Assembly (NCBI GenBank): GCA_964602455.1 | Contig: CAZRRG010000002.1 | Coordinates: 1,100 to 65,099, forward strand | Source of the DNA: an uncultured Eubacteriales bacterium | Lineage (GTDB): Bacteria; Bacillota; Sulfobacillia; Fermentithermobacillales; Fermentithermobacillaceae | Reading direction: 5' to 3' | Length of the DNA: 64,000 nt | Shown: positions 1 to 64,000 of the stretch, in pieces | How positions within the stretch are numbered: the first letter of the stretch is position 1 | Layout of the letters: each line of letters starts with the position of its first letter | Notes under the pieces: model-generated | Database searches by the model: none | What the model saw: the letters and a program-made list of their open reading frames with translations, nothing else | Told to the model about the DNA's origin: nothing | Program-made: the position numbers and the translations under genes

Positions 1-631
1 GGTGGAATATGGCGCCCATGTTGTCGAGACTGGTCGCAAGCACGTTGTCAGCGGCGATGAACTGGGGGAAAGCCGTGCGGACCAGGTCGAGAACGTCATC
101 GGTCCTATAAGCCGGTAGAGCCGCAAGCGACACGTGCTTCTTTATCCCGTAGATGTGGGAGACCCCGGGTTCCACAGTCCTGCTGGCGAAGATGAAGGTG
201 TTTGTCTCCGCCACGGTGACGTCGGCACGGCAACCTGCACGTTCCAGGTTGGCACGGAACGCCAGAGCCCCTCCGGTCCTGCCCGGGTTCAGGACGACCA
301 CCTGGCCGTCAACCAGATTCGGCGCAAGCATCTTCGCAACGTCTCTATGCCCCGAGGCCGGCACCGTGACCATGACCACATCGGCGCCACTGCATGCTGC
401 GGCTATATCCCTGGTCACGACCACCGGAACGCCAACGCCCTCGTTCGCTCCGTGAAGGCGTATGCCGCCCCTGGAGTTAATCGCGTCGACCTTTTCCGGC
501 GACCGGTTCCACAGCTTTACCCTAAAGCCGTGGAGAGCCAGGTATCCGGCCATGGCCTGCCCGCCGTTTCCAATACCCAACACAGTAAATGACGGAGCGC
601 CCGCAAAGACCCTTCCATCGTGAATAGTCAT
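1..631 (-). CDS. Opine (octopine/nopaline) dehydrogenase-family NAD(P)-dependent oxidoreductase, N-terminal part (C-terminus lies beyond the window start)
   Basis: My own translation of the minus strand: MTIHDGRVFAGAPSFTVLGIGNGGQAMAGYLA... It has a Rossmann GxGxxG motif, and 'LNPGRTGGALAFR' and 'TSLDNMGAI' resemble Arthrobacter opine dehydrogenase. Its ATG overlaps the upstream gene's stop codon (ATGA). Confidence 0.6.
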   Translation of the reverse strand, partial: MTIHDGRVFAGAPSFTVLGIGNGGQAMAGYLALHGFRVKLWNRSPEKVDAINSRGGIRLHGANEGVGVPVVVTRDIAAACSGADVVMVTVPASGHRDVAKMLAPNLVDGQVVVLNPGRTGGALAFRANLERAGCRADVTVAETNTFIFASRTVEPGVSHIYGIKKHVSLAALPAYRTDDVLDLVRTAFPQFIAADNVLATSLDNMGAIFH

Positions 632-1596
632 GAAGCAGCCCTCCTTTGTAGCGCACCCTCCAGCACTCGCTCCACGAGCGACCGGAACGGCATCCCGCAC
701 TTCTCCGCCATGCGGGGAAGCTCGCTGTAGCCCGGCATCAAGCCGGGAAGAGTGTTAATCTCAAGGACGTAAGCCTTGCCTTCGGGCGATACCCTGATGT
801 CTACCCTTCCAACGTCGGTGCAACCGACGGCCTTGAAGGTCCTAACCGCCAGGTCCTGAATCTCCGTCGCCAGCTCGGCCGGTATATCTGCAGGACACAC
901 CGGCACAACGGCGTCGCGCGACTTGACGTCGTAGGTGTACATGCCGCCCTTCTTGAACACGATCTCCTCGACCGGCAGAGCCTGCGGCTCAGGGTACCCG
1001 ACAATGCCGACGGTGAACTCCCGCCCGCTGATGTACTCCTCCACCAACACCGTGCCGTAGATGTCCGCTATCAGTCTCACCTGCTCGACGGCCGCGTTAG
1101 CATCCGCAACGACGCTCTTTTCCGAGATACCTACACTGGAACCCTCGGCAGCAGGCTTTACGATGACCGGATATGTCAGACCGGATAGGGCATCAGGCTC
1201 CAATGCATCTGGGTCCTCGATGACTCTGAACCTGGGGGTTGGGATCCCGTGTATGCCCATGATGGCCTTGGTCAGGTGTTTGTGGAGGCCCAATACGTGA
1301 CCGCGGGTTCCGGAACCCGTGAAGGGGTAGCCTGCCATCTCGAGCAATGCGGCTACGTTGGCCTGGTCCCTTTTGGAACGGTAGCCGGTAGCGAGGTTAA
1401 AGACTGCGTCAGGATTGGCCTCGCTCAGCCGGTGCAACAGAGACGGCCCTACCTCCACCAATGTAATCTTGTGGCCCAGCTCGCCGAGCGCTTTGCAGAC
1501 AGCGCCGGCAGTCACAGAGGACTGCTCTTCGGCGTGCGGGTCCTGGTCGTAGAAGGGTGAGTTCCTCCGGTTGACCACGACGCAAATGTGCGGCAA
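628..1596 (-). CDS. D-alanine--D-alanine ligase family ATP-grasp protein (divergent paralog)
   Basis: The C-terminal half is Ddl-like (EEYISGREFTVGIVG; VLEINTLPGLMPGYSELPRMA). The N-terminus lacks the canonical GGxSxEHxVS motif. The likely start is a TTG 6 nt after a GGGAGGAA RBS (the ORF could extend to 1656). Confidence 0.7.
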   Translation of the reverse strand: MPHICVVVNRRNSPFYDQDPHAEEQSSVTAGAVCKALGELGHKITLVEVGPSLLHRLSEANPDAVFNLATGYRSKRDQANVAALLEMAGYPFTGSGTRGHVLGLHKHLTKAIMGIHGIPTPRFRVIEDPDALEPDALSGLTYPVIVKPAAEGSSVGISEKSVVADANAAVEQVRLIADIYGTVLVEEYISGREFTVGIVGYPEPQALPVEEIVFKKGGMYTYDVKSRDAVVPVCPADIPAELATEIQDLAVRTFKAVGCTDVGRVDIRVSPEGKAYVLEINTLPGLMPGYSELPRMAEKCGMPFRSLVERVLEGALQRRAAS

Positions 1597-1898
1597 AGGG
1601 CATTCCTCCCAGAAATGTTGTTCCAGCAGGCGCAACAAGGTAAGCCGCGGCCTCAAGAAGGCAATATCTTGAAAGACCGCGTGCGGTGTGTGACCGGGAA
1701 GAGGCTCTTACGGGGCGAAAACGCCACGGGACGAGGCCGCCTTCCCTTTCGACGCTTACGAGGTTAGCTGACGGGCTCGGGCTGAAAAGGATTAGCCCTA
1801 CGCGAGGCGCGATTAGCCCCTAAGAAGTGGGTCCCCCGTTCCCCCTGTGGCAGGGAGATTCAGCGATAAGGCGCGTACAACGCTGCTGGTCAAATTCC

Positions 1899-1928
1899 AT
1901 TATACTTCCAGCTTGCATTTACTGTCAA
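1899..1928 (-). promoter_or_regulatory. Near-consensus sigA promoter (TTGACA-18-TATAAT) upstream of a ~290-nt leader of the ddl-like/opine-DH operon
   Basis: Read on the minus strand: cTTGACAgtaaatgcaagctggaagTATAATgg. Confidence 0.5.
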
Positions 1929-2031
1929 GCTAGAAAAGCCCTGGACAAGCCCACAGCGGTTTCCAGTTTGAACCAGATGGGCCCCTATTGCGTCTGCCAG
2001 GACGCGTAAACACGCCTTGACTGCGCTTAGG

Positions 2032-3426
2032 TTACTTCCTCCTGAGCATCCTGGAGTGGGCTAGCACGGCCCAAGGATGGTCCTTGCACTTCCTCTCATC
2101 GAAGTAGAAGCGCAGCACTTGCTGCTGGCCCTGGGCTTGGAAGAACACGGTCCGCTCGTCGCTGGCCTTAGCCGGGAACTCCATCCCTTCCAGCGTGACC
2201 ACGAGAGAGCCGTCTTTCAACGCGAGGGTGATGTTCCCGCCCTCGTCGCTCCTGTAGTTGCCCTCGAACCTGGACAGCGCCGCGGTATCATGCACGCGCT
2301 CAGTTTCGACGCTCTTCATGGTGTCGAGAGGCAAGCCAAGCGCCGCGTTGACTGCGGCGAGCCAAATGGCGGCGGCAGGGACAGAGGTAACGTTGGTGAG
2401 GGCGGCGACTGTTATGCCCTTCTCGGGCACGAAGCCGAAGTTGGAGGAGACTCCGGGCTGTCCTCCGCTGTGCTCCACCAGTGTTGCTCCGGTGTTGGCG
2501 TAGTTCTTTGTTGTGACAAGCGCGAGGTTGTAGTCGCTTACCCTGGTTGTGCGGTACATGGGCGTCGTCCACATTCGCCTTTGGCCGTCATCGGAGACGA
2601 TGCGGACACCGTTGGCCGCGACTCCCCCGCCGAGGTAGATCTGTCCGTACTTCATGAGGTCCAGCACGCACGAGCGTACTCCGCCCCCTACTTCGTAGGT
2701 CCCCAGGGCCGGCCAGGGCTGCTCCTCGTGTTTTCGCGTCTTGGGGTTATAGATGTACGGCGTCGACAAGTCCCCGATCTTGGGCAGTTCCTCGAGGTTG
2801 TAGGTCGACCTGTGCATGCCTGCGGCGTCGAGAATGTGCTGGGTCATGTAACGCCTGTACAGCTGCCCGGTCTTGCTCTCAATGATGTGCCCGTTTAGAA
2901 GGAACGTGTCGTTGCAGTAGCTGAAGTACTCCCCGGGTTCGCCCAGGAGCTCGTACTCCGCTCCGGCCAGGTACTCAATGTGGCTCTGGAAATCCGTAAT
3001 CTCCTCGCGTCTCCTCATCGGAGGAAGTCCCGTGGTGTGGGAGAGGATGTGGCGCATCTTGACTTCCCACATGTCCTTCGCGCCGGCAAGCCTGAAACCG
3101 GGGATATGATCGACCACCGGGTCATCTACGGAGATCAGTCCCCTGTCGGCCAGCTGGGCTATGGCCATGGAGGTAAAGGACTTGCTGACTGACGCGCAGC
3201 CGAAGATGGTGTTTGGGGTAACAGGCTCTTTGGTCTCAAGGTTCTTGACGCCGAACCCCTTTGCGTAGAGGACGTCCTTTGGCCCGGCAACCGCTACCGC
3301 GGCCCCGACGATGTAGTTTTCCTCCATAACGCGAAGCACGTATTCTTCAAATGCGGTCCAGTCCGTTGCCACGACAATCCCCTCCGTTTTCATTGCGAAC
3401 CAAATTGCTGACCCAGCCGCCAACAC
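2032..3426 (-). CDS. Beta-lactamase-family serine hydrolase (class C / D-aminopeptidase-like)
   Basis: SxxK motif (ASVSKSF) ~60 aa from the N-terminus. Length ~450 aa. Confidence 0.75.
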   Translation of the reverse strand: MLAAGSAIWFAMKTEGIVVATDWTAFEEYVLRVMEENYIVGAAVAVAGPKDVLYAKGFGVKNLETKEPVTPNTIFGCASVSKSFTSMAIAQLADRGLISVDDPVVDHIPGFRLAGAKDMWEVKMRHILSHTTGLPPMRRREEITDFQSHIEYLAGAEYELLGEPGEYFSYCNDTFLLNGHIIESKTGQLYRRYMTQHILDAAGMHRSTYNLEELPKIGDLSTPYIYNPKTRKHEEQPWPALGTYEVGGGVRSCVLDLMKYGQIYLGGGVAANGVRIVSDDGQRRMWTTPMYRTTRVSDYNLALVTTKNYANTGATLVEHSGGQPGVSSNFGFVPEKGITVAALTNVTSVPAAAIWLAAVNAALGLPLDTMKSVETERVHDTAALSRFEGNYRSDEGGNITLALKDGSLVVTLEGMEFPAKASDERTVFFQAQGQQQVLRFYFDERKCKDHPWAVLAHSRMLRRK

Positions 3427-3447
3427 GCGCCGGCCGCTCCAGCCTGA

Positions 3448-5121
3448 TTATACTCCCACTGCCGCTCCCTCGCGCCTGGGGTCGGCTCCTCCTCGTAACT
3501 CCCCTGACTCGGGGTCCCGCAGAATCCCGTGGGCGCCGCCAAAGTAGTAGTCCACCGGCCCTCTAACTACGAGCGTGTGTCCCATCCTGCGCAACTGGTC
3601 CTGAACAGCTGCGTCGAAGCGCCCCTCAATGTGCAGCTCGGCGCCGTCGGTGTGGATCCGCGGGGCGTCGATGGCCTCCTGGATACCCATACCGTGGTCG
3701 ATAATGTTTGAGAGCACCTGGACAACCGCGGTGATGATCCTCTTGCTCCCGGGTGAGCCCACCGTCAGGAATGGGCGACCGTCCCTCAAGACGACCGTGG
3801 GGGACATGCTCGAAAGCGGTTTCTTGCCGGGCGCGACGCTGTTGGGGTGGCCGGGCACAGGGTCCAGGTCCTGCATCTGGTTGTTCAGTATGAACCCGTA
3901 TCCGGCCAAGACGGATGCGCACCCGAAGAAGCTCTCAACAGTCTGGGTCAGGGCGACGGTGTTCCCCGCGCTATCCATGACCGAGAGATGGGTAGTACTG
4001 TCACCCTCGTAGGCAGCCGGCCGGCCTGCTCCTTGCTTCGACGCGCGGGCAGGATCAATCGATGTCGCCCTGTCCGTGGCGTAAGCTTTGCTGAGAAGTC
4101 CCGCCAGGGGAATGTCCACGAACGCAGGGTCGCCCATGAACGCGTCGCGGTCCGCGAAGGCCATCTTGAACGCTTCGGCCAGGAGATGCAGGTTAGCCGC
4201 GGAACCGTGCCCCATGCCGCGGACGTCAAAGGCTTCAAGCATGTTGAGGATCTCGATGACGTGCGTGCCTCCGGAACTAGGAGGCGGGGACGATATGATC
4301 TCGTAGCCCCTGTACGTCCCCCTGACGGGCTTCCTAAGTGATGGCTTGTAGGCCGAAAGATCGTCGAAGCCGATGAGCCCACCGTGGACTTGCATGTCCC
4401 GGACCAGGGCGCGGGCGACCTCGCCTTCATAGAACACCCCGGTGCCCTTCTCACCGATAAGCCGCAAGGTCCTGGCGTAGTCAGGGTTGACCAGCGTGTC
4501 GCCCACGTCGTAAGGCTCGCCGTCTTTCAGGTAGATCCTCGCGGTCTTGGGGAACATGCGGAGCCGGTCCAGGTTCCGCACCATGGCATCCCTGAGGAAT
4601 GGACCGACTGTGATGCCGCTCTCTGCCAGCCGGGCGGCGGGTTCGATGACGTCGGACAATGACATAGTCCCGTACATCTCCAGCGCCTTGGCCAATCCCG
4701 CGACCGAGCCGGGGACGGCCACCGCCTTGTGCCCGGTCTCATTTGCCCGTCCCACGACCCGGCCGTCCACAACCTGGTACATGTCGGGGGTAGCCCGGAG
4801 AGGGGCCACCTCTCTGTAATCGATGAACACAGTCTCACCGGCGCCGGCGGGCGGCGTGACCATCCTCACCAGCATGAAGCCGCCGCCGCCGATTCCCGAG
4901 GTAAAGGGTTCAGCAACTCCAATTGCAAACGCTGCGGCAACTGCCGCGTCGACAGCGTTGCCGCCGCGCTTCAGCATTTCCACGCCCGCTTGCGAGGCGA
5001 GCGGGTGAGCGCTAGACACCATTCCTTGCTTTGAGACTACCTCTACCTGGCCTGCCACCGGAATCTCCCCCGCCGGACCGCCGATATCTTCCGCTAGATT
5101 TCCTATGCCTGCCCCATCCAC
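3448..5121 (-). CDS. ggt: Gamma-glutamyltranspeptidase
   Basis: Ntn-hydrolase motifs: TTHLSVMDSAGNTVALTQTVESFFG and GGTHVIEILNMLE. Confidence 0.85.
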   Translation of the reverse strand: MDGAGIGNLAEDIGGPAGEIPVAGQVEVVSKQGMVSSAHPLASQAGVEMLKRGGNAVDAAVAAAFAIGVAEPFTSGIGGGGFMLVRMVTPPAGAGETVFIDYREVAPLRATPDMYQVVDGRVVGRANETGHKAVAVPGSVAGLAKALEMYGTMSLSDVIEPAARLAESGITVGPFLRDAMVRNLDRLRMFPKTARIYLKDGEPYDVGDTLVNPDYARTLRLIGEKGTGVFYEGEVARALVRDMQVHGGLIGFDDLSAYKPSLRKPVRGTYRGYEIISSPPPSSGGTHVIEILNMLEAFDVRGMGHGSAANLHLLAEAFKMAFADRDAFMGDPAFVDIPLAGLLSKAYATDRATSIDPARASKQGAGRPAAYEGDSTTHLSVMDSAGNTVALTQTVESFFGCASVLAGYGFILNNQMQDLDPVPGHPNSVAPGKKPLSSMSPTVVLRDGRPFLTVGSPGSKRIITAVVQVLSNIIDHGMGIQEAIDAPRIHTDGAELHIEGRFDAAVQDQLRRMGHTLVVRGPVDYYFGGAHGILRDPESGELRGGADPRREGAAVGV

Positions 5122-5125
5122 CCGC

Positions 5126-7696
5126 CTACATAAGGCAGTTGAACAGGAACTTGAACGTGCCGTGGGCTTGCGCCCTGAACTGCGTCCTGAAGCCGATGAG
5201 GACTACCTCGCCCTTACCGCACTTGGCGGCCACCATGCACGGCTTGCCAGCCAGCTTCTCGCTGCCGATAAGCCACCCGCTCTGCAGGAGGTCCGTCTGC
5301 GGGTACTCGGCGACAATCCTGTAGTCATCAGCCCTATCCATCTCGGTGATCTCGAATGTCGGGCTCCCCATGTTCAGCACCAGGGCGTTCTCCGGCATCC
5401 CGTATGCGAGAGGATCGCTGTTGTTCACCTTCACGTGCAGCGTGGAGCCGTTGCAGTAGAAGTCCCTCCAACTGGAGTTGGCGACGACGTTGCGCACCTT
5501 GAGGCCGCAGGTGTCGATTGCCCAATCGGAGGACGTGTCCATGGCCACAAGCCTGCCGCCCGCCTTCACGAACTCTGCGACCGCGTTCTGTCCTTCCTTG
5601 CCCAGCCCGCTCCTGTACTCCGGCGGCAGGTTTGGGAGCGGCCAAGCCCTGGCGTTGGGATTGGTCTCGGGAACGTTGTCGGGACCCATGAGCAACCTGG
5701 TCCGGTCTCCCGGTATGATGAGCACGTCAAGTTTCTCGGCGAGGTTGCCGCTCTTAATGTCGGCGTCCATCACAGTCACGTACGGCACCTCAAACTTGTC
5801 GAAAACGTAACGGGTCCAGCCCTCGTCCATGTTCCCGCCCCAGTACCGCTGGTACATGCCGATGCGCAGGGGCTTAAGCTCATGCTTGGCGACCTCCGGT
5901 AGTCCGCTCACGGGCATGAACGGCACGCCGGTCTCGCTCGCGAGGCCCGCGATGACTTCCTTGTACTTGGGAGCGTTCTCAACGTAGAAGGCGCCTGCTA
6001 CTGGAGCGCAATCGCACGAGGATCCGTTCTCGCACACCTTCATCGGACCATCCAGCCGCCAGAACTTGGCGCCGTTCTTCTGCAGGCGGTTCACTGCGAG
6101 ATAGGTATCATTGAGCCTCGGGTCCAGGAGGTATCCTGCCGCCTCCTTGACCTCCACCCTAGGTCTGGAGACCTCCTTAACCACCTCGTACTCGCACTCA
6201 AACCTGTAATCGATGGCGGCCACGTTGACACCCATGAACTCGCCGATCGTGTCGGTCGCGGTATCGTACATAATGGGGGAACCGTCAGGATTCCTGGTCC
6301 AGTAACTGTCGGGATAGAAGGTCCTCCCCAGCAGGAACCTGAGAACGCCCATCTTTGGCTGGTCCATCGTGAGGAAGTAGGTCCCGGCCGGGAAGACCTT
6401 GCCGCAGGCGCGGAACTCCTCCTTTGCTATCTTCACTTCGGCGCCTTGAGCCAGCATCAGTTCGACCAGCTTCAGGGCTGTGAGCGGGTCGTTGTTCTTC
6501 TCCGGAGTGATGGCGAAGGCGTAAGGCTTGCCCTCCCTACCCCTTTCGGTCTGGCGGGACGCCTTCAGATACGCGTTCCACAGAACCTTCTCCTTGTACT
6601 TTGCGCAGATGTCCAAGAGGGCCCAAGCGGCGATCTTCTGCTGTTCCACGATATCCCTGAGACGCCACCACCCGCCCGGCCAGGGATGCGGGAAGTTGGT
6701 CTGGGCTTCATACTTGGGCATGGTCTTCTGGCTCGCGCCGCGGAGCTGGTGCGGGTGGACGTACATCGGCGTGGCGAGTTTGGCGCTAGCCGACTCTGTC
6801 AGCATGCCCGCGATGTTGTGGTGGGTCGTGATCCAGTGGAACCCGAAGTGGCCCCATCCGGGGTACTGGGCGCCGTTGAGGATGCCGGTCTTGCCTTTTT
6901 CCTCAAGGGTGTACGCCATATGGGCGCCGAACCAGGAATCTTCGCGCCAGACCAGGGGATCGGCGTGGGGACGGATGGCGTCGGAGTACGGCGCAAGGAA
7001 CAGGCGAGCCCCGTAGGGCCCCATATGGTGATGGTCCTGGTAGGCCTGAGGATGCCAGTCGGTGTACAGCAGCTTGGCCATGTAACGCGACTCGGGAAGA
7101 TTCAGAGCGAACGCGTCGCGGTTGTTGTCGTGTCCGGCATACTTCTGGTAGAGGAAAGGCGTGCTGCAGCCTTCCCACTCGGTTCCCAGATACTTGTTGT
7201 ACCAGTCGGTGACCATGATCTGGCCGTCGGGGTTGAAGCAGGGGACCATCAAGAAGATGACGTTGTCCAATATCCTCTTGTTGTCCTCACAGTCGCAAGC
7301 CAGCAGATCGTAAGCCAGCTCCGGAGCCATCTGGGTGCCGCCGATCTCGGTCGCGTGCAGACTCATGCTCTGGCAGACGACCGCCTTTCCCTCCTTAACG
7401 AGGGCCTTGACCTCATCTTCGGTGAGCCCCCGCGGGTCCGCGATCTTGCCGTTAATCTCCCGGTGACGCTCCAGGTTCGCGAGGTTCTCGGGAGACGAGA
7501 TGATGGTCAGTAGGAAGGGATTGCCCTCCGTAGAGGGTCCCATGTCTGTGACCTTAATCGCATCGGACTCGGACTCAAGCTTGTGGAAGTACTCGACGAT
7601 CTTGTCCCAGCGGGCCATCTTCCTATCGGAACCCAACCTAAACCCAAAGAACTCTTCCGGAGAGGTGATCGTGGGTCGCGGAGTCTTTGCGGCCAT
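5126..7696 (-). CDS. M14-family zinc carboxypeptidase, large (856 aa), predicted cytoplasmic
   Basis: HATEIGG (HxxE) and NPDG motifs. ATG start with an AAAGGAG RBS. Confidence 0.7.
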   Translation of the reverse strand: MAAKTPRPTITSPEEFFGFRLGSDRKMARWDKIVEYFHKLESESDAIKVTDMGPSTEGNPFLLTIISSPENLANLERHREINGKIADPRGLTEDEVKALVKEGKAVVCQSMSLHATEIGGTQMAPELAYDLLACDCEDNKRILDNVIFLMVPCFNPDGQIMVTDWYNKYLGTEWEGCSTPFLYQKYAGHDNNRDAFALNLPESRYMAKLLYTDWHPQAYQDHHHMGPYGARLFLAPYSDAIRPHADPLVWREDSWFGAHMAYTLEEKGKTGILNGAQYPGWGHFGFHWITTHHNIAGMLTESASAKLATPMYVHPHQLRGASQKTMPKYEAQTNFPHPWPGGWWRLRDIVEQQKIAAWALLDICAKYKEKVLWNAYLKASRQTERGREGKPYAFAITPEKNNDPLTALKLVELMLAQGAEVKIAKEEFRACGKVFPAGTYFLTMDQPKMGVLRFLLGRTFYPDSYWTRNPDGSPIMYDTATDTIGEFMGVNVAAIDYRFECEYEVVKEVSRPRVEVKEAAGYLLDPRLNDTYLAVNRLQKNGAKFWRLDGPMKVCENGSSCDCAPVAGAFYVENAPKYKEVIAGLASETGVPFMPVSGLPEVAKHELKPLRIGMYQRYWGGNMDEGWTRYVFDKFEVPYVTVMDADIKSGNLAEKLDVLIIPGDRTRLLMGPDNVPETNPNARAWPLPNLPPEYRSGLGKEGQNAVAEFVKAGGRLVAMDTSSDWAIDTCGLKVRNVVANSSWRDFYCNGSTLHVKVNNSDPLAYGMPENALVLNMGSPTFEITEMDRADDYRIVAEYPQTDLLQSGWLIGSEKLAGKPCMVAAKCGKGEVVLIGFRTQFRAQAHGTFKFLFNCLM

Positions 7697-7759
7697 CGTG
7701 AGGTCACTCCTTTCTGACAGTTAGGTCTTCGCCAAGGAGCGGCCTTTTCCTACCGGTCA

Positions 7760-8458
7760 CTAAGCAATGAGGAGCCTGCGGATCTTCTCCAGGGCAAGTG
7801 CGATCGCGACAATAGAGACCAGCATCAGAACGGTTTTGCCGGCTGTCCCGATGAGTCCGGCCTGGTAGCCCAGAGGGCCCAAGTTCAAGAGCGCGTGCAG
7901 AGCCACGGCATAGCCATATCCGCCCAGCGTTGACGTTGTACCGCCAAGCCGTGAGGCCGCGACCGACGTCATCACGCCGTGAGCAAAGGCAACCACCAGG
8001 CGTTCTGAGATGTACCCGGAGAAGTAGATAAGAGGCAGCGCCTCGCTTGCCTGATCGCGGGATATGGCCCAGGCCAGGTACCACGCCTCGCCCAAACCGA
8101 ATCCAAACCCCGAAGCCATGCCGAATCGATACGCTAGAACTGGGTGTAGAAGCGCGAGGCGAGACTCGGCCAGACCCAGAGGTAGGAGCTTCGCCGCCTC
8201 CTCTGTGAGTGGGGAGATCAGAAGCACGAGGATCAGGAACCGCCACGGCGGCGAACCGGAGCCGGAGGGCCAGGTCAGGCGCTCCGCCGCCAGGGTCACG
8301 GGGGCCTTTACGAACGAGTTGGTCAGGTAACTCAGTGGTAGTCCGATGATGAACGCGGCTAGGACTTGGCGGTCAAGCCTCCACGTTCTCCAGGTGAGCG
8401 CTGATGCCAGGCCGAGGACGATGGTCACGACCAGCGCCGCCCCGGCTATCCCGCTCAC
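7760..8458 (-). CDS. prsW: PrsW-family intramembrane protease
   Basis: Polytopic membrane protein with EEAAK, FAHGVM and HALLN motifs. Confidence 0.6.
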   Translation of the reverse strand: MSGIAGAALVVTIVLGLASALTWRTWRLDRQVLAAFIIGLPLSYLTNSFVKAPVTLAAERLTWPSGSGSPPWRFLILVLLISPLTEEAAKLLPLGLAESRLALLHPVLAYRFGMASGFGFGLGEAWYLAWAISRDQASEALPLIYFSGYISERLVVAFAHGVMTSVAASRLGGTTSTLGGYGYAVALHALLNLGPLGYQAGLIGTAGKTVLMLVSIVAIALALEKIRRLLIA

Positions 8459-8461
8459 ACG

Positions 8462-9049
8462 CTACCTCTCCTTCATGTATCCCCTAAGTTGGGCGAGGAA
8501 AGCGGCCTCGTCTGCTGGCGTCACGCCGTACTTCTTCGTGGCCGTCTCTATCAGTATGATCCCGCGGAGCGACCGGGTTGCGCACATGATGACGTCGCCG
8601 GTACCCGCATAGGGGATCTTGCCCAAGGCGAAGCCCGGGAACCGGGTACTGGAGTGGATCGTCATGCGGAGATCGGTCTTGCCAACGCTCACGATCTCCG
8701 GCACGGCCACGTTGTACTTCACGGAACCGCAGAACAGCGAGAGCCTATCGGGCGAGAGTTCGTAGCGGACTGTCGTTGACCAGCCTGCAAGCAGCATGGC
8801 GCACACGCCGAGGATGACCAGCGCGGCAGCAGGTATTACCGCCGCAGCTCCGATCCCGCTTCCGCTCCCTACTACGGCCATCAGCGCAAGGCCCGCCAAC
8901 ACGAACATGAGGATCGCAGCAAGGCTTAGCCAAAGCCATCCCAGCGAGCGGGCGGCGGGGTACTTCGTTGATTCCGTTTCCATGCTCTCACCCCCAGACC
9001 GAGTGCTGCCAAGGTTCCAACGAATCTCCATCGATAGACCATTTGCCAC
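8462..9049 (-). CDS. Bacterial PH-domain (bPH_2/YdbT-like) membrane protein
   Basis: Two N-terminal TM helices followed by a PH-like domain. The true start may be the internal METEST. Confidence 0.45.
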   Translation of the reverse strand: MANGLSMEIRWNLGSTRSGGESMETESTKYPAARSLGWLWLSLAAILMFVLAGLALMAVVGSGSGIGAAAVIPAAALVILGVCAMLLAGWSTTVRYELSPDRLSLFCGSVKYNVAVPEIVSVGKTDLRMTIHSSTRFPGFALGKIPYAGTGDVIMCATRSLRGIILIETATKKYGVTPADEAAFLAQLRGYMKER

Positions 9050-9199
9050 GCACTACAGCGTAACATTACTGCTCCAGCTACCGCGCCTCCTTCCACGAGC
9101 CTCCTCCCCATTGACCTTGCATGCAGGGAGTAATAAGATCTATCCCGATGGTTTGGTACCCTAAATATCTAGGATTCCCGCCGGGATGAGGACGACGAT

Positions 9200-10672
9200 A
9201 TGCCTTCACGGAGCGAGACGGAGAACATAGACCAGGAAGAAACCCAGGTACAGGTGCAACCCTCACCCGGAGAGATTCCATCTGCGTCCGTTGCTGAAGA
9301 GGCGCCGCGGCAGCGCAGGGCCAGGAGAATAGACCTCAGCAGCCACACCGTCGAGCAGAACATCTGGATACTGGCCGGCCCGCTAATCGCCGAGAGACTC
9401 CTCCAATCGCTAGTCGACTCCGCCGACATGGCCATGGTAGGCCGGGTAGGAGCATCCGCGGTGACGGCTGTCGGCCTTTCAAACCAGATCTCCATGATAG
9501 CCACGGGGTTCTTCGACGCCATCAGAGTCGGCACAACATCGGTAGTAGCGCGCCGTGTGGGCGCAGGACGGAACGACGAAGCCCAGCGGGCGCTGCGGCA
9601 GTCCTTACTCGTCGCCGCCGCTATCGGCATCATCTCTTTCCTGCTCTTCTCGGTTTTCTCCGGCACCTGCCTCAGGCTAATGGGGGCCGAGCCCGACGTC
9701 ATCACCCAGGGAACCAGGTACTTCTGGTGGAAGGGCCTCTCGCTGGTATTTGAGTACATCACGATGACATTCGCGGCGGGCTTGCGAGGATCGGGCAACA
9801 CCAGGCTGCCCATGTGGGTCGGAATGGTGGTCAACGGTCTCAACCTAGCCGGCAACTACGTCCTGATCGGCGGCAACCTCGGATTCCCCCGGATGAACGC
9901 AGAGGGCGCGGGCCTGGCAACCGCTTTCGCACGGTTCATCGGGATGATGATAATAATCCTGCTGACGACCACTCAGGCCAATCCTCTGAAAGACTGGCTA
10001 AAGGGTTCGTTCGGCCCCGACCGCGAAGCCCTCGGCAGTGTCCTTCGCATCGGCGTCCCGGCCTCAGGTGAAAGGCTTACCCTCCGCGGAGCCCAGCTCC
10101 TCTACACCAGGGCCATCGCCGGACTGGGAACCGCTGCATACGCTGCTCACCAGATAGCGCTGCGAACAGAGTCGATATCGCTAGTGCTTGGCTTCTCCTT
10201 CGGCGCTACGGCGACCACTCTCGTCGGGCAGTACTTGGGAGCGAATGACCATGAGAAGGCTGAAAGGGCTGCGCGGAAGTCTCAGCAGATAGCGACTGTG
10301 GCCATGGCGTGCGCCGGCGTCCTTCTGTTCATCTTCGCTCCGGTGATCGTGAGGCTGTTCATCCCCGACAATCCCGAGGTCGTAGCGCTGGGCGCCAGCG
10401 TTGTTAGGATCGTCGCTGTGGCGCAGCCGTTCATGGCCATCAACCACGTCCTCGCGGGCAGCCTGCGGGGCGCGGGCGACACGGCATGGGTTATGTACAT
10501 CACGGGCGCCAGCGCTTGGGCAGTGAGAGTCGTCCTTACCTACCTTCTGGTGGGAAGCTTTGGTCTGCACCTTCAGGGAGCCTGGTACGCCATGGTTCTG
10601 GACCTCGTCTTCCGCTCCGTCCTGTTCAGGTGGAGGTTCGGGACGGGAAAGTGGAAAGAGATACGGGTGTAG
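9200..10672 (+). CDS. MATE family efflux transporter
   Basis: 12-TM NorM-like sequence with a GAGGA RBS. Antisense ORFs over it are ignored. Confidence 0.8.
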   Translation: MPSRSETENIDQEETQVQVQPSPGEIPSASVAEEAPRQRRARRIDLSSHTVEQNIWILAGPLIAERLLQSLVDSADMAMVGRVGASAVTAVGLSNQISMIATGFFDAIRVGTTSVVARRVGAGRNDEAQRALRQSLLVAAAIGIISFLLFSVFSGTCLRLMGAEPDVITQGTRYFWWKGLSLVFEYITMTFAAGLRGSGNTRLPMWVGMVVNGLNLAGNYVLIGGNLGFPRMNAEGAGLATAFARFIGMMIIILLTTTQANPLKDWLKGSFGPDREALGSVLRIGVPASGERLTLRGAQLLYTRAIAGLGTAAYAAHQIALRTESISLVLGFSFGATATTLVGQYLGANDHEKAERAARKSQQIATVAMACAGVLLFIFAPVIVRLFIPDNPEVVALGASVVRIVAVAQPFMAINHVLAGSLRGAGDTAWVMYITGASAWAVRVVLTYLLVGSFGLHLQGAWYAMVLDLVFRSVLFRWRFGTGKWKEIRV

Positions 10673-10800
10673 TGGCTGCTAGGTGCCTGGATTAGTCAAG
10701 TCTGTCTAGCTGCCCTCTAGACCACAGAGTGACCTGTCCCTGTGAGTGCGAGATAGGCAAGCAAAGTCCATCCTTTGTTTGCCCTCCTCCAGCAAAACCG

Positions 10801-10806
10801 TATAAT
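10801..10806 (+). promoter_or_regulatory. TATAAT -10 box 12 nt upstream of tRNA-Pro
   Basis: cgTATAATgtgaatgtgCGGGG... Confidence 0.4.
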
Positions 10807-10818
10807 GTGAATGTGCGT

Positions 10819-10894
10819 CGGGGAGTGGCGCAGTTGGTAGCGCGCATGGTTTGGGACCATGAGGCCGCAGGTTCAAGTCCTGTCTCCCCGACCA
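10819..10894 (+). tRNA. tRNA-Pro (anticodon UGG), CCA encoded
   Basis: A manual cloverleaf gives a 7-bp acceptor stem, GCGC D-stem, anticodon loop TTTGGGA with G37, and T-loop GGTTCAAGTCC. The sequence continues ...CTCCCCG A CCA. Confidence 0.9.
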
Positions 10895-11532
10895 TCGTGT
10901 TTGAAGAATGACCGGTAGATCTCCGCCGACAACACCCGGTAGGCCGGCCGATACTCAGCGCGATACTGACGGGAGTGGTGCACCGCAGGGTAATGCTCTC
11001 GCACCACGTACGACGTGAAACCTCGGTAACTAGCTCGTCCGAACGGCAGCACACCATCCCGGATCAGTCGTCCCACGACAGCCCAACTGTGCGCAAGATC
11101 TCTCCAGTCGCCGGGCGGCCTCTCCGCAAAGGCGACGAGCGCTCTAGATAGGGCCTCAACGTCCAGACCCAGTCTCTTGAACGGACGCAGGTTCATCCGC
11201 CCAACCGTATCATCCGGGGAAATGCTTTCCCACAGCGGCTCGTCTTCGCACTCATCCGGAGCGTCGGCGAGACGGGCGAGCTCCTCGTTAAGCGAGCGGA
11301 GGGCCTGCTCCGGCGAAGCAATCAGGTGGCCGACACCTAAGTAGGCCTGGTAAAGCATCTTGTAGATATCGCGAACCTGCATGAGCGGCCTGCGATTTCG
11401 GTGCACGAGGATCAGCGACGCCAGACTCCGCTCACGGTCCGCTTCATGGGACTCGGTGCCGCCCGCTTGTTGTATGACGCCCTGCCGTGCGCTCATGGTG
11501 TCCTCTCCGCTCGAGTCATTTCCCGTCTGCAC
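10873..11532 (-). CDS. Hypothetical protein
   Basis: Long ORF at the expected codon GC with no recognisable motifs. Its 3' end overlaps the tRNA on the opposite strand, so the true extent is uncertain. Confidence 0.3.
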   Translation of the reverse strand: MQTGNDSSGEDTMSARQGVIQQAGGTESHEADRERSLASLILVHRNRRPLMQVRDIYKMLYQAYLGVGHLIASPEQALRSLNEELARLADAPDECEDEPLWESISPDDTVGRMNLRPFKRLGLDVEALSRALVAFAERPPGDWRDLAHSWAVVGRLIRDGVLPFGRASYRGFTSYVVREHYPAVHHSRQYRAEYRPAYRVLSAEIYRSFFKHDGRGDRT

Positions 11533-11601
11533 CTGTTTCTTCCTTGAGTTCTCTCACAAGAGAGTGCTTTTTTTGACGAACGAGAGCGGCATGGTCTTCT
11601 T

Positions 11602-12324
11602 CTAGTTGCGGCACGCACTCCCCGGCTTTCGGAAGCCTGAGACAAGACCAAGCGCGATGCAGCCAATCATTGTGGCGAGTATATACCTCACGGTGAACCA
11701 AGGCGCTGTTGGATCGCCTCCTCCGCTGATCCTGTTCATCAGTTCTGGCAGTCTCCATATGCTGATATCGTATATGAGAGAACTAAGTCCCAGTATGGCA
11801 GCTTTTTCGCCGGTCCAAGCGAACAAGAGAGCTGATGTGATGGCGACCGGACGGTCTCGCCGGTACTTGAACGCCGTTCGAAAGTACAGGGTTCCCACGC
11901 CGAACGGAACTGCGAACAGTACGAGTGCGAACAGCCTGAGTGCCCTCGGGTTGCCGACAATGGGAATCCCCGGGCGTGCGTCATATGTGTAGCCTGCCGC
12001 GGCAAGAAAGCCAAATGACACTACATAGGCGAGAGCCATCAACGAACAACCAATCAGGACGCGCGCGAAGTAATAGCCTCCGCGACTGGATACTACATGC
12101 AAACAAGCTGCCTTGTACTTCTCCCGAAGGCTGTTGACGTCGCCCATTACCCCGATTACCTTGACTCTGGCTTCTTCCGTCTCATATCCCCGCTCGATCA
12201 GGAGCTGGTACTCCTCAGACAGATGGCTCATCAACTCGGCTCTTGCCCTGCTGTAGTAGGAAGGGTCGCTCACATCTCGGAGTATGTCGCTGACGTAGTC
12301 CTCCATCCACTTAGGGTTGTTCAC
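11602..12324 (-). CDS. DUF1700/HAAS-like membrane protein (PadR-associated)
   Basis: DUF1700-like helical N-terminus followed by 4-5 TM segments. It overlaps the upstream PadR gene. Confidence 0.55.
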   Translation of the reverse strand: MNNPKWMEDYVSDILRDVSDPSYYSRARAELMSHLSEEYQLLIERGYETEEARVKVIGVMGDVNSLREKYKAACLHVVSSRGGYYFARVLIGCSLMALAYVVSFGFLAAAGYTYDARPGIPIVGNPRALRLFALVLFAVPFGVGTLYFRTAFKYRRDRPVAITSALLFAWTGEKAAILGLSSLIYDISIWRLPELMNRISGGGDPTAPWFTVRYILATMIGCIALGLVSGFRKPGSACRN

Positions 12325-12724
12325 TTAGTTCCCTCCCCAAAATGCGCTCCATGGCATTGACGAGGTCTTCCCATTGCTGCTTCTTGTGTGCCAGAACTGA
12401 GCGTCCCTCTTCGGTCAGCCTGTAGTAGCGGCGCTTTCTGCCGTTCACGGTGGTCTCGTACGAGTCGATATGGTTCTTGCTCTCCATGACGTGGAGCAAC
12501 GGATAAAGACTTCCTTGACTCATTGAAAACGCCTTGCCGGATACGAGCTCCATCTCCTGGATGAGTTCGTAGCCATGCATATCCTTTCTACTGAGTAGCT
12601 CAAGGACGATGATCTCGTGTGTTCCTTTGGACAGTTCTTTGTTGATCCTCACCATGACACCTCTATATAAGATGTATGCGATGCCGGGAGCCGCGTCAAG
12701 GGCAATCGGCACGTTCGACGTCAA
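12311..12724 (-). CDS. PadR family transcriptional regulator
   Basis: HGYELIQEME...GSLYPLLHVMES winged helix. Confidence 0.85.
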   Translation of the reverse strand: MTSNVPIALDAAPGIAYILYRGVMVRINKELSKGTHEIIVLELLSRKDMHGYELIQEMELVSGKAFSMSQGSLYPLLHVMESKNHIDSYETTVNGRKRRYYRLTEEGRSVLAHKKQQWEDLVNAMERILGRELSEQP

Positions 12725-12793
12725 GGGAACCCGCCCCCGCCCGGCGAACTGACAACCCAGACAGGCAAGAGTCTACACCGCGGGAGGGCACAC

Positions 12794-13588
12794 ATGGAAC
12801 CCGGACCCAAGGACAGCGCCGGCAGCTTCTCAGGTTTCTTCGCGGAGTTCTACGACATACTCCACGCAGGGTTGGACGACGTCGACGCCTATGTCGAGTA
12901 CGCTTCCCGGTTTGGGCCGCGGGTCCTGGAACTCGGGTGCGGCACGGGACGTATCCTCATCCCCTTGGCATGCGCGGGGTTCACCGTGACAGGCGTCGAT
13001 TCTTCCGGCGACATGATAGCCATCTGTCGTGAGAGACTGGGATACGAGCCGGAGGACGTGCAGGCAAGGGTCACGGTCATTCAACAAGATGCAAGGGACC
13101 TACACCTGCAGGAACGCTTCGACCTCATCATCGCCCCGTGCAACTTCCTGAACTACTTCACTGCGCCGGGAGACGTCGAGAAGGTACTCGCCAGGATCCG
13201 GGAGCACCTGGCCCCTGAAGGGACCTTCCTCCTTGACAACGGCGTTCCGGACATGGAACACATGCGGTCGGTGGACGGGACCACCCGGGAGTTCGAGTTT
13301 GAGCATCCCCTCACCGGAACTACCATAACGTACAGGATTACCACCAGGTATGACTTCCAGAGCCAGCGGGAGTTTACCCACTTGGAGCTTGTCGAGGAGG
13401 ACATCTTACCTCTTCGCTTCGCCGAAGCAGATGAGACGCTGGCCTACTACCTTCCTTCCCAGGTTAGGGCCATGTTGTCCGCGGCAGGGTTCGAGATTGT
13501 CGGCGAGCGAGGCTCGCTCACAGAGGACGTCCCGGTGTCCGAGGGCGGCGGCGAGATGGTGTTCTTCTGCAAGCGCAAGGACGCATAG
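12794..13588 (+). CDS. Class I SAM-dependent methyltransferase
   Basis: VLELGCGTGRIL motif I. GGGAGGG RBS. Confidence 0.8.
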   Translation: MEPGPKDSAGSFSGFFAEFYDILHAGLDDVDAYVEYASRFGPRVLELGCGTGRILIPLACAGFTVTGVDSSGDMIAICRERLGYEPEDVQARVTVIQQDARDLHLQERFDLIIAPCNFLNYFTAPGDVEKVLARIREHLAPEGTFLLDNGVPDMEHMRSVDGTTREFEFEHPLTGTTITYRITTRYDFQSQREFTHLELVEEDILPLRFAEADETLAYYLPSQVRAMLSAAGFEIVGERGSLTEDVPVSEGGGEMVFFCKRKDA

Positions 13589-13666
13589 ACTGGCGCCAAC
13601 CTGTCCTAACCCAGCCCAACAGAGTATGATGGACGTAATTGACCACATGTGCCTGGAGTGAGCCTG

Positions 13667-14497
13667 TTGAAGACCGGAGTCGATATCGGAGGATCCCTTA
13701 CCAAGGTCGTGACTATTGAGGGCGACGAAAGGCGGTACTGCCTGCTCGAACACACAGATGCGTCAAGTGTGGCGAAGATGATACCCCACGAAGGCGAGAT
13801 CTATGTCACAGGTTGCGGCGCCAAAGAAGTGGTAAGGCGCCTTGGTCGCCACGCCCATGTTGCCGATGAACTCCAGAGTTTCTGCGCCGGGGCTCGGCAG
13901 TTGTTCACCGAAGAGGGTCACGGCCAGGACCCCTTTGTGCTTGTCAGCATGGGGACAGGCACATCGGTCTTCTACGTCTCCCCTACGTCCGGCACCCGTG
14001 CGGCCGGCACAGGAGTTGGAGGAGGCACCATCATAGGGCTTGGCAGTCTCGTTCTGTCGACCAGGGACTTTGGGAAGATCATGGAGATGGCCTCCATAGG
14101 TAAGAGGCAGCGGGTGGACCTTATGGTAAGCGACCTCTACCGCGATGCCGCGGACTCGCCGGTCCTTAGCGCCCTCACGGCAGCCAACTTCGGCAGAGCG
14201 AGCGGAGGCTCATTGGGTTGCGGCGGGCCGGACGACGCTAAGGCCGCAACTCCCGCCACGCTTGAGGACATATCTTCCGCCATCGTGCAAGTGGTGGTAG
14301 AGACGGTCGCCGTGCTGTCGATCCAAGTGGCAAGGACGTACAAGGCCCACTCTGTCGTTGTGGCAGGCTCACCGAGCAGCCATCCGCTAATTCGCGATCG
14401 TTTCCTCGAGCTCAAAGGCCTCTTGGGGCACGAGTTCACCTTCCTCGAGCACGGGGCGTTCTGCGGCGCTTTGGGAGCAACCCTGCTCAGCCGATAA
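13667..14497 (+). CDS. coaW: Type II pantothenate kinase
   Basis: Blockwise similarity to Staphylococcus CoaW: MKTGVDIGGSLTKVV, MGTGTSVFYV, GTGVGGGTIIGLGSLVL, ALTAANFG, EHGAFCGALGA. TTG start 8 nt after GGAG (the ORF track starts at 13649). Confidence 0.75.
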   Translation: MKTGVDIGGSLTKVVTIEGDERRYCLLEHTDASSVAKMIPHEGEIYVTGCGAKEVVRRLGRHAHVADELQSFCAGARQLFTEEGHGQDPFVLVSMGTGTSVFYVSPTSGTRAAGTGVGGGTIIGLGSLVLSTRDFGKIMEMASIGKRQRVDLMVSDLYRDAADSPVLSALTAANFGRASGGSLGCGGPDDAKAATPATLEDISSAIVQVVVETVAVLSIQVARTYKAHSVVVAGSPSSHPLIRDRFLELKGLLGHEFTFLEHGAFCGALGATLLSR

Positions 14498-15776
14498 GAC
14501 CCGAGTCGAGCGCGGCCAGCACAAGGTGGGCGGCCCAACCCCTCGGCAGAGGGCGATCGGGGTCGACATCCTTGGGCAGAGCGCCGAGCAGCCTGACCGC
14601 AGCCTGATCCTGCTTTCCCGCCAGCGCCGCTGCAACTTCCCTTGCGGTGAGCGGACTACCGGTTCTTCCTGAGAGGCCCGCCTGGAGGGCGCCCGGTCCT
14701 GCCACCTTCTCCGGCCAGGGTCCTTCCAGGATCGCCGCAAGTTCACCGCCTGTAACGGGTCTGCCGGGCGAGAAGGAGTTGTCCCGAAAGCCCGCCCTGA
14801 AGCCTCGCTTTGCGAGAGCCAGCACGCCGGGGAAGAACGGGTCCGCGGGCGATACGTCGGTGAATGGCGACATATCCAGGAGCTCAGACACGGTCACCAC
14901 CTGGTAACCGTACGACTTCAGGAGTTCAAGCTGCCGTGGCAGCGCATCGACAATGGGACTCTCGCCCGACATGTTGTAGCCGTCTTTCTGGAAGATGATC
15001 TGCCCGTTCAAGGAAGCGGGATCTCTGGCCAGTTCACGCTCAAGAGCGGCCACCATCGCGTCGACGTCCCGCTTGTAGTCTCCGGTGGAAGCCTTCCACC
15101 CTCCTCCGTCAAAGCTGGCAGCCAGGTAGTTGTAGCGCAGGCGGCCGTACACGTCGTAAGCGGTCTTCCCGTCGGGGATTCCGTCTATGTAGTGAGGCGG
15201 GCGGGCAAGGCGCATCTCGTACCCGAGTTCGGACTTCACATAGTCGTGCAGCTTCCGGAGATCATCTACCACCTCACTGCTGTTTCGAAAGTGCCCCCTC
15301 GAACCGTACACGATGCGACTGGGTCCGAAGTCTATGTGTGTCATGCCGTGGTTGGCGAGCTCGTGGCCTTCATCCAATATCCGCCTCGCCAACGCTTTCT
15401 GATTGGCTGCGCCGGCCAGGCTGTCGCTGCCGAACTCAGGGTAATGGTCGTACTTCACTCCGCTCCAAAGCGCAGTCCCAGACCTGCCTTTCCTGTCAGG
15501 GTAGTTCCCTGCGGTGCTGCCGATAACGTCGAAGGTCCCTCTCGCGCCGTACCGGCGAAGGGTGTCAAGCAGGCTCTCGGTGAGGCCCTTGCCGCTACCC
15601 GGCCTGGCGGGCGAAGCGGTGGGACCGTCGTCGAAGGTCATTGCCACCACCAGGCGACCCGGCGGAGGGAACACCCTCTCGATGCGCCTTACCGAACTGA
15701 GCGTGCGAGCCATCTTGGCTTTGCGAAGGGCTTTGAAGCCGCGATTAACCATCCTTAGAGGTGCGAGGACATCCAT
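14487..15776 (-). CDS. Polysaccharide deacetylase (NodB domain) with a C-terminal SLH-like segment
   Basis: VVAMTFDDGP NodB motifs. C-terminus FTDVSPADPFFPGVLALAKRGFRAGFRDNSFSPGRPVTGGELAAIL resembles an S-layer homology repeat. Confidence 0.75.
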   Translation of the reverse strand: MDVLAPLRMVNRGFKALRKAKMARTLSSVRRIERVFPPPGRLVVAMTFDDGPTASPARPGSGKGLTESLLDTLRRYGARGTFDVIGSTAGNYPDRKGRSGTALWSGVKYDHYPEFGSDSLAGAANQKALARRILDEGHELANHGMTHIDFGPSRIVYGSRGHFRNSSEVVDDLRKLHDYVKSELGYEMRLARPPHYIDGIPDGKTAYDVYGRLRYNYLAASFDGGGWKASTGDYKRDVDAMVAALERELARDPASLNGQIIFQKDGYNMSGESPIVDALPRQLELLKSYGYQVVTVSELLDMSPFTDVSPADPFFPGVLALAKRGFRAGFRDNSFSPGRPVTGGELAAILEGPWPEKVAGPGALQAGLSGRTGSPLTAREVAAALAGKQDQAAVRLLGALPKDVDPDRPLPRGWAAHLVLAALDSGLIG

Positions 15777-15786
15777 TGCTTGCTCC

Positions 15787-16596
15787 TTAGCGGGTGCTAC
15801 CCGTGTCGTCGAGGGGCCCTAGGATGAGGTTCTCCAGCCATCGACCGGCCGGACCAATAGCGGCTAGGGTCAACCGCATAAGCGCCTTTGGGGCCTTGGC
15901 GTAGCGCCCCGTCTTTCGCATCTTGACGAGGCTCGTGAGAGGGCTCGCGGTCCGCGGCGCGGGAATCCCAAAGGGTACAGCCAACCCTTGGAGCACCGCT
16001 TCCTTGACCTGCTCAGCCGAAGCGCCGGGTCCCAGCGACAGGATCTCGCATCCAGCCCTTGCGACCTCCCAATGGAAGTGAGCGTCGCTCCCACCCACCA
16101 TAGGTATACCCTGGGCTCGCGCGAGATCCTGAGCCATCCGGTTAGCCTCTGGGTTTCTCATGGAGTCCGCTCTGCCGTTGTAGCCCTCCAAGGCATCAAG
16201 CCCGGAGGTCCGGAACAGATCCGCCGGGAGATTCATCCTCGCCTCAAACGGGTGGGCTAACACGGCGATGCCACCCTTTTCGTGAATAGCCGCGACTACA
16301 GCGTCGAGCGGGTATGCGGTCGATGGTGCGCCGCCAGGCAAGGATACCGTAGGCTCTTCCTCAAGGAACAGCCCCACTACATGTCCGACGGGGGTGGAGT
16401 ACTCGATGCCGGGTACCACCAGGAACATCGGGTCCCGGTTTAGCGCTCTCGCCTCAAGGCCGCCCCGGAGCGAAAGATGGTCTGTAACGGCGACTCCGTT
16501 GAGTCCACGCTCACGGGCCAACCTCACTATGTCCGACGGCTCAACCCGCGAGTCGTCCGAGTACTTGGAGTGCGTATGTAGGTCAAGCTTCAGCAA
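15787..16596 (-). CDS. PHP-domain metal-dependent phosphoesterase
   Basis: MLKLDLHTHSKYSDD...VTDH. TTG start with a GGAGGA RBS. Confidence 0.75.
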   Translation of the reverse strand: MLKLDLHTHSKYSDDSRVEPSDIVRLARERGLNGVAVTDHLSLRGGLEARALNRDPMFLVVPGIEYSTPVGHVVGLFLEEEPTVSLPGGAPSTAYPLDAVVAAIHEKGGIAVLAHPFEARMNLPADLFRTSGLDALEGYNGRADSMRNPEANRMAQDLARAQGIPMVGGSDAHFHWEVARAGCEILSLGPGASAEQVKEAVLQGLAVPFGIPAPRTASPLTSLVKMRKTGRYAKAPKALMRLTLAAIGPAGRWLENLILGPLDDTGSTR

Positions 16597-16639
16597 GAAA
16601 TGATCCTCCGTAATCCGCCCTTATGTGCTGTCGGCCCAT

Positions 16640-17803
16640 CTATGTACTGCGCTTGCCGAGGGCCCTCATCAAGTAAAACAGCCCCGGCAGGGGATCCTTC
16701 AGGCGAAACACCCCATCGACAACCCTTGGATCCAGAAGGTCCTTGGCGAAACCCGCCAGGAACGCCGCCTTGTTCGGCACCCGGCGCAAGTAACCCTTCA
16801 CTGACAGGAGATCCTGGAAGAGATAGCGCATGCGCACTCCGGTCCTGTACGAGGGTGGCTCACCGGCATCCTCCCCCATGGCAACCCGCCCGAGGGCGTC
16901 AGGGAAGTTGAGGCCCGCGGCGGCCGATAGAGGCAGACTGCCCCAGAACCGCGGGTTTATCTCCATGAGCACGTAGTCGCCGGTCGAGGTCTCGCGCTTC
17001 CATTCAACCATAGCGACGCCGTACCACTTGAGCTCTTTGAGCAAGCGAAGGCTCATCTCAATCAGCCGTTCGTCGCGGACGCTCTCGCAGAAACAGCTGG
17101 GCCCGCCGGTGACAGGGTACTCCCTCACGCGCCTGTGGCAGAAGACCATTGCCGGCTTTGAGGAGGCGTCAAGCACGGCGGACATTCCCCAGCCGTCGCC
17201 CCGTATGTACTCCTGCACCAGGGGAGATGCCTGCATCGCTGCCATCCTGGCGTAGACTGACGCAAACGTGGACGCGTCCTCAACAATCGCATACCTGCGC
17301 TCAGGCGGAAGCGCCAGGGCTTCCCCCTCCCGGTACTTGACGACCACTGGGAACCTGAGGCGAGGGATGATCTTGCCGGGGTCGTCTCCGGGCACGGGTT
17401 CCTCTGTACGCGGTACGCGCAACCCCAGCCGGCTGGCGACCTTGAGCAGCCGGTCAGTATCGTTGGCGATGTTTATGGCGTCAAGGGATGGAAGGGCGAC
17501 ATGGAACCGTTCCCGCACCTCTTCGATCCGTGCCGCAACGGCCAGGATACTTGAGAGAGAAACCGGTATAAGGACATCGCCTTTCTTGCCCAGACTCAAG
17601 AGGTCTTGCACAAATGAGTCAGGGCTTGTCCTGCTTGAGTGGACAAAAAGCTTCTCCGACGCAAACCTTGAGTGGAAACCGAGGGCGTCGACCGTCGATG
17701 TGCCCAGCTCCTCGGTGGCGATCACTCGATGGCCGGCCTCGCCCAAAGAGCGGATCACCGAAAGAGACATCCTATACCGCGCATCGGTTACTATGACGCT
17801 CAA
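16640..17803 (-). CDS. ATP-grasp domain protein (COG3919-like predicted amidoligase)
   Basis: Pre-ATP-grasp N-terminus, ...VVVKYREGEALALP..., EINPRFWGS. The TTG start overlaps the MBL gene stop (TTGA). Confidence 0.65.
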   Translation of the reverse strand: MSVIVTDARYRMSLSVIRSLGEAGHRVIATEELGTSTVDALGFHSRFASEKLFVHSSRTSPDSFVQDLLSLGKKGDVLIPVSLSSILAVAARIEEVRERFHVALPSLDAINIANDTDRLLKVASRLGLRVPRTEEPVPGDDPGKIIPRLRFPVVVKYREGEALALPPERRYAIVEDASTFASVYARMAAMQASPLVQEYIRGDGWGMSAVLDASSKPAMVFCHRRVREYPVTGGPSCFCESVRDERLIEMSLRLLKELKWYGVAMVEWKRETSTGDYVLMEINPRFWGSLPLSAAAGLNFPDALGRVAMGEDAGEPPSYRTGVRMRYLFQDLLSVKGYLRRVPNKAAFLAGFAKDLLDPRVVDGVFRLKDPLPGLFYLMRALGKRST

Positions 17804-18750
17804 CCCTTGGCCTCCATCGAGCTGATAAACCCCTTTATGCTGCTCTTGAGGTAGAACGCCTCTCTCTCCTGTACCTTTGGGTCAAGATTTCTGAACTCAG
17901 ATAGCCTGTGATCGCGGGTGAGCAGGCGCTGCAGGCACACTTCGACCAACCCATCGAGCTCGGCGCCTTCCGCCACAATCTCACCTATCACATCCCGCCA
18001 CAGCGCCAGCTGCTCTTTCTCCTCCTGTAGAAGACGCTTGACGTCGGAGGAGATGCCGTAGTGCCCGTAGCAGATCATGGAGGCGCCGGCGGAAGCCAAT
18101 GCGTCGATGGACGCGAGAGTCACATCGTAGAAGAACCTGGGCGGCGTTGCGGGGCGGAGATAGTCGCCGTAGAAGTAAGCGCCGGCTGCCTCACCGGCAA
18201 ACAGCACGTCTTTCTCGCCCAACCTGAACAGGTACGACTGGTGGTGGGGCGAATGGCCTGGGGTATCCAGAACCCGGAGCCCATCGACACCCCTGTCCCG
18301 CGGCATCAGATTGCTCTCCGGTACCGGGGATATCGGGCCGAATGCCTCGGCTACCTGCCCCAGAGTCGCGAGGCTCCCTTCCCACAGTCTTGCGGGGTCC
18401 AGGAGATGGGGACGCCCCTTGTCGTGGACCAGAACCTTGAGGCCCGGGTATGTGCGAACGAGCTCGCCAAGCCCTCCCGCGTGGTCGATGTGAACGTGAG
18501 TCAGGAGGACGTAATCGATCCTTCGCACCGACAAGCTCTCAAGGCACTCAAGGAGCGACGGGATGCCGCACGCCGGACCGGGGTCCACCAGCATGGTCCT
18601 GTACAGGCCGGTGCCCATCACGAGGCCAAACCCGCTTTCCCGGATTAGGTACGGGGTTATGAAGTCCTTGTAGCCCGGAATAGGGATGTCGAGGCGCAAC
18701 CTGTATAGATCAGCGTTATCGAGAGAAAGGATTTCGTCTATTTCTGCCAA
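17800..18750 (-). CDS. MBL-fold metallo-hydrolase
   Basis: LLTHVHIDHAGG motif. Confidence 0.8.
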   Translation of the reverse strand: MAEIDEILSLDNADLYRLRLDIPIPGYKDFITPYLIRESGFGLVMGTGLYRTMLVDPGPACGIPSLLECLESLSVRRIDYVLLTHVHIDHAGGLGELVRTYPGLKVLVHDKGRPHLLDPARLWEGSLATLGQVAEAFGPISPVPESNLMPRDRGVDGLRVLDTPGHSPHHQSYLFRLGEKDVLFAGEAAGAYFYGDYLRPATPPRFFYDVTLASIDALASAGASMICYGHYGISSDVKRLLQEEKEQLALWRDVIGEIVAEGAELDGLVEVCLQRLLTRDHRLSEFRNLDPKVQEREAFYLKSSIKGFISSMEAKG

Positions 18751-18908
18751 GAGGAACCGTCTCCGTTCGTCGTCGGTACTTGCCTCTAGTCCATCATACC
18801 CTGTGCCAAGTTTTATGCAAAATTGAGGGACCGGGATAGTAACTGAGCAGGGGCACTACGAATCTAAGAGTACATGCGCGGAATCGGACCGAGACCGGGG
18901 GATGACGA

Positions 18909-20240
18909 ATGACTGCCGCAGAACACTTTGGCGCAACAACCGCTGTGCCGGAACCGGCCCAGATACTGAGCGACCTGATACGTTTTGACACTCAGAACCC
19001 TCCGGGGAATGAGGGTCCTTGCATCCAGTACATCAAGAATCTCCTGGAAGGCGCAGGATACGAGTGCAGCCTGATAGCCAAGGACCCGGCACGGCCAAAC
19101 CTGATCTGCCGCGTGAAGGGCCAGGGCTCGGGTCCTCCGCTTCTCATGTACGGCCACGTTGATGTAGTCCCGACGACCGCCCAGGAGTGGCAAGTACCGC
19201 CCTTTGAGGGCCGCGTTGTGGACGGAGTTCTCTGGGGCCGGGGCGCCATCGATATGAAGGGCCCGCTGGCCATGATGATATCGGCTCTACTGCGGGCGCG
19301 AGCTGAAGGACGTACTTTCCCGACCGACGTGATATTCGCCGCGCTCTCGGATGAGGAAGCCGGAAGCAGCTTCGGCGCCCGATTCCTTGTGGAAGGGCAT
19401 CCCTACCTGTTCTCTGGGGTTAAGTACGGGATCGGAGAGTTTGGAGCAGCCACGGTCTACATCGCGGGGACCCGCCTCTACCCCATCATGATCGCGGAAA
19501 AGCACGCCGCTTGGCTGAAGGCCACCGTTAAGGGCTCGGCCGGCCACGGCGCCCTCCATCAGCAGGGAGGCACTATGGCCACTCTGGCCAAGTTCCTCAA
19601 GGGTCTCGACAGCATGAGGCTGCCGGCTCACGTGACGCCGACCGCCCGGATGATGATCCGGGCCGCGGCCAAAGCATTGCCGTCCCCCTATGGCCCTCTG
19701 ATCGGTCTCATGCAGGTCCCGGCCCTTGTTGACGCGTTGCTCGGGGTGATCGGCCCCTGCGGCGCCATGTTCCACCCGATACTGCACAACTCGGTGAATG
19801 CGACGATCCTCCGCGGCGGAGATAAGGTGAATGTCGTTCCTCCAGAAGTGGATGTGGTACTCGATTGCAGGCTTCTCCCCGGGTACACGGTGGAGGATGT
19901 CATCGCCGAGATACGAGCCGCCACGGGCGTGGAGGTGTCCTTCGAGACTCTGTTGTGCGAGCCAGACCAGAGTGAACCCGACCTGGGCCTTTTCGATACG
20001 CTTGCCGGTGTGCTGGCGGAGTGCGATCCCGGCGGCAAGTGCATACCCATGCTCTTTCCTGCGGTGACCGACGGCAGATGGTTCTCCCGGCTCGGCATAC
20101 AAACTTACGGGTTCACCCCCATGAACCTGCCACCGGATCTACCCTTCACTAAGGTCATCCATGGGTCCGATGAGCGAGTTCCCGTCGAAGCCCTCTCCTT
20201 CGGCGCCGACGCCATCTACAAGCTTCTGTTCAGGCTCTAG
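18909..20240 (+). CDS. M20-family metallopeptidase / amidohydrolase (ArgE/DapE/CPG2-like)
   Basis: MYGHVDVVP, DMKGPLAM. GGGGGA RBS. Confidence 0.85.
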   Translation: MTAAEHFGATTAVPEPAQILSDLIRFDTQNPPGNEGPCIQYIKNLLEGAGYECSLIAKDPARPNLICRVKGQGSGPPLLMYGHVDVVPTTAQEWQVPPFEGRVVDGVLWGRGAIDMKGPLAMMISALLRARAEGRTFPTDVIFAALSDEEAGSSFGARFLVEGHPYLFSGVKYGIGEFGAATVYIAGTRLYPIMIAEKHAAWLKATVKGSAGHGALHQQGGTMATLAKFLKGLDSMRLPAHVTPTARMMIRAAAKALPSPYGPLIGLMQVPALVDALLGVIGPCGAMFHPILHNSVNATILRGGDKVNVVPPEVDVVLDCRLLPGYTVEDVIAEIRAATGVEVSFETLLCEPDQSEPDLGLFDTLAGVLAECDPGGKCIPMLFPAVTDGRWFSRLGIQTYGFTPMNLPPDLPFTKVIHGSDERVPVEALSFGADAIYKLLFRL

Positions 20241-20261
20241 ACTCACATCGGTAAACCGGTC

Positions 20262-20294
20262 CGGAGAGAAGAAAACGCCCCCGTGCGGGGGCGC
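20262..20294 (-). terminator. Rho-independent terminator for gntR-family gene
   Basis: Hairpin GCGCCCCCGCACGGGGGCG followed by TTTTCTTCTCTC on the minus strand. Confidence 0.55.
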
Positions 20295-20376
20295 CCTAGT
20301 ATCTTAGCGTGTACTGGGGGGAGCCAGGTACACAGTATAGTAATCGTTGAGAGGGCGCGAAATATGAGGGTGTCCT

Positions 20377-21096
20377 TTACGGAACTCGTCGCCTTATGCG
20401 GAACCTCAAGGTAGAGGAGTCCTGGTAATTGAGGCAGATCGCAAGTACCTGCCCTCTGGGGCCGTAGTAGATCTCCTGGGCTCTCACAACCGGCTTGCCC
20501 TCGAAGGACGGGATCTCCTTCAGCACGCGAGCGGGAGCCATGACCGCGGAGAGGAGCGAGTCGACATGGTGCGCTGCAAAGCCCCCAAGCTTCAGGATCT
20601 CGTCAAGCGGCCTATCGAGCGTCCCCTCGTCAAGGGCGACGCCGACAAACGCCGCGGGCACGACATCGATGGAGTAGGATACGGGTGTTCCGCCTCTCTC
20701 ATGTGTCCTCTCTAGCCTTAGGAGCGTGTCGCCCGCCCAGCTAAACCGCATCCTGAGCACCCGCGACATAGGCAGCATTGTGCATCCTATGAGTGTGGGG
20801 ATCATCCGTTCGGCTGCGGAACTCAGCGCGCTTTCACCCGGCGCAAGGCTGTCAAACGTGTAAGTCGTGCCGGGCACGTGAGAGGAGAGGAACGTGCCGA
20901 CTCCGTGGCGAGCAAATATGGATCCTTCCTGCTCCAGAAGTCTGTGAGCCTCACGGATAGTGGTCCGCGAGACCTGGTAACGCTCCGCGAGCGCCATCTC
21001 TCCAGGAAGCCGCACCGTCTCGGTTGTCGATTGGGCGGAAAAGTCAGCCCTTATTCTCTGGGCTATCTGGGCGTAGAGCGGACGCCGGTCGCGCAC
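20377..21096 (-). CDS. GntR-family transcriptional regulator (HutC/UTRA-type C-terminal domain)
   Basis: N-terminus RDRRPLYAQIAQRIRADF...RLPGEMALAERYQVSRTTIREA. GTG start 7 nt after AAGGAGGG (the ORF track extends to 21270). Confidence 0.8.
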   Translation of the reverse strand: MRDRRPLYAQIAQRIRADFSAQSTTETVRLPGEMALAERYQVSRTTIREAHRLLEQEGSIFARHGVGTFLSSHVPGTTYTFDSLAPGESALSSAAERMIPTLIGCTMLPMSRVLRMRFSWAGDTLLRLERTHERGGTPVSYSIDVVPAAFVGVALDEGTLDRPLDEILKLGGFAAHHVDSLLSAVMAPARVLKEIPSFEGKPVVRAQEIYYGPRGQVLAICLNYQDSSTLRFRIRRRVP

Positions 21097-21245
21097 GACA
21101 GAGCCCTCCTTGATTCGACAATGTCCGACGGGTGGCACACGATGGGTATTCTGTGCGCTGAAATGCAAGTCCTCCAGGTAAAACGCCTCCTCACCCATCG
21201 ACACCGTTCCCGTTGTAGCCCCATAGGGCCGCTTGTACACTGAGT

Positions 21246-21647
21246 GTGAGCATGACTCGAAGGGAGGCACGTGGGGTGTCCGAGCGGCTTAGCGACGACT
21301 ACGTGGCGCGCCTTGAGTCGCTGGCAAGCCGTTTCTACCCGGGGCAGTACGTCGTGATCGACGAGTCTGTCGATGACTTGATCGGGAAGAGCGGCGTCCG
21401 CGCCAGCTTGGTCGTCAGTAACTTGCCGGGCCTTCGCCCTGACGTAGTGACGACGGTGGCCATGGTGTCCTTCCACCCCCTTGGCGTAAGGGGGATCCCG
21501 GAGTCCTGGCGCGAGGTACTGCTTGGCTCAAAGGAGCGCCCATGGCGAGTAGACCTGTATGTCCCCCGGAGCGACATCCCAAAGGTCAGGAGCTGTGTGC
21601 GCCAGCTGGACTCCAGAGCAGCGGTATTGCCTCTTCCACCGGCGTAG
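21246..21647 (+). CDS. Hypothetical protein (possible GTG start at 21270 after a GGGAGG RBS)
   Basis: ORF only, with no motifs. It lies divergent from the gntR-family gene. Confidence 0.3.
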   Translation: MSMTRREARGVSERLSDDYVARLESLASRFYPGQYVVIDESVDDLIGKSGVRASLVVSNLPGLRPDVVTTVAMVSFHPLGVRGIPESWREVLLGSKERPWRVDLYVPRSDIPKVRSCVRQLDSRAAVLPLPPA

Positions 21648-21652
21648 GGAGC

Positions 21653-22136
21653 TTACGAGGCCGTCCTGGAGAGGGTACAGATCCGTGCCTTGATCAGTGT
21701 TCGTGACACCTCGAGGACAGCGCACGAAGCCTCGCCTCTCCTTGGGCTGTGGGGGCTGCCGGGATTCACAAAGAGTATGCCTTCCTTGCGAAACACCGTC
21801 GGAACATGGGTGTGCCCGAACACCGTAACATCCACGCCCAGGGCCTTGGATCTTTGAACGAGCAGCGCCAGATCATGTTTCACCCTGTACAGGTGGCCGT
21901 GGGTGAGGTATATGCGCTTTGACCCTACAGCAAGCATTTCCTCCGAAGGGCCCTTAACCATGTGATCGCAGTTGCCGGTGACAGCCACGACTTTGAGTCC
22001 GGCCCCCAGCCCGATCCTGTGGGCGTCCTCGTAGAAATCGCCGGCATGCAGCAGGAGTTCGGCGCCTTCCATGAGGCCAAGGCACTCCTCGACGGGTCTA
22101 AGGTCGCCGTGGGTGTCGGAGATGACGCCTATGATC
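21653..22136 (-). CDS. YfcE/MJ0936-family metallophosphoesterase
   Basis: VISDTHGD...GDFY...GNCD...GHTH. TTG start overlapping the rdgB stop. Confidence 0.75.
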
Positions 22137-22752
22137 AAGCTAACCCTTCCTCCGCAAGCGCCGCCGCCATAAGGTTTCGAGTTACTACCTCCATGGCTCT
22201 TCGCCTGTGGCTCACCGAATCCTTCTCGGCGGCGCTGGCTTCTCCCATTGTCTTGCCAAGTTCCGGGCAGTAGAACAGAGGATCGTAGCCGAACCCGCCG
22301 CTCCCTCGAAGTTCCGTTGTTATGTACCCTTCCACTGTCCCCAGTCCTTCGGCCACGATGCCGCGCGGCGAGGCAATGCATATCGCGGAACGGTACCTCG
22401 CGGTCCTCTTAGGTTCAGGAACGCCCTCCATCTTCTTGAGGAGCAGCATGTTGTTGTCGTCGTCCGAGCCGGACTCGGAGAACCGGTGGGACTTGACCCC
22501 CGGCGCTCCATCCAGGAAATCCACTTCAAGACCCGAGTCCTCGGCCAGGCATAGCTTGCCGGACTCGGCCGCGGCCGCCATAGCCTTGATCCTGGCGTTC
22601 TCAACAAAAGTGCTTCCCGTCTCTTCGACTGGAGAAAGGCCCTCTTCACTGCCGAGGGTAAGTGTAAGAGGCAAACCGGGCATAAGCTCGCTGAAGAGGC
22701 GAATGAACTCGCGGAGTTTGCCCTTATTGCTGGTGGCTAGAACAAGCTTCAC
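22135..22752 (-). CDS. rdgB: dITP/XTP pyrophosphatase (RdgB/Ham1)
   Basis: [16 protein letters not shown]...FGYDPLF. Confidence 0.9.
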
Positions 22753-23486
22753 CGCTTGATACGCGAGGCGATCTCACCCAGCGCGTCGGCCTGGGCTTTC
22801 ATGAGCTCGCGGATCCCCTCTTCCGCAAGCGAGAGGAGTTCCGTCAGCCTCTCCTTGCCGAAAGGAGCATGTTCGCCGGTACCCTGGACCTCGATAAACT
22901 CGCCGCGCCCCGTCATGACCACGTTCATATCCACTTCCGCAGTCGAGTCCTCAGAGTACCGGAGGTCAAGGACCGACTGGCCTTGGACGACTCCAACGCT
23001 TACGGCGGCGACGTAATCCGCAATCGGTATGACTTGCCATCCTTCAGTCTTCGCAAGCGTATCCAGGGCCAACGCAACGGCGACGAATCCTCCGGTGATA
23101 GACGCGGTCCGAGTCCCGCCATCCGCCTGGATGACATCGCAGTCAACCCAAATGGTCCTCTCCCCTATTGCGGCGAGGTCTACGGCAGCCCGCAAGCTTC
23201 TGCCGATAAGCCGTTGGATCTCAACGGTCCGCCCGCCGGGTTTCCCGCGGGAGACCTCACGGGGCGTCCGTTGCTCGGTTGCGCCGGGAAGCATGGAGTA
23301 CTCGGCGGTGAGCCAGCCCGATGAAGTACCCTTGACGAAAGGCGGCACCTTGTCTTCGATGCTAGCGCAGCAGATGACCTTGGTGTCGCCTGCCTCAACA
23401 AGGCAGGAGCCTGCCGGGTGCTTCAGGAACCCGGTGGTGATCTTGAAAGGTCGGAGATCTCTCGGGCTTCGGCCGTCGATCCGCAT
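22749..23486 (-). CDS. rph: Ribonuclease PH
   Basis: [20 protein letters not shown]...[19 protein letters not shown]. Confidence 0.95.
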
Positions 23487-23502
23487 GCGAGTCCTCCTTC
23501 AG

Positions 23503-24021
23503 CTACTTGTTCTTGCGGTAAGGAATAACGCCGCCCACTACGTCCTTGGTCTCCAGCACGGTCACGAAGGACCCGGGCGAGAACTCATCTATCAATGAAG
23601 TTAGCCTGGGCAGGGTCTTTCTATCCGTTGACACAAGGAGCACGGCCTTGGCGCCAGTCATGCCTTGGCCCTGCAGCACAGTGACTCCGTAACCGGTAGT
23701 TCGAAGCGCCTTGAGGAGATCGTCGGCGGTCCCGTTCGACGGGATCACTTGGCAAGTCACCTGGCCTATGGCCAGCCGCTCCTCGAGATAGCCGCCAAGT
23801 AGAGTGCCGGATGCAAAGCCCAGGCCATAGGCCAGGACCTTGATGGGATCGGAGATGTTCTGCATTATCCTGGACAACGCCACAATGTAGATGGTGGCTT
23901 CAACAAAACCTACTGCCGCGGCAGGGTACTTCTTCCCCCGCACGACCAAAAGCATTCTGACCGTGGCAAGGCTTACATCGAGAACCCTGGCACAAAAGAT
24001 CAGGAGGTATTCGCCGATCAT
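23503..24021 (-). CDS. DUF2179/UPF0316 (YitT-related) membrane protein
   Basis: Three N-terminal TM helices plus a DUF2179-like C-terminus. Confidence 0.6.
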   Translation of the reverse strand: MIGEYLLIFCARVLDVSLATVRMLLVVRGKKYPAAAVGFVEATIYIVALSRIMQNISDPIKVLAYGLGFASGTLLGGYLEERLAIGQVTCQVIPSNGTADDLLKALRTTGYGVTVLQGQGMTGAKAVLLVSTDRKTLPRLTSLIDEFSPGSFVTVLETKDVVGGVIPYRKNK

Positions 24022-24471
24022 TTACAGGACCTTTTCCTCGACCATCAGCGAGTGAAGCTTGTCGAGCGAGGCGCCTAGTTGCTCGATCTCGTTGGGTGTC
24101 AGCTTCTCCAGCATTGACGCCACATATCGTCGCCGGGCGGCAATAACCTCTTTGATGACGTCCTGTCCTTTCTCGGAAATGGAGAGCCTGATAACGCGAC
24201 GGTCTTGGGCATCCCGGTTTCGCTCCAGGAAGCCGTTCTTCTCCATCCTGTCGATCAGATCCGTTGCCGTCGAGCAGGCCAGGAAGAGCTTCTCGCACAG
24301 CTCGCCCATCGTCATATTGGGCTGCTCTCGAAGAGCAAGCAGGGCATTGAACTGAGGGCTGGTAATACCGAAGTCAACGAGGATATCCCGTCCCCGCTTC
24401 TTGATTATGAACGCCACGTGCCTCAGCAGGCGCTCAATCTTGGTAACCGAATCATTCAGCGCGTCGGGCAC
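24022..24471 (-). CDS. MarR family transcriptional regulator
   Basis: Winged HTH: LTSPQFNALLAL...MTMGELCEKL. Confidence 0.85.
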   Translation of the reverse strand: MPDALNDSVTKIERLLRHVAFIIKKRGRDILVDFGITSPQFNALLALREQPNMTMGELCEKLFLACSTATDLIDRMEKNGFLERNRDAQDRRVIRLSISEKGQDVIKEVIAARRRYVASMLEKLTPNEIEQLGASLDKLHSLMVEEKVL

Positions 24472-24676
24472 AGTAGGGCACCTCCTAGACGGAACGAAGC
24501 GGCAGTCTGCATTCTCCTCCCTGCCTAACTAAGAATAACAGCCGATGTACCATCTGTTCAAGTGCGGCGCTCTCCTTGTGGCAAACCACATCCATTTGCG
24601 ACTCTGTCTAGCTGAGGTCGGGGATGGGGACACTTAGACAATGGAGGTGGCTTTGTTGAACGCGAAGACGACCAGC

Positions 24677-24826
24677 TGGACAACGGTTGGAGTAGGCACT
24701 CTCGTATCTGCGGTAGGTCAGATGATGCATACTCCCCTGGGTACCGATATCCTCGGTTTCGGCCTAGCCCACATCATGTTGGGCCTTCTCGACATGGCAA
24801 GGCCAAGCACCCGCAGGCGGTCCTAA
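24677..24826 (+). CDS. Possible small hydrophobic protein (~50 aa), uncertain
   Basis: GGAGG then TTG start, followed by a rho-independent terminator at 24860-24893. Confidence 0.2.
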   Translation, partial: WTTVGVGTLVSAVGQMMHTPLGTDILGFGLAHIMLGLLDMARPSTRRRS

Positions 24827-24859
24827 GGTTCGAAAAGACTCCTCCAGCATCAAGAGGCA

Positions 24860-24893
24860 GGTCGCATGAAGCGACCGGCTTTCTTTTTCTCTT
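24860..24893 (+). terminator. Rho-independent terminator
   Basis: GGTCGCatgaaGCGACC followed by GGCTTTCTTTTTCTCTT. Confidence 0.45.
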
Positions 24894-24899
24894 AAGTTA

Positions 24900-24950
24900 T
24901 TGACATATGCCGAAAACGGGATATGATAACGGTGTAAATGGCATATGTCA
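24900..24950 (+). promoter_or_regulatory. sigA-type promoter (TTGACA-16-TATGAT) embedded in a perfect 11-bp inverted repeat (TGACATATGCC-N28-GGCATATGTCA), a candidate operator
   Basis: The left arm overlaps -35 and the right arm sits just upstream of the RBS of the DUF5320 gene. Confidence 0.55.
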
Positions 24951-24973
24951 TAAACCAATAGGAGGTGACATTG

Positions 24974-25231
24974 ATGCCCGGAAGAGACGGAACAGGACCA
25001 CTGGGTTGCGGCGCAATGACGGGAAGAGGCCTGGGAGGTTGCTTGGGAGTGCAGTACGGCAGGGGTGTATACGGTGGACGGCGTGGATGCGGCACCGGAC
25101 GCGGCCTCGGCCTTGGCAGATTCCTCGCGGCAGGTCAGATGCCATCCAGGCGGGAAATCCTCAACGATGAGAAGGAGAGACTCGAACAGAGGCTCTCGAT
25201 CGTGACCAAGAGCCTAGAGAATCTGGAGTGA
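24974..25231 (+). CDS. DUF5320 small glycine/arginine-rich protein with C-terminal coiled coil
   Basis: MPGRDGTGPLGCGAMTGRGLG...GRGLGLGR...EKERLEQRLSIVTKSLENLE. ATG 8 nt after AGGAGG. Confidence 0.7.
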   Translation: MPGRDGTGPLGCGAMTGRGLGGCLGVQYGRGVYGGRRGCGTGRGLGLGRFLAAGQMPSRREILNDEKERLEQRLSIVTKSLENLE

Positions 25232-25292
25232 CCAAAGTGAAAGCCATAGGAGAAAACTCCTTTGGCTTTCGCTCTGAAATTGGGGTGATCGA

Positions 25293-25664
25293 ATGCCCAG
25301 ACCGCGGAAGTGGAGAAAGGTCTGCCGCCTGCCGGGGAACGCCCGTTTCGGGCCGTTAGGCGGCATGAACAACGCAAGCGACGTGGTCACAATGTCGGTG
25401 GACGAGTACGAAGCGATACGTCTCATTGATACGGAAGGCTTCACACAGGAAGAATCCGCTCAACAGATGAACGTGGCCCGTTCCACAGTTCAGGGAATCT
25501 ACGATAGCGCCAGGAGGAAGCTGGCCGATTCCCTGGTCCACGGAAAGGTCCTGGTCATTGAGGGCGGAGAGTACATCCTCTGCGACGGGCTGGAAGAGTC
25601 CTGCAGATGCGGTGGCTGCTATAGGCACCGGCATGGCCAAGGGGCACGATGGGACGGTAAATAG
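25293..25664 (+). CDS. DUF134/UPF0251 predicted DNA-binding protein with a Cys-rich C-terminal tail
   Basis: MPRPRKWRKVC...VDEYEAIRLIDTEGFTQEESAQQMNVARSTV. Confidence 0.75.
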   Translation: MPRPRKWRKVCRLPGNARFGPLGGMNNASDVVTMSVDEYEAIRLIDTEGFTQEESAQQMNVARSTVQGIYDSARRKLADSLVHGKVLVIEGGEYILCDGLEESCRCGGCYRHRHGQGARWDGK

Positions 25665-25680
25665 CGAAGGAGGAATCTGC

Positions 25681-26070
25681 ATGAAGGTCGGTATTTCCAG
25701 CAGCGGAAAGGACAGCTCGGCTATGGTGGACCCCCGCTTTGGCCGCTGCGAGTTCTTCGCAATATGTGAGACTGATGATGGCTCCTACCGGTTCATTAGG
25801 AACAATGCTCAGGACGCTGGAGGCGGAGCGGGCATAGCCGCGGCCCAGCAGTTAATTGACGAGAATGTTGAGGTAGTGTTGACCGGGAGCTTGGGTCCTA
25901 ACGCATACAGGGTGATCGAGAGCGCCGGAATAAGGGCCTACCGCGTCGGCAGTGTAGCGCTTGAGGAAGCGGTCAACCTCTTGAGTGGCGCGAAGCTGGA
26001 GGCGATTCTCGAGGCGGGCCCTGCGCATGTTGGCGTGCGGCAGGGTCCTCGCGGAGGTCTTAGTAAGTGA
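25681..26070 (+). CDS. NifB/NifX-family (dinitrogenase FeMo-cofactor-binding domain) protein
   Basis: MKVGISSSGKD...FGRCEFFAICE. GAAGGAGG RBS. Confidence 0.8.
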   Translation: MKVGISSSGKDSSAMVDPRFGRCEFFAICETDDGSYRFIRNNAQDAGGGAGIAAAQQLIDENVEVVLTGSLGPNAYRVIESAGIRAYRVGSVALEEAVNLLSGAKLEAILEAGPAHVGVRQGPRGGLSK

Positions 26071-26900
26071 ACCTTTGTGTGCTCAGCGGAAAGGGCGGCA
26101 CGGGCAAGACAACCGTTGCGGTGAACCTGGCCGTACTGCTGAAGGCTGAGTACTACGATTGCGACGTCGAGGAGCCAAACGGGTTTCTCTTCCTGAGGCC
26201 CGCCGGAGTTAAGGCGGAGCATACGGTTGTGGACTACCCATCTATTGATCAGTCCAAGTGTACGTTGTGCGGACAATGCGCGCGGGCATGTCAGTTCAGC
26301 GCCCTCGCCTCCACGAAAAAAGGCGTGATCCTTTTTGAGGGTCTGTGTCACGGCTGCCACGCCTGCGAAATCGTGTGTGAGCCAAAAGCCATATCCTTCG
26401 AGAAGCGCTCCGTCGGCGTGGTCGAGAGAGGAGAGGGACTCGGCATCCTCTGCGCGCGGGGAGTGCTCAACGTGGGCGAGCACATGGCTGTTCCTGTTGT
26501 AAGGCACCTGCTTGCGGGTCTCCAAGAGTCCCGAAACGCGATCCTCGACTGCGCTCCCGGTACCTCCTGTAACGTCGTGAACACGCTCCGGCACGCGGAC
26601 ACAGCCCTTATCGTTACAGAACCTACTCTGTTTGGATTACACGACATGGCGATTGCCGTGGAGCTCTTAAGGCAAAGAAACATCCCGTTCGCCGTAGTCC
26701 TCAACAAGAGCCAAGACAATGATGACATCATAACCCGGTACTGCGCTGATAACGGCATCAAAGTGCTGGGCCGAATCCCCTTTTCCCGCATTGCCGCCCA
26801 AGAGTACTCCAAAGGCCGGCTCTTAATCGATCTACCCGATTACCGGCAAGTGTATGAACACATCGCCAGTGAGGTTAGGGAGGCATTTCCATGGAGCTAG
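26067..26900 (+). CDS. MinD/Mrp-like P-loop ATPase with an inserted 2x[4Fe-4S] ferredoxin domain
   Basis: Deviant Walker A GKGGTGKTT. CTLCGQCARAC and CHGCHACEIVC (CxxCxxCxxxC, two copies). GTGA start/stop overlap. Confidence 0.85.
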   Translation: MNLCVLSGKGGTGKTTVAVNLAVLLKAEYYDCDVEEPNGFLFLRPAGVKAEHTVVDYPSIDQSKCTLCGQCARACQFSALASTKKGVILFEGLCHGCHACEIVCEPKAISFEKRSVGVVERGEGLGILCARGVLNVGEHMAVPVVRHLLAGLQESRNAILDCAPGTSCNVVNTLRHADTALIVTEPTLFGLHDMAIAVELLRQRNIPFAVVLNKSQDNDDIITRYCADNGIKVLGRIPFSRIAAQEYSKGRLLIDLPDYRQVYEHIASEVREAFPWS

Positions 26901-27748
26901 CGGTCTTGAGCGGCAAGGGCGGAACCGGCAAAACGATGATCACCGTTGCTCTGGCGGAGTTGTTCCCCAAAGCGGTGATAGCAGACTGCGACGTGGATGC
27001 GCCCAACTTGTACCTGTACTACAACGGTAAGGACATCAAGAGTGAGCCCTTTACCGCCTCTCAGAAAGCCGTGATCGCCAAAGAGTCCTGTATAGGATGC
27101 GGTATTTGCGATGAGATCTGCCGGTTTGATGCGATAAGGGACCACACCGTCGACGAAGCCAACTGCGAAGGCTGCGGAGCATGTGTCCTGGCCTGTCCGG
27201 AGAAAGCCATTCATCTAAGACCTCAAAAAGATGCGGATGTCTTTCTCACGCAGACCAAGAAAGGCGTGCTTTCCAGGGCGAAGATGGCTGTGGGCAGTGA
27301 TGGTTCCGGAAAACTAGTTTCGCTCCTTAGAAAGAACGCCCGCGAATACCCCGATGATGAGAGCGTGATGCTCCTAGACGGTTCACCAGGGATCGGTTGT
27401 CCTGTCATATCCTCCATTACCGGAGCCAGTATGGCGCTAATCGTGACCGAGCCGACGCTATCCGGGATGGAGGACTTCATCAGAGTGGTGGACCTGTGCG
27501 ATCACTTCAGCATCCCGGCGGTGGTCTGCATCAACAAGTGGGATATCAACCCTGAGGTAACTGATGAGATAAAGCGCCGCTCCCAGGAACGAGGAATACC
27601 GGTTGTCGGTGAAGTACCTTTCGACCAAACGGTCACGGACTCCATTAACACTCTGCAGCCCATCACCGCCTATCCCGACAGCGCTGCTTGCAAAGCTGTC
27701 CTGGAGATGTGGGGCCGTCTGCAAGAGGTGATCGCTGAGGTTAAATGA
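26891..27748 (+). CDS. MinD/Mrp-like P-loop ATPase with a 2x[4Fe-4S] ferredoxin domain (tandem paralog)
   Basis: GKGGTGKTM. CIGCGICDEIC and CEGCGACVLAC. Overlapping start. Confidence 0.85.
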   Translation: MELAVLSGKGGTGKTMITVALAELFPKAVIADCDVDAPNLYLYYNGKDIKSEPFTASQKAVIAKESCIGCGICDEICRFDAIRDHTVDEANCEGCGACVLACPEKAIHLRPQKDADVFLTQTKKGVLSRAKMAVGSDGSGKLVSLLRKNAREYPDDESVMLLDGSPGIGCPVISSITGASMALIVTEPTLSGMEDFIRVVDLCDHFSIPAVVCINKWDINPEVTDEIKRRSQERGIPVVGEVPFDQTVTDSINTLQPITAYPDSAACKAVLEMWGRLQEVIAEVK

Positions 27749-27796
27749 GATGAGGAACGGCGTGGCTCACGATGATTCACGAACAGGAAAGGCGGA

Positions 27797-28141
27797 TTGG
27801 ACGACATGATGAAGATTGCGGTGGCAAGCGACAGATCCATGGTGACGGAGCACTTCGGGCATTGCGAGGCCTTCAACATCTACGAGGCCGAGGACGGCAA
27901 GATCGTGAGGAGCGAGTCCGTTCCTAATCCGGGACACAAGCCGGGGTTCTTGCCCAATTTCCTGAACGACATGGGCGTCAAGGTGATCATCTCAGGCGGC
28001 ATGGGCGGCGGGGCTGTCAACATTTTCAACGAGAAGGGCATTGAGGTCATCGTCGGCGCGCGGGGAAGCGCGGAAGCGGCTGTGAAGGACTACCTGGAAG
28101 GTAACCTGCAGTCCACCGGGACGATCTGCCACGAGCACTGA
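27797..28141 (+). CDS. NifB/NifX-family FeMo-cofactor-binding-domain protein (second copy)
   Basis: KIAVASD...EHFGHCEAFNIYE. Confidence 0.8.
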   Translation: MDDMMKIAVASDRSMVTEHFGHCEAFNIYEAEDGKIVRSESVPNPGHKPGFLPNFLNDMGVKVIISGGMGGGAVNIFNEKGIEVIVGARGSAEAAVKDYLEGNLQSTGTICHEH

Positions 28142-28159
28142 TCCACACTGACCCCCATA

Positions 28160-28200
28160 GAAAGCAGAAAACACTAGAAGCCCCCGATTGGGGGCCTCTT
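28160..28200. terminator. Terminator hairpin GCCCCCgattGGGGGC. It is T-rich on the minus side, so it probably ends ssrA, and may also end the plus-strand operon
   Basis: Stem-loop plus flanking T runs. Confidence 0.45.
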
Positions 28201-28229
28201 GGTCTATGTCACGATTATCAAGTACAAGA

Positions 28230-28576
28230 TGGTGGAGGCGGAGGGAATCGCACCCTCGTCCGTTGATAACCCAGTCTCAGTCTCTACGAGCGTATCTCCG
28301 GATTTGATCTCGCCGACCGCAGCGCCCCGGAGCGGGCTCTACGTTCCGCCAGCCCGGAATTGCGTTCCCTTGAGGGTCCCGGACGTCCCCCTCAAGGTAT
28401 CTCTCCTAGGTGACGGTGACTCCGGGATAGGAGAGAAGTCTCCCGGCTCACCGGGCTGCCTAATTAGGCAGCCAGTGCGTAACTGTTGTTGGCAGTTATG
28501 GTTTTGCCGTTTGTTGGGTACGGCACCCATGCTCGCTGCTCAGACCCGACTACCAGCGTCGAACCTGGTCGCCCCC
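28230..28576 (-). ncRNA. ssrA: tmRNA (SsrA)
   Basis: Minus-strand 5' end GGGGGCGACCAGGTTCGACG and 3' end GGACGAGGGTGCGATTCCCTCCGCCTCCACCA. Internal tag ORF GGC AAA ACC ATA ACT GCC AAC AAC AGT TAC GCA CTG GCT GCC TAA, with the stop inside a hairpin. It lies immediately downstream of smpB. Confidence 0.85.
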
Positions 28577-28673
28577 ATGCATACGGATCTTAACATCTTC
28601 TCATCCGGGCCACAACCGTTGCCAAGCTGCGCTCGCGACGAACAGCGAACGCCTGGACAGTCCTTATTGCCTG

Positions 28674-29138
28674 CTAGAGCTTGCCCCTTGCGGCGCGGTC
28701 TCCCTCGCGGCGGAGTTCCCTATCGCGGATCGCCTCGCGCTTGTCGTAGATCTTGCGGCCCTTCGCCAGCGCCAGGTCAACCTTGGCCTTTCCATCCTTC
28801 CAGTAGAGGGACAGCGGCACCAGAGTGTAGCCGCGTTCGGCCACCTTGGCAGCCAGCTTGCGGATCTCGCGCTTGTGCAGGAGAAGCCTCCTTGGCCGCA
28901 TCGGGTCGTGGTTGAACCGGGAGGCGGGCTCGTACTGGTCAATATGGGCGTTTTGAAGAAACACTTCACCGCCGACGATCTCGGCGTAAGCGTCGGAAAG
29001 GCTGGCGCGGCCAAGCCTAAGCGACTTGACCTCGGTACCAATGAGGGCGATGCCTGCCTCGATGGTGTCCTCGATGGTATACTCGTGCCGCGCCCTGCGG
29101 TTCTGCGCTATGAACTTGCGGGCAGATTCCCTATCCAT
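28674..29138 (-). CDS. smpB: SsrA-binding protein
   Basis: GTEVKSLR...LLLHKREI. Confidence 0.95.
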   Translation of the reverse strand: MDRESARKFIAQNRRARHEYTIEDTIEAGIALIGTEVKSLRLGRASLSDAYAEIVGGEVFLQNAHIDQYEPASRFNHDPMRPRRLLLHKREIRKLAAKVAERGYTLVPLSLYWKDGKAKVDLALAKGRKIYDKREAIRDRELRREGDRAARGKL

Positions 29139-29186
29139 ATGAACTCCTCAGTGCGAATCCAAGAAAGCTCGTCACTGTGCCCCTGT

Positions 29187-29738
29187 CTAGAGACCCAGTT
29201 CCTCGTGGATTCCCTGCATGGCTGAAAGGCCGATGGACACAAACTCCTCCAGGGAAAGCCCAAGCTCGCTGCACGCGCGGATCGTGTCCCTGTTGGCGCC
29301 CTTTGCGAACGACTTCTCTCCCATCCTATGGACCACGAAGTCGGTGTCTATCGCCGAGAGCTTCTTCTCGGGTGAGATGAGCGCCGCGGCGACGATTAGC
29401 CCTGTCAGGGGGTCTGCCGAGTACAGAGCCTTGGCCATCCTGGTTGTGCGAGGGATGCCGTGATAGTGGTTGTGGGCCTTCACGGCGTCAACGATCTCCT
29501 CATCATACCCCAGCTCTTCAGCGATCTTGCCGGACAGAAGGCTGTGCGTGGCCGGATCCGTCTTGGTCTCCTCGTAATCGATGTCGTGAAGAAGGCCGGC
29601 TGCGCCCCACCTGTCCTCATCTTCCCCAAAGTGCCGGGCCAAGCCGCGCATGACAGCCTCAACGGCCAATATGTGCTTGAACAGGTTCTTGGTCGTGATG
29701 CGCGCCTCAACTTCCTTGACCAGCTGTTCCCTGTCCAC
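29187..29738 (-). CDS. HD-domain phosphohydrolase
   Basis: ...HDIDYEETK...KAHNHY. Confidence 0.75.
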   Translation of the reverse strand: MDREQLVKEVEARITTKNLFKHILAVEAVMRGLARHFGEDEDRWGAAGLLHDIDYEETKTDPATHSLLSGKIAEELGYDEEIVDAVKAHNHYHGIPRTTRMAKALYSADPLTGLIVAAALISPEKKLSAIDTDFVVHRMGEKSFAKGANRDTIRACSELGLSLEEFVSIGLSAMQGIHEELGL

Positions 29739-29828
29739 TTCATCACCCCGCTCTATAAGTTAAGAAGCCATAGGAAATATGGCCTCTTATGGTGCTGATA
29801 TAGTCCTGCCGGCTTGAGTCTCTCCGCC

Positions 29829-30068
29829 TTATCTGGCCGCGATGGCGAGCCCGATAGAGGTGAGCATGAACCCAATGGCAAGGTAGACGGTCAGCTTGGA
29901 TAGAAGAGCGTCAAGGCCCTTCCTTTTCCGGCCGAGGAGCGCTTCCGCGCCGCCGCCGATTATGCCGAGTCCCGCGCTGCGACCCGGCTGCAGGATAACC
30001 ACCACAATTAGACCCAATGTGATGAGCCAGTGCAATATTCTGAGGAATATGGTCACGCCGTTCTTCAC
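29829..30068 (-). CDS. secG: Preprotein translocase subunit SecG
   Basis: 79 aa, two TM helices, LQPGRSAGLG. Confidence 0.85.
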   Translation of the reverse strand: MKNGVTIFLRILHWLITLGLIVVVILQPGRSAGLGIIGGGAEALLGRKRKGLDALLSKLTVYLAIGFMLTSIGLAIAAR

Positions 30069-30100
30069 CCTTTCCGTGGCATTCTAGCATCCAATTTGGT

Positions 30101-31384
<1,284 letters not shown>

Positions 31385-31387
31385 TCA

Positions 31388-32941
31388 TCATCCTTCCAAT
31401 TCTTGTTCGATGAGGCTATGCCGGTCCATTTCTGCCGGTTTGGGTAGACCCAGCATCGTGAGTAGTGTCGGGGCTATATCTGCGAGTACTCCGTCAGCGC
31501 GGAGTCTGGCGTGCTTGTAGCCGTGTCCTACCAGGATGCAAGGCACCCGGTTCATGGAGTGGTAGGTATGGGCGGCGTTTGCCCCCGGAGTGAGATCCTC
31601 AACGTTGCCGTGGTCTGCCACAACCAGAACTGCCCCTCCCGCACCCAGGACTGCGTCTACAAAATCCCCGAGGCACTTATCGACGGCCTCAAGGGCCCTT
31701 ACCGCCGCGTCGTAAGCGCCGGTGTGGCCGACCATATCTGGGTTGGCGTAGTTAAGCACCACAAGATCGTAGACGCCCGACTTCACCCGGGCGATCGCCT
31801 CCTCGGTCACAGGGAAGGCGCTCATCTCGGGCTTCTGGTCGTAAGTGGCGACCTCTTTGGGTGATGGTATGAGGACACGGTCCTCGCCCGGGAAGGGTTC
31901 GTCCTTCTTGCCGTTCAGGAAGAAGGTCACGTGGGCGTACTTCTCGGTCTCAGCTATGCGAAGCTGCCTGAGACCGGCTTTGGAGACAACCTCTCCAAGG
32001 GTGTTCTCCATGGTTATGGGAAGGTACGCGTACTCTCCGCCCAAACCTTCCTCATACCTCACCATCCCGCAGTACCTCACCGTGGGAGCGTGTCCGCGGT
32101 CAAACTCCGTGAAGCCAGGCTCCACGAAAGCACGGGTTATCTCCCGGGCCCTGTCGGCGCGGAAGTTCCAGAAGATGACCGAGTCACCGTCCCTGATAAG
32201 ACCGTCGCCATCGCCCAGGACCGTGGGGATCACGAACTCGTCGGTCTCCCCGCGCTCGTAAGATGCCCGGAGGGCCTCCTGCCACCGGGGAAATACCGCG
32301 CCCTCACCGCTCGTGAGCGCGCGGTACGCTTTCTGCACCCGGTCCCAGCGCTTGTCTCTATCCATTGCGTAGAACCGGCCCTGCATCGTGGAGAGGCGAC
32401 CTACGCCTATCTCCCGCATCTTGCCCTCCAGCCGCTCAAGGTAGGTGGCGGCCGACTGTGGCGGGACATCACGACCGTCCAGGAAGGCGTGGACAAAGAC
32501 CTTCTCCTGGCCTTCTCTCTTGCAGAGTTCCAGCAATGCGTAGATATGGGTGTCGAGGCTGTGGACCCCGCCGTCCGACAATAGGCCCATTAGGTGGACC
32601 GCGGCGCCTTTAGCCTTGGCTTCCCTCACCGCGCCAAGGAGCGCCGGGTTCGTGAAGAACGAACCTTCCCTTATCGCCTTGGATATCCTGACGACATCCT
32701 GGTAGACAATGCGGCCTGCGCCGATGTTAAGGTGGCCTACGTTTGAGTCGCCCATCTGGCCGGGCATCAGCCCTACGGCTTCGCCCGACGCCTCGAGGCA
32801 TGTCGAGGGATACTCGCTGTTCAGGCGATCGAAGTTCGGTGTCCTTGCCTCACTGCAAACGTTTGGGCACGCGTCGGAGATCCCCCACCCGTCCAGAATC
32901 ACAAGGGCCACCGGGCGGGGGATCCTGTGGTCGGAACTCAT
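31388..32941 (-). CDS. gpmI: 2,3-bisphosphoglycerate-independent phosphoglycerate mutase
   Basis: Full-length iPGM. Confidence 0.95.
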   Translation of the reverse strand: MSSDHRIPRPVALVILDGWGISDACPNVCSEARTPNFDRLNSEYPSTCLEASGEAVGLMPGQMGDSNVGHLNIGAGRIVYQDVVRISKAIREGSFFTNPALLGAVREAKAKGAAVHLMGLLSDGGVHSLDTHIYALLELCKREGQEKVFVHAFLDGRDVPPQSAATYLERLEGKMREIGVGRLSTMQGRFYAMDRDKRWDRVQKAYRALTSGEGAVFPRWQEALRASYERGETDEFVIPTVLGDGDGLIRDGDSVIFWNFRADRAREITRAFVEPGFTEFDRGHAPTVRYCGMVRYEEGLGGEYAYLPITMENTLGEVVSKAGLRQLRIAETEKYAHVTFFLNGKKDEPFPGEDRVLIPSPKEVATYDQKPEMSAFPVTEEAIARVKSGVYDLVVLNYANPDMVGHTGAYDAAVRALEAVDKCLGDFVDAVLGAGGAVLVVADHGNVEDLTPGANAAHTYHSMNRVPCILVGHGYKHARLRADGVLADIAPTLLTMLGLPKPAEMDRHSLIEQELEG

Positions 32942-33723
32942 GGCTGGGTCCTTCCCTTCCGCACCTCAAGCACCATCTTCGCAAACTCCCCGGCGTCGAG
33001 GCTGGCTCCACCGACCAGGGCGCCGTCGATCTCCTCGTGGGCCATGAACGAGCGGATGTTGGTCGATTTCACGCTGCCCCCGTAGAGCACCCGCACCGTC
33101 TCCCCCGCCGGCTCGCCCAGCATCCCGGAGACAGTCCTGCGCACGTGCGCGATAACCTCGCGGGCATCTTCGGGCTTTGCCTCTTTCCCGGTTCCTATGG
33201 CCCAGACAGGCTCATAGGCGATCACAACGTTATCTATGTCGCCCGGCTTTACCTCGGAAAGCCCCAGGCGAGTCATCTCCCCTACAACCTCAAGGGCCTT
33301 GCCGTCTTCCCGCTGCTCCAGCGTTTCGCCCACGCAGAGCACCGGACGCAGGCCATTATCCAGCGCGGCCCGCACTTTCTCCCGGGCCATCTCGTCGGTC
33401 TCGCCGAACAGGTGCCGGCGCTCGGAATGCCCCACGATGACGTAGGAGCATCCGGCATCCCGAAGCATGGACGGCGACACCTCGCCGGTGAAGGCGCCCT
33501 TCTCCTGCCAGTAGAGGTTCTGGGCGCCAACCTTGACCGGGTAGCTCGAGAACGCAGCCGCTACGGCGGGGATCGCCGTGAATGGCGGGCATACCAGGAT
33601 CTCCGGCCACTCGGCGCCGCCGGTGACCTCCAACATCTGCGGCACGAACGCCCCGGCGAATGCCAGGGCGTCAGGTATAGTCTTATTCATCTTCCAGTTT
33701 GCGGCCAGAAGAGGTACACGCAA
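32938..33723 (-). CDS. tpiA: Triose-phosphate isomerase
   Basis: AYEPVWAIGTGK. Confidence 0.95.
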   Translation of the reverse strand: MRVPLLAANWKMNKTIPDALAFAGAFVPQMLEVTGGAEWPEILVCPPFTAIPAVAAAFSSYPVKVGAQNLYWQEKGAFTGEVSPSMLRDAGCSYVIVGHSERRHLFGETDEMAREKVRAALDNGLRPVLCVGETLEQREDGKALEVVGEMTRLGLSEVKPGDIDNVVIAYEPVWAIGTGKEAKPEDAREVIAHVRRTVSGMLGEPAGETVRVLYGGSVKSTNIRSFMAHEEIDGALVGGASLDAGEFAKMVLEVRKGRTQP

Positions 33724-33759
33724 CGGTATCTTCCTCCCGACGTTTTCTTGCTTTCGGCG

Positions 33760-34944
33760 CTAGGCCTTGTCCTGAAGACAGGCCACGCCGGGAAGCGTCC
33801 GTCCCTCCAGGAACTCGAGGGATGCTCCGCCACCGGTGGAAAGGTGACTGATCCGCTCGGCCACCCCGGACACCTCGATCGCCGCCAGCGAATCGCCGCC
33901 GCCGACAACAGAGAATCCGGAGACGCCGGCCACAGCGGCAGCGATCTCCATGGTCCCGGCTCCGAAGGGCTCAACCTCGAACACGCCCATAGGACCGTTC
34001 CAGAAGACCGTCTTGGCTGCCGCAATCTTTGAGGCGAACTCCTTGCGGGTCTTGGGGCCGATATCGAGCGCCGCCTGGTCCGAGGGGATGCCCGAAACGT
34101 CGACAACCTTCACAGGCGTCCCCACTTCGGGGGCCGGCGCACAGACCACGTCTACGGGAAGCAACAGGTCCTTGCCCGCCTTCTCTGCCTTGGACATGAT
34201 CTCGCGAGCGCTCTCGACCATCGCCGGCTCAGACAGCGACTTGCCCACGTTGTACCCCTTTGCCAGGAGGAACGTGTTGGCCATGCCGCCGCCGATGACC
34301 AGGCTGTCGACCTTATCCAGGAGGTTATCCAGCACTTTCAGCTTGTCTGAGACCTTGGCCCCGCCTATCACGGCCACGAAGGGCCGCTCGGGCGACTCCA
34401 TGAGTCGCGACAGCGCCGAGACCTCCTTCTCCATGAGGAACCCCGCGCACGCGGGGATGAAAGCAGCGATACCGGCTGTGGAAGCGTGGGCCCTGTGGGC
34501 TGCGCCAAACGCGTCGTTTACGAACAGATCGGCCAGGTTAGCCATCTGCCTGGCGAGACCGGGATCGTTCTTCTCTTCGCCGGCGTGGAACCGGACGTTC
34601 TCAAGTAAGACAACGTCCCCGGCCTTCATGTTGGAGACAAACGCTTCTACCTCAGGCCCAACGCAGTCGTTGAGCTTCGCGACTGGCCTGCCCAGAAGCT
34701 CCGATAGCCGGACAGCCACCGGGTCCAACCTCAGGTCTTCCACCACGGCTCCCTTGGGTCTTCCCAAGTGAGAGGCGAGGATCACTTTCGCGCCGTTCTC
34801 CACGAGGTATCGGAGCGTGGGAAGCGATGCCCTGATCCTGGTGTCGTCGCCGATCTTGCCGCCTTTTATGGGCACGTTGTAGTCAACCCTTACAAAACAC
34901 CGCTTGTCCGCAACCGGGATGTCCCGCACGGTCAACTTGGGCAC
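33760..34944 (-). CDS. pgk: Phosphoglycerate kinase
   Basis: Full-length PGK. Confidence 0.97.
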   Translation of the reverse strand: MPKLTVRDIPVADKRCFVRVDYNVPIKGGKIGDDTRIRASLPTLRYLVENGAKVILASHLGRPKGAVVEDLRLDPVAVRLSELLGRPVAKLNDCVGPEVEAFVSNMKAGDVVLLENVRFHAGEEKNDPGLARQMANLADLFVNDAFGAAHRAHASTAGIAAFIPACAGFLMEKEVSALSRLMESPERPFVAVIGGAKVSDKLKVLDNLLDKVDSLVIGGGMANTFLLAKGYNVGKSLSEPAMVESAREIMSKAEKAGKDLLLPVDVVCAPAPEVGTPVKVVDVSGIPSDQAALDIGPKTRKEFASKIAAAKTVFWNGPMGVFEVEPFGAGTMEIAAAVAGVSGFSVVGGGDSLAAIEVSGVAERISHLSTGGGASLEFLEGRTLPGVACLQDKA

Positions 34945-34967
34945 GGTGCGCGCCTCCTTGTTCTCTC

Positions 34968-35969
34968 CTAGAGTCCTTTGGAAGCTATGAAGGAGATGAG
35001 GTCAACCAAGCGGCAGCAGTAGCCCCACTCATTGTCGTACCAGGCCAGAACCTTGGTGAGCCCGCCGACAACCATGGTGGAGATGGCGTCAACCGCCGAC
35101 GAATGGTTCATACCCTTGTAGTCGGACGAGACCAGGGGCTCGTAGTTGATGTCGAGGATGCCCTTCAGATAGCCCTTGGCCGCGGCATCGAAGGCCCCGT
35201 TGATATCTTCCACGGTCGCAGGCTTCTTGAGCCGGAGGGCGAGGTCGACTATGGAGACAGTCGGCGTAGGCACTCTGAACGCGATGCCGTTCAGTTTACC
35301 CTTGAGCTGGGGCATGACCAGGCCGATCGCTCTCGCGGCTCCGGTCGAGGTCGGGATTATGTTCAGGGCGCCTGCTCTGGCCCTGCGGAGATCCTTGTGC
35401 GCAAAGTCCAGGATTACCTGGTCATTTGTATAAGAGTGAACGGTGGTCATAAGACCGTCCTCGATTCCGAAGGAATCGTCCAGCACTTTGGCGACCGGGG
35501 CAAGGCAGTTCGTGGTGCAGGAAGCGTTGGAAATCACCTGGTGGTTCGCGGGATCGTACTTGTCATGGTTCACGCCCATCACGATCGTGATGTCCTCGCC
35601 CTTTGCGGGAGCCGAGATCACGACCTTCTTGGCTCCGGCCGCAACGTGCGCCATGGCTTTCTCTTTCTCGGTGAACCTACCGGTGGACTCGAGGACCACA
35701 TCGACGCCAAGGTCTTTCCACGGAAGCTTTCCGGGATCCCTTTCGGCGAAGACCTTCACCTCGCGGCCATCTACGGTGAAGCCATTCTCCGAAGCTTTAA
35801 CTTCCGCTCCAAGGGTGCCGTAGTTGGTGTCGTACTTCAGAAGATGAGCAAGTGTCCCGGGATCAGTGAGGTCGTTCACCGCCACAATCTCAATGTCCGT
35901 CCTACCCATTGCCGCTCTAAAGAAACGACGTCCAATGCTGCCAAATCCGTTGACACCCACCCTAACCAT
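34968..35969 (-). CDS. gap: Glyceraldehyde-3-phosphate dehydrogenase
   Basis: MVRVGVNGFGSIGRR...SNASCTTNCL. ATG 9 nt after GGAGG (the ORF track's upstream extension is rejected). Confidence 0.95.
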   Translation of the reverse strand: MVRVGVNGFGSIGRRFFRAAMGRTDIEIVAVNDLTDPGTLAHLLKYDTNYGTLGAEVKASENGFTVDGREVKVFAERDPGKLPWKDLGVDVVLESTGRFTEKEKAMAHVAAGAKKVVISAPAKGEDITIVMGVNHDKYDPANHQVISNASCTTNCLAPVAKVLDDSFGIEDGLMTTVHSYTNDQVILDFAHKDLRRARAGALNIIPTSTGAARAIGLVMPQLKGKLNGIAFRVPTPTVSIVDLALRLKKPATVEDINGAFDAAAKGYLKGILDINYEPLVSSDYKGMNHSSAVDAISTMVVGGLTKVLAWYDNEWGYCCRLVDLISFIASKGL

Positions 35970-36089
35970 TGAGCGCAACCTCCCGCTTTGTGCTGTGCCG
36001 GATCGCTCTCGGTAGCTCCCGGCTTCCACATTATATCTCTTTTTTCCTAAATGGCCCAACCAAATAAGCCACACATCAGTCCAAATCTG

Positions 36090-36626
36090 TCAACCGTACA
36101 TGAAGTATCCAAGGATACCCGAAACCAGCAGCACCAGCACAGGATCCACGTTGAACCTAAGAATCGCGACCGCCGCCGCGATGGCCGTGAGGATCTGGAC
36201 GGCTCCCGTAAGCGTCACTCCGGCCACCGAGACAGCGGCCGTCAGCACCAGGGCAACCACTACCGGACGCACGCCCTTGAATATGTCTTTCACGAAACCC
36301 ATTTCCCGATACTTGAGGAAGAGATAGCCCAGGACCAGCATTATCACTATGGATGGCAGCACCACTCCCACGGAGGCTGCGATGGACCCGGGCAATCCCG
36401 CGACCCTAAACCCAACGTAGGTTGCTGAGTTGATCCCGATAGGACCCGGCGTTCCCTCGGAGAGAGCGATAACGTCGATGAACTCATCCATCGACAACCA
36501 CGCCCTGCTCGTGACGACCTCCCGCGAGATGAGGGGGATCATGGCGTAGCCGCCACCGAAGCTGAAGGCGCCTATCTTGAGGAACGACAAGAACAGTTGT
36601 AGGAGCACGTCAGTCCTCCTCCCCAC
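36090..36626 (-). CDS. chrA: Chromate transporter, short CHR family (second half of pair)
   Basis: FGGGYAMIPL CHR signature. Confidence 0.8.
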   Translation of the reverse strand: MGRRTDVLLQLFLSFLKIGAFSFGGGYAMIPLISREVVTSRAWLSMDEFIDVIALSEGTPGPIGINSATYVGFRVAGLPGSIAASVGVVLPSIVIMLVLGYLFLKYREMGFVKDIFKGVRPVVVALVLTAAVSVAGVTLTGAVQILTAIAAAVAILRFNVDPVLVLLVSGILGYFMYG

Positions 36627-37248
36627 CGGCAGGCGCCTGGCCTTTACGGGCTATACGCCCCAGCACGATGCCTGTCAAAGCCCCGCCGGCCACCACCACG
36701 ACCGGATGCAGCTTAAGCCCGGCCAGCAGGACTGCCGCGACAATGGCCAGGACCGCGTCGATCCGTGTCTTCACTGTCGACCTGCCTACTTGCCAGACAG
36801 CCGAGACCAGAAGCCCAAAGATGGCCGGACGCATGCCCTTGAAGACGGCATCGACCGCCGTCGAGGACCGGTATCGCACGAGGACAGTGGCAAACGCGAG
36901 GATCACTAAGAATGAAGGGAGAGACGCACCTAGTGCCGCGATGAGGGCGCCAGGGACTCTTCTGAGCCTGTAGCCGGAAATCACAGCGACGTTCACCGCT
37001 ATCGGCCCCGGAGCGCTCTGGGCGACAGCCAAGAGATCGACAAACTCCGAGTCTCCGAGCCATCCCTTATGGGACACCAGTTGCTTCCTGATGAGAGGGA
37101 TCATGGCCCAGCCCCCGCCGAAAGTGAAGGCGCCTATCCTGAAGAAGCTCCAGAAGATCTCCCCAAGCGCTGCGTGAGGTTGTTGTATTGTGGCCGTATC
37201 TCCTGCCTCGGCTCCTGCCTTGGCTCCTGCTCGGGCTTCTTCCGGCAA
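36610..37248 (-). CDS. chrA: Chromate transporter, short CHR family (first half of pair)
   Basis: FGGGWAMIPL CHR signature. Extended -10 (TGCTATAAT) at 37281-37289. Confidence 0.8.
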   Translation of the reverse strand: MPEEARAGAKAGAEAGDTATIQQPHAALGEIFWSFFRIGAFTFGGGWAMIPLIRKQLVSHKGWLGDSEFVDLLAVAQSAPGPIAVNVAVISGYRLRRVPGALIAALGASLPSFLVILAFATVLVRYRSSTAVDAVFKGMRPAIFGLLVSAVWQVGRSTVKTRIDAVLAIVAAVLLAGLKLHPVVVVAGGALTGIVLGRIARKGQAPAGGEED

Positions 37249-37412
37249 CGAGGACTCCTCCCAGGATCTGATGCGCTCTGATGCGCTTGCATTATAGCAC
37301 TCGTCCCACCAAGGGTCTCGCTATCCATCCCCCTTTGCTCCTCATTCGTCCATCACCCTATCTAGCCATCTAGCAGGGGTTTATCGCATCAAAATGCGTC
37401 TAGCAGGGCAAT

Positions 37413-37569
37413 GTCGGTGAAACCCGCCACGTTTCAGCCCTGTGGCGGGCAGAACCCGCAACTCGTATTTTTCGTGGCGGGCACCATCCGCCACTCGGAA
37501 GGCGCGTGGCGGGCGGGACCGGCAACGACGCTCCGGAGTGGCGGGCGAAACCCGCAACCGGTTCGCGTC
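37413..37569. repeat. Tandem array with exact 32-bp period (4 full units plus a partial). Each unit has a 21-nt conserved core GTGGCGGGC-N3-ACC-N-GC-N-AC and an 11-nt variable segment
   Basis: Units start at 37442, 37474, 37506 and 37538. The cores carry short GC inverted repeats (GCGGG-N5-CCCGC). Confidence 0.8.
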
Positions 37570-37586
37570 GGGGGTTAAGGGTTGAG

Positions 37587-37702
37587 GGGTTCAGAAGTAC
37601 GGGGGGGTTGAGAAGTACGGTGGGTTGAGAAGTACGAGGGTTGAGAAGTACGAGGGTTGAGAAGTACGGGGGGTTCAGAAGTACGAGGGATTCGAAGGTC
37701 CA
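37587..37702. repeat. Tandem array of ~7 copies of a 15-nt unit GGGTT(G/C)AGAAGTACG at 16-19-bp period (G-tract spacers)
   Basis: Read directly from the sequence. It gives rise to the spurious 'VLLNP' repeat ORF. Confidence 0.85.
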
Positions 37703-37730
37703 AAAACACAAGAAGCCCTCGCGAGGGCTT
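37701..37730 (-). terminator. Rho-independent terminator of sigA
   Basis: Minus strand: GCCCTCGCGAGGGC followed by TTCTTGTGTTTTTGG. Confidence 0.7.
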
Positions 37731-37763
37731 TCGTGTAATGTACTGGCGAATCAGGATAAGGGG

Positions 37764-38879
37764 CTAGACCAGGTAATCCTTCAGCCGCTTGCTCCTCTGG
37801 GGATGCCGCAGCTTGCGGAGGGCTTTGGCTTCGATCTGCCTTATTCTTTCCCTCGTCACGCCGAACTCCCGGCCCACTTCCTCAAGCGTGCGGGCTTTGC
37901 CGTCATCGAGCCCGAAGCGAAGGCGCAGGACCTTCTGCTCTCGCTCGTTCAGGGTGTCGAGAACGCCTTCAATCTGCTCACGCAGCAAAAGGAACGAGGC
38001 CGCTTCAACAGGAGCGGGGGCGTCCTCATCCTCGATGAAGTCCCCGAGGTGGCTGTCTTCCTCTTCACCAATTGGCGTCTCCAGCGAGACTGGTTCCTGA
38101 GCGATCTTCAGGATCTCGCGGACCTTGTCGGCAGTGATGCCCATCTCCTCGGCAACTTCCTCGGGGGTTGGCTCGCGGCCAAGCTCCTGGATGAGGTGCC
38201 TGGAGGTCCTGATCAGCTTGTTGATGGTCTCGACCATATGGACAGGGATCCTGATGGTCCTGGCCTGGTCGGCTATTGCCCTGGTGATGGCCTGACGGAT
38301 CCACCATGTGGCGTATGTGGACAGCTTGAACCCCTTCCGGAAGTCAAACTTCTCGACCGCCTTGATGAGGCCCATATTCCCTTCCTGGATGAGGTCCAGG
38401 AACTGCATCCCTCTGCCTACGTAGCGCTTGGCGATAGACACAACCAGACGCAGGTTGGCCTCGATGAGCCGGCCTTTGGCCATCTTGTCGCCCATCTCCA
38501 TGCGCCGCGCGAGTTCGATCTCCTCTTCAGCCGTGAGAAGCGATACGCGCCCGATCTCCTTGAGGTACATCCTCACGGGGTCGTCCAGGGCCACCCCTTC
38601 GGGGATGGTGAGGTCGATCTCACCCGGCTCCTCGAGCTGCTCCTCAGGCACATCGGGCTCGTCATGCAGGACGGCTACATCATCCGGTCCCTGCTTGGCA
38701 TCGCCGACGGTAATACCCATGTCGTGGAACTGCTTATAGACGTCGTCAACCTGCTCGGTCGTGAGATCTAGGCGACCGAGGGCATCCGCTACCTCGTCAT
38801 GGGTCAAGAAGCCCTTTCTCTGACCGAGGGCGAGGAGATCTTTTACGACGTCCATGTCCACCGACTGCAATTCCTTCAA
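37764..38879 (-). CDS. sigA: RNA polymerase sigma factor SigA/RpoD
   Basis: Regions 1.2-4 all present. Confidence 0.97.
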
Positions 38880-40786
38880 CTATCTTCCCTCCTGGGGAAC
38901 CCGGGAGACGATTTCCCATCGCCGCCGTCCCCAACGGACTTCACCTGTCGCAGTAGAACCTCAAACTCACTGCGGAGTGCTTCGAGGGCGGGACCATCCT
39001 TCTGGCGCTCCAGGGCTGCCATTCTCTCCCGGAGCTCAGATAGCCGGATCTCCTTTAGTTTCCGAAGGCAGTCCTGCAATATGCGCCTCGGTTGGCTTGC
39101 AGGCACGTTCGCGCAAAGCCCCGCCATCCACTCTGAAAGATCCTTGTCTTCTACCCCGTCAAGCGAACCGCGCTCGAGAGCTAAGAACGCTTCCCGGCAC
39201 CTTTGGTCCGCAAAATCATCTGCAGTGAGGCTCTCGCGGACTAAGTTGCTGAGTCCTGTATCTTCGATGAGACACCGGATTACTCCTTCTTCAGCCTTTC
39301 TACGAACTATGCTTACTTCGGTATCGCCCTTCGCGCTTCCTGCTTCCGTTCCGGGCCTGGATGTCGTTCTCTGCCCAGGTAAAGGCTGGTTGTCATAATC
39401 GCTAGTATCCCTGTTTTCTGACTTTTTATACTTGGCTGCCTGCTGCGCTTTCCGCCTGTAAATTTCGACATCCTTGGCAAGCGAGTCCTTCTGCACGCCA
39501 AGTTCCCTGGAGATCTCCTCCACGTAGGCGGAAACCTCAAACTGGCTCTGAAGCGAGGCCAGCACAGGGAGCATGGCATCCTTCACGCGGAGTTTGCCTT
39601 CTATGCCCGACACACCGTAGAGCGCTTTTGCCTCTTCGTACAGGAACGAGATATCTGGCAGCGCGTCATCCAGCCTCTTCACGAACGCGTCTGTGCCCTC
39701 TTTGCGCAAAAACTCGTCAGGGTCCTTGGCCTTAGCGAAGGTTACCACTGAGCTGCGCCCTCCGGCCTCCCGGAACACCTCGATGCTCCGGCGAGCAGCC
39801 CGCTTGCCGGCCTCGTCCTGGTCGTACACAAGGAAGACCTTCTCCGAAAGCAGGAGGAGGGTTCGCGCTTGTTCGTGAGACAGAGCGGTACCCATCCCCG
39901 CAACCGTATAGTCTATTCCGTGCTGGAAGGACATGATAACGTCCATATACCCTTCCATGATGCATACCTTGTTCTCGCGCCGGATGGAGGGCTTGGCCAG
40001 GTTCAGCGCGTAGAGCTCCTTCCCCTTCCTGAAGAGAGGGGTGTCGGGCGAGTTTAGGTACTTGGGCTGCTCATCTCCTAACGCCCTTCCCCCGAATCCG
40101 ATGAGTTCACCGGCGGCATCCCAGATAGGGAATGTGATCCGGTTTCGAAACCTGTCGTAGAACCCACCGCTCTGACGCTCAAGCAGGAGTCCCGCTTTGA
40201 ACATGTCGGCCCTGTCGATCCCTGCTGACCTGCCGCTGCCGGCTATGAACTCCCACTCGGGAGGGGCATACCCGAGACCGAACCTATCGATGGTCTCCCT
40301 CGACAGGCCCCGCTGCTCCAGGTACTGCCTCGCCGCCCTGCCCGAAGGCCCGTCCAACGCCTCGCGGTAACGCTTCTGGGCGTACGCAAGCGCGGCCCGT
40401 AGCCTCTGCCGTTCCCTCATCGCGGCCTCTTCCTGTGCGCGAGCGCGACCTGTAGGCAGCGTGACCCCCGCTCTTCTGGCCAGGGCCGCGAGGGCTTCCG
40501 GAAAAGTGATCCCGTCTTTCCTCATGAGAAAATGGAACACGGTGCCGCCTGCGCCGCATCCGAAGCAGTAAAACAACTGCTTGTCGGGGTCAACCGAGAA
40601 CGAGGGCGTCTTTTCCTCGTGGAACGGGCAAAGACCGACGTAGTTCTTGCCTGTCTTGCGAAGCTTCACATACTCAGAAATCAGGGACACGATATCTACC
40701 CTGGACTTTACCTCGGCTATTACATCGTCACCGTAGAACCCGCCTGGCAAATCAAATCTCCTCGTAGTTCCAAGTCTTGGGGACAA
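38876..40786 (-). CDS. dnaG: DNA primase
   Basis: [13 protein letters not shown] zinc finger, toprim domain. Confidence 0.95.
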
Positions 40787-41756
40787 AGATCTTGTTGTAG
40801 CGCGCTATCGCGAACCGGTCGGTCATGCCCGCGACGTAATCCCTGACCGCGCCAGGTTCTCCGGCGTACCTGTACGAGCCGGTCATATCCTCGGGATGCT
40901 CACGGAAGTGGTAGTACAGCGCCTCAACCAGGCCCTTTGCCTTGTCCTCTTCCTTCTTGGCCGCTGAATCCACATAGACGCGCTCAAACAGGAATGTTCT
41001 TAAGACGTTCAGAGCCCAAAGCGGTTCCCCTTCCAGGATCACCTGTCCGGACTCAATGCTCTGTTCGATCACAGCGGTAACCAGCGTGTTGATCCTCTGC
41101 CCGTGAGTCTTGCCGAGCACCCGGAGAGCGTCCCCCGGCAAGGCGTCCTGAGCCAGGACTCCCCCGCGCAGGGCATCGTCGATATCGTGGTTTACGTACG
41201 CGATCCTATCGGCAAGCTGGACGCACCGTCCTTCTGAGGTCGAAGGCTTCTGCTTCCACGGGTGGTTCACGATGCCGTCCCGGACTTCCCAGGTGAGGTT
41301 TAGCCCCCCGCTCTCCAGGACGTCGACGACCCTGAGGGACTGCTCGTTGTGGGAGAACCCTCCCGGATGAACCCTGTCCAGCACATCCTCACCGGCGTGG
41401 CCGAACGGTGTATGCCCCAGGTCGTGGCCCAGCGCGATCGCTTCGGTAAGGTCCTCGTTAAGCCTAAGACCCCTGGCTATGGTGCGGGCGATCTGGCATA
41501 CCTCAAGGGTATGGGTCAGGCGCGTGCGGAAATGGTCAGCCTCAGGCGCGATGAAAACCTGGGTCTTGTCTTTAAGGCGCCTGAACGCCTTGGAGTGCAC
41601 GACCCTGTCGCGATCCCGTTGAAAGACAGTACGAATAGGGCACTCCTCTTCAGGCACGGCCCGGCCTTTGGAGTTCGCGGCAAGGGTGGCCATACCGGAC
41701 AGCGTGGAGGCCTCAATTTCCATGGTGCGCTCGCGGATCGTCTTACTTTTGTCCAT
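40752..41756 (-). CDS. dgt: dGTP triphosphohydrolase-like HD protein
   Basis: FQRDRDRVVHSKAFRRLKDKTQVF. Confidence 0.85.
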   Translation of the reverse strand: MDKSKTIRERTMEIEASTLSGMATLAANSKGRAVPEEECPIRTVFQRDRDRVVHSKAFRRLKDKTQVFIAPEADHFRTRLTHTLEVCQIARTIARGLRLNEDLTEAIALGHDLGHTPFGHAGEDVLDRVHPGGFSHNEQSLRVVDVLESGGLNLTWEVRDGIVNHPWKQKPSTSEGRCVQLADRIAYVNHDIDDALRGGVLAQDALPGDALRVLGKTHGQRINTLVTAVIEQSIESGQVILEGEPLWALNVLRTFLFERVYVDSAAKKEEDKAKGLVEALYYHFREHPEDMTGSYRYAGEPGAVRDYVAGMTDRFAIARYNKIFVPKTWNYEEI

Positions 41757-41798
41757 GAGAACATATTCGAAGAAACCTCGTGATCTCCTCCGATTAGC

Positions 41799-41832
41799 TC
41801 AAGCGAGAAGGCCCCGGCGCAATACCGGGGCC
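41799..41832 (-). terminator. Terminator of ppdK
   Basis: GGCCCCGGtattgcgCCGGGGCC followed by TTCTCGCTT on the minus strand. Confidence 0.5.
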
Positions 41833-41882
41833 TATCCGCGTCATCGTTAGCCGGCGAGCCCTAGGGCCGTCCGGCCGGTCTG

Positions 41883-44534
41883 CTACTTCTGGGGATGGTC
41901 GAGCGCCGCGTGGGCGGCAGCCAGCCTTGCCACAGGAACCCTGAAGGGCGAGCAGGAGACGTAGTCGAGTCCGACCATGTGGCAGAACTCCACCGATTCG
42001 GGATCTCCGCCGTGCTCGCCGCAGATACCGATCACGAGGTCTGGACGAGTCTTGCGACCCAGCTGCACGGCCATCTCAACGAGCTTGCCCACTCCCTGCC
42101 TGTCGAGGGTCTGGAACGGGTTCTCCTTGAAGTACTTCTTCTCCAGGTAAGCGTGGAGGAACTTCGCCTCGGCGTCGTCACGGCTGTACCCAAAGGTCAT
42201 CTGGGTGAGGTCGTTGGTGCCGAAGGAGAAGAACTCGGCCCACTTGGCGATATCGTCAGCAACGAGAGCTGCACGCGGGATCTCGATCATGGTGCCTACG
42301 ACTATCGGGAAGTCGACGCCGGTCTCCTTGCGGACCTCTTCGCCGACCCTGACGACCATCTCGCGGTTCTCCTCGATCTCAGGCTCGATGCCAACCAAGG
42401 GGATCATGACTTCCGGCTTTACGTCGGTGTAGCCATCCTTGAACAGCTGAGCGGTGGCCTGGAAGATCGCCCTGGCCTGCATCTCGTAGATCTCGGGCCA
42501 CAGGACGCCCAAGCGGCAGCCGCGGAGCCCCATCATGGGGTTGGCCTCATGCAGCTCCCTGGCCTTGGCGAGGGTCTCCTCGACCTTGGCGATCTCGGAC
42601 GCGGGGGCGTTCTGGTGCTTCATCTCTACCAGCCTGACAGCCAGTTCCTCGGTTGACGGGAGGAACTCGTGAAGCGGCGGGTCAAGCAGTCTGATGGTCA
42701 CGGGGAATCCCCGCATGGCCTTCAGGATCCCGTAGAAGTCTTCCTGCTGCATGGGAAGGAGCTTGTCGAGAGCCGCCTTACGCTGTTCGACGGTCTCGGC
42801 CATGATCATCTCCTGAACCACTGGCAGCCTATCGGCCGCCATGAACATGTGCTCGGTACGGGTGAGGCCGATACCCTCGGCTCCGAGAGCGCGGGCCTTC
42901 TCGGCATCGGCAGGAGTGTCGGCGTTGGCCTTCACACCGAGGCGGCGGACTTCGTCAGCCCAGGTGAGGATCTCTTCGAAGGCGCCGGAGAGCTTCGGCT
43001 CGACCAAGGGGACCGCTCCGATGAACACGTTGCCGGTGCTGCCATCGATCGAGATTACGTCTCCCTCTTTGATGGTGGCCTTGCCGATAGTGGCCTTGCG
43101 GTTCTCGATATCCAGGTGGAGAGCGTCGCAACCGACGATGGCGGGCTTGCCCATTCCACGAGCAACGACCGCCGCGTGGCAGGTCATTCCGCCGCGAGAG
43201 GTAAGCACGCCCTGCGCGAAGACGATGCCGGGCATGTCTTCGGGCTTGGTCTCAGGCCTGACCAGGATGACCTTCTCGCCTTCCTGGCCCATCTTCTCGG
43301 CCTTCTTGTAGTCAAACACCACGGCGCCGATAGCGGCTCCCGGCGAAGCGGGAAGACCCTTGCCGACGACCTCGGCCTTGGCGTTGGGATCGATGCCCCT
43401 GTGGAGCATGCGTGACACTTCGTCGGCCTTGACCCTCTTCAGAGCCTCGGTCTTGGTGATACGGCCTTCGTGAACCATCTGGCGGGCTATCTCCAGCGAG
43501 GCGGCGGCGGTGCGCTTGCCGGTACGGGTCTGGAGCATGTACAGCTTCCCGTGCTCGATGGTGAACTCCATGTCCTGCATATCGCGGTAGTGATCCTCGA
43601 GCGTCTTCGCCACCTGCTTGATCTGCTCGTAGGTCTCGGGCAGGTCGTTAGGCATTTCGGCGATGGGCTTGGGGGTCCGGATACCGGCGACGACGTCTTC
43701 GCCCTGAGCGTTGACCAGGTACTCGCCGTACAGCACGTTCTCACCGGTCGACGGGTTCCTGGTGAACATAACACCGGTGCCCGAGTCAAATCCCATGTTA
43801 CCGAACACCATCATCTGGACGTTGACGGCGGTCCCGAGATCATCGGGGATCTTGTTGATCTTGCGGTACACGATGGCGCGCTCGGTGTTCCAGGAGCGGA
43901 ACACGGCCTCGACGGCCATCTTGAGCTGGTCCATCGGGTTGTCCGGGAACTCGATGCCGGCGTGCTCCTTCACGACCTTACGGTAGCCGGCGATGACCTT
44001 CTTCAGGCCCTCGACCGAGATCTCGTAGTCGTACTTCACTTTCTCGGCTTCACGCTGGGCCACAAGGACATGCTCGAAGTGGTCGTGGTCGACGCCGAGC
44101 ACTACGTCGCCGAACATCTGCATGAACCTTCGGTGGCAGTCCAGCGCAAACCGCTCGTTGCCGGTGGCGTCAATGAGCCCCTGCACGCTGTTGTCATTTA
44201 GTCCGAGGTTCAGGATGGTGTCCATCATGCCGGGCATGCTGATGGCAGCGCCCGAACGGACCGAGACCAGGAGGGGATTCTTCCTGCCTCCAAAGGTCTT
44301 TCCGGTCTCCTGCTCAAGAGCCTTGACGTGAGTCTCGACTTCTTCCCAGAGACCCTCCGGCAGCTTCTTGCCTTCCTTGTAGTACTCGATACAGGTCGCA
44401 GTCGTGATAGTGAATCCCGGGGGCACCGGCAGACCGATACGGGTCATCTCCGCCAATCCCGCGCCCTTGCCGCCGAGGACAGACCTCATGCTGTCATTGC
44501 CCTCGCGGAAACTGTACACGCGCTTTGTTCCCAC
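41883..44534 (-). CDS. ppdK: Pyruvate, phosphate dikinase
   Basis: Full-length PPDK. GTG start 7 nt after AGGAGG (the ORF track extends to 44642). Confidence 0.95.
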   Translation of the reverse strand: MGTKRVYSFREGNDSMRSVLGGKGAGLAEMTRIGLPVPPGFTITTATCIEYYKEGKKLPEGLWEEVETHVKALEQETGKTFGGRKNPLLVSVRSGAAISMPGMMDTILNLGLNDNSVQGLIDATGNERFALDCHRRFMQMFGDVVLGVDHDHFEHVLVAQREAEKVKYDYEISVEGLKKVIAGYRKVVKEHAGIEFPDNPMDQLKMAVEAVFRSWNTERAIVYRKINKIPDDLGTAVNVQMMVFGNMGFDSGTGVMFTRNPSTGENVLYGEYLVNAQGEDVVAGIRTPKPIAEMPNDLPETYEQIKQVAKTLEDHYRDMQDMEFTIEHGKLYMLQTRTGKRTAAASLEIARQMVHEGRITKTEALKRVKADEVSRMLHRGIDPNAKAEVVGKGLPASPGAAIGAVVFDYKKAEKMGQEGEKVILVRPETKPEDMPGIVFAQGVLTSRGGMTCHAAVVARGMGKPAIVGCDALHLDIENRKATIGKATIKEGDVISIDGSTGNVFIGAVPLVEPKLSGAFEEILTWADEVRRLGVKANADTPADAEKARALGAEGIGLTRTEHMFMAADRLPVVQEMIMAETVEQRKAALDKLLPMQQEDFYGILKAMRGFPVTIRLLDPPLHEFLPSTEELAVRLVEMKHQNAPASEIAKVEETLAKARELHEANPMMGLRGCRLGVLWPEIYEMQARAIFQATAQLFKDGYTDVKPEVMIPLVGIEPEIEENREMVVRVGEEVRKETGVDFPIVVGTMIEIPRAALVADDIAKWAEFFSFGTNDLTQMTFGYSRDDAEAKFLHAYLEKKYFKENPFQTLDRQGVGKLVEMAVQLGRKTRPDLVIGICGEHGGDPESVEFCHMVGLDYVSCSPFRVPVARLAAAHAALDHPQK

Positions 44535-44645
44535 GCTTCCGCCTCCTATGTTGTGAGTCTTGAATCTCCGAGAGTTGGGTGGTGCATAAGGCCCGACTGC
44601 ACAATCGGGGATATTGTATCCGTTAGTGAAGGTGCATTTCAATAA

Positions 44646-46775
44646 TCACCCTTCCCTACCTAGCAAGGGTAGAATGTGGGCAAAATCGGCATAGCTGGTA
44701 TACAGGCGAGAAACTCTGCGCAAGAGCGCCAACCTGTTTGACCGCACTGCAAGATCATCCGCCATGATTAGCACTTCATCCAAGCAACGGTCGACAGGTC
44801 CCCGGAGACCAGCCAGGCGGTCGAGGTACCCGCCGTAGTCGCCCTCCTCGTACATCCGGGCAAGGATGGGCGAGACCTCTGTGACGGCACAGTGCAAAGC
44901 CCTCTCCGGCTCCTCCGCGAGGAGGTCGGGATCGACGTCTCCCCCGCTCTCCGCACCCTTGGCCAGGACGCTGGTGCGCCTCCACCCGGTGACGACATCG
45001 GCAAGTCTTTTCCCTTCCAGCCGGGAGAGGGCCTGGGCCATTGCGGGCAGCCTTGCAATCCGCTTCTCGCCGCCTCCAAGCGCCGCTCTTGTAACCTCAA
45101 CTGAGAAGCCTCTATCGATGAGGGCGCCTTCCACTCTGCCCAGAAGGAACTGTAGCAGCTTGGCTTTGCGATCCGGCGCAGGATTCATGACAACTCCGGT
45201 AGCCAAGCGCAGGGGCTCATCGAGCAGCCCCTCCAAGTCCGCGTCGTACCCGTGGCCCATCAGGATCGAGACCACGCCCATGGCGTTCCGCCGCAGGCCA
45301 AACGGGTCCGCTGAACCCGAGACCTCCATGCCGAGGGAGAACGCGACAGCCAGTGTGTCGAGTTTGTCCACCAGAGCAACCACCGACGGGATACCTGGCT
45401 CGGGAAGCCGGTCTTTGGCGCCGCGAGGGAGATACTGGTCCCGGATGGCCGCCACGATCCCGGCGGGCAGGCCCTCGAGCTCGCCGTAACGCCATCCCAT
45501 GATGCCCTCGAGTTCAGGGAACTCCCTGACCATTGCGGTGACCAGGTCGGCCTTCGCCAGCTTAGCCGCACGAGCAGCCACATCCGCATCGAAACGCTCT
45601 TGACTGCCCGTCTCAGGACTGCTGACCGCGGACCTATGCTGCAGCGCCGGCGAGACCACACGCGCCAGACGCTCCATGCGGCCGGCCTTATCAAGCATGG
45701 TTCCGGAGTTGCGCAGGAACCGGACTCCCGCGAGTTCAGGCAGTCTGGCCTCCAGCGATACCTTCCTGTCCTGTTCGAAGAAGAACTCGGCGTCCTCGAG
45801 CCTGGCCCGCAGGACCCACTCGTTTCCGGAGCGCACGGTCTCCATGCCGTGACTGGGATGCCCGTCCCTTACTCCCACAAAACCCGGGAGTATGTTGCCC
45901 TGGGCGTCCTCTACAGGGAAGTACCTTTGGTGATGGCGCATGGCCGTCACCAGCACTTCCTTGGGAAGGCTCCGGTACCTGTCCTCAAATCGCCCCAGGA
46001 AAGCCGAAGGATGTTCGCAGAGGGACGTGACCTCCGACAACAGCTCGTCGTCGATGACCGGCTCGCCCCCGAGCTCCAAGGCTACCTTCCGCGCTCCTTC
46101 AGTGATGAGCGCGGCGCGGCGGTCGGGATCCACGATCACCGACGCGTCATCCATCACCTTGAAGTAGTCGGCTGCTGAGGGCACTTCCAGGGGACCCGGG
46201 TGGAGAGTCCGGTGGCCCAAGGTACGCCGGCCCGAAGAGTGCCCGGCGATGAACATGGGCACGACGTCTTTCCCGTAGAGGGCGACGACCCAGCGGATGG
46301 GCCTGTACCAGCGCCAGTTCTCGTCACCCCACCGCATCGGGTAGGGAGACTCCAGCCCCATAACGACGGAGGGCAGGATGGCGGATAGGACATCGGCCGC
46401 CGGCCGGCCCTTCTCGTGACGCTGGCCGTACACGTACTCGCCTCCGGCCTCCTCCTTGAGGATCACCTCTGACGGGTCTATCCCCAGCGACCGGGCAAAT
46501 CCCAGGAGCGCCTTGGACGGATTGCCGTCCTGGTCATACGCCGCCTTCTTGGAAGGCCCCCTTACTTCGGTGACGGCGTCGCCGCTCCTATCGGAAAGGT
46601 CTTCAACAACCAAGACCAGCCTGCGCGGGGTGCCGTAGGTCTTTACTTCCGAAAACGCCATGCGGGCCTCTTTGAGAGCAGCCTCGGCCTTGGCGCGCAG
46701 GTCCCGCACCGCTAGGGGAAGATAGCGGGCCGGTATCTCGTCGCAACCTACCTCAAGCAGGAACTTCTCAGGCAT
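44646..46775 (-). CDS. glyS: Glycine--tRNA ligase beta subunit
   Basis: [20 protein letters not shown]. Confidence 0.93.
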
Positions 46776-47637
46776 GGTCTTCGCCCTCCAGATCAAGGGC
46801 GTACTTCTTGGCGCACGCTCTGGTAAGCGCCCTCACCCGCCCGATGTAGTTCTGACGCTCCGACACCGAAAGGGCGCCCCGAGCGTCAAGAAGGTTGAAG
46901 GTATGGGAGCACTTCAGGGCCCAATCGTAAGACGGGAGCACGAGGCCCTTTTCGAGCACCCGCTTGGACTCTGCCTCGTACATGTCGAACAGGCTGCGCA
47001 GCATGTCGGTGTCGGCAACCTCAAATCCGTAAGCGGAACCCTGCTTCTCCTGGTCAAGGAAGATATCCTTGTATCGCAAGCCGGGCGACACCATTACATC
47101 CCAGGAGTTGTCGAGTCCCTGTATGTATGCCGCAAGCCGCTCGAGCCCGTAGGTTATCTCGCAAGAGATGGGGTTCACCTGGAGCCCGCCCATCTCCTGG
47201 AAGTAGGTGAACTGGGTAATCTCGTTTCCGTCCAGCCAGACTTCCCAGCCCAGGCCTGACGCACCCAACGTGGGGGATTCCCAGTTGTCCTCGACAAGGC
47301 GGATATCGTGTTCTTCCCTGTGGATCCCCAACCGCTCCAGCGACTCTATGTACATCTCCACAATCATATCGGGCGGCGGCTTCAGGATGACCTGGAACTG
47401 GAAGTAGTGGCCCATGCGGTACGGGTTGTCCCCGTAGCGGGCATCCTGAGGCCTTCTCGAGGGTTCAACATAAGCGATCTTCCACGGCTTTTTGCCCAGT
47501 ACCCTGAAGAAGGTATAGGGGTTCATCGTCCCCGCGCCTTTTTCGGTATCGTAGGGCTGAGCAATGTAGCAGCCCTTTTCGGCCCAGAACCCTTGGAGAG
47601 CCGCGATCACGTCGCAGAATGTCTTGATCTCCTGCAC
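46768..47637 (-). CDS. glyQ: Glycine--tRNA ligase alpha subunit
   Basis: Aligns end to end with B. subtilis GlyQ. GTG start after GGAAGGAG. Confidence 0.95.
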
Positions 47638-47726
47638 CTTCGGTAGACTCCTTCCTGTAGCGCCCCGGCCCTGAGGGTCTGCCCGCCGATTGCCAGGCAT
47701 CCGGGGACAGTCGATCTTCGCCGCCG

Positions 47727-48473
47727 TCACACCTCTATCCTTTCCACGAGGGAGACGGAGTTAAGGCGTTTGCCCAGAATACCGGAAATGTAGGCGATGA
47801 GGACGGCGGTTGCCTCTTTGCGAACGACTCCCCGGGCGTTAACGCTAGGACCCGAACGGCCGCTTTCAGATATGAGAGAGAGCGTACGCGCAGCCCCCAA
47901 GGACACCTCTGTCATCTCCTCGCCCAGAACGGACTGGCCTTTGCATTTGGGGCAGATGATACCGCCGGCGGTAGGCGAGAAGAAGAGCGGCGCTGACGGA
48001 GGAGAGCCGCACAACGCGCACGCGCCGAAGGTGGGAGCGAACCCTGTCCTGGCAAGGATGCCGATGGCGCCCCAGATCGCTACGGGCCAGGGATCCTCCC
48101 TCTCCTCCAACGCAGTGAGAACCGCGTCCGAGAACTCAAAGACGGCGGGATTAGCCTCCCGCAAGGGAAGGATCGAGGACAGGAGTTCCGCCAGGAAGCC
48201 CGCGTACACCATCTTGTTGTAGTCCAGCATGATCCCGGCGTAGGACCGCGACGCGCCGACCTGGGTTATGCGGTCAAAGGTGCGCCCCCTGAACACTTCT
48301 ATTGTCGCCTTGCTGTAGGGCTGAGTTATTGCCGAAAGCTTGCTCTGCGGCCTCCGGGCGCCCTTCACAACAGCCTTCACTAACCCCTCGTCGCGAGTCA
48401 GGACCGTCGCCACTCTATCGTGCTCGCCCAGGTCGAACTGGGCGAGGAATATGCCCTCGGTCTGGTACAGCAT
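47727..48473 (-). CDS. recO: DNA repair protein RecO
   Basis: OB-fold N-terminus and C4 zinc motif CALCG...CPKC. Confidence 0.9.
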
Positions 48474-49040
48474 CTACTTCGGACCCGTGCCGGGCGACAG
48501 CGGCAACGCCAGACCAGCCAGCGCCGGGAGCACGATAAGGGCAAGATAGAGAGCGAACGGTCTCCAGCGGGTATCCAGGAAGGACTGGAGCCTGGGGCCA
48601 AGTTCGGGGATGACGGGGCAGAACACGATGAGACCGATAAGGACCGAGAACGCCGCGGACAGCAACACCCCGGCGGCCGCTACATCTTTCACAACCTTGG
48701 CGATGGGGTTGTGGCGGGGCTCCAGGAGATCGGTCATTGACTCTGCCACAGTGTTCACAACCTCGGCCAGCAGTACGCCTGCGATAGCGAGCACGACCAT
48801 AAGTACCTCCATCCGCCCGACCCCGAGCACTATGCAGGCGGCGCCGGCCAGGGTAGCCAGGAGAACGTGCAGCCGCATGTTGGGTTGGGTCAGGTAGACG
48901 TAGGAGAGTCCTTCCCAGGCATATGCAAAGCTCCTCGCGACAGGGCGAAGCCCCCAGGAGGAAGGCGGGCTGCCGTAGAGACCGTAGGCGCCCTTCAGAC
49001 CCTTATTACCGCTCTCAGGGCCTCGTCCTGGCGCTTCCAC
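48474..49040 (-). CDS. dgkA: Diacylglycerol/undecaprenol kinase (DgkA family), with an N-terminal extension overlapping ybeY
   Basis: RSFAYAWEGL and EVVNTVAES motifs. The start is uncertain: there is no in-frame ATG near the conserved N-terminus, and GTG at 49040 is the best candidate. Confidence 0.7.
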   Translation of the reverse strand: MEAPGRGPESGNKGLKGAYGLYGSPPSSWGLRPVARSFAYAWEGLSYVYLTQPNMRLHVLLATLAGAACIVLGVGRMEVLMVVLAIAGVLLAEVVNTVAESMTDLLEPRHNPIAKVVKDVAAAGVLLSAAFSVLIGLIVFCPVIPELGPRLQSFLDTRWRPFALYLALIVLPALAGLALPLSPGTGPK

Positions 49041-49486
49041 ATGACCGCCTCTTTTTCCGGAGTGTCGTGGTCGTACCCAAGTAGATGGAGGGCGCCGTGA
49101 ACCAGAAGGAGAGCGATCTCTTCCTGCACGGTCTTGCCGTTGACCTTTGCCTGCCGGGCTGCCGTGTCCAGAGAGATGATCACATCGCCCAGCATCTCCG
49201 GTATCCCGGGGACCTTGACCATATCTTCCTCATCGCTATCCCTGAAAGCGAAGGAGAGCACGTCCGTTGGCCCTTCCACCCCACGGTACTGCTGGTTTAG
49301 CTCGGCGATGAAATCATCGTTGGTGAAGAGCACCGACACCTCGGCTTCCCCGGGTTTAAAGCCCGAGAGAGAAAGCGCGGCGTGCACAGCGCTTTCAGCC
49401 AGGTGGGCAAGCGCCTCCTTTTCACCATCGGGAAGTTCGGGATTGGTTAACGTGTCGATCTCGACAGTCACGTAGCTATCCTCCAT
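48995..49486 (-). CDS. ybeY: rRNA maturation RNase YbeY
   Basis: HGALHLLGYDH. Confidence 0.9.
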   Translation of the reverse strand: MEDSYVTVEIDTLTNPELPDGEKEALAHLAESAVHAALSLSGFKPGEAEVSVLFTNDDFIAELNQQYRGVEGPTDVLSFAFRDSDEEDMVKVPGIPEMLGDVIISLDTAARQAKVNGKTVQEEIALLLVHGALHLLGYDHDTPEKEAVMWKRQDEALRAVIRV

Positions 49487-49491
49487 CGCGG

Positions 49492-51579
49492 TTACGAGCC
49501 CTGCTTGGGCCTATCCGGATACTCGATCCTGGTGTGGAACACTCCCGCAAGCACCCGGGTGAAGGTATCGGCCACCGTATCGAGTTCCCGGAGCGTGAGG
49601 TCAGAACGGTCCAGCTGCTGGTCCAGTAGCCTTTCACGGATGATCTTCCTCACGACCGACTCGATCCTGGCCGGAGTTGGCTTGGACAGAGACCGCACCG
49701 CCGCTTCAACGCCGTCCGCCAGCATCACCATGGCAACCTCTTTGGAGCCGGGCCTCGGCCCCTCATACCGGAAATCCCACTCCTCCGGCGTCCGGCTGTC
49801 CTTCGGCTGGTTCTCGGCTGCCTTGTTGTAGAAGTATGAAGCCAGCATGGTCCCGTGATGCTCGGCGATGAACTGCCGGATGACCATCGGCACGTTGTGT
49901 TCGGCGGCAAGCTCCAGACCGTCCTTGACGTGGGCGGTTATCACGCTCGCCGAAAGCGTCGGGGTCATCTTATCGTGGGGATTGTCCATACCTGGAACCT
50001 GGTTCTCGGTGAAGAAGTAGGGCCTCTTAATCTTGCCGATGTCGTGATAGTAAGCTCCTACGCGAGCCAGAAGGCTATCGGCGCCTATCGCCATGGCCGC
50101 CGCCTCGGCGAGATTGCCGACCATAATGCTGTGGTGGTAGGTACCCGGAGCCTCAAGGAGCAACCTGTGCAGAAGCGGGTGCTCCGGGCTGGATAGCTCG
50201 ATAAGGCGGATAGGCGTGATGATGCCGAAAGCCATCTCAAAAAGCGGGAGCGAGCCAATCGCCAGTATCGCGGACAGCGGCCCGTTGATGAGGACCATGA
50301 GAGTGTCCTTCCAAATGAGGATGTCCGAAAGCGGCACGCCGCCTGTGAGTCCGAGGATCAAGTAGGTAGTCCCTTGCACTCCCATGACAATGAACCCGGC
50401 GCGCAGGAGATTGGTCCGGTTCCAGTCCTGCTTAACCGATAGCGCCGCCGCGAGGCTTCCCGCAACGCCCAAGGGGAAGAGTCTTAGGTCAAATCCGGTG
50501 ATCACTCCGGACACCAGCGTTAGGGCGCAACCGACGATGACTCCGAACTTGCGATCGAACAGCGTAGCCGCCAGCATGGCCCCTCCCGCGGCAGGCACCA
50601 GGAGAGGAGAAACGGTGGCGAGACCCCTAGCGGCGATGACGCCCAGCATCACGATCGCGGCCACGAGCCCGATCTTGTTGCCTGACAGGGCTTCGGGCAT
50701 CTCGAGCCTGAGATAGACGACAATGAGCGCGCACACAAGCAGCGACATGAGCGCCGATCCGGCGATCGATGAAAACCTTATCCGGGTGCCGACCATCCCT
50801 AGCTTTGTTAGGATCGCCATTTGATCTTCGGTCACCACGTCGCCCTCGCGGACAATAAACTGACCCCGCCGGATCCTCACCGGCTCGACGGAATCCAAAG
50901 CTTCCTTGAGCCTCCGCTGGCTCTCTTCTTCGTTGTAGGTCATGTTCGGGACCAGATTCTTTGTGACAAAAGAGCCCAGAGTGACAGCCACGTGATTGGG
51001 GATGTCGGGATCGCGGAGGAGATCATCCCGAATCTCGTTCTTTGCCTTGTCGAGGTTCTCGGGCTTGAGACCCAGGGTAAGTGGTTCTGACACAACCTCG
51101 TCAAGCTTGACAAAGGCCTGGTCCAGCACGGTGCCCCCTGCCGCGACCGTGGCGATGATGTCTCCGTCTGAGGCATCGTCGGCCAGGTACGCCCGCAGCG
51201 CCTGGATGACTTCCTGAGTGGAAGAATCGGGATCGGCCGCGGTGTCGGCAATGGCTTTCCGGAAGGCGGCTATCTGCCCCCGGATGTCCACTAAGACCTT
51301 CGGATCATTGTCGTACACCTTGGACACGGTCTCGGCTTTTTCTTGCCGGAGCCTCTCCGTGGCCGCGTCGTCGATGACTTCCGAAGGGGCTTTCACGTTA
51401 ACGGACGACACGTCCCCAACCTCGAGCCTCACGGACTGGGGCACCAGCGACACGAAGAACACACCGAAGATAATCACAAAGGCAGTAATCCCCCAGAACA
51501 GCTGGGGGCTTTCTCTTGTGAGCCTCGAAAGACCCGGAAGAGATCTCCCGTTATCCTTCTCGCCGCCGCGCTTCGCCAC
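49492..51579 (-). CDS. pgpH: 7TM receptor with intracellular HD hydrolase (PgpH/YqfF family)
   Basis: Extracellular domain, 7 TM helices, HD domain (HHSIMVGNLAE...YYHDIGK). Confidence 0.85.
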   Translation of the reverse strand: MAKRGGEKDNGRSLPGLSRLTRESPQLFWGITAFVIIFGVFFVSLVPQSVRLEVGDVSSVNVKAPSEVIDDAATERLRQEKAETVSKVYDNDPKVLVDIRGQIAAFRKAIADTAADPDSSTQEVIQALRAYLADDASDGDIIATVAAGGTVLDQAFVKLDEVVSEPLTLGLKPENLDKAKNEIRDDLLRDPDIPNHVAVTLGSFVTKNLVPNMTYNEEESQRRLKEALDSVEPVRIRRGQFIVREGDVVTEDQMAILTKLGMVGTRIRFSSIAGSALMSLLVCALIVVYLRLEMPEALSGNKIGLVAAIVMLGVIAARGLATVSPLLVPAAGGAMLAATLFDRKFGVIVGCALTLVSGVITGFDLRLFPLGVAGSLAAALSVKQDWNRTNLLRAGFIVMGVQGTTYLILGLTGGVPLSDILIWKDTLMVLINGPLSAILAIGSLPLFEMAFGIITPIRLIELSSPEHPLLHRLLLEAPGTYHHSIMVGNLAEAAAMAIGADSLLARVGAYYHDIGKIKRPYFFTENQVPGMDNPHDKMTPTLSASVITAHVKDGLELAAEHNVPMVIRQFIAEHHGTMLASYFYNKAAENQPKDSRTPEEWDFRYEGPRPGSKEVAMVMLADGVEAAVRSLSKPTPARIESVVRKIIRERLLDQQLDRSDLTLRELDTVADTFTRVLAGVFHTRIEYPDRPKQGS

Positions 51580-52562
51580 TATCTGGCCGTCTCCTCTTTC
51601 TGCCCCGAGTTATCGAACCGGTCGTAGGCCCTGATGATCCGGGTAACAAGTTCGTGTCTCACAACATCCCTGTCCGACATATAGACGAAAGCTATCCCAG
51701 GCGTATCTCGCAGTACCACTCGCACCTGCTCCAGTCCCGAGTAGACTCCTTTTGGGAGGTCTATCTGGGTCACGTCGCCTGTGACCACAAGTTTGGAGTT
51801 GAGGCCCATCCTGGTCAAGAACATCTTCATCTGCTCCGGAGTCGTGTTCTGGGCTTCATCGAGAATGACGAACGCGGACTCCAGAGTTCGCCCCCTCATG
51901 TACGCCAGGGGAGCGACCTCGATGAGACCTCTCTCCATGTACTTCTGGAACGTGTCCAATCCCAGTATATCGAACAGAGCGTCATACAACGGCCGAAGGT
52001 AAGGATTCACCTTCTCCTGGATGTCGCCCGGAAGGAACCCCAGCCGCTCGCCTGCTTCCACTGCCGGTCGGGTCAGGATGATCCTGTCCACTTCCTTCTT
52101 ACGAAAAGAAGCGACCGCCATAGCTACAGCAAGATACGTCTTTCCGGTACCGGCGGGACCGATGCCGAATACAAGGGGGTTCTTCCTTATGGCCTCCATG
52201 TACTCCTTTTGGCCGGCCGTCCTTGGCCCGATCGGCCGCCCCCTATGGTTTACAAGTATGTTGTCTCCCTGCTCCACTAAAGGATGACCTTCCTTTACAG
52301 ACCGGATAACGTAACGGACATCCTGGGTGCTGACCTTCTGTCCCGACCTTGCCCTCGACAAGAGGTGGTCAAGGACAATCTTGGCCGTGGCCAGTTCCTC
52401 ATCATCGCCGTGGATCACGAGGTTCTTGCCACGAGCAGTGATCTTCACGTCGAGGCTATCCTCAAGAAGGGCAAGATTCTCATCATAGGAACCGAAGAGC
52501 CGGAACATATCGCCGTTATCCAGGATCTCAAAGACTACTTGACTGCCTTGTTTTTCGGGCAA
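51579..52562 (-). CDS. phoH: PhoH-family ATPase
   Basis: GPAGTGKTYLAVAMAV. Confidence 0.92.
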   Translation of the reverse strand: MPEKQGSQVVFEILDNGDMFRLFGSYDENLALLEDSLDVKITARGKNLVIHGDDEELATAKIVLDHLLSRARSGQKVSTQDVRYVIRSVKEGHPLVEQGDNILVNHRGRPIGPRTAGQKEYMEAIRKNPLVFGIGPAGTGKTYLAVAMAVASFRKKEVDRIILTRPAVEAGERLGFLPGDIQEKVNPYLRPLYDALFDILGLDTFQKYMERGLIEVAPLAYMRGRTLESAFVILDEAQNTTPEQMKMFLTRMGLNSKLVVTGDVTQIDLPKGVYSGLEQVRVVLRDTPGIAFVYMSDRDVVRHELVTRIIRAYDRFDNSGQKEETAR

Positions 52563-52564
52563 GT

Positions 52565-53740
52565 TTACCTGTCAACCTCCGAATCCCTGCCCTGCCACGG
52601 CCGTATGACCCCGATTTCCTCGATTGCGCTGGCAGTTGCGCGGACCTCTATCATATCCGCGGTCGACCTCTCGACCTTGCAGCTCAAGTCTACCAATTTC
52701 GCAGGAGAAGGCAATTGTCCAAGGATGGCTTCCCTCATCAACTTCTCCGCTGCTGCGAAGGCTTCCTCTGGCGACAGGGTTTTCTGCGTCCATTGTACCT
52801 CATAGAATACCCGATTCACGATCCTGGTTTCCCGGCCCGTCCCTCTGAAGGCGGTGAAGACGGGGTAATCCTCGACCTCGTACCACTCGAAGGAGTTCCC
52901 TCTTCCCCACAGCACGAACTCATTGGCGCCGCGGCGGATGACGGTCGTCTCGATCTTGCGGCCGGTCCGTTGCGCCACGGGCTGCACCAACGGCACTTCC
53001 CTGTACATCTCGTACCAGACCATGGCGGCCACATTGCCCCTGGCTCCGGCAAGAGCGCCTGACGGGTTCCCGGCTATCAGAAGATCTCCTGCCTTGACGG
53101 TCTCTCCTGCCTGGATGACGGGAGATCCCGACAGTACCAGGACCGACTGCACGACGCCGTCCTTCGCCGCCACTACGTCGCCGGGACCCACGGTTTCAGG
53201 CCTCACCCTTTCGACGACCTCAATGACCGCCAAGGTTCCTTGAAACCGGACGTACACCCAAGCTATCTCAGGGTTCTGGTCAAGAATGGCTGCTTCCACG
53301 GCGCTTTCCGAGATACGGCTGCGCCGCGCCCCCGGCACAAGGCCGACCGAGGCAGCCGCCGAGAGCACCTTGGCCGGTTCGACCTTCTCGGAGCCCGTCA
53401 CCTGTATAGACCAGACAGAACCGGAGAGGTACAAGAGCACCAGCACCACGATAGATGCCGCGATCAGGGCCGTGGGACGCCTCCTGATCTTGCCTAGCGT
53501 GAACGGCAGTCCGACGCGGCGGACTATCCGCGGCGCGCACCGGGCGCGCCGTGCCAGCCGGTGGATGTCGCGGTACCTTTGGAGCGTGGTGCAGAAAAAG
53601 ACGGAGGACTCGGCGGTATCGAAGTCCCACATCGGGAAACCGGCGGAAAGGCAGAGGTTGACGAGGCGCTCCGGGTTCTTGCCCCTGACTTCCACCCGGA
53701 CGTATCCCTGAAGGTATTCCTTGATCCTCTTGGGGCCCAC
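52565..53740 (-). CDS. yqfD: Sporulation protein YqfD
   Basis: YqfD-like N-terminus, with synteny yqfC-yqfD-phoH. Confidence 0.8.
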   Translation of the reverse strand: MGPKRIKEYLQGYVRVEVRGKNPERLVNLCLSAGFPMWDFDTAESSVFFCTTLQRYRDIHRLARRARCAPRIVRRVGLPFTLGKIRRRPTALIAASIVVLVLLYLSGSVWSIQVTGSEKVEPAKVLSAAASVGLVPGARRSRISESAVEAAILDQNPEIAWVYVRFQGTLAVIEVVERVRPETVGPGDVVAAKDGVVQSVLVLSGSPVIQAGETVKAGDLLIAGNPSGALAGARGNVAAMVWYEMYREVPLVQPVAQRTGRKIETTVIRRGANEFVLWGRGNSFEWYEVEDYPVFTAFRGTGRETRIVNRVFYEVQWTQKTLSPEEAFAAAEKLMREAILGQLPSPAKLVDLSCKVERSTADMIEVRATASAIEEIGVIRPWQGRDSEVDR

Positions 53741-53742
53741 GC

Positions 53743-54012
53743 CTATGTCTCCATCTGGACAGACCCCAAGCTGCCCCTCACGATCATGTCTTCCTTGCTC
53801 ACTTCCTCGATCTGAAGCGAGCGTCCCAGTATGGCGATCTGCCCCTTTCCGACCCCTATCACGATCTTCTCGGGCGAATACTGGATTAGACCCCTGTGGT
53901 TCTGGATAAGGACGCCCAGGTCACCAACTATCGTAACTTTGGGCAAGTCCAGCGAAACATCCAGGGGCAGCTCAAGGATCTCCGAGAGTTCCTGCCTAAG
54001 TCGTCTCAGCAA
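53743..54012 (-). CDS. yqfC: Sporulation protein YqfC
   Basis: LPKVTIVGD...IIHNHRGL-type YqfC motif. Confidence 0.8.
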   Translation of the reverse strand: MLRRLRQELSEILELPLDVSLDLPKVTIVGDLGVLIQNHRGLIQYSPEKIVIGVGKGQIAILGRSLQIEEVSKEDMIVRGSLGSVQMET

Positions 54013-54065
54013 TGCGTGCCAACTCTCTTCGGGCTTATACCAAATGTCTATGTGGATTCCCCGGC

Positions 54066-54103
54066 GGTAAGAAACGAAACGGGACCTCTTTCGAGGTCCC
54101 GTT
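54066..54103 (-). terminator. Terminator of rpsU
   Basis: ACGGGACCTCgaaaGAGGTCCCGT followed by TTCGTTTCTT on the minus strand. Confidence 0.65.
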
Positions 54104-54126
54104 CATTCCTGTCTTGCAGTGGTATA

Positions 54127-54309
54127 TCAGCGGAAACGATGCTTTCTCTGGCGCGCGGCCTCAGACTTCTTCTTTCGCCTCACGCTCGGGCTCTCATAGT
54201 GCTCATGCTTGCGCACGTCGCGAAGGACTCCGGACCTTTGGCACTCTCTCTTGAAGCGGCGCAGGGCGCTGTCGAAATTCTCATCTTTACCTACTCTTAT
54301 CTCTGGCAA
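54127..54309 (-). CDS. rpsU: 30S ribosomal protein S21
   Basis: (M)[28 protein letters not shown]... TTG start after GGAGGGAGGG. Confidence 0.85.
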
Positions 54310-54422
54310 GTCGTATCGTCCCTCCCTCCGCCGCAGGTATTTCCCCGCTCCCTCATTAACATTTGGATTGTACACTAGCTGCCTGCACACGGTCAATTAC
54401 CAGTACCCCCGGGATGGGGCCT

Positions 54423-55547
54423 TCACTCCACCCGGCGAACTTCCCTCACTTCGTCTGCTTGCCGCGTTACCGCCAGCTCGACCAACCGTTGGACGAGGGC
54501 CGGGAACGGCAGTCCCGATGCCTCCCACAGCTTGGGGTACATGCTGATGCTGGTGAAGCCTGGTATCGTGTTGAGCTCGTTCACGAGGACGGCGTCCGTC
54601 TCCGGGTCGACGAAGAAGTCCACCCGGGCCATCCCCTTGCATCCGGTAGCCTTATATGCGGCAACAGCCACGTCCTGTACGCGCCGCATCAGCTCCGGGG
54701 AGAGAGGCGCGGGTATCGCGTACTGGGTGGTCTCGTCGATGTACTTGGCCTCGTAGTCGTAGAACTCGCGGCCCGGCAGTATCTGGCCGGCGACCGACGC
54801 CACCGGTTCGTCGTTTCCGAGGACACTGCACTCCACCTCAAGAAGGCCTTCCTGGGAGGGCTCAATGAGCGCCCGCGTGTCATACAGAAACGCGGCGTCC
54901 AGCGCCTTTGCCATCGCGTCCGGGCGCTTCACTTTGGTTACTCCGAGGCTGGAACCCGAACCCGATGGCTTTACGAAGACAGGATACTTGATGAGTCCGG
55001 AAAGGGCGTTCAGGACCTCGGGGCCCTTCGTCCTCCAGGCGAATCTCTCAACCGTGAATCCGGGGACGTGTGGAACGCCGTGGGTCTGAAGCAGCCGCTT
55101 GGTCGTGCTCTTGTCCATGCAGACGGCCGACGCCAACGGAGGCGCGCCGATGTAGGGGATCCCCGACATCTCCAGGAGCCCCTGTACGGTCCCGTCTTCT
55201 CCATAAAGCCCGTGGAGCACGGGAAAAACGGCGTCTACAGGGACTTTGTACAGGCCGCCGGGCCCCTCCACCCAAAGCCCTTTTCTCGATGGGTCGGGGA
55301 GTATTGCGCAAGCCGGACCGAGGTCCGACGTGACAACGGCCGCCCGGTTACCCAGGAACCCGGAGCAGTCGCCCATGAAAACCCAGTGTCCATCCCTGGT
55401 AATGCCTGCTCCCACAACATCCATGCCGGTCTCCAGAGCGGCGCGGTATATCGAGCGCGCCGAGAGCACCGATATCTCGTGCTCTCCAGATCTGCCGCCG
55501 AACAGAAGACACAATCTTGTTTGGTTCACCGATACCACCCGCTTCAC
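54423..55547 (-). CDS. ddl: D-alanine--D-alanine ligase (canonical)
   Basis: (M)KRVVSVNQTRLCLLFGGRSGEHEISV... Full Ddl. GTG start 17 nt after the mtaB stop. Confidence 0.92.
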   Translation of the reverse strand: MKRVVSVNQTRLCLLFGGRSGEHEISVLSARSIYRAALETGMDVVGAGITRDGHWVFMGDCSGFLGNRAAVVTSDLGPACAILPDPSRKGLWVEGPGGLYKVPVDAVFPVLHGLYGEDGTVQGLLEMSGIPYIGAPPLASAVCMDKSTTKRLLQTHGVPHVPGFTVERFAWRTKGPEVLNALSGLIKYPVFVKPSGSGSSLGVTKVKRPDAMAKALDAAFLYDTRALIEPSQEGLLEVECSVLGNDEPVASVAGQILPGREFYDYEAKYIDETTQYAIPAPLSPELMRRVQDVAVAAYKATGCKGMARVDFFVDPETDAVLVNELNTIPGFTSISMYPKLWEASGLPFPALVQRLVELAVTRQADEVREVRRVE

Positions 55548-55561
55548 GGAGATTAGCGCAG

Positions 55562-56872
55562 TTACGAGATGAGTTGCCCCGTGACGAGACCTTCTCGGGC
55601 GCGGTCTACCCTCACGGCCACGATCTTGCCCTTGTGCTCGTCGCCACCGGCAAACTCGCACCGCATGTAGTTGCGGGTCACCCCGGTCAAGAGTCCGCCT
55701 CGAGTCCTGTCGTCCTCAGCCAATACCTCAACAACCCTGCCCTCATGTTTACGGTGGAACGACAGGGAGAGTTCCTTTCCCAGCCTCAAGAGACGCCCTA
55801 CTCTCTCGTCTTTCTCAGCCTCAGGCACTTTGCTCTGCGAGGAAAACGCGCGAGTGCCCGGGCGCGGCGAGAACTTGAAGGCGTGGATGCGGGAAAACGA
55901 AGCATGAGCAGCCACTTTGAGCGTCTCCTCGAAGTCGCCTGCACTCTCGCCGGGGAAGCCGGCGATTATGTCTGTCGTAATGCCTGCGTTGGGCGCGATC
56001 TTCCGGGCTTCCTCCACCACCCGGAGGAATCCGCGCACGTCGTAGCGCCGGCCCATCGCGCGGAGGACCTTGTCGCTCCCGCTCTGAAGCGGAAGGTGAA
56101 GGTGAGCGCAGACCTGTGGGAGGCGCAGGCAGTCCAGAAGGTCGTCATCGACATCGTGAGGCTCCAGCGAGCTTATGCGCAGGCGGATCAGCCCCTCTAC
56201 CCTGCTGACCTGCCTCACCACTTCCGGAAGCGAGGGAAGGGTGTCGGGTTCCTCCTTGCCGTACAGGCCGATATGGGTCCCGGTAAGGACGATCTCCTTG
56301 TAGCCTTTGGCGACCAGCGCCCTGGCTTCATCCATGATCCTTTGCGGCGGCCTCGAGCGGGACGGGCCCCTGGCGAAGGGCACGATGCAGTAAGCGCAAA
56401 AGTCGCCGCATCCTTCCTGGATCTTCAGGAATGCCCTGGTGAGACTTGGAGTCTCCACAGGAGTCTCCTCGAAGGCCGGAGCCCCTCCTCTCGAAGACGC
56501 GTGGGGTGTGACTCCGACTGCGGTCTCCCCCGACTCCAGGGCGGAGAGGGCCAGATCGGCTAAGGCGCCGCGGCCCAACACCCCGCCAACAGCAATAACG
56601 CCGGGGATGTCCGCTACATCCCGGGGGGCCACCTGGGAGTAGCAACCGCTGACAACCACCTTGGCCCCGCTCCTTGCCGCGGCCCTTATGGCCTGCCGGC
56701 ACTTGGCGGCGCCCTTTGCGGTTACCGCGCAGGTGTTTATGACAACAACGTCGCTGGGGCCTTCGTCAACCACCCGAAACCCCTTGCGCTCGAAGCTTTC
56801 CTTTAGGAAATCGGTATCGTACTGGTTCTGCTTGCAGCCGAAGGTACGAAAGGAGACCGTGTACTCGGGCAA
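55562..56872 (-). CDS. mtaB: Radical-SAM methylthiotransferase, MtaB/YqeV-like
   Basis: TFGCKQNQYD (MTTase N-terminus), CGDFCAYC radical-SAM motif, TRAM C-terminus. Synteny with rsmE and dnaJ. Confidence 0.85.
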   Translation of the reverse strand: MPEYTVSFRTFGCKQNQYDTDFLKESFERKGFRVVDEGPSDVVVINTCAVTAKGAAKCRQAIRAAARSGAKVVVSGCYSQVAPRDVADIPGVIAVGGVLGRGALADLALSALESGETAVGVTPHASSRGGAPAFEETPVETPSLTRAFLKIQEGCGDFCAYCIVPFARGPSRSRPPQRIMDEARALVAKGYKEIVLTGTHIGLYGKEEPDTLPSLPEVVRQVSRVEGLIRLRISSLEPHDVDDDLLDCLRLPQVCAHLHLPLQSGSDKVLRAMGRRYDVRGFLRVVEEARKIAPNAGITTDIIAGFPGESAGDFEETLKVAAHASFSRIHAFKFSPRPGTRAFSSQSKVPEAEKDERVGRLLRLGKELSLSFHRKHEGRVVEVLAEDDRTRGGLLTGVTRNYMRCEFAGGDEHKGKIVAVRVDRAREGLVTGQLIS

Positions 56873-57026
56873 ATAGCCAACCCCGCATGAAGTGGATTGA
56901 GATCATCCCTGTGGGGATCATCACGCCAGCATTATACCCATGAGCAAGGATAGTGCGATAGCCAGGTTTCGGCGGTCCTCCGTCGAACGGCGGTATGCCT
57001 AGCATAGGCAGCAACGGCAGATCGGG

Positions 57027-57737
57027 TTAACGGCCGGCGATGCAGGCGGATACGGTGCAGAGGACAAACCCCTTGTCCCTGAGCCCGTCGATGATGCTGG
57101 GCAGCGCCTCTACGGTCGGCTCCGTGGGATGCATGAGCACAAGGGCCCCGTTGACGGCCCCCGCGACGGCCCTCTTCCAGACGGCGTCAGAAGGGGGCAG
57201 CCTCCAGTCCACGGTATCGACGGTCCACATGATGGTCAGGTAGCCGGCTTCCGACGCGTACATCACGGTGTCGCCGGTCCACTCGCCGTAAGGGGGAGCG
57301 AAGAGTTTGGACGGACGGGCGCCTCCGGCGGCAACCGCTATCCTCTCTTCGCCGCTCTGGATCAGCCGGTGGAGGTTCTCCCTGGTCATGCCTTCGACGT
57401 GTGAGTGCACGGCGCCGTGGTTGCCGACTTCATGGCCGTCGGCGACCATGCGGGCCACCAGAGGAGCGTTCTTCTCGGCCCAAGACCCTGTTGGGAAGAA
57501 GGTGGCGCTCACGTTCTTCTCGGCCAGAATGTCCAGGATGGCGGGAAGATACTCTTCGCCCCAATCCACGTTGAACATGAGGGCGACGTTGGGAACGCTG
57601 CTGTTTCCACGATAGATAGGCGCGACTCCCGCCATGACGGAACGTGCCTCGAACATGCCCAGGAAGTCTGCCGCGCAGGCGGCCCAGAGGATTATGAAGA
57701 TGAGGAGACAGGCAAGATAGGCTCGCTTGATCAGCAC
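57027..57737 (-). CDS. Polysaccharide deacetylase (NodB), secreted
   Basis: Signal/TM N-terminus. FNVDWGEE...TFFPTG...GNHG. Confidence 0.8.
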   Translation of the reverse strand: MLIKRAYLACLLIFIILWAACAADFLGMFEARSVMAGVAPIYRGNSSVPNVALMFNVDWGEEYLPAILDILAEKNVSATFFPTGSWAEKNAPLVARMVADGHEVGNHGAVHSHVEGMTRENLHRLIQSGEERIAVAAGGARPSKLFAPPYGEWTGDTVMYASEAGYLTIMWTVDTVDWRLPPSDAVWKRAVAGAVNGALVLMHPTEPTVEALPSIIDGLRDKGFVLCTVSACIAGR

Positions 57738-57807
57738 ATCGCTCCCCCCAACCCCGGCCCGGATATCAAGCTAGCTTCTATGAGGGGGACGCGCGAATAA
57801 TGCCTGT

Positions 57808-58575
57808 TTAGCGATGCCTGGATAGGTAGTGCACCAGGAGTGAGGCGGCAGCGATGGAAGCCGTCTCGGCCTTCATAATGTAGGGGCCCAGGGAGACCGG
57901 CACGAAGCCCGCGGAGAGCGCCCTCTCCACTTCTTCCGCTTCCAGCCCGCCTTCGGGGCCTATAAGAATGTAGGCTTCCCGTGTGCCTGCGTCTTTCGCC
58001 AAAGCCTGCTCCAGCGGAACCGTCATGCCTTCGTGCTCGTACGCCAAAAGGCGCGCGCCTGTCTCGGCGGCCATCCGGTCCATGAGGCCGGCGAAGGAGA
58101 TGACCTCCCGCACCTCTGTCACTGCTATGCGCCCCGACTGCTCCGATGCCGCCTTAGCGACCTTCTGCCACCTAATTCTCCGCTCTGCTGCCTTCTCCTG
58201 ATCTAGCCTGGGAATAGTGCGTCTCGTGACAACGGGAGTGATGGACGCGACCCCGATCTCGGTCGCCTTCTCAACCACCAGGTCGAAGTTCTGACCCTTG
58301 AGGAGCGACGCCAGGAGGTGGACCTTCCACGGGGGAGTGACGGCACGGGTTCTGCCGGTTATCTCGGCAACAATCCTGTCGGGCAAAGACTCGGTAACTT
58401 CAGCGAGGTAGAGCGTGTCGCCCAGGACGGCCCTGAAGGTCTCTCCAACTGAAAGACGCTGGGCTTTGGCATGGCGGAGCACGTCCCGCGCAAGCACGAT
58501 CTGGTTGCCGAGCAGCATGTCAGGCTCAACGAAGTATTGCGGCGGGGTGTGAGAATCTACCGGACGGTCACTCAT
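57808..58575 (-). CDS. rsmE: 16S rRNA (uracil1498-N3)-methyltransferase
   Basis: RsmE fold, LLIGPEGG. Confidence 0.9.
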
Positions 58576-59729
58576 TTTCCGGCGGTCCCGTCACCCTTAA
58601 ACCGGTCGAAGAAGGACTTCTGTTCCGCGAACGTCTCGCCGTCCATCTTGCCCAGTTCCTTAAGGGCTTCCTTTTCTTTAGCGGTCAGTTTGGTCGGTAC
58701 GCGGACATTGACCCTTACCAGCATGTCGCCCCTGCCCTTGGAGCGGAGCCTGGGCATACCCTTGCCTCTCATGCGCAGCACAGCGCCCGGTTGAGTTCCT
58801 GCCGGCACATCCAGATCGGCCTTGCCGTCAATGCACGGGACGGACACCGATCCGCCAATGGCCGCGAGGGGGAAGCTGACAACCCTGTCCAATATGAGGT
58901 CGTCGCCCTGGCGCTGGAAGGTGCTATGCTGCTTCACGAAGACAACAACGTAGAGGTCTCCGGGACCGCCTCCGCGCAATCCGGCGTTCCCCTGCCCTGA
59001 CAACCTGAGCCGGAGTCCCGAGTCCGCGCCCGGCGGCACCTTCACAGTGACCGTCCGCGTCTTCCTGACCTGACCGGCGCCTCCGCACTCTCGGCAGAGC
59101 TTCTCGATGTATTTGCCCGTCCCTTCGCACTTTGCGCAGGGAGTTGTCACCAGCATCTGGCCAAAGATGCTGCGCTGGGTGGTGGAAACCTGGCCGGTAC
59201 CGTGGCAGGCAGGACATGTGACGACCTTGGAGCCCGGTTCGGCGCCGCTGCCCCCGCAACGATCGCAGGTCTCGGTGCGTGGAATCCTGACATCCCTGTC
59301 GACGCCTGTGAAGGCCTCCTCCAGGGTAATCTCCATCTCCATCTCAAGGTCCTGGCCACGGCGAGGCCCCGTGTCGGGACGGCGTCTTCCGGCGCCAAAG
59401 AGCTCCTCAAAGCCACCAAATAGGTCTCCAAAGGGGAAGCCTCCCGCCCCTCCGAAGGGACGGCCAAATGGATCGCCTTGGCCTGCACCGCCGCCACCGC
59501 CGGCAAACGGGCCGTTGGCGTTGCCGTACGCGTCGTAGTTGGCCCGCTTGGTCTCGTCAGATAGCACCTCGTAGGCCTCGTTCACCTCTTTGAACTTAGC
59601 CTCGGCGGTAGGATCCCCGGGATTGGCGTCGGGATGGTATTTCTTCGCCAGGGTACGGAACGCTTTCTTTATCTCATCCTGTGACGCGCCTTTGTCGACG
59701 CCCAGTACCTCGTAGTAGTCCTTGCTCAA
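58572..59729 (-). CDS. dnaJ: Chaperone DnaJ
   Basis: J-domain HPD, G/F region, four CxxCxGxG repeats. Confidence 0.95.
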
Positions 59730-61306
59730 GATAGAGTTTCCTCCAGTGAACCCTTGGACTCGGGTGCCTTCTCCCCGTCATCTTTCTTCTTGATGATCGT
59801 GTCGATTCGGAGTATGGCACAAGCTATCTCAAGAGCGGCCTTAAGCGCGTGGAGTTTGACCGGGGCCGGGTCAAGGATCCCCATCTCCATCATGTCGGCC
59901 ACTTCGCCGCTGTCACAATCTATGGCAAGGTTGTGGTTGCCGGTCTCAGTCTGCTGGGAGATGGCGTCGCCCACCTTTTCAAGCGGGTTGAACCCCGCGT
60001 TGGCCACGATCTGGGCGAGAGGCCGCTTCAGAGCCTCCACCACACATGTGAGTCCGTATGCCTGCATTCCCTTCTGGGAAAGCCTCATCTTCTCAACTTC
60101 GCGGGCACAGGCAAGTTCGATCGCTCCCCCGCCTGCGACTACGCCGCCCTTCACCGCAGCCTGGACCGAGGACGCGGCGTCAGTGCAGATGCGCTCGCGC
60201 TCGCCCCTGACCTCCTGGGTGCTGGCTCCTACAAGTATGGTGGCCATTGGCTTGCCGCTGCCGCCCAGGATGCGGATGTTCTCCAACTTCTGATCCTGGT
60301 ATGCGCGCTCGGCTGAGCCCAGGTACTTGGCCAGCTCACCGGCCGGCTTGTGGAGAGCCGTGCGCTTCACGGCCCGCGCCCCTGTGTGCTCGCAGACCTT
60401 GCGCAGTTCGGCGGATGAGACCCTGGTCACGACCATAGCTCCGGCATCGGTGAGGATCTCTTCCGCTTCATCGGAGATGCCCTTGTCGACAACCACCAGC
60501 CCTACGCCGAGAGAGATGATCTTGGCCAGGTCCTCTTTGAACTCTTTTTGCAGCTCCAGATACTTTTGGAAACCGGCTTCGGTGGACAGCGCCTCTTCCT
60601 CGACTTCCTCGGGCTCGAGGGCGTCGTCGACACACAGGATCTTGGGCGCGTCCACGCTCTCGGGCATCGCCTCGTTGAGACGTTCCTTATCTATGATGAT
60701 GCCGGCGAAAACTTCGTTGTCAGCGCCCTCTTTGGCCACGATCGTGTCGGCCAGTTTGAACCTAGGATCGAGGAGTTTCTCCCTGCCCACCATCTTTGCC
60801 GCTTCGCATACAAGATCGGCTATGTCCTTGTTGCCGCGGCCCGCGACCAGAGCGACCCGGTGAACGATAGGGTCGGTCACGTCATCCACCTTGACCGCTT
60901 TCTCGGCGACAAACTCCAACGACCTCTTTACGCCTGCCACAACGCCGTCTATCAGCCTTGTGACGGGGACGCCCCGGACAGCTTGGTTCACACCCTCGGA
61001 GAGCAGCGCCCCTGCCATGATGGTGGCGGTGGTTGTGCCGTCTCCTACCTCTTCCTCCTGGGCGCGGGCGGTGTTAATGACCATCTTGGCCGCGGGATGG
61101 TTCACGTCCATCCTAGTGAGGATGGTCATCCCGTCATTGGTGATGATGACTTCGCCAAACCGATCAACCAGCAGTGTATCAAGGCCTTTGGGGCCGATGG
61201 TCCCCTCGACTGCCGAGGCGATGGCCCTTACTGCGGCGGCATTGGTAAGCAGCGCGCCCAGTCTCTCGTCAATCTCGGAGTTCTGGGATGCCTGTTTCAG
61301 AGTCAA
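59726..61306 (-). CDS. Group II/III (archaeal thermosome/CCT-type) chaperonin
   Basis: [39 protein letters not shown], and C-terminal [30 protein letters not shown]. It has no GroEL features. TTG start 5 nt after AGGAGGGA. Tightly coupled to hrcA (23-nt gap) and dnaJ (4-nt overlap). Confidence 0.85.
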
Positions 61307-61329
61307 CTACGTCCCTCCTGTGCGGCCCC

Positions 61330-62355
61330 TCATTCGTCGGCAGAGAAACACCTGGAGAGCTTCTGCTCAAACTGGCGGACCAGGGCGACGGCCTTCGAGT
61401 AGTCCATCCTCCTTGGCCCCAGTATGCCTACTTTGCCTTCGGTGTTGCCGAACGTGAAGACGCCGAACACGAGGGAGAGATCCTGTACTGCCTCCACCTC
61501 GTTCTCTTTTCCTATGCGGATGAACGGGTCTTTGTCGAGGCCGTCCTTTACCAGCGCAGCCTGGATGACAGCGTCAGACTCCACGGCGCAGAGGAGGTCC
61601 TTAACCTTGTCGACGTCCTTGAACTCTGGGTGGGACAGGAGATTCGCGGTACCGCCGACATAGAGGCGGTCGTGCTCGGGCTCGCTAACCAACCCGCGCA
61701 GGAATTCCATTACCTGGTCAACTATCCGGGCGTAACGGCGCGCTTCTTCCTTCAGGAGCTCGTAAGCCCTGTCGGCCACCTTCTCCACCGCCAGGTTGGT
61801 CAAGTGGCGCGAGAGAAGCGCCGATATGTGATCCAGTTCCTCCCGCGGCATCGGCGGGACCTCGATCTGGCAGCTCTCGACGAACCCCACGTCCGTGACA
61901 ATGACGAGTAGAGCCTGCTCCGCGCTGATGGGTATCAGGTGAATGGACTTATAGGTAACGGTCTCAGACTCGGGACCGAGGATAAATCCAAGGTAGTTGG
62001 AGGTTTCAGAGATCGTGCGGACAGTCTCTTTGAGGAGCGAGACCACGTCCTTCACTCTTCTGCGGAAGAGCGATTCGATGGCGCGAGAGTCATCCTGGGA
62101 AAGGCCTCGGCTGGGCATGAGTTCATCCACGTAGAAGCGGTAACCTCTGTCCGAAGGGACCCTTCCTGACGAAGTGTGGGGCTTGTCGAGGTAGCCGGTC
62201 TCCTCCAAGTCGGCCATCTCGTTCCTTATGGTCGCGGGACTGACTCCGAGCCTGTACCTTCGCGCTATAACCCTGGAACCAACTGGCTGGCCGGTCTCGA
62301 TGTGTTCCTCGACCACCGCCTTCAGGACTTCCGCTTTCCTGTCGTCGAGAGTCAC
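61330..62355 (-). CDS. hrcA: Heat-inducible transcription repressor HrcA
   Basis: Full HrcA. GTG start after GGAGGGGG. Confidence 0.93.
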   Translation of the reverse strand: MTLDDRKAEVLKAVVEEHIETGQPVGSRVIARRYRLGVSPATIRNEMADLEETGYLDKPHTSSGRVPSDRGYRFYVDELMPSRGLSQDDSRAIESLFRRRVKDVVSLLKETVRTISETSNYLGFILGPESETVTYKSIHLIPISAEQALLVIVTDVGFVESCQIEVPPMPREELDHISALLSRHLTNLAVEKVADRAYELLKEEARRYARIVDQVMEFLRGLVSEPEHDRLYVGGTANLLSHPEFKDVDKVKDLLCAVESDAVIQAALVKDGLDKDPFIRIGKENEVEAVQDLSLVFGVFTFGNTEGKVGILGPRRMDYSKAVALVRQFEQKLSRCFSADE

Positions 62356-62368
62356 TCGGCCCCCTCCT

Positions 62369-62395
62369 TTAGCACTCGTGAAGCGGGAGTGCTAA
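62369..62395. promoter_or_regulatory. CIRCE operator (perfect TTAGCACTC-N9-GAGTGCTAA)
   Basis: ttagcactcGTGAAGCGGgagtgctaa lies directly upstream of the hrcA RBS. Confidence 0.9.
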
Positions 62396-62404
62396 CCTAG
62401 ATGC

Positions 62405-62434
62405 AAAATAGCACGGGATTAGGAAGAGTGTCAA
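62405..62434 (-). promoter_or_regulatory. sigA promoter of the hrcA operon (TTGACA-18-TATTTT)
   Basis: Minus strand: TTGACActcttcctaatcccgtgcTATTTT, immediately followed by CIRCE. Confidence 0.6.
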
Positions 62435-62452
62435 TGACTAGGGGCGGGTGCC

Positions 62453-63559
62453 CTACTTGGGCAGGTCAGGCGCGACCGGCAAGAGAACGCTGGCCATTGC
62501 CCAGGCCAAGGCCTCGACGCTGTTCTTGCACTCTGCCATCGTGTTTTCAACGCCTCCGCACTCCACCAGGATCGCCATGGGGGAGTGCTTCTGGTTGTAC
62601 ACAGCGGACTCAAAGAGAATCCCTCTCGAGACGCCGGGGTAGCCTTCCTCCAGCTTGCTTAGGATCTTGCGGGCAAACTCGTTGTTCTGAACCCATTTGG
62701 GGTTATCGGTCCCTACGACCATGAGGATGCGGGCGTAGGACTTGCCCCTCACCGTAACCGCAGTAATGCTTCGCGGTTGGCTGTCCCGGTGGACATCGAC
62801 CAGCACCTGGCACGACGGGTACTTCTGGAGGATCGCCTTTACCGTGGATTCCGACCGGTAATAGGCTCCTATCCTGCTATCTTTGTCATGGACTGTGGTC
62901 GAGTGCAGCGTGGGAATGCGGTATACATTTTGCAGTTCCTGAGCGAGCATGGCGCCTATTTGAATCACCGTGCGGGAGGGTACGTCGGAAAAGGCCTGGG
63001 CGGCGTCCTTCTTCCCTAGCTCGGGCAGGAACGACTCGGTGGCGTGGGTGTGGTAGATGGCCACGAGCGGACCGGAGTCGGCCAGCACTGCCGCAGGAGT
63101 GGCGTCTTCGCCAGGCGGAAGCGAGAACAGCACCGGCAGAAGGCCCCAGTCGTCCTCAAGGTCCGAAGGCGAATCCGGCGCGGCCAAAGACTCGGTGTCG
63201 ACTAGAAAGCCTGAGATCCCGGCAAACGCCAGGTCCCTCGGGTATCTCGGTACAAATCCTAGGAGGTAGCCGGCCGCTTGATGCAGGATACCGGGCGACG
63301 TGGCATCATCCCGGAGGTCCTCGGCGTAGGCGAGGATTGGAAAGGCCGCTTTCATGACTTCTCTGGCCATACCGCGCCTGGACAGCACCAGGCCCTGCAC
63401 GGAAATAGTCAGCGCCTGGGGAGTCTCGGGTTCCCACTCGCCCCCAAACGCCGGCGCAGTGAGGTCAACCCTGACTGAAAGCACGAAGACCGCCATGAGG
63501 ACAATGAGGAGCCCCTGGTACATGAACAGCCGGGCCCTTCTCTTTCCGTCAGCGGCCAC
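62453..63559 (-). CDS. spoIIP: Stage II sporulation protein P
   Basis: N-terminal TM helix. VAIYHTHATESF and YNQ motifs. Synteny spoIIP...hrcA. Confidence 0.85.
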   Translation of the reverse strand: MAADGKRRARLFMYQGLLIVLMAVFVLSVRVDLTAPAFGGEWEPETPQALTISVQGLVLSRRGMAREVMKAAFPILAYAEDLRDDATSPGILHQAAGYLLGFVPRYPRDLAFAGISGFLVDTESLAAPDSPSDLEDDWGLLPVLFSLPPGEDATPAAVLADSGPLVAIYHTHATESFLPELGKKDAAQAFSDVPSRTVIQIGAMLAQELQNVYRIPTLHSTTVHDKDSRIGAYYRSESTVKAILQKYPSCQVLVDVHRDSQPRSITAVTVRGKSYARILMVVGTDNPKWVQNNEFARKILSKLEEGYPGVSRGILFESAVYNQKHSPMAILVECGGVENTMAECKNSVEALAWAMASVLLPVAPDLPK

Positions 63560-63661
63560 TTATGTCCTCACCCCCTTCTTGGATATGACCTTGGGAGCTG
63601 GAACATTCGCCGCGAGAAGAAGCCCGGCTGTCGGAATGCCTGCGCCTATGACGCGAGTTCT

Positions 63662-63973
63662 CTAACGGATCACCGTCGGTACGAAGGCGTCGATGATGCC
63701 CACCACAAGCGACGCCAAGAGAGCGCCAAGGATGCTTACCGTCATCCCCGGGACAAGATACTGGGCCACGTAGATCACGATAGCAGCGACTATGAAACCA
63801 ACGATTCCCCGGGACTGGGGCGAGACTCTCTCGCCGAGGATCGCTTCGATCGCCCAGCCCAAAGCGGCGATGACGATGGCGGCCAGTAGCGCGTTCACAA
63901 AGCCGAATACATTAAAGCCCGGCAGGACCAATCCCATAACCATTAGAACGATGGCCGACACGATGAATCTCAC
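63662..63973 (-). CDS. Phage_holin_4_2 (PF04020)-family small membrane protein
   Basis: 103 aa with a duplicated 2-TM pattern (LPGFNVFGF... and VPGMTVSIL...). Confidence 0.5.
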   Translation of the reverse strand: MRFIVSAIVLMVMGLVLPGFNVFGFVNALLAAIVIAALGWAIEAILGERVSPQSRGIVGFIVAAIVIYVAQYLVPGMTVSILGALLASLVVGIIDAFVPTVIR

Positions 63974-64000
63974 TATGGCGCCGATCCAAGAACTCCCGCG

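Follow-up and report, generated by a model that had tools for sequence, protein, structure and literature searches.

The window, a 64,000-nucleotide stretch of DNA from an uncultured Eubacteriales bacterium, holds the 5' portion of a three-gene operon on the minus strand, in the order promoter, c-di-AMP riboswitch, Ddl-like ATP-grasp ligase, opine dehydrogenase and a single-chain isomerase with a B12 domain and a glutamate-mutase-E-like part. The third gene lies just past the window edge and was hence invisible to the original prediction. We give about an even chance to these genes forming a c-di-AMP-repressed, NADPH- and B12-dependent biosynthetic pathway that probably yields an opine-like osmolyte, the chemistry being what we infer. 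The features concerned are as follows.

1-631, minus strand: gene 2, CENDH-type opine dehydrogenase, 5' 210 codons, running off the window (PF02317, 1BG6)
628-1596, minus strand: gene 1, Ddl-like ATP-grasp ligase of 322 aa (PF07478, residue map)
1597-1736, minus strand: expression platform (minimum-free-energy folds)
1737-1875, minus strand: c-di-AMP riboswitch aptamer, ydaO class, RF00379 (Rfam, model positions 1-134 of 134)
1899-1928, minus strand: sigma-70-type promoter, TTGACA-18 nt-TATAAT (12 of 12 consensus matches)
2032-3426, minus strand: beta-lactamase-fold gene, as originally described
3448-5121, minus strand: GGT gene, as originally described
5126-7696, minus strand: M14 gene, as originally described

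The promoter, originally described as near-consensus, is the sole promoter-like site (1928-1899) in positions 1-2100, where shuffled sequences average 0.6. The suggestion that the long leader behind it might be a riboswitch was borne out by a full-length Rfam match to the c-di-AMP class at 1875-1737 (90.3 bits, gathering score 38, E 7.8e-20), and a custom model scores 159.7 bits across 1880-1731. The GGGCTAATC repeats are the two pseudo-symmetric halves of this riboswitch, and the two GGGCUAAUC-type half-sites already spotted in the leader fall inside the aptamer. The structure is supported by covariation among 21 homologous leaders, in which paired cells make up 94.5% and, once the partners are slid, no more than 53.6%, and compensatory changes occur at 10 pairs.

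Low-GC relatives carry a hairpin followed by a U6-8 terminator immediately 3' of the aptamer. A terminator scan of 21 leaders (the window and 20 loci) found a hairpin and U-tract after the aptamer in 15, including 12 low-GC loci that share one conserved hairpin, and found no classical intrinsic terminator in the window's own leader. There, CCUCUUCCCGG (1704-1694) is able to pair with either the aptamer 3' tail GGGAAGG or the RBS region CUGGGAGGA (1612-1604), and an RBS-sequestering helix appears in folds both with and without the competing tail. We infer that the window leader probably switches by RBS sequestration, although a helix that forms in both kinds of fold counts against this.

The leader resembles that of ydaO/kimA (RF00379), for instance the one of B. 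thuringiensis kdpFABC, in its full-length aptamer with pseudo-two-fold repeated motifs, in its location in a 5' UTR behind a sigma-70 promoter and, among the window's relatives, in an OFF-switch architecture with a terminator; PMC6488665 presents c-di-AMP riboswitches as experimentally supported OFF switches that potassium limitation relieves. It differs from ydaO/kimA leaders in that their usual targets are potassium or osmolyte transporters or cell-wall hydrolases, whereas here the target is a soluble enzyme pathway, and in that the window copy, which has no clear intrinsic terminator, may regulate at the level of translation. The known regulon of these riboswitches covers potassium and amino-acid transport, cell-wall remodelling and osmotic shock (PMC7266159). 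The ligand class thus points to osmotic, potassium or cell-envelope homeostasis and not to the scavenging of peptidoglycan peptides. Of the 23 Bacillota loci with sufficient upstream sequence, 20 have the riboswitch 30-230 nt before the first operon gene, and Chloroflexota, Halanaerobiales and one Proteiniborus locus lack it; therefore, control by c-di-AMP is lineage-specific and not intrinsic to the module.

Gene 1 starts with a TTG at 1596 behind the RBS GGGAGG (1610-1605), and the identical 322-aa ligase is called on seven public contigs. It was originally described as a divergent, non-canonical Ddl-family enzyme, and this holds: a Pfam search found Dala_Dala_lig_C (PF07478, 1.2e-44) and not Dala_Dala_lig_N (PF01820), the protein falls below every NCBIfam Ddl and Van cut-off (209 < 243), and its top PDB matches are Ddl enzymes (E 1e-34), the nearest solved relatives all being Ddl or Van ligases. 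The ATP-grasp fold with PF07478 is one that gene 1 shares with the DdlB/VanA family. Aligned with E. coli DdlB, gene 1 keeps the ATP, Mg and catalytic residues (K97, K144, E180, E187, K215, R255, D257, E270, N272 and S281), while the D-Ala-site residues (E15, H63, the GEDG loop, Y216 and L282) give way to the subfamily-specific motifs DPHAxEQ, ATGYRSKKDQA and YSE. Gene 1 is thus predicted to be catalytically intact with a remodelled first-substrate site, and the D-amino-acid dipeptide role first proposed for it is weakened. The canonical ddl was correctly placed at 54423-55547 (also minus strand) and clears the NCBIfam Ddl subfamily cut-offs (388.5 > 262).

The stop codon of gene 1 (TGA, 630-628) overlaps the ATG of gene 2 (631-629) as ATGA, and an ATGA overlap also couples genes 2 and 3. 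The in-window part of gene 2 yields only Rossmann-domain matches, but contigs with an identical ligase (L001-L005) give the full-length product of 378 aa, which matches Octopine_DH (PF02317, 1.1e-44) and, over its full length, N-(1-D-carboxyethyl)-L-norvaline dehydrogenase (CENDH, 1BG6, E 5.9e-85). On extension, the coupled gene is therefore a true opine dehydrogenase, as had been proposed, and not a G3P or ketopantoate reductase. The catalytic His210, Arg300 and Asp305, which CENDH of Arthrobacter sp. 1C has in common with gene 2, are conserved across 69 family members, and N42-R43 of the WNRS motif are at least 97% conserved among them. This WNR(S/T) motif stands where the NADH-dependent CENDH has WDID. 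Judged by what is generally known of Rossmann folds, the replacement suggests that gene 2 uses NADPH rather than NADH and, therefore, that it would work in the reductive direction. CENDH is also a stand-alone enzyme, whereas gene 2 sits in an operon with a B12 mutase-like enzyme, under riboswitch control.

The mutase-like protein encoded by gene 3 (AlphaFold model with a pLDDT of 90.5) has an invariant His and Gly in its B12 domain. However, this domain scores under the Pfam cut-off (27.9 vs 32.1) and an invariant Cys takes the place of the canonical Asp in DxHxxG, so that cobalamin binding is considered putative. It differs from the adenosylcobalamin-dependent glutamate mutase GlmS/GlmE (1CB7/1CCW) in this Cys, in being a single polypeptide with the B12 domain N-terminal, in its identity to GlmE of only 13%, and in having an opine dehydrogenase as its obligate partner. 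No MutL-type reactivase or methylaspartase genes were found near it.

The same three-gene set is found in six other loci (L010-L013, L070 and L091; ligase identity 48-87%), and the ligase-dehydrogenase pairing is kept in relatives. Nevertheless, the conserved core is not this pair but the opine dehydrogenase with the B12-domain/glutamate-mutase-E-like protein, whose genes adjoin across phyla and in either order, in about 74 of 80 loci from Bacillota and Chloroflexota. The ligase is accessory, present in 18 of 81 loci. Ddl-like ATP-grasp genes lie beside the dehydrogenase-mutase pair in 17 loci, in three different positions, and asparagine-synthase-like genes in 16 others. That one module has recruited two carboxylate-amine ligase types unrelated to each other speaks for a step that forms an amide. 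Carriers of the module come mostly from digesters and sediments and are not obligate halophiles, which counts against the pathway that we favour.

In the pathway that we favour, high c-di-AMP would bind the aptamer and turn expression off, through an intrinsic terminator in low-GC relatives and probably through RBS sequestration in the high-GC lineage of the window, and a drop in c-di-AMP, which studied Firmicutes show when potassium is limiting or after an osmotic upshift, would allow expression. The mutase would act on an acidic, glutamate-like amino or keto acid and rearrange its carbon skeleton, the NADPH-type dehydrogenase would form an N-carboxyalkyl (opine-type) compound by reductively joining an amino acid to a 2-keto acid, and the ligase would then make an amide on one of the carboxylates of that compound, a step in which an asparagine-synthase-like enzyme seems to replace the ligase in Chloroflexota. 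The end product may be a small organic solute for osmotic or potassium homeostasis. The NAGGN osmolyte pathway, with its AsnO amidotransferase and Ngg ATP-grasp-type ligase, offers a functional analogy only: it too makes a small amino-acid-derived osmolyte with an ATP-grasp ligase and an asparagine-synthase-like enzyme, but our module has no GNAT acetyltransferase domain, and the opine dehydrogenase and B12 mutase-like core has no counterpart in NAGGN synthesis.

Each sequence-level observation of the original prediction was checked and confirmed, and of its interpretation the ligase, the opine dehydrogenase, the riboswitch and the conserved pairing stood. What did not stand is the coherent set joining the ligase and dehydrogenase to the beta-lactamase-fold, GGT and M14 genes for processing D-amino-acid or gamma-linked peptides (e.g., peptidoglycan stem peptides). 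In the window and in the closest MAG (L010), all these genes sit side by side and point the same way, yet the three peptidase-type genes are located upstream of the promoter and riboswitch that belong to the operon itself, accompany it only in that MAG and in same-species contigs, and occur in none of the other approximately 80 loci; in the complete genome of Ca. Fermentithermobacillus carboniphilus (L091), the operon is flanked by M23/M50 peptidase genes and radical-SAM genes instead. They are unrelated neighbours, and this very improbable model is largely refuted by synteny. Even less probable is the synthesis of an opine-type metallophore like staphylopine or pseudopaline, with a CntM-like opine dehydrogenase finishing a metal chelator. 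CntM-type enzymes do belong to PF02317 and use NADPH, but the nearest solved relative of gene 2 is CENDH, control is by c-di-AMP and not by a metal-responsive element, and no nicotianamine-synthase-like (CntL), histidine racemase, exporter or metal-importer genes are conserved beside the module.

Two other functions are unlikely, although less so. The operon could supply an unusual building block, an amino acid or one of depsipeptide type, for the Ddl-like ligase to couple into a peptidoglycan precursor, much as VanH (dehydrogenase) feeds VanA (ligase), with expression when low c-di-AMP signals envelope stress. Such a role would be equally compatible with the regulation, since c-di-AMP riboswitches commonly control cell-wall remodelling genes too (PMC7266159; PMC9960051). 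It would also fit the solved relatives of the ligase. Asparagine-synthase-like enzymes, moreover, are known as peptidoglycan amidotransferases. Against it, the D-Ala-binding residues are not conserved, the ligase is missing from most loci, unlike the ever-present dehydrogenase-mutase pair, a canonical ddl is present elsewhere in the window, and no VanX, VanY, VanRS, Mur or other cell-wall genes are conserved beside the module. With similarly low probability, the module could break down a compound taken up from outside, either opine-like or related to glutamate. The dehydrogenase would cleave the C-N bond by oxidation and the mutase would turn the released branched amino acid (e.g., 3-methylaspartate) into glutamate, or run in reverse, as happens when glutamate is fermented. 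In Clostridia, glutamate mutase is classically an enzyme of catabolism, and the reactions of opine dehydrogenases can run both ways; the hosts are anaerobes that ferment amino acids, and several loci have ABC amino-acid transporter genes near the operon. However, these transporter neighbours are inconsistent across loci, the NADPH-type motif favours reduction, the repeated recruitment of an ATP-consuming ligase or asparagine-synthase-like enzyme is unusual for catabolism, control is by c-di-AMP and not by a regulator that responds to a substrate, and methylaspartase, mesaconase and citramalate lyase genes were not found nearby.

[quoted passage not shown] We found no report in the literature of the function of this family or of its control by c-di-AMP. 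The riboswitch ties this widespread, uncharacterised enzyme set to a bacterial signal for salt, potassium and cell-wall balance.

The Ddl-like ligase gene is the first of three genes in an operon on the minus strand, of which the window holds the following elements:

1928-1899, minus strand: sigma-70-type promoter (TTGACA, 18 nt, TATAAT; 12/12 consensus matches)
1875-1737, minus strand: c-di-AMP riboswitch (RF00379, ydaO/kimA leader; Rfam 90.3 bits against a gathering score of 38, E 7.8e-20, model positions 1-134 of 134)
1596-628, minus strand: Ddl-like open reading frame of 322 aa, most plausibly with a TTG start at 1596 and a ribosome-binding site (GGGAGG) at 1610-1605
631-1, minus strand: opine dehydrogenase gene, running off at position 1, so that only its Rossmann part is inside

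The coordinates of the Ddl-like frame and its ATGA junction with the second gene, both part of the original prediction, were correct when checked against the sequence: the ligase stop codon TGA (630-628) overlaps the ATG (631-629) of the dehydrogenase gene. The identical 322-aa ligase is called on seven public contigs; a 342-aa version starting at 1656 was rejected, its look-up giving no match while the 322-aa version is on record. Contigs encoding the identical ligase (L001-L006) provide the complete dehydrogenase gene (378 aa) and, directly after it and just beyond window position 1, a third gene of 560 aa (L001:3553-5235). Gene 3 overlaps the dehydrogenase gene by 22 nt, and a start at Met7 would make this overlap ATGA again. 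On its 3' side lie a cluster of tRNA genes and, beyond it, housekeeping genes of no relation, so the operon comprises three genes. This translationally coupled three-gene operon and the folds of its three enzymes are firmly established. We refer to the dehydrogenase and the gene 3 protein as the core pair of a module, to which the ligases are accessory.

The ligase contains the ATP-grasp C-terminal domain (PF07478, 1.2e-44). In an alignment to Escherichia coli DdlB (DdlB numbering; sequence verified against PDB 1IOV), the ATP, Mg and catalytic residues K97, K144, E180, E187, K215, R255, D257, E270, N272, G276 and S281 are invariant in its subfamily, and S150 of the S150-Y216 triad is kept. However, it differs from Ddl at the D-Ala sites. 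The DdlB residues and their counterparts in the subfamily are as follows:

E15: A, S or G, within a DPHAxEQ motif
H63 and the GEDG loop: ATGYRSK(K/R)DQA, with H63 replaced by T and GEDG by SK(K/R)DQA
Y216: variable (S/A/F/R)
L282: E or D

The domain Dala_Dala_lig_N (PF01820) was absent from the ligase and its best 120 homologs, and the protein scored under every NCBIfam Ddl and Van cut-off (best 209.1 versus 243 and 174.8 versus 245.65). The canonical ddl of the window (54423-55547) scores above the NCBIfam cut-offs and lacks none of the canonical residues. Assignment of gene 1 as a D-alanine-D-alanine ligase (EC 6.3.2.4) was rejected on the replaced D-Ala-site residues and the missed cut-offs and N domain. 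Since these departures are combined with intact catalytic residues, gene 1 is predicted to encode an ATP-grasp ligase that is active but uses another carboxylate substrate.

The complete product of gene 2 carries the PF02317 Octopine_DH helical domain (1.1e-44) and is similar over its full length to N-(1-D-carboxyethyl)-L-norvaline dehydrogenase (CENDH) of Arthrobacter (PDB 1BG6, E 5.9e-85). Extension of the contig therefore bore out the opine dehydrogenase guessed from the truncated gene, and did not reveal a glycerol-3-phosphate or ketopantoate reductase-type enzyme. In CENDH we take H202, R292 and D297 to be the catalytic residues; their counterparts in the gene 2 protein are H210, R300 and D305, which are essentially invariant among 69 family members (His in 69, Arg in 68, Asp or Glu in 68). 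The cofactor motif is different: the segment following the second Rossmann strand, WDID in the NADH-dependent CENDH, is invariantly WNR(S/T) in the module's dehydrogenases. By comparison with 6PGDH-type Rossmann folds, this motif suggests that the opine dehydrogenases of the module are NADPH-specific; NADPH use would favor the reductive, biosynthetic direction.

Gene 3 codes for a protein with a putative, weakly recognizable N-terminal B12-binding domain (PF02310 27.9 bits, below the cut-off of 32.1; PDB B12 domains E 1.5e-5). No sequence match was found for the remaining ~430 residues, PDB profile matches being confined to the B12 domain, and NCBIfam holds no family for the protein. As sequence searches left the large mutase domain unplaced, we turned to fold comparison, which located a GlmE-type TIM-barrel catalytic domain. 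The predicted fold is that of a single-chain adenosylcobalamin isomerase, with a domain like the glutamate mutase subunit GlmS placed before a barrel like that of the subunit GlmE. The predicted cobalamin-ligand His and the Gly following it are invariant in 71 family members, as part of a Cys-x-His-x-x-Gly motif (C15, H17 and G20 invariant in the 71 sequences; GDCVHVAG, alignment A3) whose Cys stands where GlmS has its Asp (SDCHAVG), the canonical motif being DxHxxG. The predicted barrel strands have further invariant residues clustered at their C-terminal ends (R155-H156-H157, D180, R234-Y236, E298-N300, Q337, R377, and H410), and the three arginines among them are reminiscent of those with which GlmE binds carboxylates. 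The GlmS/GlmE glutamate mutase consists of two subunits, with the MutL chaperone and methylaspartase in its cluster, whereas gene 3 codes for a single chain and neither MutL nor methylaspartase neighbors were found in 81 loci. To our knowledge, the known families of adenosylcobalamin-dependent isomerases are few.

Scanning the mutase-like protein against one genome per species gave 80 loci, in about 74 of which an opine dehydrogenase gene adjoins the mutase-like gene. The order is dehydrogenase-mutase in Bacillota (Fermentithermobacillaceae, Tepidanaerobacteraceae, Tissierellales, Alkaliphilus, Proteiniborus, and Halanaerobiales) and mutase-dehydrogenase in Chloroflexota, as well as in a few MAGs that carry the label Actinomycetota. 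That the two genes stay side by side in either order and in different phyla strongly supports a functional pair. The three-gene operon of the window recurs in L010 (87% ligase identity), L011-L013, L070, and the complete genome of "Candidatus Fermentithermobacillus carboniphilus" (L091), so that the proposed pairing of opine dehydrogenase and Ddl-like genes is kept in relatives. By clustering of the gene neighborhoods, 18 of 81 loci have a Ddl-like ATP-grasp gene no more than 7 kb from the pair; in 17 of them it adjoins the pair, either upstream of the dehydrogenase or mutase gene (as in the window), downstream of the mutase gene, or downstream of the dehydrogenase gene; the copy in L014, a Tepidanaerobacteraceae locus, is ~3 kb away on the opposite strand. 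The same locus has a group II intron D1-D4 fragment near the operon (RF02001, 38 bits; L014:516-629).

Sixteen Chloroflexota loci have an asparagine-synthase-like gene beside the pair. One kind (~500 aa) keeps the N-terminal glutaminase Cys (MCGI), while the other (~450 aa) has lost it (MSGI, MAGI, or MTGI) and has a shortened amidotransferase domain; both are found in tandem in L049 (10757-12277 and 12292-13641), and L087 is another locus with an asparagine-synthase-like gene (9745-11148). The recruitment of two unrelated kinds of ATP-dependent carboxylate-amine ligases suggests an amide-forming step on the product of the pathway. The window operon is one instance of a large, uncharacterized B12-mutase-like/opine-dehydrogenase module, whose core is firmly shown to be very widely conserved, with recurrent ligase partners.

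An Rfam scan of the whole window returned only three matches, the full-length c-di-AMP riboswitch of the operon leader and two further RNA genes:

28230-28576, minus strand: tmRNA gene (146.7 bits)
10819-10891, plus strand: tRNA gene (70 bits)

The long leader had been suspected of being a riboswitch, and the RF00379 match of 90.3 bits upholds this; the repeated GGGCTAATC motifs are, in the Rfam alignment, the two halves of the pseudo-two-fold-symmetric c-di-AMP aptamer. Placement is as for a cis-regulatory element, the aptamer (1875-1737) lying in the 5' untranslated region between the promoter (1928-1899), the only such site in 1-2100, and the start codon at 1596. With a custom covariance model made from nine homologous leaders, 21 leaders were recovered, and in their alignment, which leans towards structure because it was fitted to the model, 94.5% of cells are in standard pairs versus 33-54% with the partners slid. 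Compensatory (two-sided) changes were found at 10 pairs, and the observed score was reached by 0 of 500 shuffles. The whole window leader is no more stable than its shuffles (z = -0.45), so the riboswitch is recognized by conservation of sequence and structure and not by folding energy. Judged on this conservation, the leader is firmly assigned to the known class of c-di-AMP riboswitches. A classical intrinsic terminator was looked for in the window leader and none was found. In modelled folds, positions 1704-1694 (CCUCUUCCCGG) have two possible pairing partners, the purine-rich tail at the 3' end of the aptamer and the ribosome-binding region at 1612-1604, an alternative that might provide translational control in the high-GC clade of the window.

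Rfam detected the riboswitch directly 5' of the first operon gene in all of the eight Bacillota loci first tested, and 20 of the 23 Bacillota loci with enough upstream sequence gave a match to the custom model, the first gene being the ligase or the dehydrogenase. Directly 3' of the aptamer, 12 low-GC loci (including L016, L017, L018, L020, L021, L023, L025, L039, L043, L045, and L054; for instance L054:2303-2336) share a near-identical terminator hairpin, ACUAUGG-AACC-CCAUAGU with a U6-8 tail, which the high-GC clade of the window lacks. Terminator-like hairpins are likewise present in the leaders of L015, L013, and L091. Aptamer and terminator in these relatives have the usual architecture of a predicted OFF switch. 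In Bacillus thuringiensis, termination is promoted by the binding of c-di-AMP and is relieved under potassium limitation, which lowers c-di-AMP (PMC6488665). Conservation in Bacillota of a predicted c-di-AMP riboswitch that would control the module is firmly shown. The riboswitch was not found at Halothermothrix, Anoxybacter, one Proteiniborus contig, or any of the Chloroflexota loci, and a search for other riboswitches 5' of the pair in these groups gave nothing significant; none was found near the stand-alone ATP-grasp homolog of Anoxybacter either. In the Halanaerobiales Halothermothrix orenii and Anoxybacter fermentans, the riboswitch-free pair is preceded by an EF-G paralog and followed by a Crp/Fnr-family regulator (L007:11635-12315, L090:9659-10345), which may be an alternative regulatory solution.

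The gene 3 family was noted earlier in 11 genomes of Clostridia, Lactobacillales, Chloroflexi, and Thermotogae, always next to a pfam02317 octopine/nopaline dehydrogenase and with D-Ala:D-Ala ligase and asparagine synthase nearby; that study gave the family no function and made no mention of ydaO (Zhang et al. 2009, PMC2667541). We found no later paper on the family, and no published link between the c-di-AMP riboswitch and opine dehydrogenase, ATP-grasp ligase, glutamate mutase, or B12 proteins, although the supplementary lists of the original ydaO/c-di-AMP papers, which fell outside the search, may hold one. Neither the riboswitch class nor the gene neighborhood, already predicted in that study, is new; the c-di-AMP regulatory link appears to be unreported.

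Upstream of the promoter and riboswitch of the operon are the genes for a beta-lactamase-fold protein, GGT, and an M14 peptidase, which the original prediction joined with the ligase and the dehydrogenase into a coherent peptide-processing set. The genes exist as described, but the set is not supported, the operon having its own promoter and riboswitch, and synteny led us to reject the linkage: apart from same-species contigs and the closest MAG, no locus with the operon has the peptidase genes beside it, and the flanks in "Candidatus Fermentithermobacillus" are quite different from those of the window. The protein with the beta-lactamase fold is a generic member of PF00144, far under the cut-off of the D-aminopeptidase model. 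The 856-aa protein (5126-7696, minus strand) matches Peptidase_M14 only at residues 34-167 (2.9e-12), and its remaining ~690 residues have no Pfam or NCBIfam family match. Two other genes of this region code for membrane proteins:

7760-8458, minus strand: predicted membrane protein of 232 aa, no Pfam match
8462-9049, minus strand: membrane protein of 195 aa with a bacterial PH domain (bPH_5, 1.2e-11), adjoining the former

The NADPH motif and the ATP-consuming ligases point to a pathway that would be biosynthetic, and from the GlmE-like barrel and the opine dehydrogenase we infer that a glutamate-like precursor is converted by it into a compound of the N-carboxyalkyl amino acid type. When c-di-AMP is low, its riboswitches turn on potassium, amino-acid, and osmoprotectant functions together with wall remodelling (PMC7266159, PMC6488665); given these functions, the product would serve osmotic or potassium homeostasis. 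A fuller reading, possible but offered only tentatively, is that the gene 3 proteins are a new family of adenosylcobalamin carbon-skeleton mutases, counting thousands of proteins from anaerobic Bacillota and Chloroflexota, marked by the Cys-x-His-x-x-Gly motif and always accompanied by an NADPH opine dehydrogenase. Along with the Ddl-like or asparagine-synthase-like ligases, they would make an opine-type, possibly amidated or cyclized compatible solute, the synthesis of which in Bacillota would be switched on directly when c-di-AMP falls.

Wall remodelling is on the same list of functions, and a role in the cell envelope, with the module following a VanH/VanA-like logic, is an alternative of lower probability. 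A catabolic module is another alternative of this kind, the cofactor motif and the ATP consumption both pointing to synthesis. Opine dehydrogenases also occur in metallophore pathways such as CntKLM, but neighborhood clustering found neither a CntL-like nicotianamine synthase nor transport genes next to the dehydrogenase, and a metallophore is unlikely. The salvage of peptidoglycan peptides, as originally proposed, is unlikely as well, the peptidase genes being separated from the operon by its own control region and by synteny. The observation behind that proposal was confirmed and its interpretation was right only in part; the main interest is in the B12/opine-dehydrogenase module and its c-di-AMP control.

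These genes are currently given misleading annotations, such as "D-alanine--D-alanine ligase," "methionine synthase," or "methylmalonyl-CoA mutase cobalamin-binding subunit," and we saw no follow-up in the literature on the orphan B12 family flagged in 2009. The c-di-AMP riboswitch over the module in many Bacillota lineages is the first physiological handle on its function: it predicts that the operon is on at low c-di-AMP, under potassium limitation or osmotic upshift, and points to a new NADPH- and B12-dependent small-molecule product as the thing to seek. The c-di-AMP riboswitch regulon, otherwise described as transporters and wall hydrolases, gains a soluble enzyme pathway. If the compatible-solute reading were true, the B12 enzyme reaction and the bacterial osmolyte would both be new, and the module would be the first pathway of biosynthetic enzymes assigned to the c-di-AMP riboswitch regulon.

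Follow-up and report, generated by a model that had tools for sequence, protein, structure and literature searches.

The operon at 24974-28141 of the window, by which we mean the whole 64-kb stretch of DNA analysed, is probably a metallocluster module of the ORP (orange protein) type that is repressed by one of its own products, the putative DNA-binding protein DUF134, through two operators (O1 and O2), with metallocluster or redox status modulating the repression. Its six co-directional genes are preceded by a sigma-70 promoter flanked by an inverted repeat, and, judged from sequence, the locus represents the anaerobe-specific ORP module in a compact Bacillota form.

Gene content and kinship with the ORP module

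The domains that the earlier note had assigned to all six genes were borne out by profile searches (Pfam and NCBIfam) and by motif reading. From the first start codon onwards, the features are as follows.

24974-25231, plus strand: DUF5320 protein, 85 aa (PF17253, 1e-13)
25233-25276, plus strand: conserved RNA stem-loop in the DUF5320-DUF134 intercistronic gap, 20-bp stem
25293-25664, plus strand: DUF134/UPF0251 protein, 123 aa (PF02001, 1e-21; weak Sigma70_r4 matches)
25681-26070, plus strand: NifXa, ORP/MTH1175-type Nitro_FeMo-Co protein, 129 aa (PF02579, 3e-24)
26067-26900, plus strand: MinDa, Orp3/Orp4-type P-loop ATPase of the MinD/ParA kind, interrupted by a 2x[4Fe-4S] ferredoxin domain (CbiA/ParA and Fer4 matches)
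26891-27748, plus strand: MinDb, second paralogous MinD/Fer4 ATPase (CbiA/ParA and Fer4 matches)
27806-28141, plus strand: NifXb, stand-alone Nitro_FeMo-Co domain protein, 111 aa (PF02579, 3e-24)
28176-28199, strand not assigned: GC-rich hairpin between the 3' end of the operon and the convergent tmRNA gene

Overlapping start and stop codons had been claimed along the operon, and one such junction does exist, the GTGA shared by NifXa and MinDa (26067-70), but it is the only one of its kind: the reading frames of MinDa and MinDb share 10 nt (26891-26900), and all other junctions have gaps of 17-61 nt. NifXa is encoded 17 nt downstream of DUF134, and many lineages have DUF134 fused to a NifX-like domain. 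Beyond the last gene, the hairpin at 28176-28199 is probably a bidirectional terminator facing the tmRNA gene (28230-28576, minus strand).

The DUF5320 gene has AGGAGG as its RBS (24960-65), and its product scores 52.7 bits against a gathering score of 27 for PF17253; its conserved N terminus (MPxRDGTGPxGxGxMTGRGxGxC) leads into a Gly/Arg-rich middle, and the tail is a coiled coil. MinDa and MinDb are 34% identical, and the translation of each contains GKGGTGKT and two CxxCxxCxxxC motifs. In the PDB, NifXa matches TM1290 (2e-18), MTH1175 (1.7e-17) and the D. gigas ORP 2WFB (2.7e-12), while NifXb, which carries the motifs HFGHC and NPGHKPGFLP, matches PH0822 and TM1816 and is of the type of the C-terminal domain of MrpORP (positions 264-365 of the NCBIfam MrpORP model, 2e-33).

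The hairpin between DUF5320 and DUF134, first placed at 25236-25265 and here at 25233-25276, is real by both folding and covariation. Its minimum free energy is -32 kcal/mol over 79 nt (z = -4.6), and across 16 loci 86% of cells were paired, compared with 41-54% in slid controls, with compensatory changes at 12 of 15 pairs. A terminator scan flagged only an inner 5-bp version with a weak tail (TTGGCTTTCG), the U-tract downstream of the hairpin is weak, and no Rfam family matched it at the gathering threshold. The stem-loop, earlier proposed to attenuate read-through, may uncouple the mRNA level of DUF5320 from that of the downstream genes, either through partial termination or by acting as a 3' stabiliser.

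The earlier statement that no member of this gene combination had been characterised was wrong: the four core genes (NifX / MinD-Fer4 / MinD-Fer4 / NifX) make up the ORP module known from Desulfovibrio. Work on that module has covered the pull-down of a complex, the reconstitution of Fe-S clusters, a Mo-Cu cluster and the redox control of expression (PMC6345978, PMC8359166, PMC3897727). The complex and its Fe-S clusters, known only from the Desulfovibrio proteins, are described together with cluster transfer from MrpORP to Orp3/4 (PMC6345978), and an Fe-S cluster in OrpR places orp expression under redox control (PMC8359166). The orp operons of D. vulgaris Hildenborough, D. gigas and D. alaskensis (Orp3, Orp4, Orp5, Orp8 and Orp9) have in common with the window an ORP-type NifX-like protein, two MinD-like ATPases with two [4Fe-4S] motifs each and a second NifX-like protein (Di-Nase), and both show an anaerobe-restricted distribution. 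The gene order is that of the Desulfovibrio sp. X2 ORP locus, with which the four core genes are collinear and best-match orthologues position by position. NifXa is 34% identical to the X2 ORP (2e-12), of the two MinD/Fer4 genes in the X2 cluster, the first is the best match of MinDa (38%, 9e-62) and the second that of MinDb (40%, 2.5e-75), these two matches being reciprocal by position, and NifXb is 39% identical to X2 NifX2. The order of the genes is retained among related loci: of the DUF134-anchored genome loci, 72 extend at least 3 kb downstream, and 47 of these have both MinD/Fer4 paralogues.

DUF5320 and DUF134 are additions relative to the Desulfovibrio locus, and instead of divergent operons with a sigma-54 promoter, the OrpR enhancer-binding protein and IHF architecture, there is a single sigma-70 operon with putative DUF134 operators and no adjacent enhancer-binding protein. 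The Mrp/NBP35 Fe-S carrier with a C-terminal Di-Nase domain (MrpORP or Orp9; NCBIfam NF041136) was not found in the 64-kb window either, where tblastn found no Mrp or MBL homologue. Only the Di-Nase part is found, standing alone as NifXb, which shares the Pro/His-rich motif NPGHKPGFLP with MrpORP but has a whole-protein score of 116 bits, far under the 450-bit cut-off, the P-loop/CXXC carrier domain being absent from the 64 kb. Many related Bacillota loci do have the Mrp/NBP35 and Di-Nase feature. Between MinDb and NifXb, relatives carry Mrp/NBP35, an MBL-fold gene or an Mrp-NifX fusion resembling MrpORP, and in 13 related genome loci the NifXb-type match lies inside an ORF of more than 1 kb, consistent with such a fusion. 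Because the Mrp partner of most relatives is absent from the window, the MinD/NifX complex may here be incomplete or served in trans.

The Nitro_FeMo-Co domain is common to NifX, NafY and NifB, but that the genes are accessory factors for nitrogenase FeMo-co biosynthesis is hardly credible. The region had been described as lacking nitrogenase, and tblastn of the 64-kb window indeed found no nifH homologue; the NifX and NifB equivalog models scored far under their cut-offs (TIGR02663, 17 bits against 112), and the same module occurs in non-diazotrophic contexts in both Bacillota and Desulfovibrio. What the window proteins share with NifX, NafY, NifB-C and VnfX is the PF02579 family, whose FeMo-co-binding members hold metal-sulfur clusters non-covalently, whereas they differ in the lack of nif genes around them and in the existence of fusions that join the domain to a DNA-binding module.

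The deviant Walker A motif of MinD/ParA in both ATPases leads to another reading, in which the module is primarily a MinD-like positioning or cell-division device with the Fe-S and NifX-like parts as redox inputs, and not a cluster carrier or insertase. Such a role was originally proposed for the Desulfovibrio ORP complex. Published observations in its favour are morphological defects in cells that do not express the orp genes, a polar location of MrpORP and amphipathic helices at the C termini of Orp3/4 (PMC6345978, PMC3897727). We regard it as unlikely here, though not negligible. The minD_arch model gave 41 and 56 bits against a cut-off of 201.75, with neither ATPase reaching the MinD models, and no MinC or MinE genes adjoin the cluster in any locus examined. 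Furthermore, adjacent or co-regulated genes in relatives are of Fe-S biogenesis types (Mrp/NBP35, NifU-like, cysteine-desulfidase-like, HdrD-like and C_GCAxxG_C_C), the first four of which also uphold the link to Fe-S clusters or metalloclusters that had been claimed for the operon.

The promoter and its palindrome

Upstream of the first gene lie the following features.

24860-24886, plus strand: intrinsic-terminator-like hairpin and T-tract (stem 24860-24876, tail GGCTTTCTTT)
24897-24916, no strand: putative operator O1, TTATTGACATATGCCGAAAA; its left half reproduces the palindrome consensus exactly (half-sites TTATTGACAT and ATGTCAATAA)
24900-24927, plus strand: sigma-70-type promoter, TTGACA-16-TATGAT, 11 of 12 consensus positions
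24935-24954, no strand: putative operator O2, TAAATGGCATATGTCATAAA; its right half agrees with the consensus

The perfect 11-bp inverted repeat previously described around the promoter is present, with arms TGACATATGCC (24901-11) and GGCATATGTCA (24940-50) separated by a 28-nt spacer, and it can be extended to 16-nt arms with 88% complementarity. It is, however, better read as two palindromic operators, that is, two copies of the 20-bp palindrome TTATTGACATATGTCAATAA, which is composed of two inverted -35-like hexamers (TTGACA-TA-TGTCAA). O1 spans the -35 hexamer (TTGACA, 24900-05), and O2 starts 7 nt past the -10 hexamer (TATGAT, 24922-27) and covers the transcription start, predicted at 24934 +/- 3, to about +20. 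The centres of O1 and O2 are 38 bp or about 3.6 helical turns apart, a phase in which cooperative binding is not obvious and which counts against the model.

By our own arithmetic, chance should produce about 0.6 perfect 11-bp inverted repeats with a spacer of up to 40 nt in 64 kb, so the repeat alone is not significant; its significance comes from its conservation across related loci. Within the 64-kb window, the palindrome was found at this promoter only. In 44 related loci, the same -35/-10 arrangement is retained, and two boxes centred on CATATG are spaced by 38-39 bp, at positions of about -70 and -32 relative to the start codon and with almost invariant flanks. A search with ATTGACATATG, allowing one mismatch at most, gave 170 sites in 820 kb, 124 of them within 520 bp upstream of DUF134, and a site was found upstream of DUF134, within 900 bp, in 72 of 78 genome loci. 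An unbiased metagenome scan with the exact 20-mer gave 120 matches, 82 with DUF134 or DUF5320 within 550 bp downstream and 14 more with NifX, MinD-Fer4 or Mrp genes downstream (96 of 120 in total), and the DUF134 proteins beside these palindromes were only 36-68% identical to the window copy. The palindrome accompanies DUF134 even without adjacent ORP genes and is absent from the Desulfovibrio ORP locus, which lacks DUF134. Where a single palindrome occurs, it is located at the -35 or immediately 3' of TATAAT, and both positions would be compatible with repression.

The repeat might instead be bound by another regulator, with DUF134 as mere cargo. A divergent MarR gene (24022-24471, minus strand) is located about 430 bp upstream, MarR proteins bind palindromes, and fur-like genes lie near some palindrome sites (L028 and L111), so that this MarR or a global Fur/Rex/Rrf2-type factor could be considered. 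We find this very improbable: among 80 loci, a MarR homologue stands beside the cluster only in the closest relative (L001), whereas the operator is present in 72 of 78. The MarR gene is also separated from the operator by a small ORF (24641-24826) and by the hairpin at 24860-24886, which is predicted to terminate that ORF and to shield the operon from upstream transcription. In the unbiased scan, the palindrome goes with DUF134, including DUF134-NifX fusions that need no other partner, and to our knowledge it is unlike the published consensus sites of Fur, PerR, Zur, Rex, NsrR and IscR.

DUF134 as candidate autorepressor

The DUF134 protein scores 77.8 bits against a gathering score of 27 for PF02001 but falls below the cut-off of the NCBIfam equivalog PRK04217 (62.6 against 115). 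Its model has a sigma-region-4/LuxR-like HTH at residues ~36-83, and the core superimposes on ECF sigma region 4, GerE and DeoR with 0.5-0.9 A over ~46 residues; owing to the small size of the domain, the Foldseek E-values (0.05-0.4) are weak. The Cys-rich tail noted earlier is present as C97-x6-C104-x-C106-x2-C109. Cys11, Cys97, Cys104, Cys106 and Cys109 are at least 90% conserved in close homologues but only 48-83% in remoter operator-linked ones, and at the position of Ser55 in the window protein, Cys is found in at least 90% of close homologues. Model confidence is low in the Cys regions, with a pLDDT of 45-67 at the N terminus and 36-60 from residue 91 on.

Among the top 150 representatives of the family, 30 are at least 215 aa long, and these long forms join DUF134 to a Nitro_FeMo-Co domain (9 of 10 tested; at least 24 of 30 by BLAST). 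Directly behind the palindrome, 26 uninterrupted DUF134-NifX fusion ORFs were found. We know of no report of a NifX-family domain attached to a DNA-binding module.

The HTH, the conserved cysteines, the NifX fusions and the association with the palindrome together lead us to read DUF134 as an autorepressor with a metallocluster-binding NifX-like sensor domain or partner. The earlier proposal of a dedicated operator with DUF134 as candidate repressor gains strong comparative support and is also backed by the fusions, while the link between protein and operator is correlative. As far as sequence goes, the arrangement is that of a promoter-overlapping operator, with the palindrome over the -35 and the start and conserved ahead of the regulator's own gene, and this overlap with the core promoter implies repression.

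The same features could be taken to mean that DUF134 activates transcription or confers specificity in the manner of a sigma factor, its HTH recognising the TTGACA boxes and recruiting or replacing sigma-A. Its fold is akin to sigma region 4, with weak Sigma70_r4/ECF HMM matches, each half-site contains a -35 hexamer, and the orp genes are positively controlled in Desulfovibrio (PMC8359166). This is nevertheless a rather improbable explanation. The -35 and -10 are already near consensus (11/12), so that the promoter should need no activator to be strong; lacking sigma region 2, DUF134 cannot by itself serve as a sigma factor. In many lineages, the sole palindrome lies just 3' of the -10 over the start site, where the window clade has its second box, which is the geometry of a roadblock.

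As a dedicated autorepressor encoded inside the cluster and having conserved cysteines, DUF134 would occupy a place similar to that of the sigma-54 activator OrpR (DVU2106), which senses redox with a [4Fe-4S] PAS domain and whose Cys residues tie orp expression to the redox or Fe-S state (PMC8359166). The two are not homologous, OrpR being an AAA+ activator that acts at a distance with IHF and DUF134 a 123-aa HTH protein. Under the proposed model, DUF134 would also resemble IscR, NsrR and RirA (Rrf2) and the WhiB-like proteins, which are small Cys-ligated regulators of Fe-S genes that autoregulate via promoter-overlapping palindromes, but it differs in fold and family, with a sigma-4/LuxR-like HTH in place of a winged helix, and a cluster on DUF134 is only proposed.

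Proposed function and significance

In the model that we favour, the two NifX-like proteins, one belonging to the ORP type and the other to the type of the MrpORP C domain, would bind metal-sulfide clusters and, by analogy with Orp3/Orp4/Orp8/Orp9, probably form an ATP-dependent complex with the MinD-type ATPases that handles Fe-S or heterometal clusters. DUF134 would bind O1 and O2, presumably as dimers, O1 occluding the -35 and O2 covering the predicted transcription start, and so repress the operon and itself. Metallocluster or redox status may modulate this repression, sensed by the conserved Cys cluster of DUF134, by its NifX-like partner or by both.

We found no description in the literature of a regulatory layer made up of DUF134 and the 20-bp palindrome. 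Such control by DUF134, so far an uncharacterised DNA-binding protein, appears to be new, and the 20-bp palindrome through which it would act is conserved over hundreds of related gene clusters.

Operon structure and kinship with the orange protein module

The ORF listing and HMM scans bore out the six co-directional genes and the domains that the earlier note had assigned to them.

24860-24886, terminator-like hairpin, upstream boundary of the operon
24974-25231 (+), DUF5320 gene, PF17253, 1e-13 in the HMM scan
25293-25664 (+), DUF134 gene, PF02001, 1e-21, with weak Sigma70_r4 matches besides
25681-26070 (+), NifXa, Nitro_FeMo-Co (NifX-like) protein, 3e-24
26067-26900 (+), MinDa, MinD/ParA-type ATPase, CbiA/ParA and Fer4 matches
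26891-27748 (+), MinDb, MinD/ParA-type ATPase, CbiA/ParA and Fer4 matches
27806-28141 (+), NifXb, second Nitro_FeMo-Co protein, 3e-24
28176-28199, GC hairpin, downstream boundary of the operon, common to the convergent tmRNA gene

In the translations, MinDa and MinDb each contain GKGGTGKT and two CxxCxxCxxxC motifs, and DUF134 has its C-x6-C-x-C-x2-C tail. The overlapping start and stop codons claimed for the operon hold for NifXa/MinDa (GTGA) and MinDa/MinDb (10 nt), while the remaining junctions are gaps of 17 to 61 nt. The hairpin at 28176-28199 probably terminates both the operon and the tmRNA transcription unit. The tmRNA gene (28230-28576, minus strand; Rfam RF00023, 146.7 bits) lies directly 3' of the operon, and an SmpB-like ORF (28674-29138, minus strand) comes after it. 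An Rfam scan at the gathering threshold gave no match inside the operon; elsewhere in the window, a c-di-AMP riboswitch (ydaO/yuaA leader; 1737-1875, minus strand; RF00379, 90.3 bits) is located upstream of the ORF at 628-1656 (minus strand).

Sequence searches found no solved structures for DUF134, DUF5320, or the MinD/Fer4 proteins, as we call the ATPases with ferredoxin motifs. Among solved structures, those nearest to NifXa are TM1290, MTH1175, and the orange protein (ORP) of Desulfovibrio gigas (2WFB, 2.7e-12), and NifXb matches PH0822 and TM1816 and aligns to the Di-Nase domain at the C-terminus of the "MrpORP" model in NCBIfam (2e-33). ORP homologues were fetched with the D. gigas sequence, and the locus of Desulfovibrio sp. 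X2 was used for comparison. It begins with a sigma-54 PAS activator and two small ORFs, followed by ORP, two MinD/Fer4 genes, and a NifX-like gene, and every core protein of the window has its best match in this locus at the same position.

NifXa and X2 ORP, 34% identity, 2e-12
MinDa and X2 first ATPase, 38% identity, 9e-62
MinDb and X2 second ATPase, 40% identity, 2.5e-75
NifXb and X2 second NifX, 39% identity, 2.5e-18

These position-by-position matches identify the four-gene core as an old, collinear module, which adds a new member or variant to the known, partly characterised ORP system. The earlier claim that no member of this gene combination had been characterised was thus wrong, because the core is the ORP module already studied in Desulfovibrio (PMC6345978, PMC3897727, PMC8359166). 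In D. vulgaris, a complex of Orp3, Orp4, Orp5, Orp8, and Orp9 was pulled down; Orp3/4 have ferredoxin-type motifs, Orp8 is homologous to Mo-Cu sulfide cluster proteins, and MrpORP (Orp9) binds Fe-S clusters and passes them on in vitro to proteins of the ORP complex (PMC6345978). Expression of orp depends on sigma-54, IHF, and OrpR, an activator that reads the redox potential through a [4Fe-4S] cluster (PMC3897727, PMC8359166).

The MinD/Fer4 pair and the two NifX-like proteins would together form an ATP-driven complex handling metalloclusters. A cell-division role is one proposal for the ORP complex, which has been under study in sulfate reducers for more than two decades. For the core genes, we lean slightly toward cluster trafficking and regard division-site positioning as improbable. 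A role of the operon in nitrogen fixation (nif) was rejected, as no nifH homologue was found within the 64-kb window; Mrp and MBL homologues were not found there either.

For the two small ORFs upstream of the X2 ORP gene (L081 6059-6900), there was no Pfam or BLAST support as DUF134 or DUF5320. The 168-aa ORF bears a weak resemblance to NifX and has a tail rich in Cys and Gly/Arg, and the 112-aa ORF is essentially a Gly/Arg/Gln repeat with Cys that resembles the middle of DUF5320, both without HMM support. A Gly/Arg-rich small ORF in the Desulfovibrio locus stands at a position analogous to that of DUF5320.

A DUF134-anchored scan of species-representative genomes gave 80 loci, from Christensenellaceae, Oscillospiraceae, Desulfosporosinus, Syntrophomonas, Selenomonadaceae, Dehalobacter, and others. 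The co-occurrence that the earlier note had proposed to map was found: both MinD/Fer4 paralogues are present in 47 of the 72 loci whose sequence continues for 3 kb or more past DUF134, accompanied by NifXa in 46 of the 47. Most relatives have additional genes between MinDb and NifXb, for an MBL-fold protein and an Mrp/NBP35 ATPase whose N-terminus is Cys-rich, joined in some cases by a C_GCAxxG_C_C protein. The last gene in 13 loci is apparently an MrpORP-like Mrp-NifX fusion of about 400 aa. The window and its nearest relative among the 80 loci, a Bacillota MAG with 90% identity, have a minimal version without Mrp.

A predicted palindromic operator at the core promoter

The promoter TTGACA(24900)-16-TATGAT was confirmed, matching 11 of 12 consensus positions, and the inverted repeat reported around it is present with its 28-nt spacer and extends to 16-nt arms with 88% complementarity. 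A perfect 11-bp inverted repeat with a spacer of at most 40 nt is expected by chance about 0.6 times per 64 kb by our own arithmetic, and the 13-mer with up to three mismatches shows no enrichment there (7 matches, with 3.9 expected in the window). Since the repeat alone is not significant within the window, the case for function rests on comparison across loci. Two operators are predicted, each a degenerate copy of a 20-bp palindrome.

24897-24916, O1, predicted operator, over the -35 hexamer
24935-24954, O2, predicted operator, starting 7 nt past the -10 hexamer and therefore spanning the predicted transcription start

In 44 loci, the region upstream of the first gene holds two CATATG-centred boxes near positions -70 and -32 relative to the start codon, spaced 38 to 39 bp, with almost invariant flanks (TTATTGACATATG...TATAAT...CATATGTCAATAAC). 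The boxes follow the palindrome TTATTGACATATGTCAATAA with varying degrees of degeneracy, and some loci have it in perfect form. With at most one mismatch, ATTGACATATG has 170 sites in 820 kb of loci, of which 124 fall within 520 bp upstream of DUF134, where we estimate that fewer than one would occur by chance. The repeat is likewise conserved upstream of the related clusters, with a site within 900 bp in 72 of 78 loci, and a chance origin was rejected on this cross-locus conservation. In many metagenome lineages, a single palindrome serves as the -35 element or directly follows TATAAT; in all arrangements the core promoter is overlapped, a geometry typical of repression.

The motif accompanies DUF134 even without adjacent ORP genes and was not found in the DUF134-less Desulfovibrio locus. 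The neighbouring MarR gene, the other candidate for the operator's protein, was rejected, being kept only in the closest relative among the 80 loci. This MarR-family regulator (24022-24471, minus strand) is followed by a DUF5698/DUF2179 (YitT-like) membrane protein (23503-24021, minus strand), and the pair, divergent from the operon, is not a conserved neighbour of it in other loci. A 61-aa hydrophobic ORF (24641-24826, plus strand) with no Pfam match sits between MarR and the operon, with a terminator after it; its conservation in the closest relative (L001) is 93%, and it was not found in other loci.

As an unbiased test, a metagenome collection was scanned for the exact 20-mer, giving at least 120 loci. 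Among the matches listed, 82 of 120 have the start of a DUF134 or DUF5320 gene at most 550 bp downstream, a further 14 have a NifX-like, MinD/Fer4, Mrp, or C_GCAxxG gene starting within that distance, and several of the remaining 24 end at contig boundaries. The DUF134 proteins in these loci are only 36 to 68% identical to the window's copy (median, 51%), so that the operator is conserved across a wide span of the family.

Further sites in relatives precede a second ORP cluster, Mrp genes, and a NifU-like gene together with a cysteine-desulfidase-like gene. In Desulfosporosinus, where a NifU-like gene separates DUF134 from the ORP-type gene, the same operator pair precedes a gene for a roughly 540-aa HdrD/CCG-type Fe-S oxidoreductase (L014/L016/L017, about 5436-5480; L047 and L067, about 10530-10630; L069, about 10045-10090). 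These Desulfosporosinus sites suggest that the DUF134 regulon is wider than the ORP operon. Perfect palindromes also occur between hydrogenase-maturation-like genes with no DUF134 near (L150, about 2421; L185, about 416), the neighbours being HypC/HypA-like genes and a maturation protease-like ORF; they could be due to chance or mark another member of the regulon.

DUF134 and its fusions to NifX-like domains

An AlphaFold model (AF2) of DUF134 built from 42 homologues is confident over residues ~31-89 (block-mean pLDDT, 86 to 93). Over about 46 residues, this core overlays the helix-turn-helix (HTH) domains of ECF sigma region 4, GerE/LuxR, and DeoR at 0.5 to 0.9 Å, with weak Foldseek E-values, as expected for so small a domain. 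The Cys region is unresolved in the model. Cys11, Cys97, Cys104, Cys106, and Cys109 are at least 90% conserved in close homologues, and the Cys positions are 48 to 83% conserved in distant operator-linked ones. Ser55 of the window's protein (25455-25457), in the first HTH helix, is Cys in at least 90% of close and 72% of distant homologues, which may affect any Cys-based sensing by this copy.

A profile search of 1.84 billion representatives gave 2,981 clusters at E <= 1e-10, a family of about 3,000 clusters at 50% identity. Thirty of the best 150 of the 2,981 representatives are at least 215 aa long; a DUF134-Nitro_FeMo-Co fusion was present in 9 of the 10 of these scanned with Pfam, and BLAST found a C-terminal domain of the NifXa or NifXb type in at least 24 of the 30. 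In raw metagenome DNA, 26 uninterrupted DUF134-NifX fusion ORFs lie directly behind the palindrome (L139 4871-5647, L116 4370-5170, and L158 280-1068 are among the natural fusions). The fusions often end in long His/Cys-rich tails, e.g., CDHHEHHDGDCGHDHCAEHHC, and often the C-x6-C-x-C-x2-C tail seen in stand-alone DUF134 is missing from them. The window's NifXa gene begins 17 nt past the DUF134 stop codon. That DUF134 is fused repeatedly to NifX-like domains of both paralogue types strongly supports a joint action of the HTH and the NifX-like domain, and the latter is likely a ligand sensor.

The conservation of the operator over the promoter and the fusions give comparative support to DUF134 as the candidate repressor at the inverted repeat. 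Judged from these comparisons, DUF134 quite probably binds the palindrome and, with somewhat less confidence, acts as a repressor; that it senses a cluster or metal is a tentative proposal. In the literature, we found no functional study of DUF134, DUF5320, or the operator, only incidental mentions and NdeI-containing primers, and a double palindromic operator with inverted -35 hexamers is apparently undescribed.

Intercistronic hairpin and proposed switch

The hairpin noted earlier between DUF5320 and DUF134 is a 20-bp stem at 25233-25276 (MFE, -32 kcal/mol over 79 nt; z = -4.6), and equivalent stems of different sequence occur in most loci with DUF5320. In a 16-locus alignment, 86% of cells pair versus 41 to 54% with slid partners, 12 of 15 pairs show compensatory changes, and the covariation score was reached by 0 of 500 shuffles, so the element is real. 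Because the U-tract after the stem is weak, the hairpin could be a partial terminator, a processing or stability element, or a protein-binding site. DUF5320 is present beside DUF134 in roughly half of the loci; its N-terminus bears the conserved motif MPxRDGTGPxGxGxMTGRGxGxC, and its tail is a coiled coil.

In the mechanism that we propose, DUF134 dimers would bind O1 and O2 and repress the operon, their own gene included. Each operator half-site holds TTGACA, the hexamer read by sigma region 4, which would make competition between DUF134 and sigma-A at O1 a natural mechanism. The Cys cluster and/or a cluster-loaded NifX-like partner would relieve or strengthen binding, with Fe-S, heterometal, or redox status as the putative signal, a role in which the switch would be functionally analogous to OrpR. 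It is conceivable that DUF134 and its fused or adjacent NifX-like domain constitute an unrecognised, widespread metallocluster-sensing transcription switch. In such a switch, the sigma-region-4-like HTH would bind the inverted -35 hexamers (TTGACA-TA-TGTCAA) in competition with sigma-A, occupancy of the NifX-like domain and/or Cys cluster by Fe-S or Mo/W-S species would set repression, and the regulon would be anaerobe specific, covering ORP, Mrp, NifU-like, and HdrD-like genes. The regulatory layer of a putative DUF134 autorepressor, operator, proposed NifX-like sensor coupling, and intercistronic hairpin appears to be undescribed and sharply testable.

The same four-gene core is widespread in Bacillota under another, simpler regulatory circuit that is very well conserved, and the palindrome is precise enough to define the regulon genome-wide and from it to infer what the ORP system serves. 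Binding of DUF134 to the 20-bp palindrome, once assayed, would give function to two DUF families. The DUF134-NifX fusion is a Rosetta stone implying that NifX-like proteins can serve as regulatory ligand sensors; if true, this would be the first nitrogenase-cofactor-type binding domain to serve as the sensor domain of a transcription factor and would provide a handle on the in vivo ligand of ORP proteins. Such sensing would bear on Fe-S and heterometal homeostasis in strict anaerobes, gut Clostridia included.

Follow-up and report, generated by a model that had tools for sequence, protein, structure and literature searches.

The 64-kb window, by which we mean the whole stretch of DNA analysed, derives from an uncultured Bacillota species of digester and sludge metagenomes. 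The homologues of its ChrA and SigA proteins all come from uncultured Bacillota MAGs or metagenomes, the closest named organism being Candidatus Fermentithermobacillus with 73% SigA identity. The region considered here is a 515-nt intergenic spacer between sigA and chrA. The sigA gene (37764-38879) is the last gene of dnaG-sigA and encodes a 371-aa primary sigma factor with the Pfam domains Sigma70 r1.1, r1.2, r2, r3 and r4; dnaG occupies 38876-40786. On the other side of the spacer, chrA is a split pair composed of chrA-N (36610-37248), a 212-aa chromate transporter half (Pfam PF02417), and a second Chromate_transp ORF (36090-36626), followed by gap. The genes dnaG, sigA, both chrA halves and gap are all on the minus strand.

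Read along the minus strand, the intergenic spacer begins with the intrinsic terminator of sigA, AAGCCCTCGCGAGGGCTT followed by CTTGTGTTTTT (37703-37730, with the hairpin at 37730-37713 and then the T-tract; terminator scan). It continues with a 16-18-nt array (37570-37702), a 32-nt array (37442-37569), a half-unit GTGGCGGGTTTCACCGAC (37413-37430) and a block that includes ATAAACCCCTGCTAGA and two CCTGCTAGA boxes (37362-37412, with the boxes at 37369-37377 and 37399-37407), the last two features being recognised with a repeat finder and by comparison with the sister species L005. Next come the block GAGACCCTTGGTGGGACGAG and the extended -10 of the chrA promoter, TGCTATAAT (37291-37299; from sequence and conservation in relatives), a 10-nt tandem duplication of GCGCATCAGA (37267-37286) at or just past the predicted chrA transcription start, the ribosome-binding site GGGAGGAG and the TTG start of chrA. 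Both arrays are thus located 3´ of the dnaG-sigA terminator and ~150-400 nt upstream of the extended -10, and the conserved promoter lies ~45 nt from the start codon. The GC content is 0.54-0.66 across the arrays, and a scan of the spacer detected no promoter-like (sigma-70) sites. The original prediction, made from the sequence, had placed the repeats after the sigA terminator and before the chrA promoter, and the terminator scan and gene context agree. Three of its smaller details need correction: the GCGCATCAGA pair and TGCTATAAT had been placed 10 nt off, at 37257-37276 and 37281-37289, respectively, and the two copies of TCTAGCAGGG are 30 nt apart (37369 and 37399) rather than 37.

The 32-nt array is made up of four units, each consisting of a 21-nt imperfect palindromic core, GTGGCGGGC-N5-CNGCNAC, and an 11-nt unrelated spacer. 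On the plus strand the cores occupy 37442-37462, 37474-37494, 37506-37526 and 37538-37558, with start-to-start distances of 32, 32 and 32 nt, and a partial fifth core match is found at 37416-37430, within the half-unit, just as had been described. The pattern GTGGCGGGCNNNACCNGCNAC, allowing up to two mismatches, has five matches in the window; shuffled sequences gave a mean of 0.12 and none of 100 reached five. Both repeat families proposed for this spacer are real and occur far beyond chance. Among the four units, 15 of the 21 core columns are invariant compared to 0 of the 11 spacer columns (Fisher p = 1e-4). Pairwise identity is 15-19/21 (71-90%) for the cores and 1-5/11, which is random level, for the unit spacers. 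The 5´ arm GTGGCGGGC is invariant in all eight units of the two haplotypes described below, and every change is found in the 3´ arm, where most changes break a pair and none is compensated. The four cores share this asymmetry (a perfect 5´ arm, and A at position 19 in three of four) and are therefore direct repeats. As single-stranded DNA, individual cores form hairpins of -5 to -7.5 kcal/mol, and the flank of core 4 recurs inverted on its other side (CGACGC..CCGG..core..CCGG..GCGTCG). The combination of conserved cores and random unit spacers is not what uniform decay of a tandem duplication predicts. It may reflect either selection on the cores, as in a protein-binding array, or repeated template-switch repair of complementary arms.

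The 16-18-nt array (TRF and repeat finder) has the unit GGGTTSAGAAGTACG on the plus strand, equivalent to CGTACTTCTSAACCC on the minus strand. Six exact units start at 37587, 37605, 37622, 37638, 37654 and 37671, with spacings of 18, 17, 16, 16 and 17 nt and a total span of 37587-37685. A degenerate unit follows at 37688-37702, and truncated units are found at 37570-37586. TRF reports a period of 16, 6.2 copies and 88% matches. The array of about seven copies originally described is real, with six exact units and a degenerate one, and its period is 16-18 rather than 16-19 nt. With a 12-nt unit repeated three times in the sequence encoding the N-terminal tail of chrA-N (37200-37234, minus strand; TRF), the locus has four separate tandem repeats within ~520 nt (12 x 3, coding; 10 x 2; 32 x 4; 16 x 6-7). 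In the remaining ~63 kb of the window, TRF finds essentially no other substantial tandem array.

Four assemblies from the same species extend over the locus: L003 (JGI 3300064362), L001 (Logan SRR30200685), L124 (ENA activated-sludge UOYA01038836) and L002. L003 is 99.8% identical to the window over 6.6 kb and has both arrays with the same structure, differing by one SNP (37690) in the degenerate end unit. L001 and L124 are independent assemblies with a common second allele and the same seven SNPs. Haplotype A (the window and L003) has six full units in the short array and haplotype B (L001 and L124) has four, lacking 40 nt distributed over three gaps (37577-83, 37603-20 and 37641-55). The short array is a genuine copy-number polymorphism and thus a true VNTR. 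The number of cores is four in all four assemblies, and no copy-number variation is seen in the 32-nt array. A comparison between strains, suggested at the outset as a check for a VNTR, accordingly gives a positive answer for the 16-nt array (6 vs. 4 copies) and a negative one for the 32-nt array. The structure of the 32-nt array is common to the independent assemblies, and each allele of the 16-nt array is supported by a pair of them; the arrays are therefore real and not an artefact of assembly. The collapse or expansion that might have produced them is not borne out by L003 or by the allele common to L001 and L124.

Within the locus, sequence change is fastest in the arrays. Divergence is ~4% in 37458-37636 compared to ~0.15% in the flanking 2-6 kb, corresponding to a SNP density ~25x that of the flanks, and 7 of the 16 mismatches of L001 to the window and 9 of the 13 of L124 fall in this interval. 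The promoter-proximal 200 nt of the intergenic spacer show zero differences to the window in L001, L003 and L004, as well as in L124, which begins at 37417. Within the 32-nt array, SNPs in the species affect 1 of 64 stem positions and 5 of 44 spacer and junction positions. This avoidance of stems fits selection on the cores and is only suggestive. The outer stem of core 4 (CGACGC...GCGTCG) is altered in L001 by a single change, G>A at 37565; in L124 this change is joined by C>T at 37529, by which pairing is restored. The pair looks like one apparent compensatory change, with L001 as the uncompensated intermediate. Two other changes in the right arm (37561 and 37567) break pairs.

Seven related lineages were recovered (L005/L006, L008/L007, L125/L132/L133, L126, L130, L131 and L134). 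The order dnaG-sigA-chrA-chrA-gap-pgk-tpi is kept in every one, and their sigA-chrA spacers measure 87-265 nt. Neither array was found in the spacers of these seven lineages. The boundaries of the region are retained to a large extent: a homologous terminator hairpin and T-tract is present in L005, L008, L125/L132, L130, L131 and L134, with no hairpin seen in the spacer of L126, and the TGCTATAAT promoter is conserved in L005, L008, L125, L126, L132 and L134, with no TGCTATAAT at the corresponding position of L130. In the closer relatives, TGCTATAAT is accompanied by an upstream GGAGGAGACCCTT block; it stands alone in L008 and L134. Where the window has GCGCATCAGA twice, sister species have one copy only, as GCGCCACAAGA or GCGCCACGAGA. 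L008, L130, L131 and L134 have short, plain spacers.

The sister species L005, with sigA and dnaG DNA 87% identical to the window, ChrA 79% identical and chrA DNA ~75% identical, is informative on the origin of the 32-nt array. Between its terminator and promoter is one GTGGCGGGTTTTTCCGAC, followed by CCTGCTAG ... ATAAACCCCTGCTAGA, a segment corresponding to the half-unit and the two CCTGCTAGA boxes of the window. The half-unit GTGGCGGGTTTCACCGAC, previously read as a partial fifth copy, is homologous to this single ancestral motif GTGGCGGGTTTTTCCGAC. On its left, the motif in L005 is bordered by GACGGAACCAGTGGCGGG, which agrees with the sequence to the left of the window's terminator-proximal unit (GACGCGAACCGGTTGCGGG); on its right, the flank matches that of the half-unit. 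The array consequently expanded from within the ancestral sequence, as tandem duplications do. The block at 37362-37412 is common to the window and L005 only and is absent from L008, L125/L132, L126, L130, L131 and L134; all that is seen in L126 is GGGTTTTACCCGCCAC, oppositely oriented.

A different outcome is seen in the species represented by L125, L132 and L133, of which L132 is an 817-kb contig of the NCBI MAG GCA_050260675.1. Neither motif was found at the locus in these three, and L132 has tandem repeats of its own: one after the sigA stop (14 x 2.6), one between terminator and promoter (17 x 3.2) and one in the N-terminal coding part of chrA (15 x 3.3). These are three of eight tandem repeats in 21 kb and are unrelated to the arrays in the window. 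Because the window has four repeats at this locus and the L132 species has unrelated ones in the same place, the locus is a hotspot across the clade at which short tandem duplications arise, each species having products of its own.

On balance, we favour reading the region as a compound minisatellite (VNTR) that is specific to one lineage and of mutational origin, rather than as a conserved regulatory device, a preference held with modest confidence. It is based on the restriction to one species, the location in a hotspot that carries unrelated repeats elsewhere, the copy-number polymorphism, the excess of substitutions, the lack of dispersal in the collections searched, and the lack of transcription and coding signals in the spacer. 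The arrays would then be without sequence-specific function and any effect that they have is probably incidental. Possible effects include the formation of hairpin- or cruciform-prone DNA and the provision of a C-rich, G-poor, unstructured tract in sigA read-through RNA.

Slippage during replication, or tandem duplication, may have produced the two adjacent arrays in a spacer that is under weak constraint and apparently untranscribed. The 16-18-nt array would be young, with a copy number that is still changing. The 32-nt array would be older and would have grown from inside a single ancestral motif, as represented by GACGGAACCA-GTGGCGGGTTTT-CCGAC in L005. A fold-back event of the quasipalindrome template-switch type may have made the inverted arm, and direct amplification could then have raised the unit to four copies. 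Imperfect palindromes are described as hotspots of template-switch mutation that give rise to local mutation clusters and inverted copies (PMC7202029; PMC9435742, 10.1101/2021.11.26.470150). The region in the window resembles the cases described there in having imperfect inverted repeats, a local substitution cluster, an apparent compensatory change and an inverted flank. What has been documented is the mechanism at single quasipalindromes of E. coli, yeast and human, whereas the suggestion that template switching acts at the present locus comes from the sequence pattern.

Bacterial intergenic VNTR or minisatellite loci are used for MLVA typing, e.g. MIRU-VNTR of Mycobacterium tuberculosis, and are attributed to slipped-strand mispairing. 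On the reading preferred here, the region is an instance of this known class. Like other members, it has head-to-tail units in the range of 10-100 nt, is intergenic and locus-specific, varies between strains and is absent or different in sister species; tandem copies at a single locus, variation in copy number (of the 16-nt array only) and absence from related species are all found. It differs in that two unrelated arrays abut, and in that the 32-nt array has palindromic cores with unrelated spacers and no copy variation in four assemblies. More generally, the locus illustrates how an unconstrained spacer between a terminator and a promoter can become a clade-wide hotspot in which each species has its own tandem duplications.

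The conserved cores and the random unit spacers speak against a reading by simple decay. The number of cores is moreover constant at four, and two species with only ~75% identical chrA DNA have both kept the seed motif and the CCTGCTAGA boxes, all of which fits selection on the cores. Concerted template-switch repair of mutually complementary arms, which we suggest as a neutral alternative, could likewise keep the cores alike; the unit spacers and loops would diverge because they have no template for repair. If this is the case, the locus would exemplify a neutral route to CRISPR- or iteron-like periodicity that could mislead scans based on sequence.

The most serious alternative to the minisatellite is a phased protein-binding array, resembling iterons or multiple operators, in which a predicted protein would read GTGGCGGGC or the 21-bp imperfect palindrome. 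We consider this unlikely, albeit worth retaining. Four sites three helical turns apart could bind cooperatively on one face of the DNA, either upstream of the chrA promoter or in a topological or insulating role after sigA. Such an array might be newly born by amplification of one ancestral site, with selection holding the cores while the spacers drift, a version to which we likewise give only a minor share of belief. Cores that are conserved among spacers and loops at random-level similarity, a period of exactly 32 nt, a core number that is constant across haplotypes, the retention of the single ancestral motif and adjoining CCTGCTAGA boxes in L005, and the under-representation of SNPs in stems all speak for it. 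The exact period follows from tandem duplication anyway, and the phasing on one face is no independent evidence because 32 nt is simply the unit length of the duplication. The cores are situated 150-270 nt from the -10, with no overlap, and every sister lineage with the same promoter lacks the array. Only the 5´ arm is invariant while the 3´ arm decays, and a symmetric dimer site is therefore a poor fit. The adjacent genes are housekeeping genes and do not include a regulator, and the motif is unused elsewhere in the 64 kb. By eye, the conserved block gave no convincing match to the consensus sequences for Rex, CggR and sigma-54. If the cores were nevertheless under selection, the locus would document how a phased array of binding sites is born de novo, as a snapshot of the origin of an iteron- or operator-like array.

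The likeness to iterons is confined to architecture. As in the iteron arrays of theta plasmids, including RK2 oriV, conserved cores are arranged as direct repeats, the spacers between them are not conserved, and the period is an integral number of helical turns. In RK2 oriV, the array is found beside a rep initiator gene together with DnaA boxes and an AT-rich unwinding element (PMC4980987). The helically phased conserved cores are present at the locus, whereas the rep gene, the DnaA boxes and the AT-rich element are not; the surrounding genes are chromosomal housekeeping genes, plasmid and phage records show no similarity, and the cores are palindromic. The absence of DnaA boxes had been noted before, and a search allowing up to one mismatch found none in the region. 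The accompanying proposal of an iteron-like or cooperative transcription-factor array is left unsupported by the comparison: seven lineages with the same gene order and, apart from L130, the same promoter are without the arrays, the locus is a hotspot with different repeats in a sister species, and the arrays are its fastest-evolving part.

A second alternative concerns the short array, which could be a candidate Rho-loading (rut-like) tract that stops sigA read-through before the chrA promoter. This would be compatible with an origin by slippage, and we regard it as quite improbable. The minus-strand RNA of 37570-37705 has 136 nt, of which 62 are C (46%) and 11 are G (8%), and it is unstructured (folding z = 0.08). 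It begins directly after the terminator T-tract and has the composition of a rut tract, which is C-rich, G-poor and unstructured over ~80 nt or more. On the other hand, the composition may merely reflect the repeated unit, the copy number varies freely between haplotypes, and the sister species manage without the array.

It is very unlikely that the region is a cluster of REP/BIME-like mobile palindromes placed by a REP-associated tyrosine transposase. The cores do resemble REPs in being short (21-nt), GC-rich imperfect palindromes with regular spacing that are extragenic and downstream of the 3´ end of a gene. As described, REPs occur in more than 100 copies per genome with alternating orientation within BIMEs (PMC2817692) and have a palindrome of which one end bears the tag GTAG or CGTC (PMC3733652). 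In the window, by contrast, the four units are all in direct orientation, and their heads are GTGG (plus strand) or GTTG/GTGG (minus strand), with only one unit that happens to follow CGTC. Dispersal is also lacking. Neither unit is found elsewhere in the 64-kb window, and GTGGCGGG occurs nine times against 4.9 expected, with five of the nine at the locus and no enrichment elsewhere. Scanning GTDB representative genomes with GTGGCGGGCNNNACCCGCAAC gave 110 stretches in unrelated GC-rich taxa, each a single unit, and no genome had more than one unit per 8 kb. Three of the 110 were inspected and lie inside apparent coding sequence; the source species is apparently not a GTDB representative. Viral contigs gave 0 matches to either array, and blastn against plasmid and phage records showed no similarity. 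These searches, together with those of metagenomes, agree with the original prediction that the repeats are locus-specific rather than dispersed.

Similarly slim is the chance that the region specifies a structured RNA, whether a small RNA, a 3´ extension of the sigA mRNA or a long chrA leader of repeated hairpins. Compared with shuffled controls, the 32-nt array folds markedly more stably, with z = -4.1 and -4.0 on the two strands. The folding of both strands that had been proposed proved uninformative as to the strand, since a palindromic array necessarily folds equally well on either. In a search of Rfam with the region (E up to 10), the best E-values were 3.2-7.9, far below gathering scores, and represent noise matches of microRNA models to the palindromes; the whole window at gathering thresholds gave no match for the region. 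Covariation in the core stems is zero, with no pairs changed on both sides in eight units from both haplotypes, and thus lends no support to a selected hairpin. With neither a family match nor covariation nor transcription signals of its own, as judged from the promoter scan, the region lies between a conserved terminator and a conserved promoter and is absent from relatives.

Translation of the arrays was considered as well. Neither of the ORFs across them (minus strand, 103 aa; plus strand, 55 aa) matches a Pfam family. The repeat periods (16-18 and 32) and the length of the 40-nt indel are not divisible by 3, and the indel interrupts the 103-aa ORF; the region is non-coding, as had been supposed.

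That the repeats result from collapse or expansion during assembly, or that they form a degenerate CRISPR-like array, can be dismissed almost entirely: assemblers do fail at repeats, and the L002 contig ends inside the 16-nt array, but each array is at most ~150 nt and the 32-nt array is recovered consistently by four independent assemblies, which also agree pairwise on the 16-nt alleles, while the superficially similar layout of repeats and unique spacers comes with spacers of 11 nt, far too short, and no cas genes within ~10 kb (by L132 synteny). CRISPR arrays have repeats of about 21-48 nt and spacers of about 26-72 nt. The window shares with them partly palindromic direct repeats and unique spacers of constant length and differs in the length of the spacers, in having four repeats only, in the lack of cas genes nearby and in a "repeat" that is derived from local ancestral sequence. 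That the region is not CRISPR had already been stated and holds.

The polymorphism of the 16-nt array makes it a ready strain marker for this Bacillota species of digesters and sludge, although its practical value is limited. A metagenome scan for a pattern of two 32-nt units gave four matches, one of which (L124) is the same locus. A second, L121, was rejected as a chance match inside apparent coding sequence. The remaining two, L122 and L123, have a 32-nt minisatellite with a core that is 19/21 identical to core 2; its spacers are conserved, and it is part of a minisatellite-filled, eukaryote-like contig without real ORFs, and we judge the resemblance to be a coincidence forced by the pattern.

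Between the window species and its sister species L005, one block of the sigA–chrA intergenic region, GTGGCGGGTTTyhCCGACAwwGyCCTGCTAG followed by ATAAACCCCTGCTAGA, is well conserved even though the chrA DNA of the two is only ~75% identical. It occupies positions 37362–37430 of the window and 2847–2920 of L005, and is missing from all relatives except L005. Possible roles for the block are as a binding site or as a promoter element. In the further relative L126, the corresponding intergenic stretch (L126 1893–1960) has no recognisable sigA terminator hairpin and carries GGGTTTTACCCGCCAC, an inverted form of the GTGGCGGG motif; the promoter block lies ~10 nt further downstream.

The chrA leader and the start of its coding sequence also differ between species. 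A 10-nt tandem duplication of GCGCATCAGA (37267–37286), located in the 5´ UTR of chrA where transcription is predicted to begin, makes the leader 10 nt longer. The doubling is specific to the window species, as L005 and the other sister species (assemblies L125 and L132) have a single copy, in the form of GCGCCACAAGA or GCGCCACGAGA. Within the gene, the codons for the N-terminal tail of ChrA include a tandem repeat of 12 nt x 3 in the window (37200–37234, minus strand) and an unlike one of 15 nt x 3.3, AAGAAGCCCAAGCCA, in L132 (11365–11413). Slippage drives the evolution of this low-complexity tail itself.

The two-unit pattern scan for the 32-nt array also matched a 32-nt minisatellite, GCCCGCCACGTCATCGACACGTGGCAGATGCT x 8.5, in two metagenome contigs (L122 409–690; L123 623–892), the palindromic core of which is identical to the second core of the window array at 19 of 21 positions. 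The surrounding contig sequence is eukaryote-like, crowded with further minisatellites and devoid of credible ORFs, and we judged the resemblance to be a coincidence of the search pattern. On the plus strand, antisense to sigA and chrA, GGGGGTTAAGGGTTGAGGGGTTCAGAAGTACGGGGGGG (37570–37607) contains four G-tracts separated by loops of 4, 4 and 12 nt, a possible long-loop G-quadruplex; GC skew reaches +0.48 here, compared to about -0.1 in the flanks.

Within the sigA coding sequence, five differences from both L001 and L003, two other assemblies of the window species, fall within 91 nt (38001, 38004, 38022, 38067 and 38091), while these assemblies diverge from the window at ~0.15% elsewhere. Some of the five are also present in the conspecific assemblies L002 and L124. 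The cluster may mark a short tract of recombination, or else one of the assemblies may be strain-chimeric over this stretch.

Elsewhere in the window, Rfam matches at gathering level comprise a c-di-AMP riboswitch of the ydaO/yuaA type (1737–1875, minus strand), a tRNA (10819–10891, plus strand) and tmRNA (28230–28576, minus strand). A match to CCTGCTAGA at 28670, ~100 nt from the tmRNA, probably arose by chance.

What the first reader, a model, noticed from the sequence alone, without database searches (positions are those of the whole stretch)
59726..62434. Archaeal-type chaperonin sits where grpE-dnaK normally lie in the HrcA/CIRCE heat-shock operon
The window contains a sigA promoter (TTGACA-18-TATTTT), then a perfect CIRCE (TTAGCACTC-N9-GAGTGCTAA), then hrcA. 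A 526-aa thermosome/CCT-type chaperonin follows 23 nt later, and dnaJ overlaps its stop by 4 nt. In Bacillus and Clostridia the conserved order is hrcA-grpE-dnaK-dnaJ, and the rest of this locus (rsmE, mtaB, rpsU) keeps Bacillus synteny. In this organism the two Hsp70-system genes are therefore absent from this locus and replaced by a group II/III chaperonin, while the Hsp70 co-chaperone DnaJ is retained. Bacterial archaeal-like ('group III') chaperonins are rare; they have been reported in Carboxydothermus, in a dnaK-operon context. A version with no grpE-dnaK between hrcA and dnaJ would put this chaperonin directly under HrcA heat-shock control, which raises the question of what DnaJ partners with here.
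Basis: partly seen in the sequence, partly recalled or inferred. Interest (0 to 1): 0.75.

Follow-up and report, generated by a model that had tools for sequence, protein, structure and literature searches.

The report
Bacterial thermosome-like chaperonin operon lacking dnaK
This heat-shock operon carries a known kind of bacterial "archaeal-like" (group III) chaperonin, but an entire uncultured class of Bacillota has deleted the neighbouring grpE and dnaK genes while keeping dnaJ fused tightly behind the chaperonin. That makes it a new operon variant, not a new kind of system.

Summary
On the minus strand lie a sigma-A-type promoter, one perfect CIRCE operator, hrcA, a 526-aa Cpn60/TCP-1 chaperonin 23 nt later, and dnaJ overlapping its stop by 4 nt. 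The 64-kb window contains no grpE or dnaK.

The chaperonin is a clear group III member. It scores 673 bits to the resurrected group III ancestor, 507 to the Carboxydothermus protein and about 230 to thermosomes. It has the short nucleotide-sensing loop with Arg.

"Replacement" is the wrong reading. In 51 of 80 species surveyed the operon is hrcA-cpn-grpE-dnaK-dnaJ, so the chaperonin was already there. In 28 species, plus one with a broken dnaJ, the operon is hrcA-cpn-dnaJ. These form one clade: Ca. Fermentithermobacillia (GTDB DTU015) plus a basal grade.

Some basal members keep an intact ~90-aa ORF between cpn and dnaJ. It is DnaK subdomain IIB, a relic showing that grpE-dnaK were deleted in place.

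The arrangement is not an assembly artefact. It recurs in independent assemblies and on contigs of about 800 kb.

The DnaJ J-domain stays under strong purifying selection (HPD intact in 27 of 27; dN/dS 0.02-0.10). A DnaK very probably exists elsewhere in these genomes, but I could not test this directly.

Verdict: new variant of a known kind, moderate interest.

The parts
62405..62434 (-). Sigma-A-type promoter: TTGACA, an 18-nt spacer ending in TGC (extended -10 TG), then TATTTT
   Evidence: The sequence was read directly. It is the best promoter-like site in 53.5-64 kb, matching 10 of 12 positions with the TG present. Function is inferred, not shown.
62369..62395 (.). CIRCE operator, the HrcA binding site: TTAGCACTC-GTGAAGCGG-GAGTGCTAA. 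It begins 9 nt downstream of the -10 hexamer and ends 13 nt before the hrcA start codon.
   Evidence: It is the only match in the window, with none in 100 shuffles. In 26 of 26 variant loci and 51 of 51 canonical loci that include the upstream DNA, a CIRCE with conserved arms (perfect in all variant loci but one) and a freely varying spacer lies at the same place.
61330..62355 (-). hrcA, heat-inducible transcription repressor (341 aa, GTG start)
   Evidence: Pfam HrcA E 1.1e-50. It is 96% identical to the orthologue in L004/L009.
59726..61306 (-). Group III (bacterial thermosome-like) chaperonin, 526 aa, TTG start 23 nt after the hrcA stop
   Evidence: Pfam Cpn60_TCP1 E 2.9e-111. PDB ranking: 9RWQ (the group III ancestor ACIII) 673 bits, 5X9U (the Carboxydothermus group III chaperonin) 507, thermosome about 230, CCT about 170. 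It has the short nucleotide-sensing loop with Arg157, lid deletions and pivot Leu442.
58572..59729 (-). dnaJ, a class A J-domain protein (385 aa). Its TTG start overlaps the chaperonin TGA stop, which suggests translational coupling.
   Evidence: Pfam hits to DnaJ, DnaJ_CXXCXGXG and DnaJ_C. It is 47% identical to E. coli DnaJ. The HPD motif is intact, and J-domain dN/dS against L009 is 0.02.
57808..58575 (-). rsmE, a 16S rRNA methyltransferase, overlapping the dnaJ stop by 4 nt. The prmA gene that separates dnaJ and rsmE in canonical operons is missing.
   Evidence: Pfam Methyltrans_RNA E 2.9e-43. PrmA is present at this position in Sporomusa locus L028.
57027..57737 (-). Polysaccharide deacetylase inserted between rsmE and mtaB
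   Evidence: Pfam Polysacc_deac_1 E 8e-28. The same insertion is present in relatives.
55562..56872 (-). mtaB, a radical-SAM tRNA methylthiotransferase
   Evidence: Pfam UPF0004 plus Radical_SAM plus TRAM.
54423..55529 (-). ddl, D-alanine-D-alanine ligase
   Evidence: Pfam Dala_Dala_lig_N and Dala_Dala_lig_C. The gene call was taken from locus L002 and mapped onto the window.
54077..54396 (-). rpsU (54127-54396) with its own promoter-like site (its -35 hexamer at 54396-54391). The only strong intrinsic terminator of the region lies at 54104-54077.
   Evidence: Ribosomal_S21 call in L002. Promoter and terminator scan.

Best explanation
This is a class I (HrcA/CIRCE-controlled) heat-shock operon of an uncultured Bacillota organism. 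The organism belongs to the candidate class Fermentithermobacillia (GTDB DTU015).

**Proposed mechanism.** At normal temperature HrcA binds the CIRCE inverted repeat that overlaps the transcription start of a sigma-A promoter. When unfolded protein accumulates, HrcA loses activity and the operon is transcribed (inferred from the Bacillus model, not shown here). The transcript encodes HrcA, a group III chaperonin and DnaJ. The chaperonin is predicted to be a GroES-independent, lidded, 2x8-subunit ATP-driven folding cage like the Carboxydothermus protein. DnaJ translation is coupled to the chaperonin stop codon. rsmE and further genes follow, with no strong terminator before rpsU.

**Origin.** The ancestral group III operon was hrcA-cpn-grpE-dnaK-dnaJ-prmA-rsmE-mtaB. 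In the common ancestor of one clade, grpE and nearly all of dnaK were deleted in place. Some basal members still carry a stand-alone DnaK subdomain-IIB mini-gene between cpn and dnaJ. In the DTU015 lineage, including this window, even that is gone and cpn abuts dnaJ.

**Role of DnaJ.** DnaJ remains a fully constrained J-domain protein. It most likely still serves a DnaK encoded elsewhere in the genome (inferred, not shown) and may also hand clients to the co-expressed chaperonin.
For: **Anatomy.** The promoter, CIRCE and gene calls are confirmed.

**Group III identity.** The PDB ranking is 673 bits (9RWQ, identified as ACIII in PMC12696368), 507 bits (5X9U), 295 bits (ACII) and 232 bits (thermosome). 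The alignment to 5X9U is gapless through the lid and the alpha6-alpha7 loop. Group II proteins carry 6 extra residues there. Arg157 corresponds to Ch-CPN R155 and Leu442 to L439 (features as defined in PMC5635000).

**Operon survey of 80 GTDB species loci.**
- 51 loci are hrcA-cpn-grpE-dnaK-dnaJ.
- 28 loci, plus L015 with a broken dnaJ, are hrcA-cpn-dnaJ, with no DnaK or GrpE match within +-10 kb.
- In 18 of these 28 loci cpn and dnaJ overlap by 1-4 nt.

**Single clade.** The variant loci form one split in 100 of 100 bootstraps of a concatenated HrcA+Cpn+DnaJ+MtaB NJ tree. The DTU015 subclade is also supported 100 of 100.

**In-situ deletion.** An ORF of 84-106 aa between cpn and dnaJ in L025, L027, L031, L035 and L048 matches DnaK residues about 201-281 (hmmsearch E 2e-16 to 4e-6). 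The family has 22 protein clusters and was found between cpn and dnaJ in all eight loci examined. It passes the Pfam HSP70 threshold. Its AlphaFold model (pLDDT 86) superposes on DnaK lobe IIB at 0.7-0.8 A over 79 residues.

**Real arrangement.** Two independent Logan assemblies are identical to the window. Relatives carry it on contigs of 781-836 kb and in a closed 2.3-Mb genome.

**Regulation.** CIRCE has conserved arms and a variable spacer in 26 of 26 variant loci and 51 of 51 canonical loci.

**DnaJ constraint.** HPD is intact in 27 of 27 readable sequences. The ratio of J-domain to C-terminal divergence is 0.70 in variant loci and 0.68 in canonical loci. J-domain dN/dS is 0.02-0.10 within the variant clade.
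Against: - No dnaK or grpE was actually located in any genome of the variant clade. I could only read the window plus +-10 kb around the operon in relatives, about 730 kb in total including redundant copies. My one targeted DnaK protein search returned only Negativicutes-type DnaKs.
- An in-place deletion requires either a second dnaK copy or tolerance of DnaK loss. That leaves room for true loss of the Hsp70 system.
- Monophyly of the variant clade from the chaperonin alone is only moderately supported (104 of 200 bootstraps).
- Heat induction, co-transcription, oligomeric state and folding activity are all inferred from homologues.
Confidence: 0.8

Rival explanations
1. The whole clade has lost the Hsp70 system (DnaK and GrpE) completely. 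DnaJ survives because it works without Hsp70, for example by delivering clients directly to the co-translated group III chaperonin. The J-domain would then have a new partner.
For: - grpE-dnaK were deleted in place, not moved as a block, as the IIB relic shows.
- No DnaK or GrpE match in the window or in any +-10 kb flank of 28 variant species.
- cpn and dnaJ are translationally coupled in 18 of the 28 loci.
- Loss of the DnaK system has a precedent in two thermophilic Aquificales (Warnecke 2012, cited in PMC8215388), and Bu02, the closed-genome member of the clade, is a predicted thermophile (PMC10215811).
Against: - The only known function of a J-domain is to stimulate the Hsp70 ATPase through the HPD motif. 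Here HPD is intact in 27 of 27 sequences, helix II is conserved, and J-domain dN/dS is 0.02-0.10, no more relaxed than in dnaK-containing relatives.
- The two Aquificales that lost DnaK also lost all J-proteins and GrpE (PMC8215388).
- Less than 5% of any one of these genomes was inspected.
Confidence: 0.08
2. The hrcA-cpn-dnaJ junctions are an assembly or binning artefact (a chimeric join), and grpE-dnaK really lie in between.
For: The window comes from a metagenome-assembled genome, and such joins do occur. One relative assembly (L007) shows a broken dnaJ.
Against: - Identical junctions occur in two independent Logan assemblies.
- The same order occurs in 28 species, including a closed genome and contigs of about 800 kb.
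- The genes overlap by 4 nt with in-frame, full-length products.
- Sequence divergence across the junction is continuous.
Confidence: 0.01
3. A canonical Bacillus-type hrcA-grpE-dnaK-dnaJ operon had grpE-dnaK replaced by a chaperonin acquired (recently) from archaea.
For: The flanking synteny is Bacillus-like. The protein is thermosome-like, and an archaeal origin of group III as a whole has been proposed (PMC12696368).
Against: - The chaperonin is much closer to bacterial group III (507-673 bits) than to any archaeal thermosome (232 bits or less).
- It occupies the same slot after hrcA as in 51 species that still have grpE-dnaK.
- A dnaK relic lies downstream of cpn in basal relatives.
- Chaperonin and host-gene phylogenies are congruent for the clade.
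Confidence: 0.03

Closest known systems
Group III chaperonin operon of Carboxydothermus hydrogenoformans and other Bacillota: hrcA-cpn-grpE-dnaK-dnaJ (Techtmann and Robb 2010; An et al. 2017, PMC5635000; PDB 5X9U/5X9V)
   Same: - Same protein family: 507 bits to 5X9U, with a gapless lid and a short nucleotide-sensing loop carrying Arg.
- Same slot directly after hrcA.
- Same CIRCE/HrcA control.
- dnaJ downstream.
   Different: - grpE and dnaK are absent.
- cpn is translationally coupled to dnaJ.
- prmA is also missing.
- The published statement is that all group III genes but one lie within the DnaK operon (PMC5635000). I found no paper describing a dnaK-less version, but the 2010 paper was not readable here.
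Bacillus subtilis heptacistronic dnaK operon: hrcA-grpE-dnaK-dnaJ-yqeT(prmA)-yqeU(rsmE)-yqeV(mtaB), with a sigma-A promoter and CIRCE (from my own knowledge of Homuth et al. 1997; not checked here)
   Same: - Promoter, then CIRCE, then hrcA as the first gene.
- dnaJ, rsmE and mtaB in the same order.
- Wider synteny (spoIIP upstream; rpsU, yqfC/D, phoH downstream).
   Different: - Contains a group III chaperonin.
- Lacks grpE, dnaK and prmA.
- Has a polysaccharide deacetylase and ddl inserted.
Archaeal thermosome and eukaryotic CCT (group II chaperonins)
   Same: Cpn60/TCP-1 fold, a built-in lid region, the GDGTTT ATP-binding motif, and no groES partner gene nearby.
   Different: Scores are only about 230 and about 170 bits. 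The window protein lacks the 6-residue nucleotide-sensing loop extension and its Lys, and has lid deletions. It is bacterial and regulated by HrcA.
Aquificales that lost the DnaK-DnaJ-GrpE system (Warnecke 2012, as summarised in PMC8215388)
   Same: A thermophile-associated bacterial lineage in which dnaK and grpE have disappeared from their ancestral locus.
   Different: Those species lost every J-protein as well. Here dnaJ is retained under strong purifying selection, and genome-wide absence of dnaK has not been shown.

Membership tests
Group III chaperonin (An et al. 2017) | Member of the Cpn60/TCP-1 superfamily | tested here: met
   PF00118 E 2.9e-111, matching residues 29-508 to profile positions 1-489 of 490.
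Group III chaperonin (An et al. 2017) | Sequence closer to the group III clade than to group II or group I | tested here: met
   673 bits to 9RWQ (ACIII according to PMC12696368), 507 to Ch-CPN 5X9U, 295 to ACII, 232 to thermosome 1A6D and about 173 to CCT. No GroEL appears among the best 60. No formal three-group phylogeny was built.
Group III chaperonin (An et al. 2017) | Short alpha6-alpha7 loop, without the 6-residue nucleotide-sensing loop extension of group II, and with an Arg (Ch-CPN R155) contacting the gamma-phosphate | tested here: met
   The alignment to 5X9U is gapless here, with VAGRGNKD matching IAGRGDER (Arg157). ACII and thermosome carry 3+2+1 extra residues in this stretch.
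Group III chaperonin (An et al. 2017) | Built-in lid with deletions relative to group II (Ch-CPN residues 223-263) | tested here: met
   The alignment to the Ch-CPN lid is gapless, whereas group II sequences show insertions of 3+1 residues. This rests on sequence only; no structure was modelled.
Group III chaperonin (An et al. 2017) | Hexadecamer (2x8), GroES-independent, ATP-dependent refolding | not testable with these tools
   Needs purified protein. The inference rests on the close match to Ch-CPN (507 bits, near-gapless alignment) and on conservation of pivot Leu442 (L439 in Ch-CPN).
Group III chaperonin (An et al. 2017) | Usual context (not strictly defining): encoded inside the hrcA-grpE-dnaK-dnaJ operon | tested here: not met
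   hrcA upstream and dnaJ downstream are present, but grpE and dnaK are absent. 51 of 80 surveyed species have the full context.
HrcA/CIRCE class I heat-shock operon | CIRCE inverted repeat TTAGCACTC-N9-GAGTGCTAA between a vegetative promoter and the first gene | tested here: met
   A perfect match lies at 62369-62395, 9 nt after the -10 hexamer, with none in 100 shuffles. It is conserved in 77 of 77 related loci.
HrcA/CIRCE class I heat-shock operon | HrcA repressor encoded | tested here: met
   PF01628 E 1.1e-50.
HrcA/CIRCE class I heat-shock operon | Heat-inducible transcription, with HrcA binding to CIRCE | not testable with these tools
   Needs RNA-seq or EMSA.
Class A (type I) J-domain protein DnaJ | J-domain with HPD, a Gly/Phe-rich region, four CXXCXGXG zinc-finger repeats and C-terminal domains | tested here: met
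   Pfam DnaJ 2e-30, DnaJ_CXXCXGXG 2e-16 and DnaJ_C 2e-49. The HPD motif and the Gly/Phe stretch are visible in the sequence.
Class A (type I) J-domain protein DnaJ | A cognate Hsp70 (DnaK) in the same genome | not tested
   Only the window and +-10 kb flanks of relatives could be read. Indirect support comes from J-domain dN/dS of 0.02-0.10.
Group II chaperonin (thermosome/CCT), considered | Extended nucleotide-sensing loop with a conserved Lys | tested here: not met
   The loop is 6 residues shorter and carries Arg instead.
Group I chaperonin (GroEL), considered | GroEL-like sequence with an adjacent groES | tested here: not met
   No GroEL chain appears among the top 60 PDB matches. The neighbours are hrcA and dnaJ, with no Cpn10 gene.

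The most novel reading that the evidence does not exclude
The candidate class Fermentithermobacillia (DTU015) and its basal relatives may have no Hsp70 or GrpE at all, yet keep a fully constrained DnaJ translationally coupled to a thermosome-like chaperonin. DnaJ, including its J-domain, would then work directly with the group III chaperonin. In some relatives it might also work with a domesticated stand-alone DnaK IIB lobe. This would be the first bacterial lineage with a J-protein but no Hsp70, echoing the thermosome-only proteostasis of hyperthermophilic archaea.
Probability: 0.07. Interest if true: 0.85.

Novelty: new variant of a known kind. Interest (0 to 1): 0.5.

Why it matters
Group III chaperonins have been proposed to cooperate with DnaK/DnaJ only because their genes sit in the dnaK operon (PMC5635000, PMC5220055). 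That proposal has not been tested.

This clade is a natural experiment. A whole class-level lineage removed grpE and dnaK from the operon but kept the chaperonin and dnaJ adjacent, translationally coupled and under the same CIRCE operator. This suggests that the chaperonin-DnaJ pairing is itself under selection.

The clade offers organisms and proteins with which to test two things. One is whether DnaJ feeds clients to a group III chaperonin. The other is whether DnaK is dispensable when such a chaperonin is present.

The stand-alone DnaK IIB mini-gene in basal relatives is a datable intermediate of the deletion. It may also be a new small chaperone-network protein, because lobe IIB of DnaK binds GrpE and the ClpB middle domain (structures 1DKG and 6W6E appear among the fold matches).

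If dnaK proves absent from the whole genome, the finding would be of high interest.

Tried and rejected
1. **Looking for dnaK elsewhere in these genomes.** I searched the 5.8-billion-protein database with the DnaK of the nearest canonical locus (L057). The best 120 hits were all Negativicutes-type DnaKs and none matched. The result is uninformative, not negative.
2. **Literature.** The coal-fire paper describing Bu02 and its supplements do not mention chaperones. Techtmann and Robb 2010 is not in the library, so I could not learn what the published "one exception" is. The supplements of An et al. 2017 do not give it either. A search for stand-alone Hsp70 fragments in papers found nothing.
3. 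**Relics in the window.** I looked for a grpE or dnaK relic in the window and in DTU015 loci and found none. cpn and dnaJ overlap, so there is no room for one.
4. **Apparent gap in L059.** The 321-nt "gap" between cpn and dnaJ in L059 is a frameshift in that assembly, not an extra gene.
5. **Chaperonin-only tree.** It gave only 52% bootstrap support for a single variant clade. I replaced it with a four-protein concatenation.
6. **Structure prediction of the window chaperonin.** I judged it unnecessary because crystal structures of a close homologue exist (5X9U/5X9V; 507 bits).

Full report
**Observation.** The finding lies on the minus strand. Reading 5' to 3':
- TTGACA (62434-62429), an 18-nt spacer ending in TGC, then TATTTT (62410-62405). 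This is the best sigma-70-type match in the last 10.5 kb and has an extended -10 TG.
- A perfect CIRCE, TTAGCACTC-N9-GAGTGCTAA, starting 9 nt later at 62395-62369. It is the only match in the window even with 3 mismatches allowed, and none of 100 shuffles gave one.
- hrcA at 62355-61330 (Pfam HrcA E 1e-50).
- After 23 nt, a 526-aa Cpn60/TCP-1 ORF at 61306-59726 (E 3e-111). It has a TTG start behind an AGGAGGG ribosome-binding site.
- dnaJ at 59729-58572, whose TTG start overlaps the chaperonin TGA stop.
- rsmE, which overlaps the dnaJ stop, then a polysaccharide deacetylase, mtaB, ddl and rpsU. The only strong terminator follows rpsU.

tblastn with E. coli DnaK, four Bacillota DnaKs and eight GrpEs found no dnaK or grpE anywhere in the 64 kb. 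A Pfam survey of the rest of the window found no other chaperone gene and showed Bacillus-like synteny.

**Not an artefact.** The identical protein and the same gene order occur in two independent Logan assemblies of different sequencing runs, at 100% identity across hrcA, cpn and dnaJ. Relatives at 90%, 80% and 76% chaperonin identity carry the same order in the middle of contigs of 817, 781 and 836 kb.

**What the chaperonin is.** Against all PDB sequences, the matches rank as follows:
- 9RWQ, 673 bits. [quoted passage not shown]
- 5X9U/5X9V, the Carboxydothermus hydrogenoformans group III chaperonin, 507 bits.
- The group II ancestor, 295 bits.
- Archaeal thermosomes, about 190-230 bits.
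- CCT subunits, about 150-175 bits.
- No GroEL in the top 60.

The hallmarks that An et al. 2017 (PMC5635000) give for group III can be read from the alignments:
- The alpha6-alpha7 loop aligns without gaps to Ch-CPN and carries the gamma-phosphate Arg (VAGRG, Arg157, equivalent to R155).
- Group II proteins have six extra residues in that loop.
- The lid aligns without gaps to Ch-CPN but shows deletions relative to group II.
- The inter-ring pivot Leu (L439) is conserved as Leu442.

The protein is therefore a group III chaperonin. This is a known family, and its members were already known to lie in the HrcA-regulated dnaK operon (PMC5635000, PMC5220055, PMC5904260).

**How the operon compares.** One scan of 185,579 species genomes with the window protein returned 80 loci with +-10 kb of flank. 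I annotated them by tblastn with the window proteins, DnaK and GrpE.
- Fifty-one loci are hrcA-cpn-grpE-dnaK-dnaJ-prmA-rsmE-mtaB. They include Sporomusa and other Negativicutes, Peptococcaceae, Tepidanaerobacter and Thermoanaerobacterales. GrpE and PrmA were confirmed by Pfam in L028.
- Twenty-eight loci, plus L015 with a broken dnaJ, are hrcA-cpn-dnaJ-rsmE with no DnaK or GrpE match in the locus.

The chaperonin therefore does not replace grpE-dnaK. It sits in its usual slot, and grpE-dnaK (and prmA) are missing.

The variant loci form one split in 100 of 100 bootstraps of a concatenated HrcA+Cpn+DnaJ+MtaB tree. With the chaperonin alone the support is 104 of 200. Within the variant group, a 100%-supported subclade contains:
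- the window;
- MAGs named Candidatus Fermentithermobacillaceae;
- the closed genome of Ca. Fermentithermobacillus carboniphilus Bu02, the first complete genome of GTDB class DTU015 and a predicted thermophilic fermenter.

In that subclade cpn and dnaJ overlap by 1-4 nt in 18 loci. The remaining variant loci form a basal grade.

**Evidence for deletion in place.** In five basal loci (L025, L027, L031, L035, L048), the 280-365 nt between cpn and dnaJ hold an intact ORF of 84-106 aa. The evidence that it derives from dnaK is:
- It aligns without gaps to DnaK residues about 201-281 (hmmsearch E 2e-16 to 4e-6; blastp down to 3e-17).
- A profile search found 22 protein clusters of 79-119 aa, some named "Hsp70 family protein" by NCBI.
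- In the further genomes examined, the gene again lies between cpn and dnaJ with 0-15 nt spacers.
- It passes the Pfam HSP70 threshold at profile positions 229-302.
- Its AlphaFold model (pLDDT 86) superposes on subdomain IIB of the DnaK nucleotide-binding domain at 0.7-0.8 A over 79 residues.

This piece of dnaK sits exactly where dnaK lies in the canonical operon. The ancestor of the clade therefore lost grpE and both ends of dnaK in place, and the DTU015 lineage later lost the remnant too. The fragment stays open, well folded and tightly packed across sequences as little as 25-30% identical. This suggests it was kept as a small protein rather than decaying as a pseudogene (inference).

**Regulation.** A CIRCE lies 36-88 nt upstream of hrcA in every related locus that includes that DNA (26 of 26 variant, 51 of 51 canonical). 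In the variant loci both arms are perfect in all but one (L031, one mismatch), and the 9-nt spacer varies freely. This is the pattern expected of a conserved protein-binding operator. The mechanism itself (HrcA repression relieved on heat shock) is inferred from the Bacillus paradigm and was not tested.

**What DnaJ partners with.** I could not read whole genomes, so the presence of dnaK elsewhere is untested. One database search with a DnaK from the nearest canonical locus returned only Negativicutes-type proteins.

The indirect evidence is strong:
- The HPD motif is intact in all 27 readable DnaJ sequences of the variant clade, as in 47 of 47 canonical ones.
- The J-domain diverges relative to the rest of the protein at the same rate in both groups (0.70 against 0.68).
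- J-domain dN/dS within the variant clade is 0.02-0.10.

The only known role of a J-domain is to trigger the Hsp70 ATPase. The two bacteria known to lack Hsp70 also lack all J-proteins and GrpE (PMC8215388). I therefore rate a dnaK elsewhere in the genome at roughly 0.9, and true loss of the system at under 0.1.

**Verdict.** The thing itself is an HrcA/CIRCE operon with a group III chaperonin, which is known. What is new is a clade-wide variant in which grpE-dnaK were deleted in place while cpn and dnaJ became translationally coupled. A DnaK-IIB mini-gene survives as an evolutionary intermediate in relatives. I found no description of this variant in the six papers of the library that mention group III chaperonins, though the founding 2010 paper could not be read. 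Interest is moderate (0.5). It would be high only if dnaK proves absent from the whole genome.

Noticed in passing
L025:~11595-11850; L027:~1695-1950; L031, L035 and L048 (between cpn and dnaJ); L089:10001-10282; L091:10001-10261: A stand-alone mini-gene of about 85-105 aa lies between the group III chaperonin and dnaJ in basal relatives of the window's clade. It is homologous to DnaK residues about 201-281, which form subdomain IIB of the nucleotide-binding domain. The family has 22 protein clusters, the ORFs are intact, and the predicted fold superposes on DnaK lobe IIB at 0.7-0.8 A. It is absent from the window itself. Its function is unknown. In DnaK, lobe IIB is the surface that binds GrpE and the ClpB middle domain.
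   Followed up: yes
window 57808-58575 / 58572-59729 junction; 57027-57737; 54423-55529: prmA separates dnaJ and rsmE in canonical group III operons and in B. subtilis. It is missing here, and rsmE overlaps the dnaJ stop. A polysaccharide deacetylase is inserted between rsmE and mtaB, and a ddl gene between mtaB and rpsU. One basal relative (L091) has a truncated 158-aa PrmA.
   Followed up: partly
window 1737-1875 (-), upstream of ORF 628-1656 (-): A c-di-AMP riboswitch (ydaO/yuaA type, 90 bits) precedes a second D-Ala-D-Ala-ligase-like ATP-grasp gene. Its neighbours on the other side, on the same strand, are a beta-lactamase-family protein, a gamma-glutamyltranspeptidase and an M14 carboxypeptidase. 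Together these look like a possible cell-wall or peptide turnover cluster.
   Followed up: no
window 28230-28576 (-); 10819-10891 (+): A tmRNA gene (147 bits) lies next to the glycolysis block gap-pgk-tpi-pgm-eno (30101-36074, minus strand). There is also a single tRNA gene.
   Followed up: no
window 26067-27748 (+): Two adjacent paralogous genes encode MinD/ParA-type P-loop NTPases (CbiA/ParA Pfam hits) with embedded 4Fe-4S ferredoxin domains.
   Followed up: no
PDB entry 9RWQ: The PDB molecule name of 9RWQ reads "Ancestral Group II Chaperonin (ACII)", the same as 9RWP. The paper (PMC12696368) states that 9RWQ is ACIII, the group III ancestor. This looks like a labelling slip that could mislead automated annotation.
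   Followed up: partly
L029, L045, L048, L057, L077 (record titles): Several contigs carrying this typically Bacillota operon belong to MAGs labelled Ignavibacteriales, Patescibacteria, Pseudomonadota, Chloroflexota or Sumerlaeota. These are probably mis-binned contigs rather than real occurrences outside Bacillota.
   Followed up: no
L007:11584-12719; L059:11380-11860; L015: In three relatives' assemblies dnaJ or the 3' end of cpn appears broken by frameshifts. A sister assembly of the L007 organism (L006) has dnaJ intact, so for L007 at least these are probably assembly errors rather than pseudogenes.
   Followed up: partly
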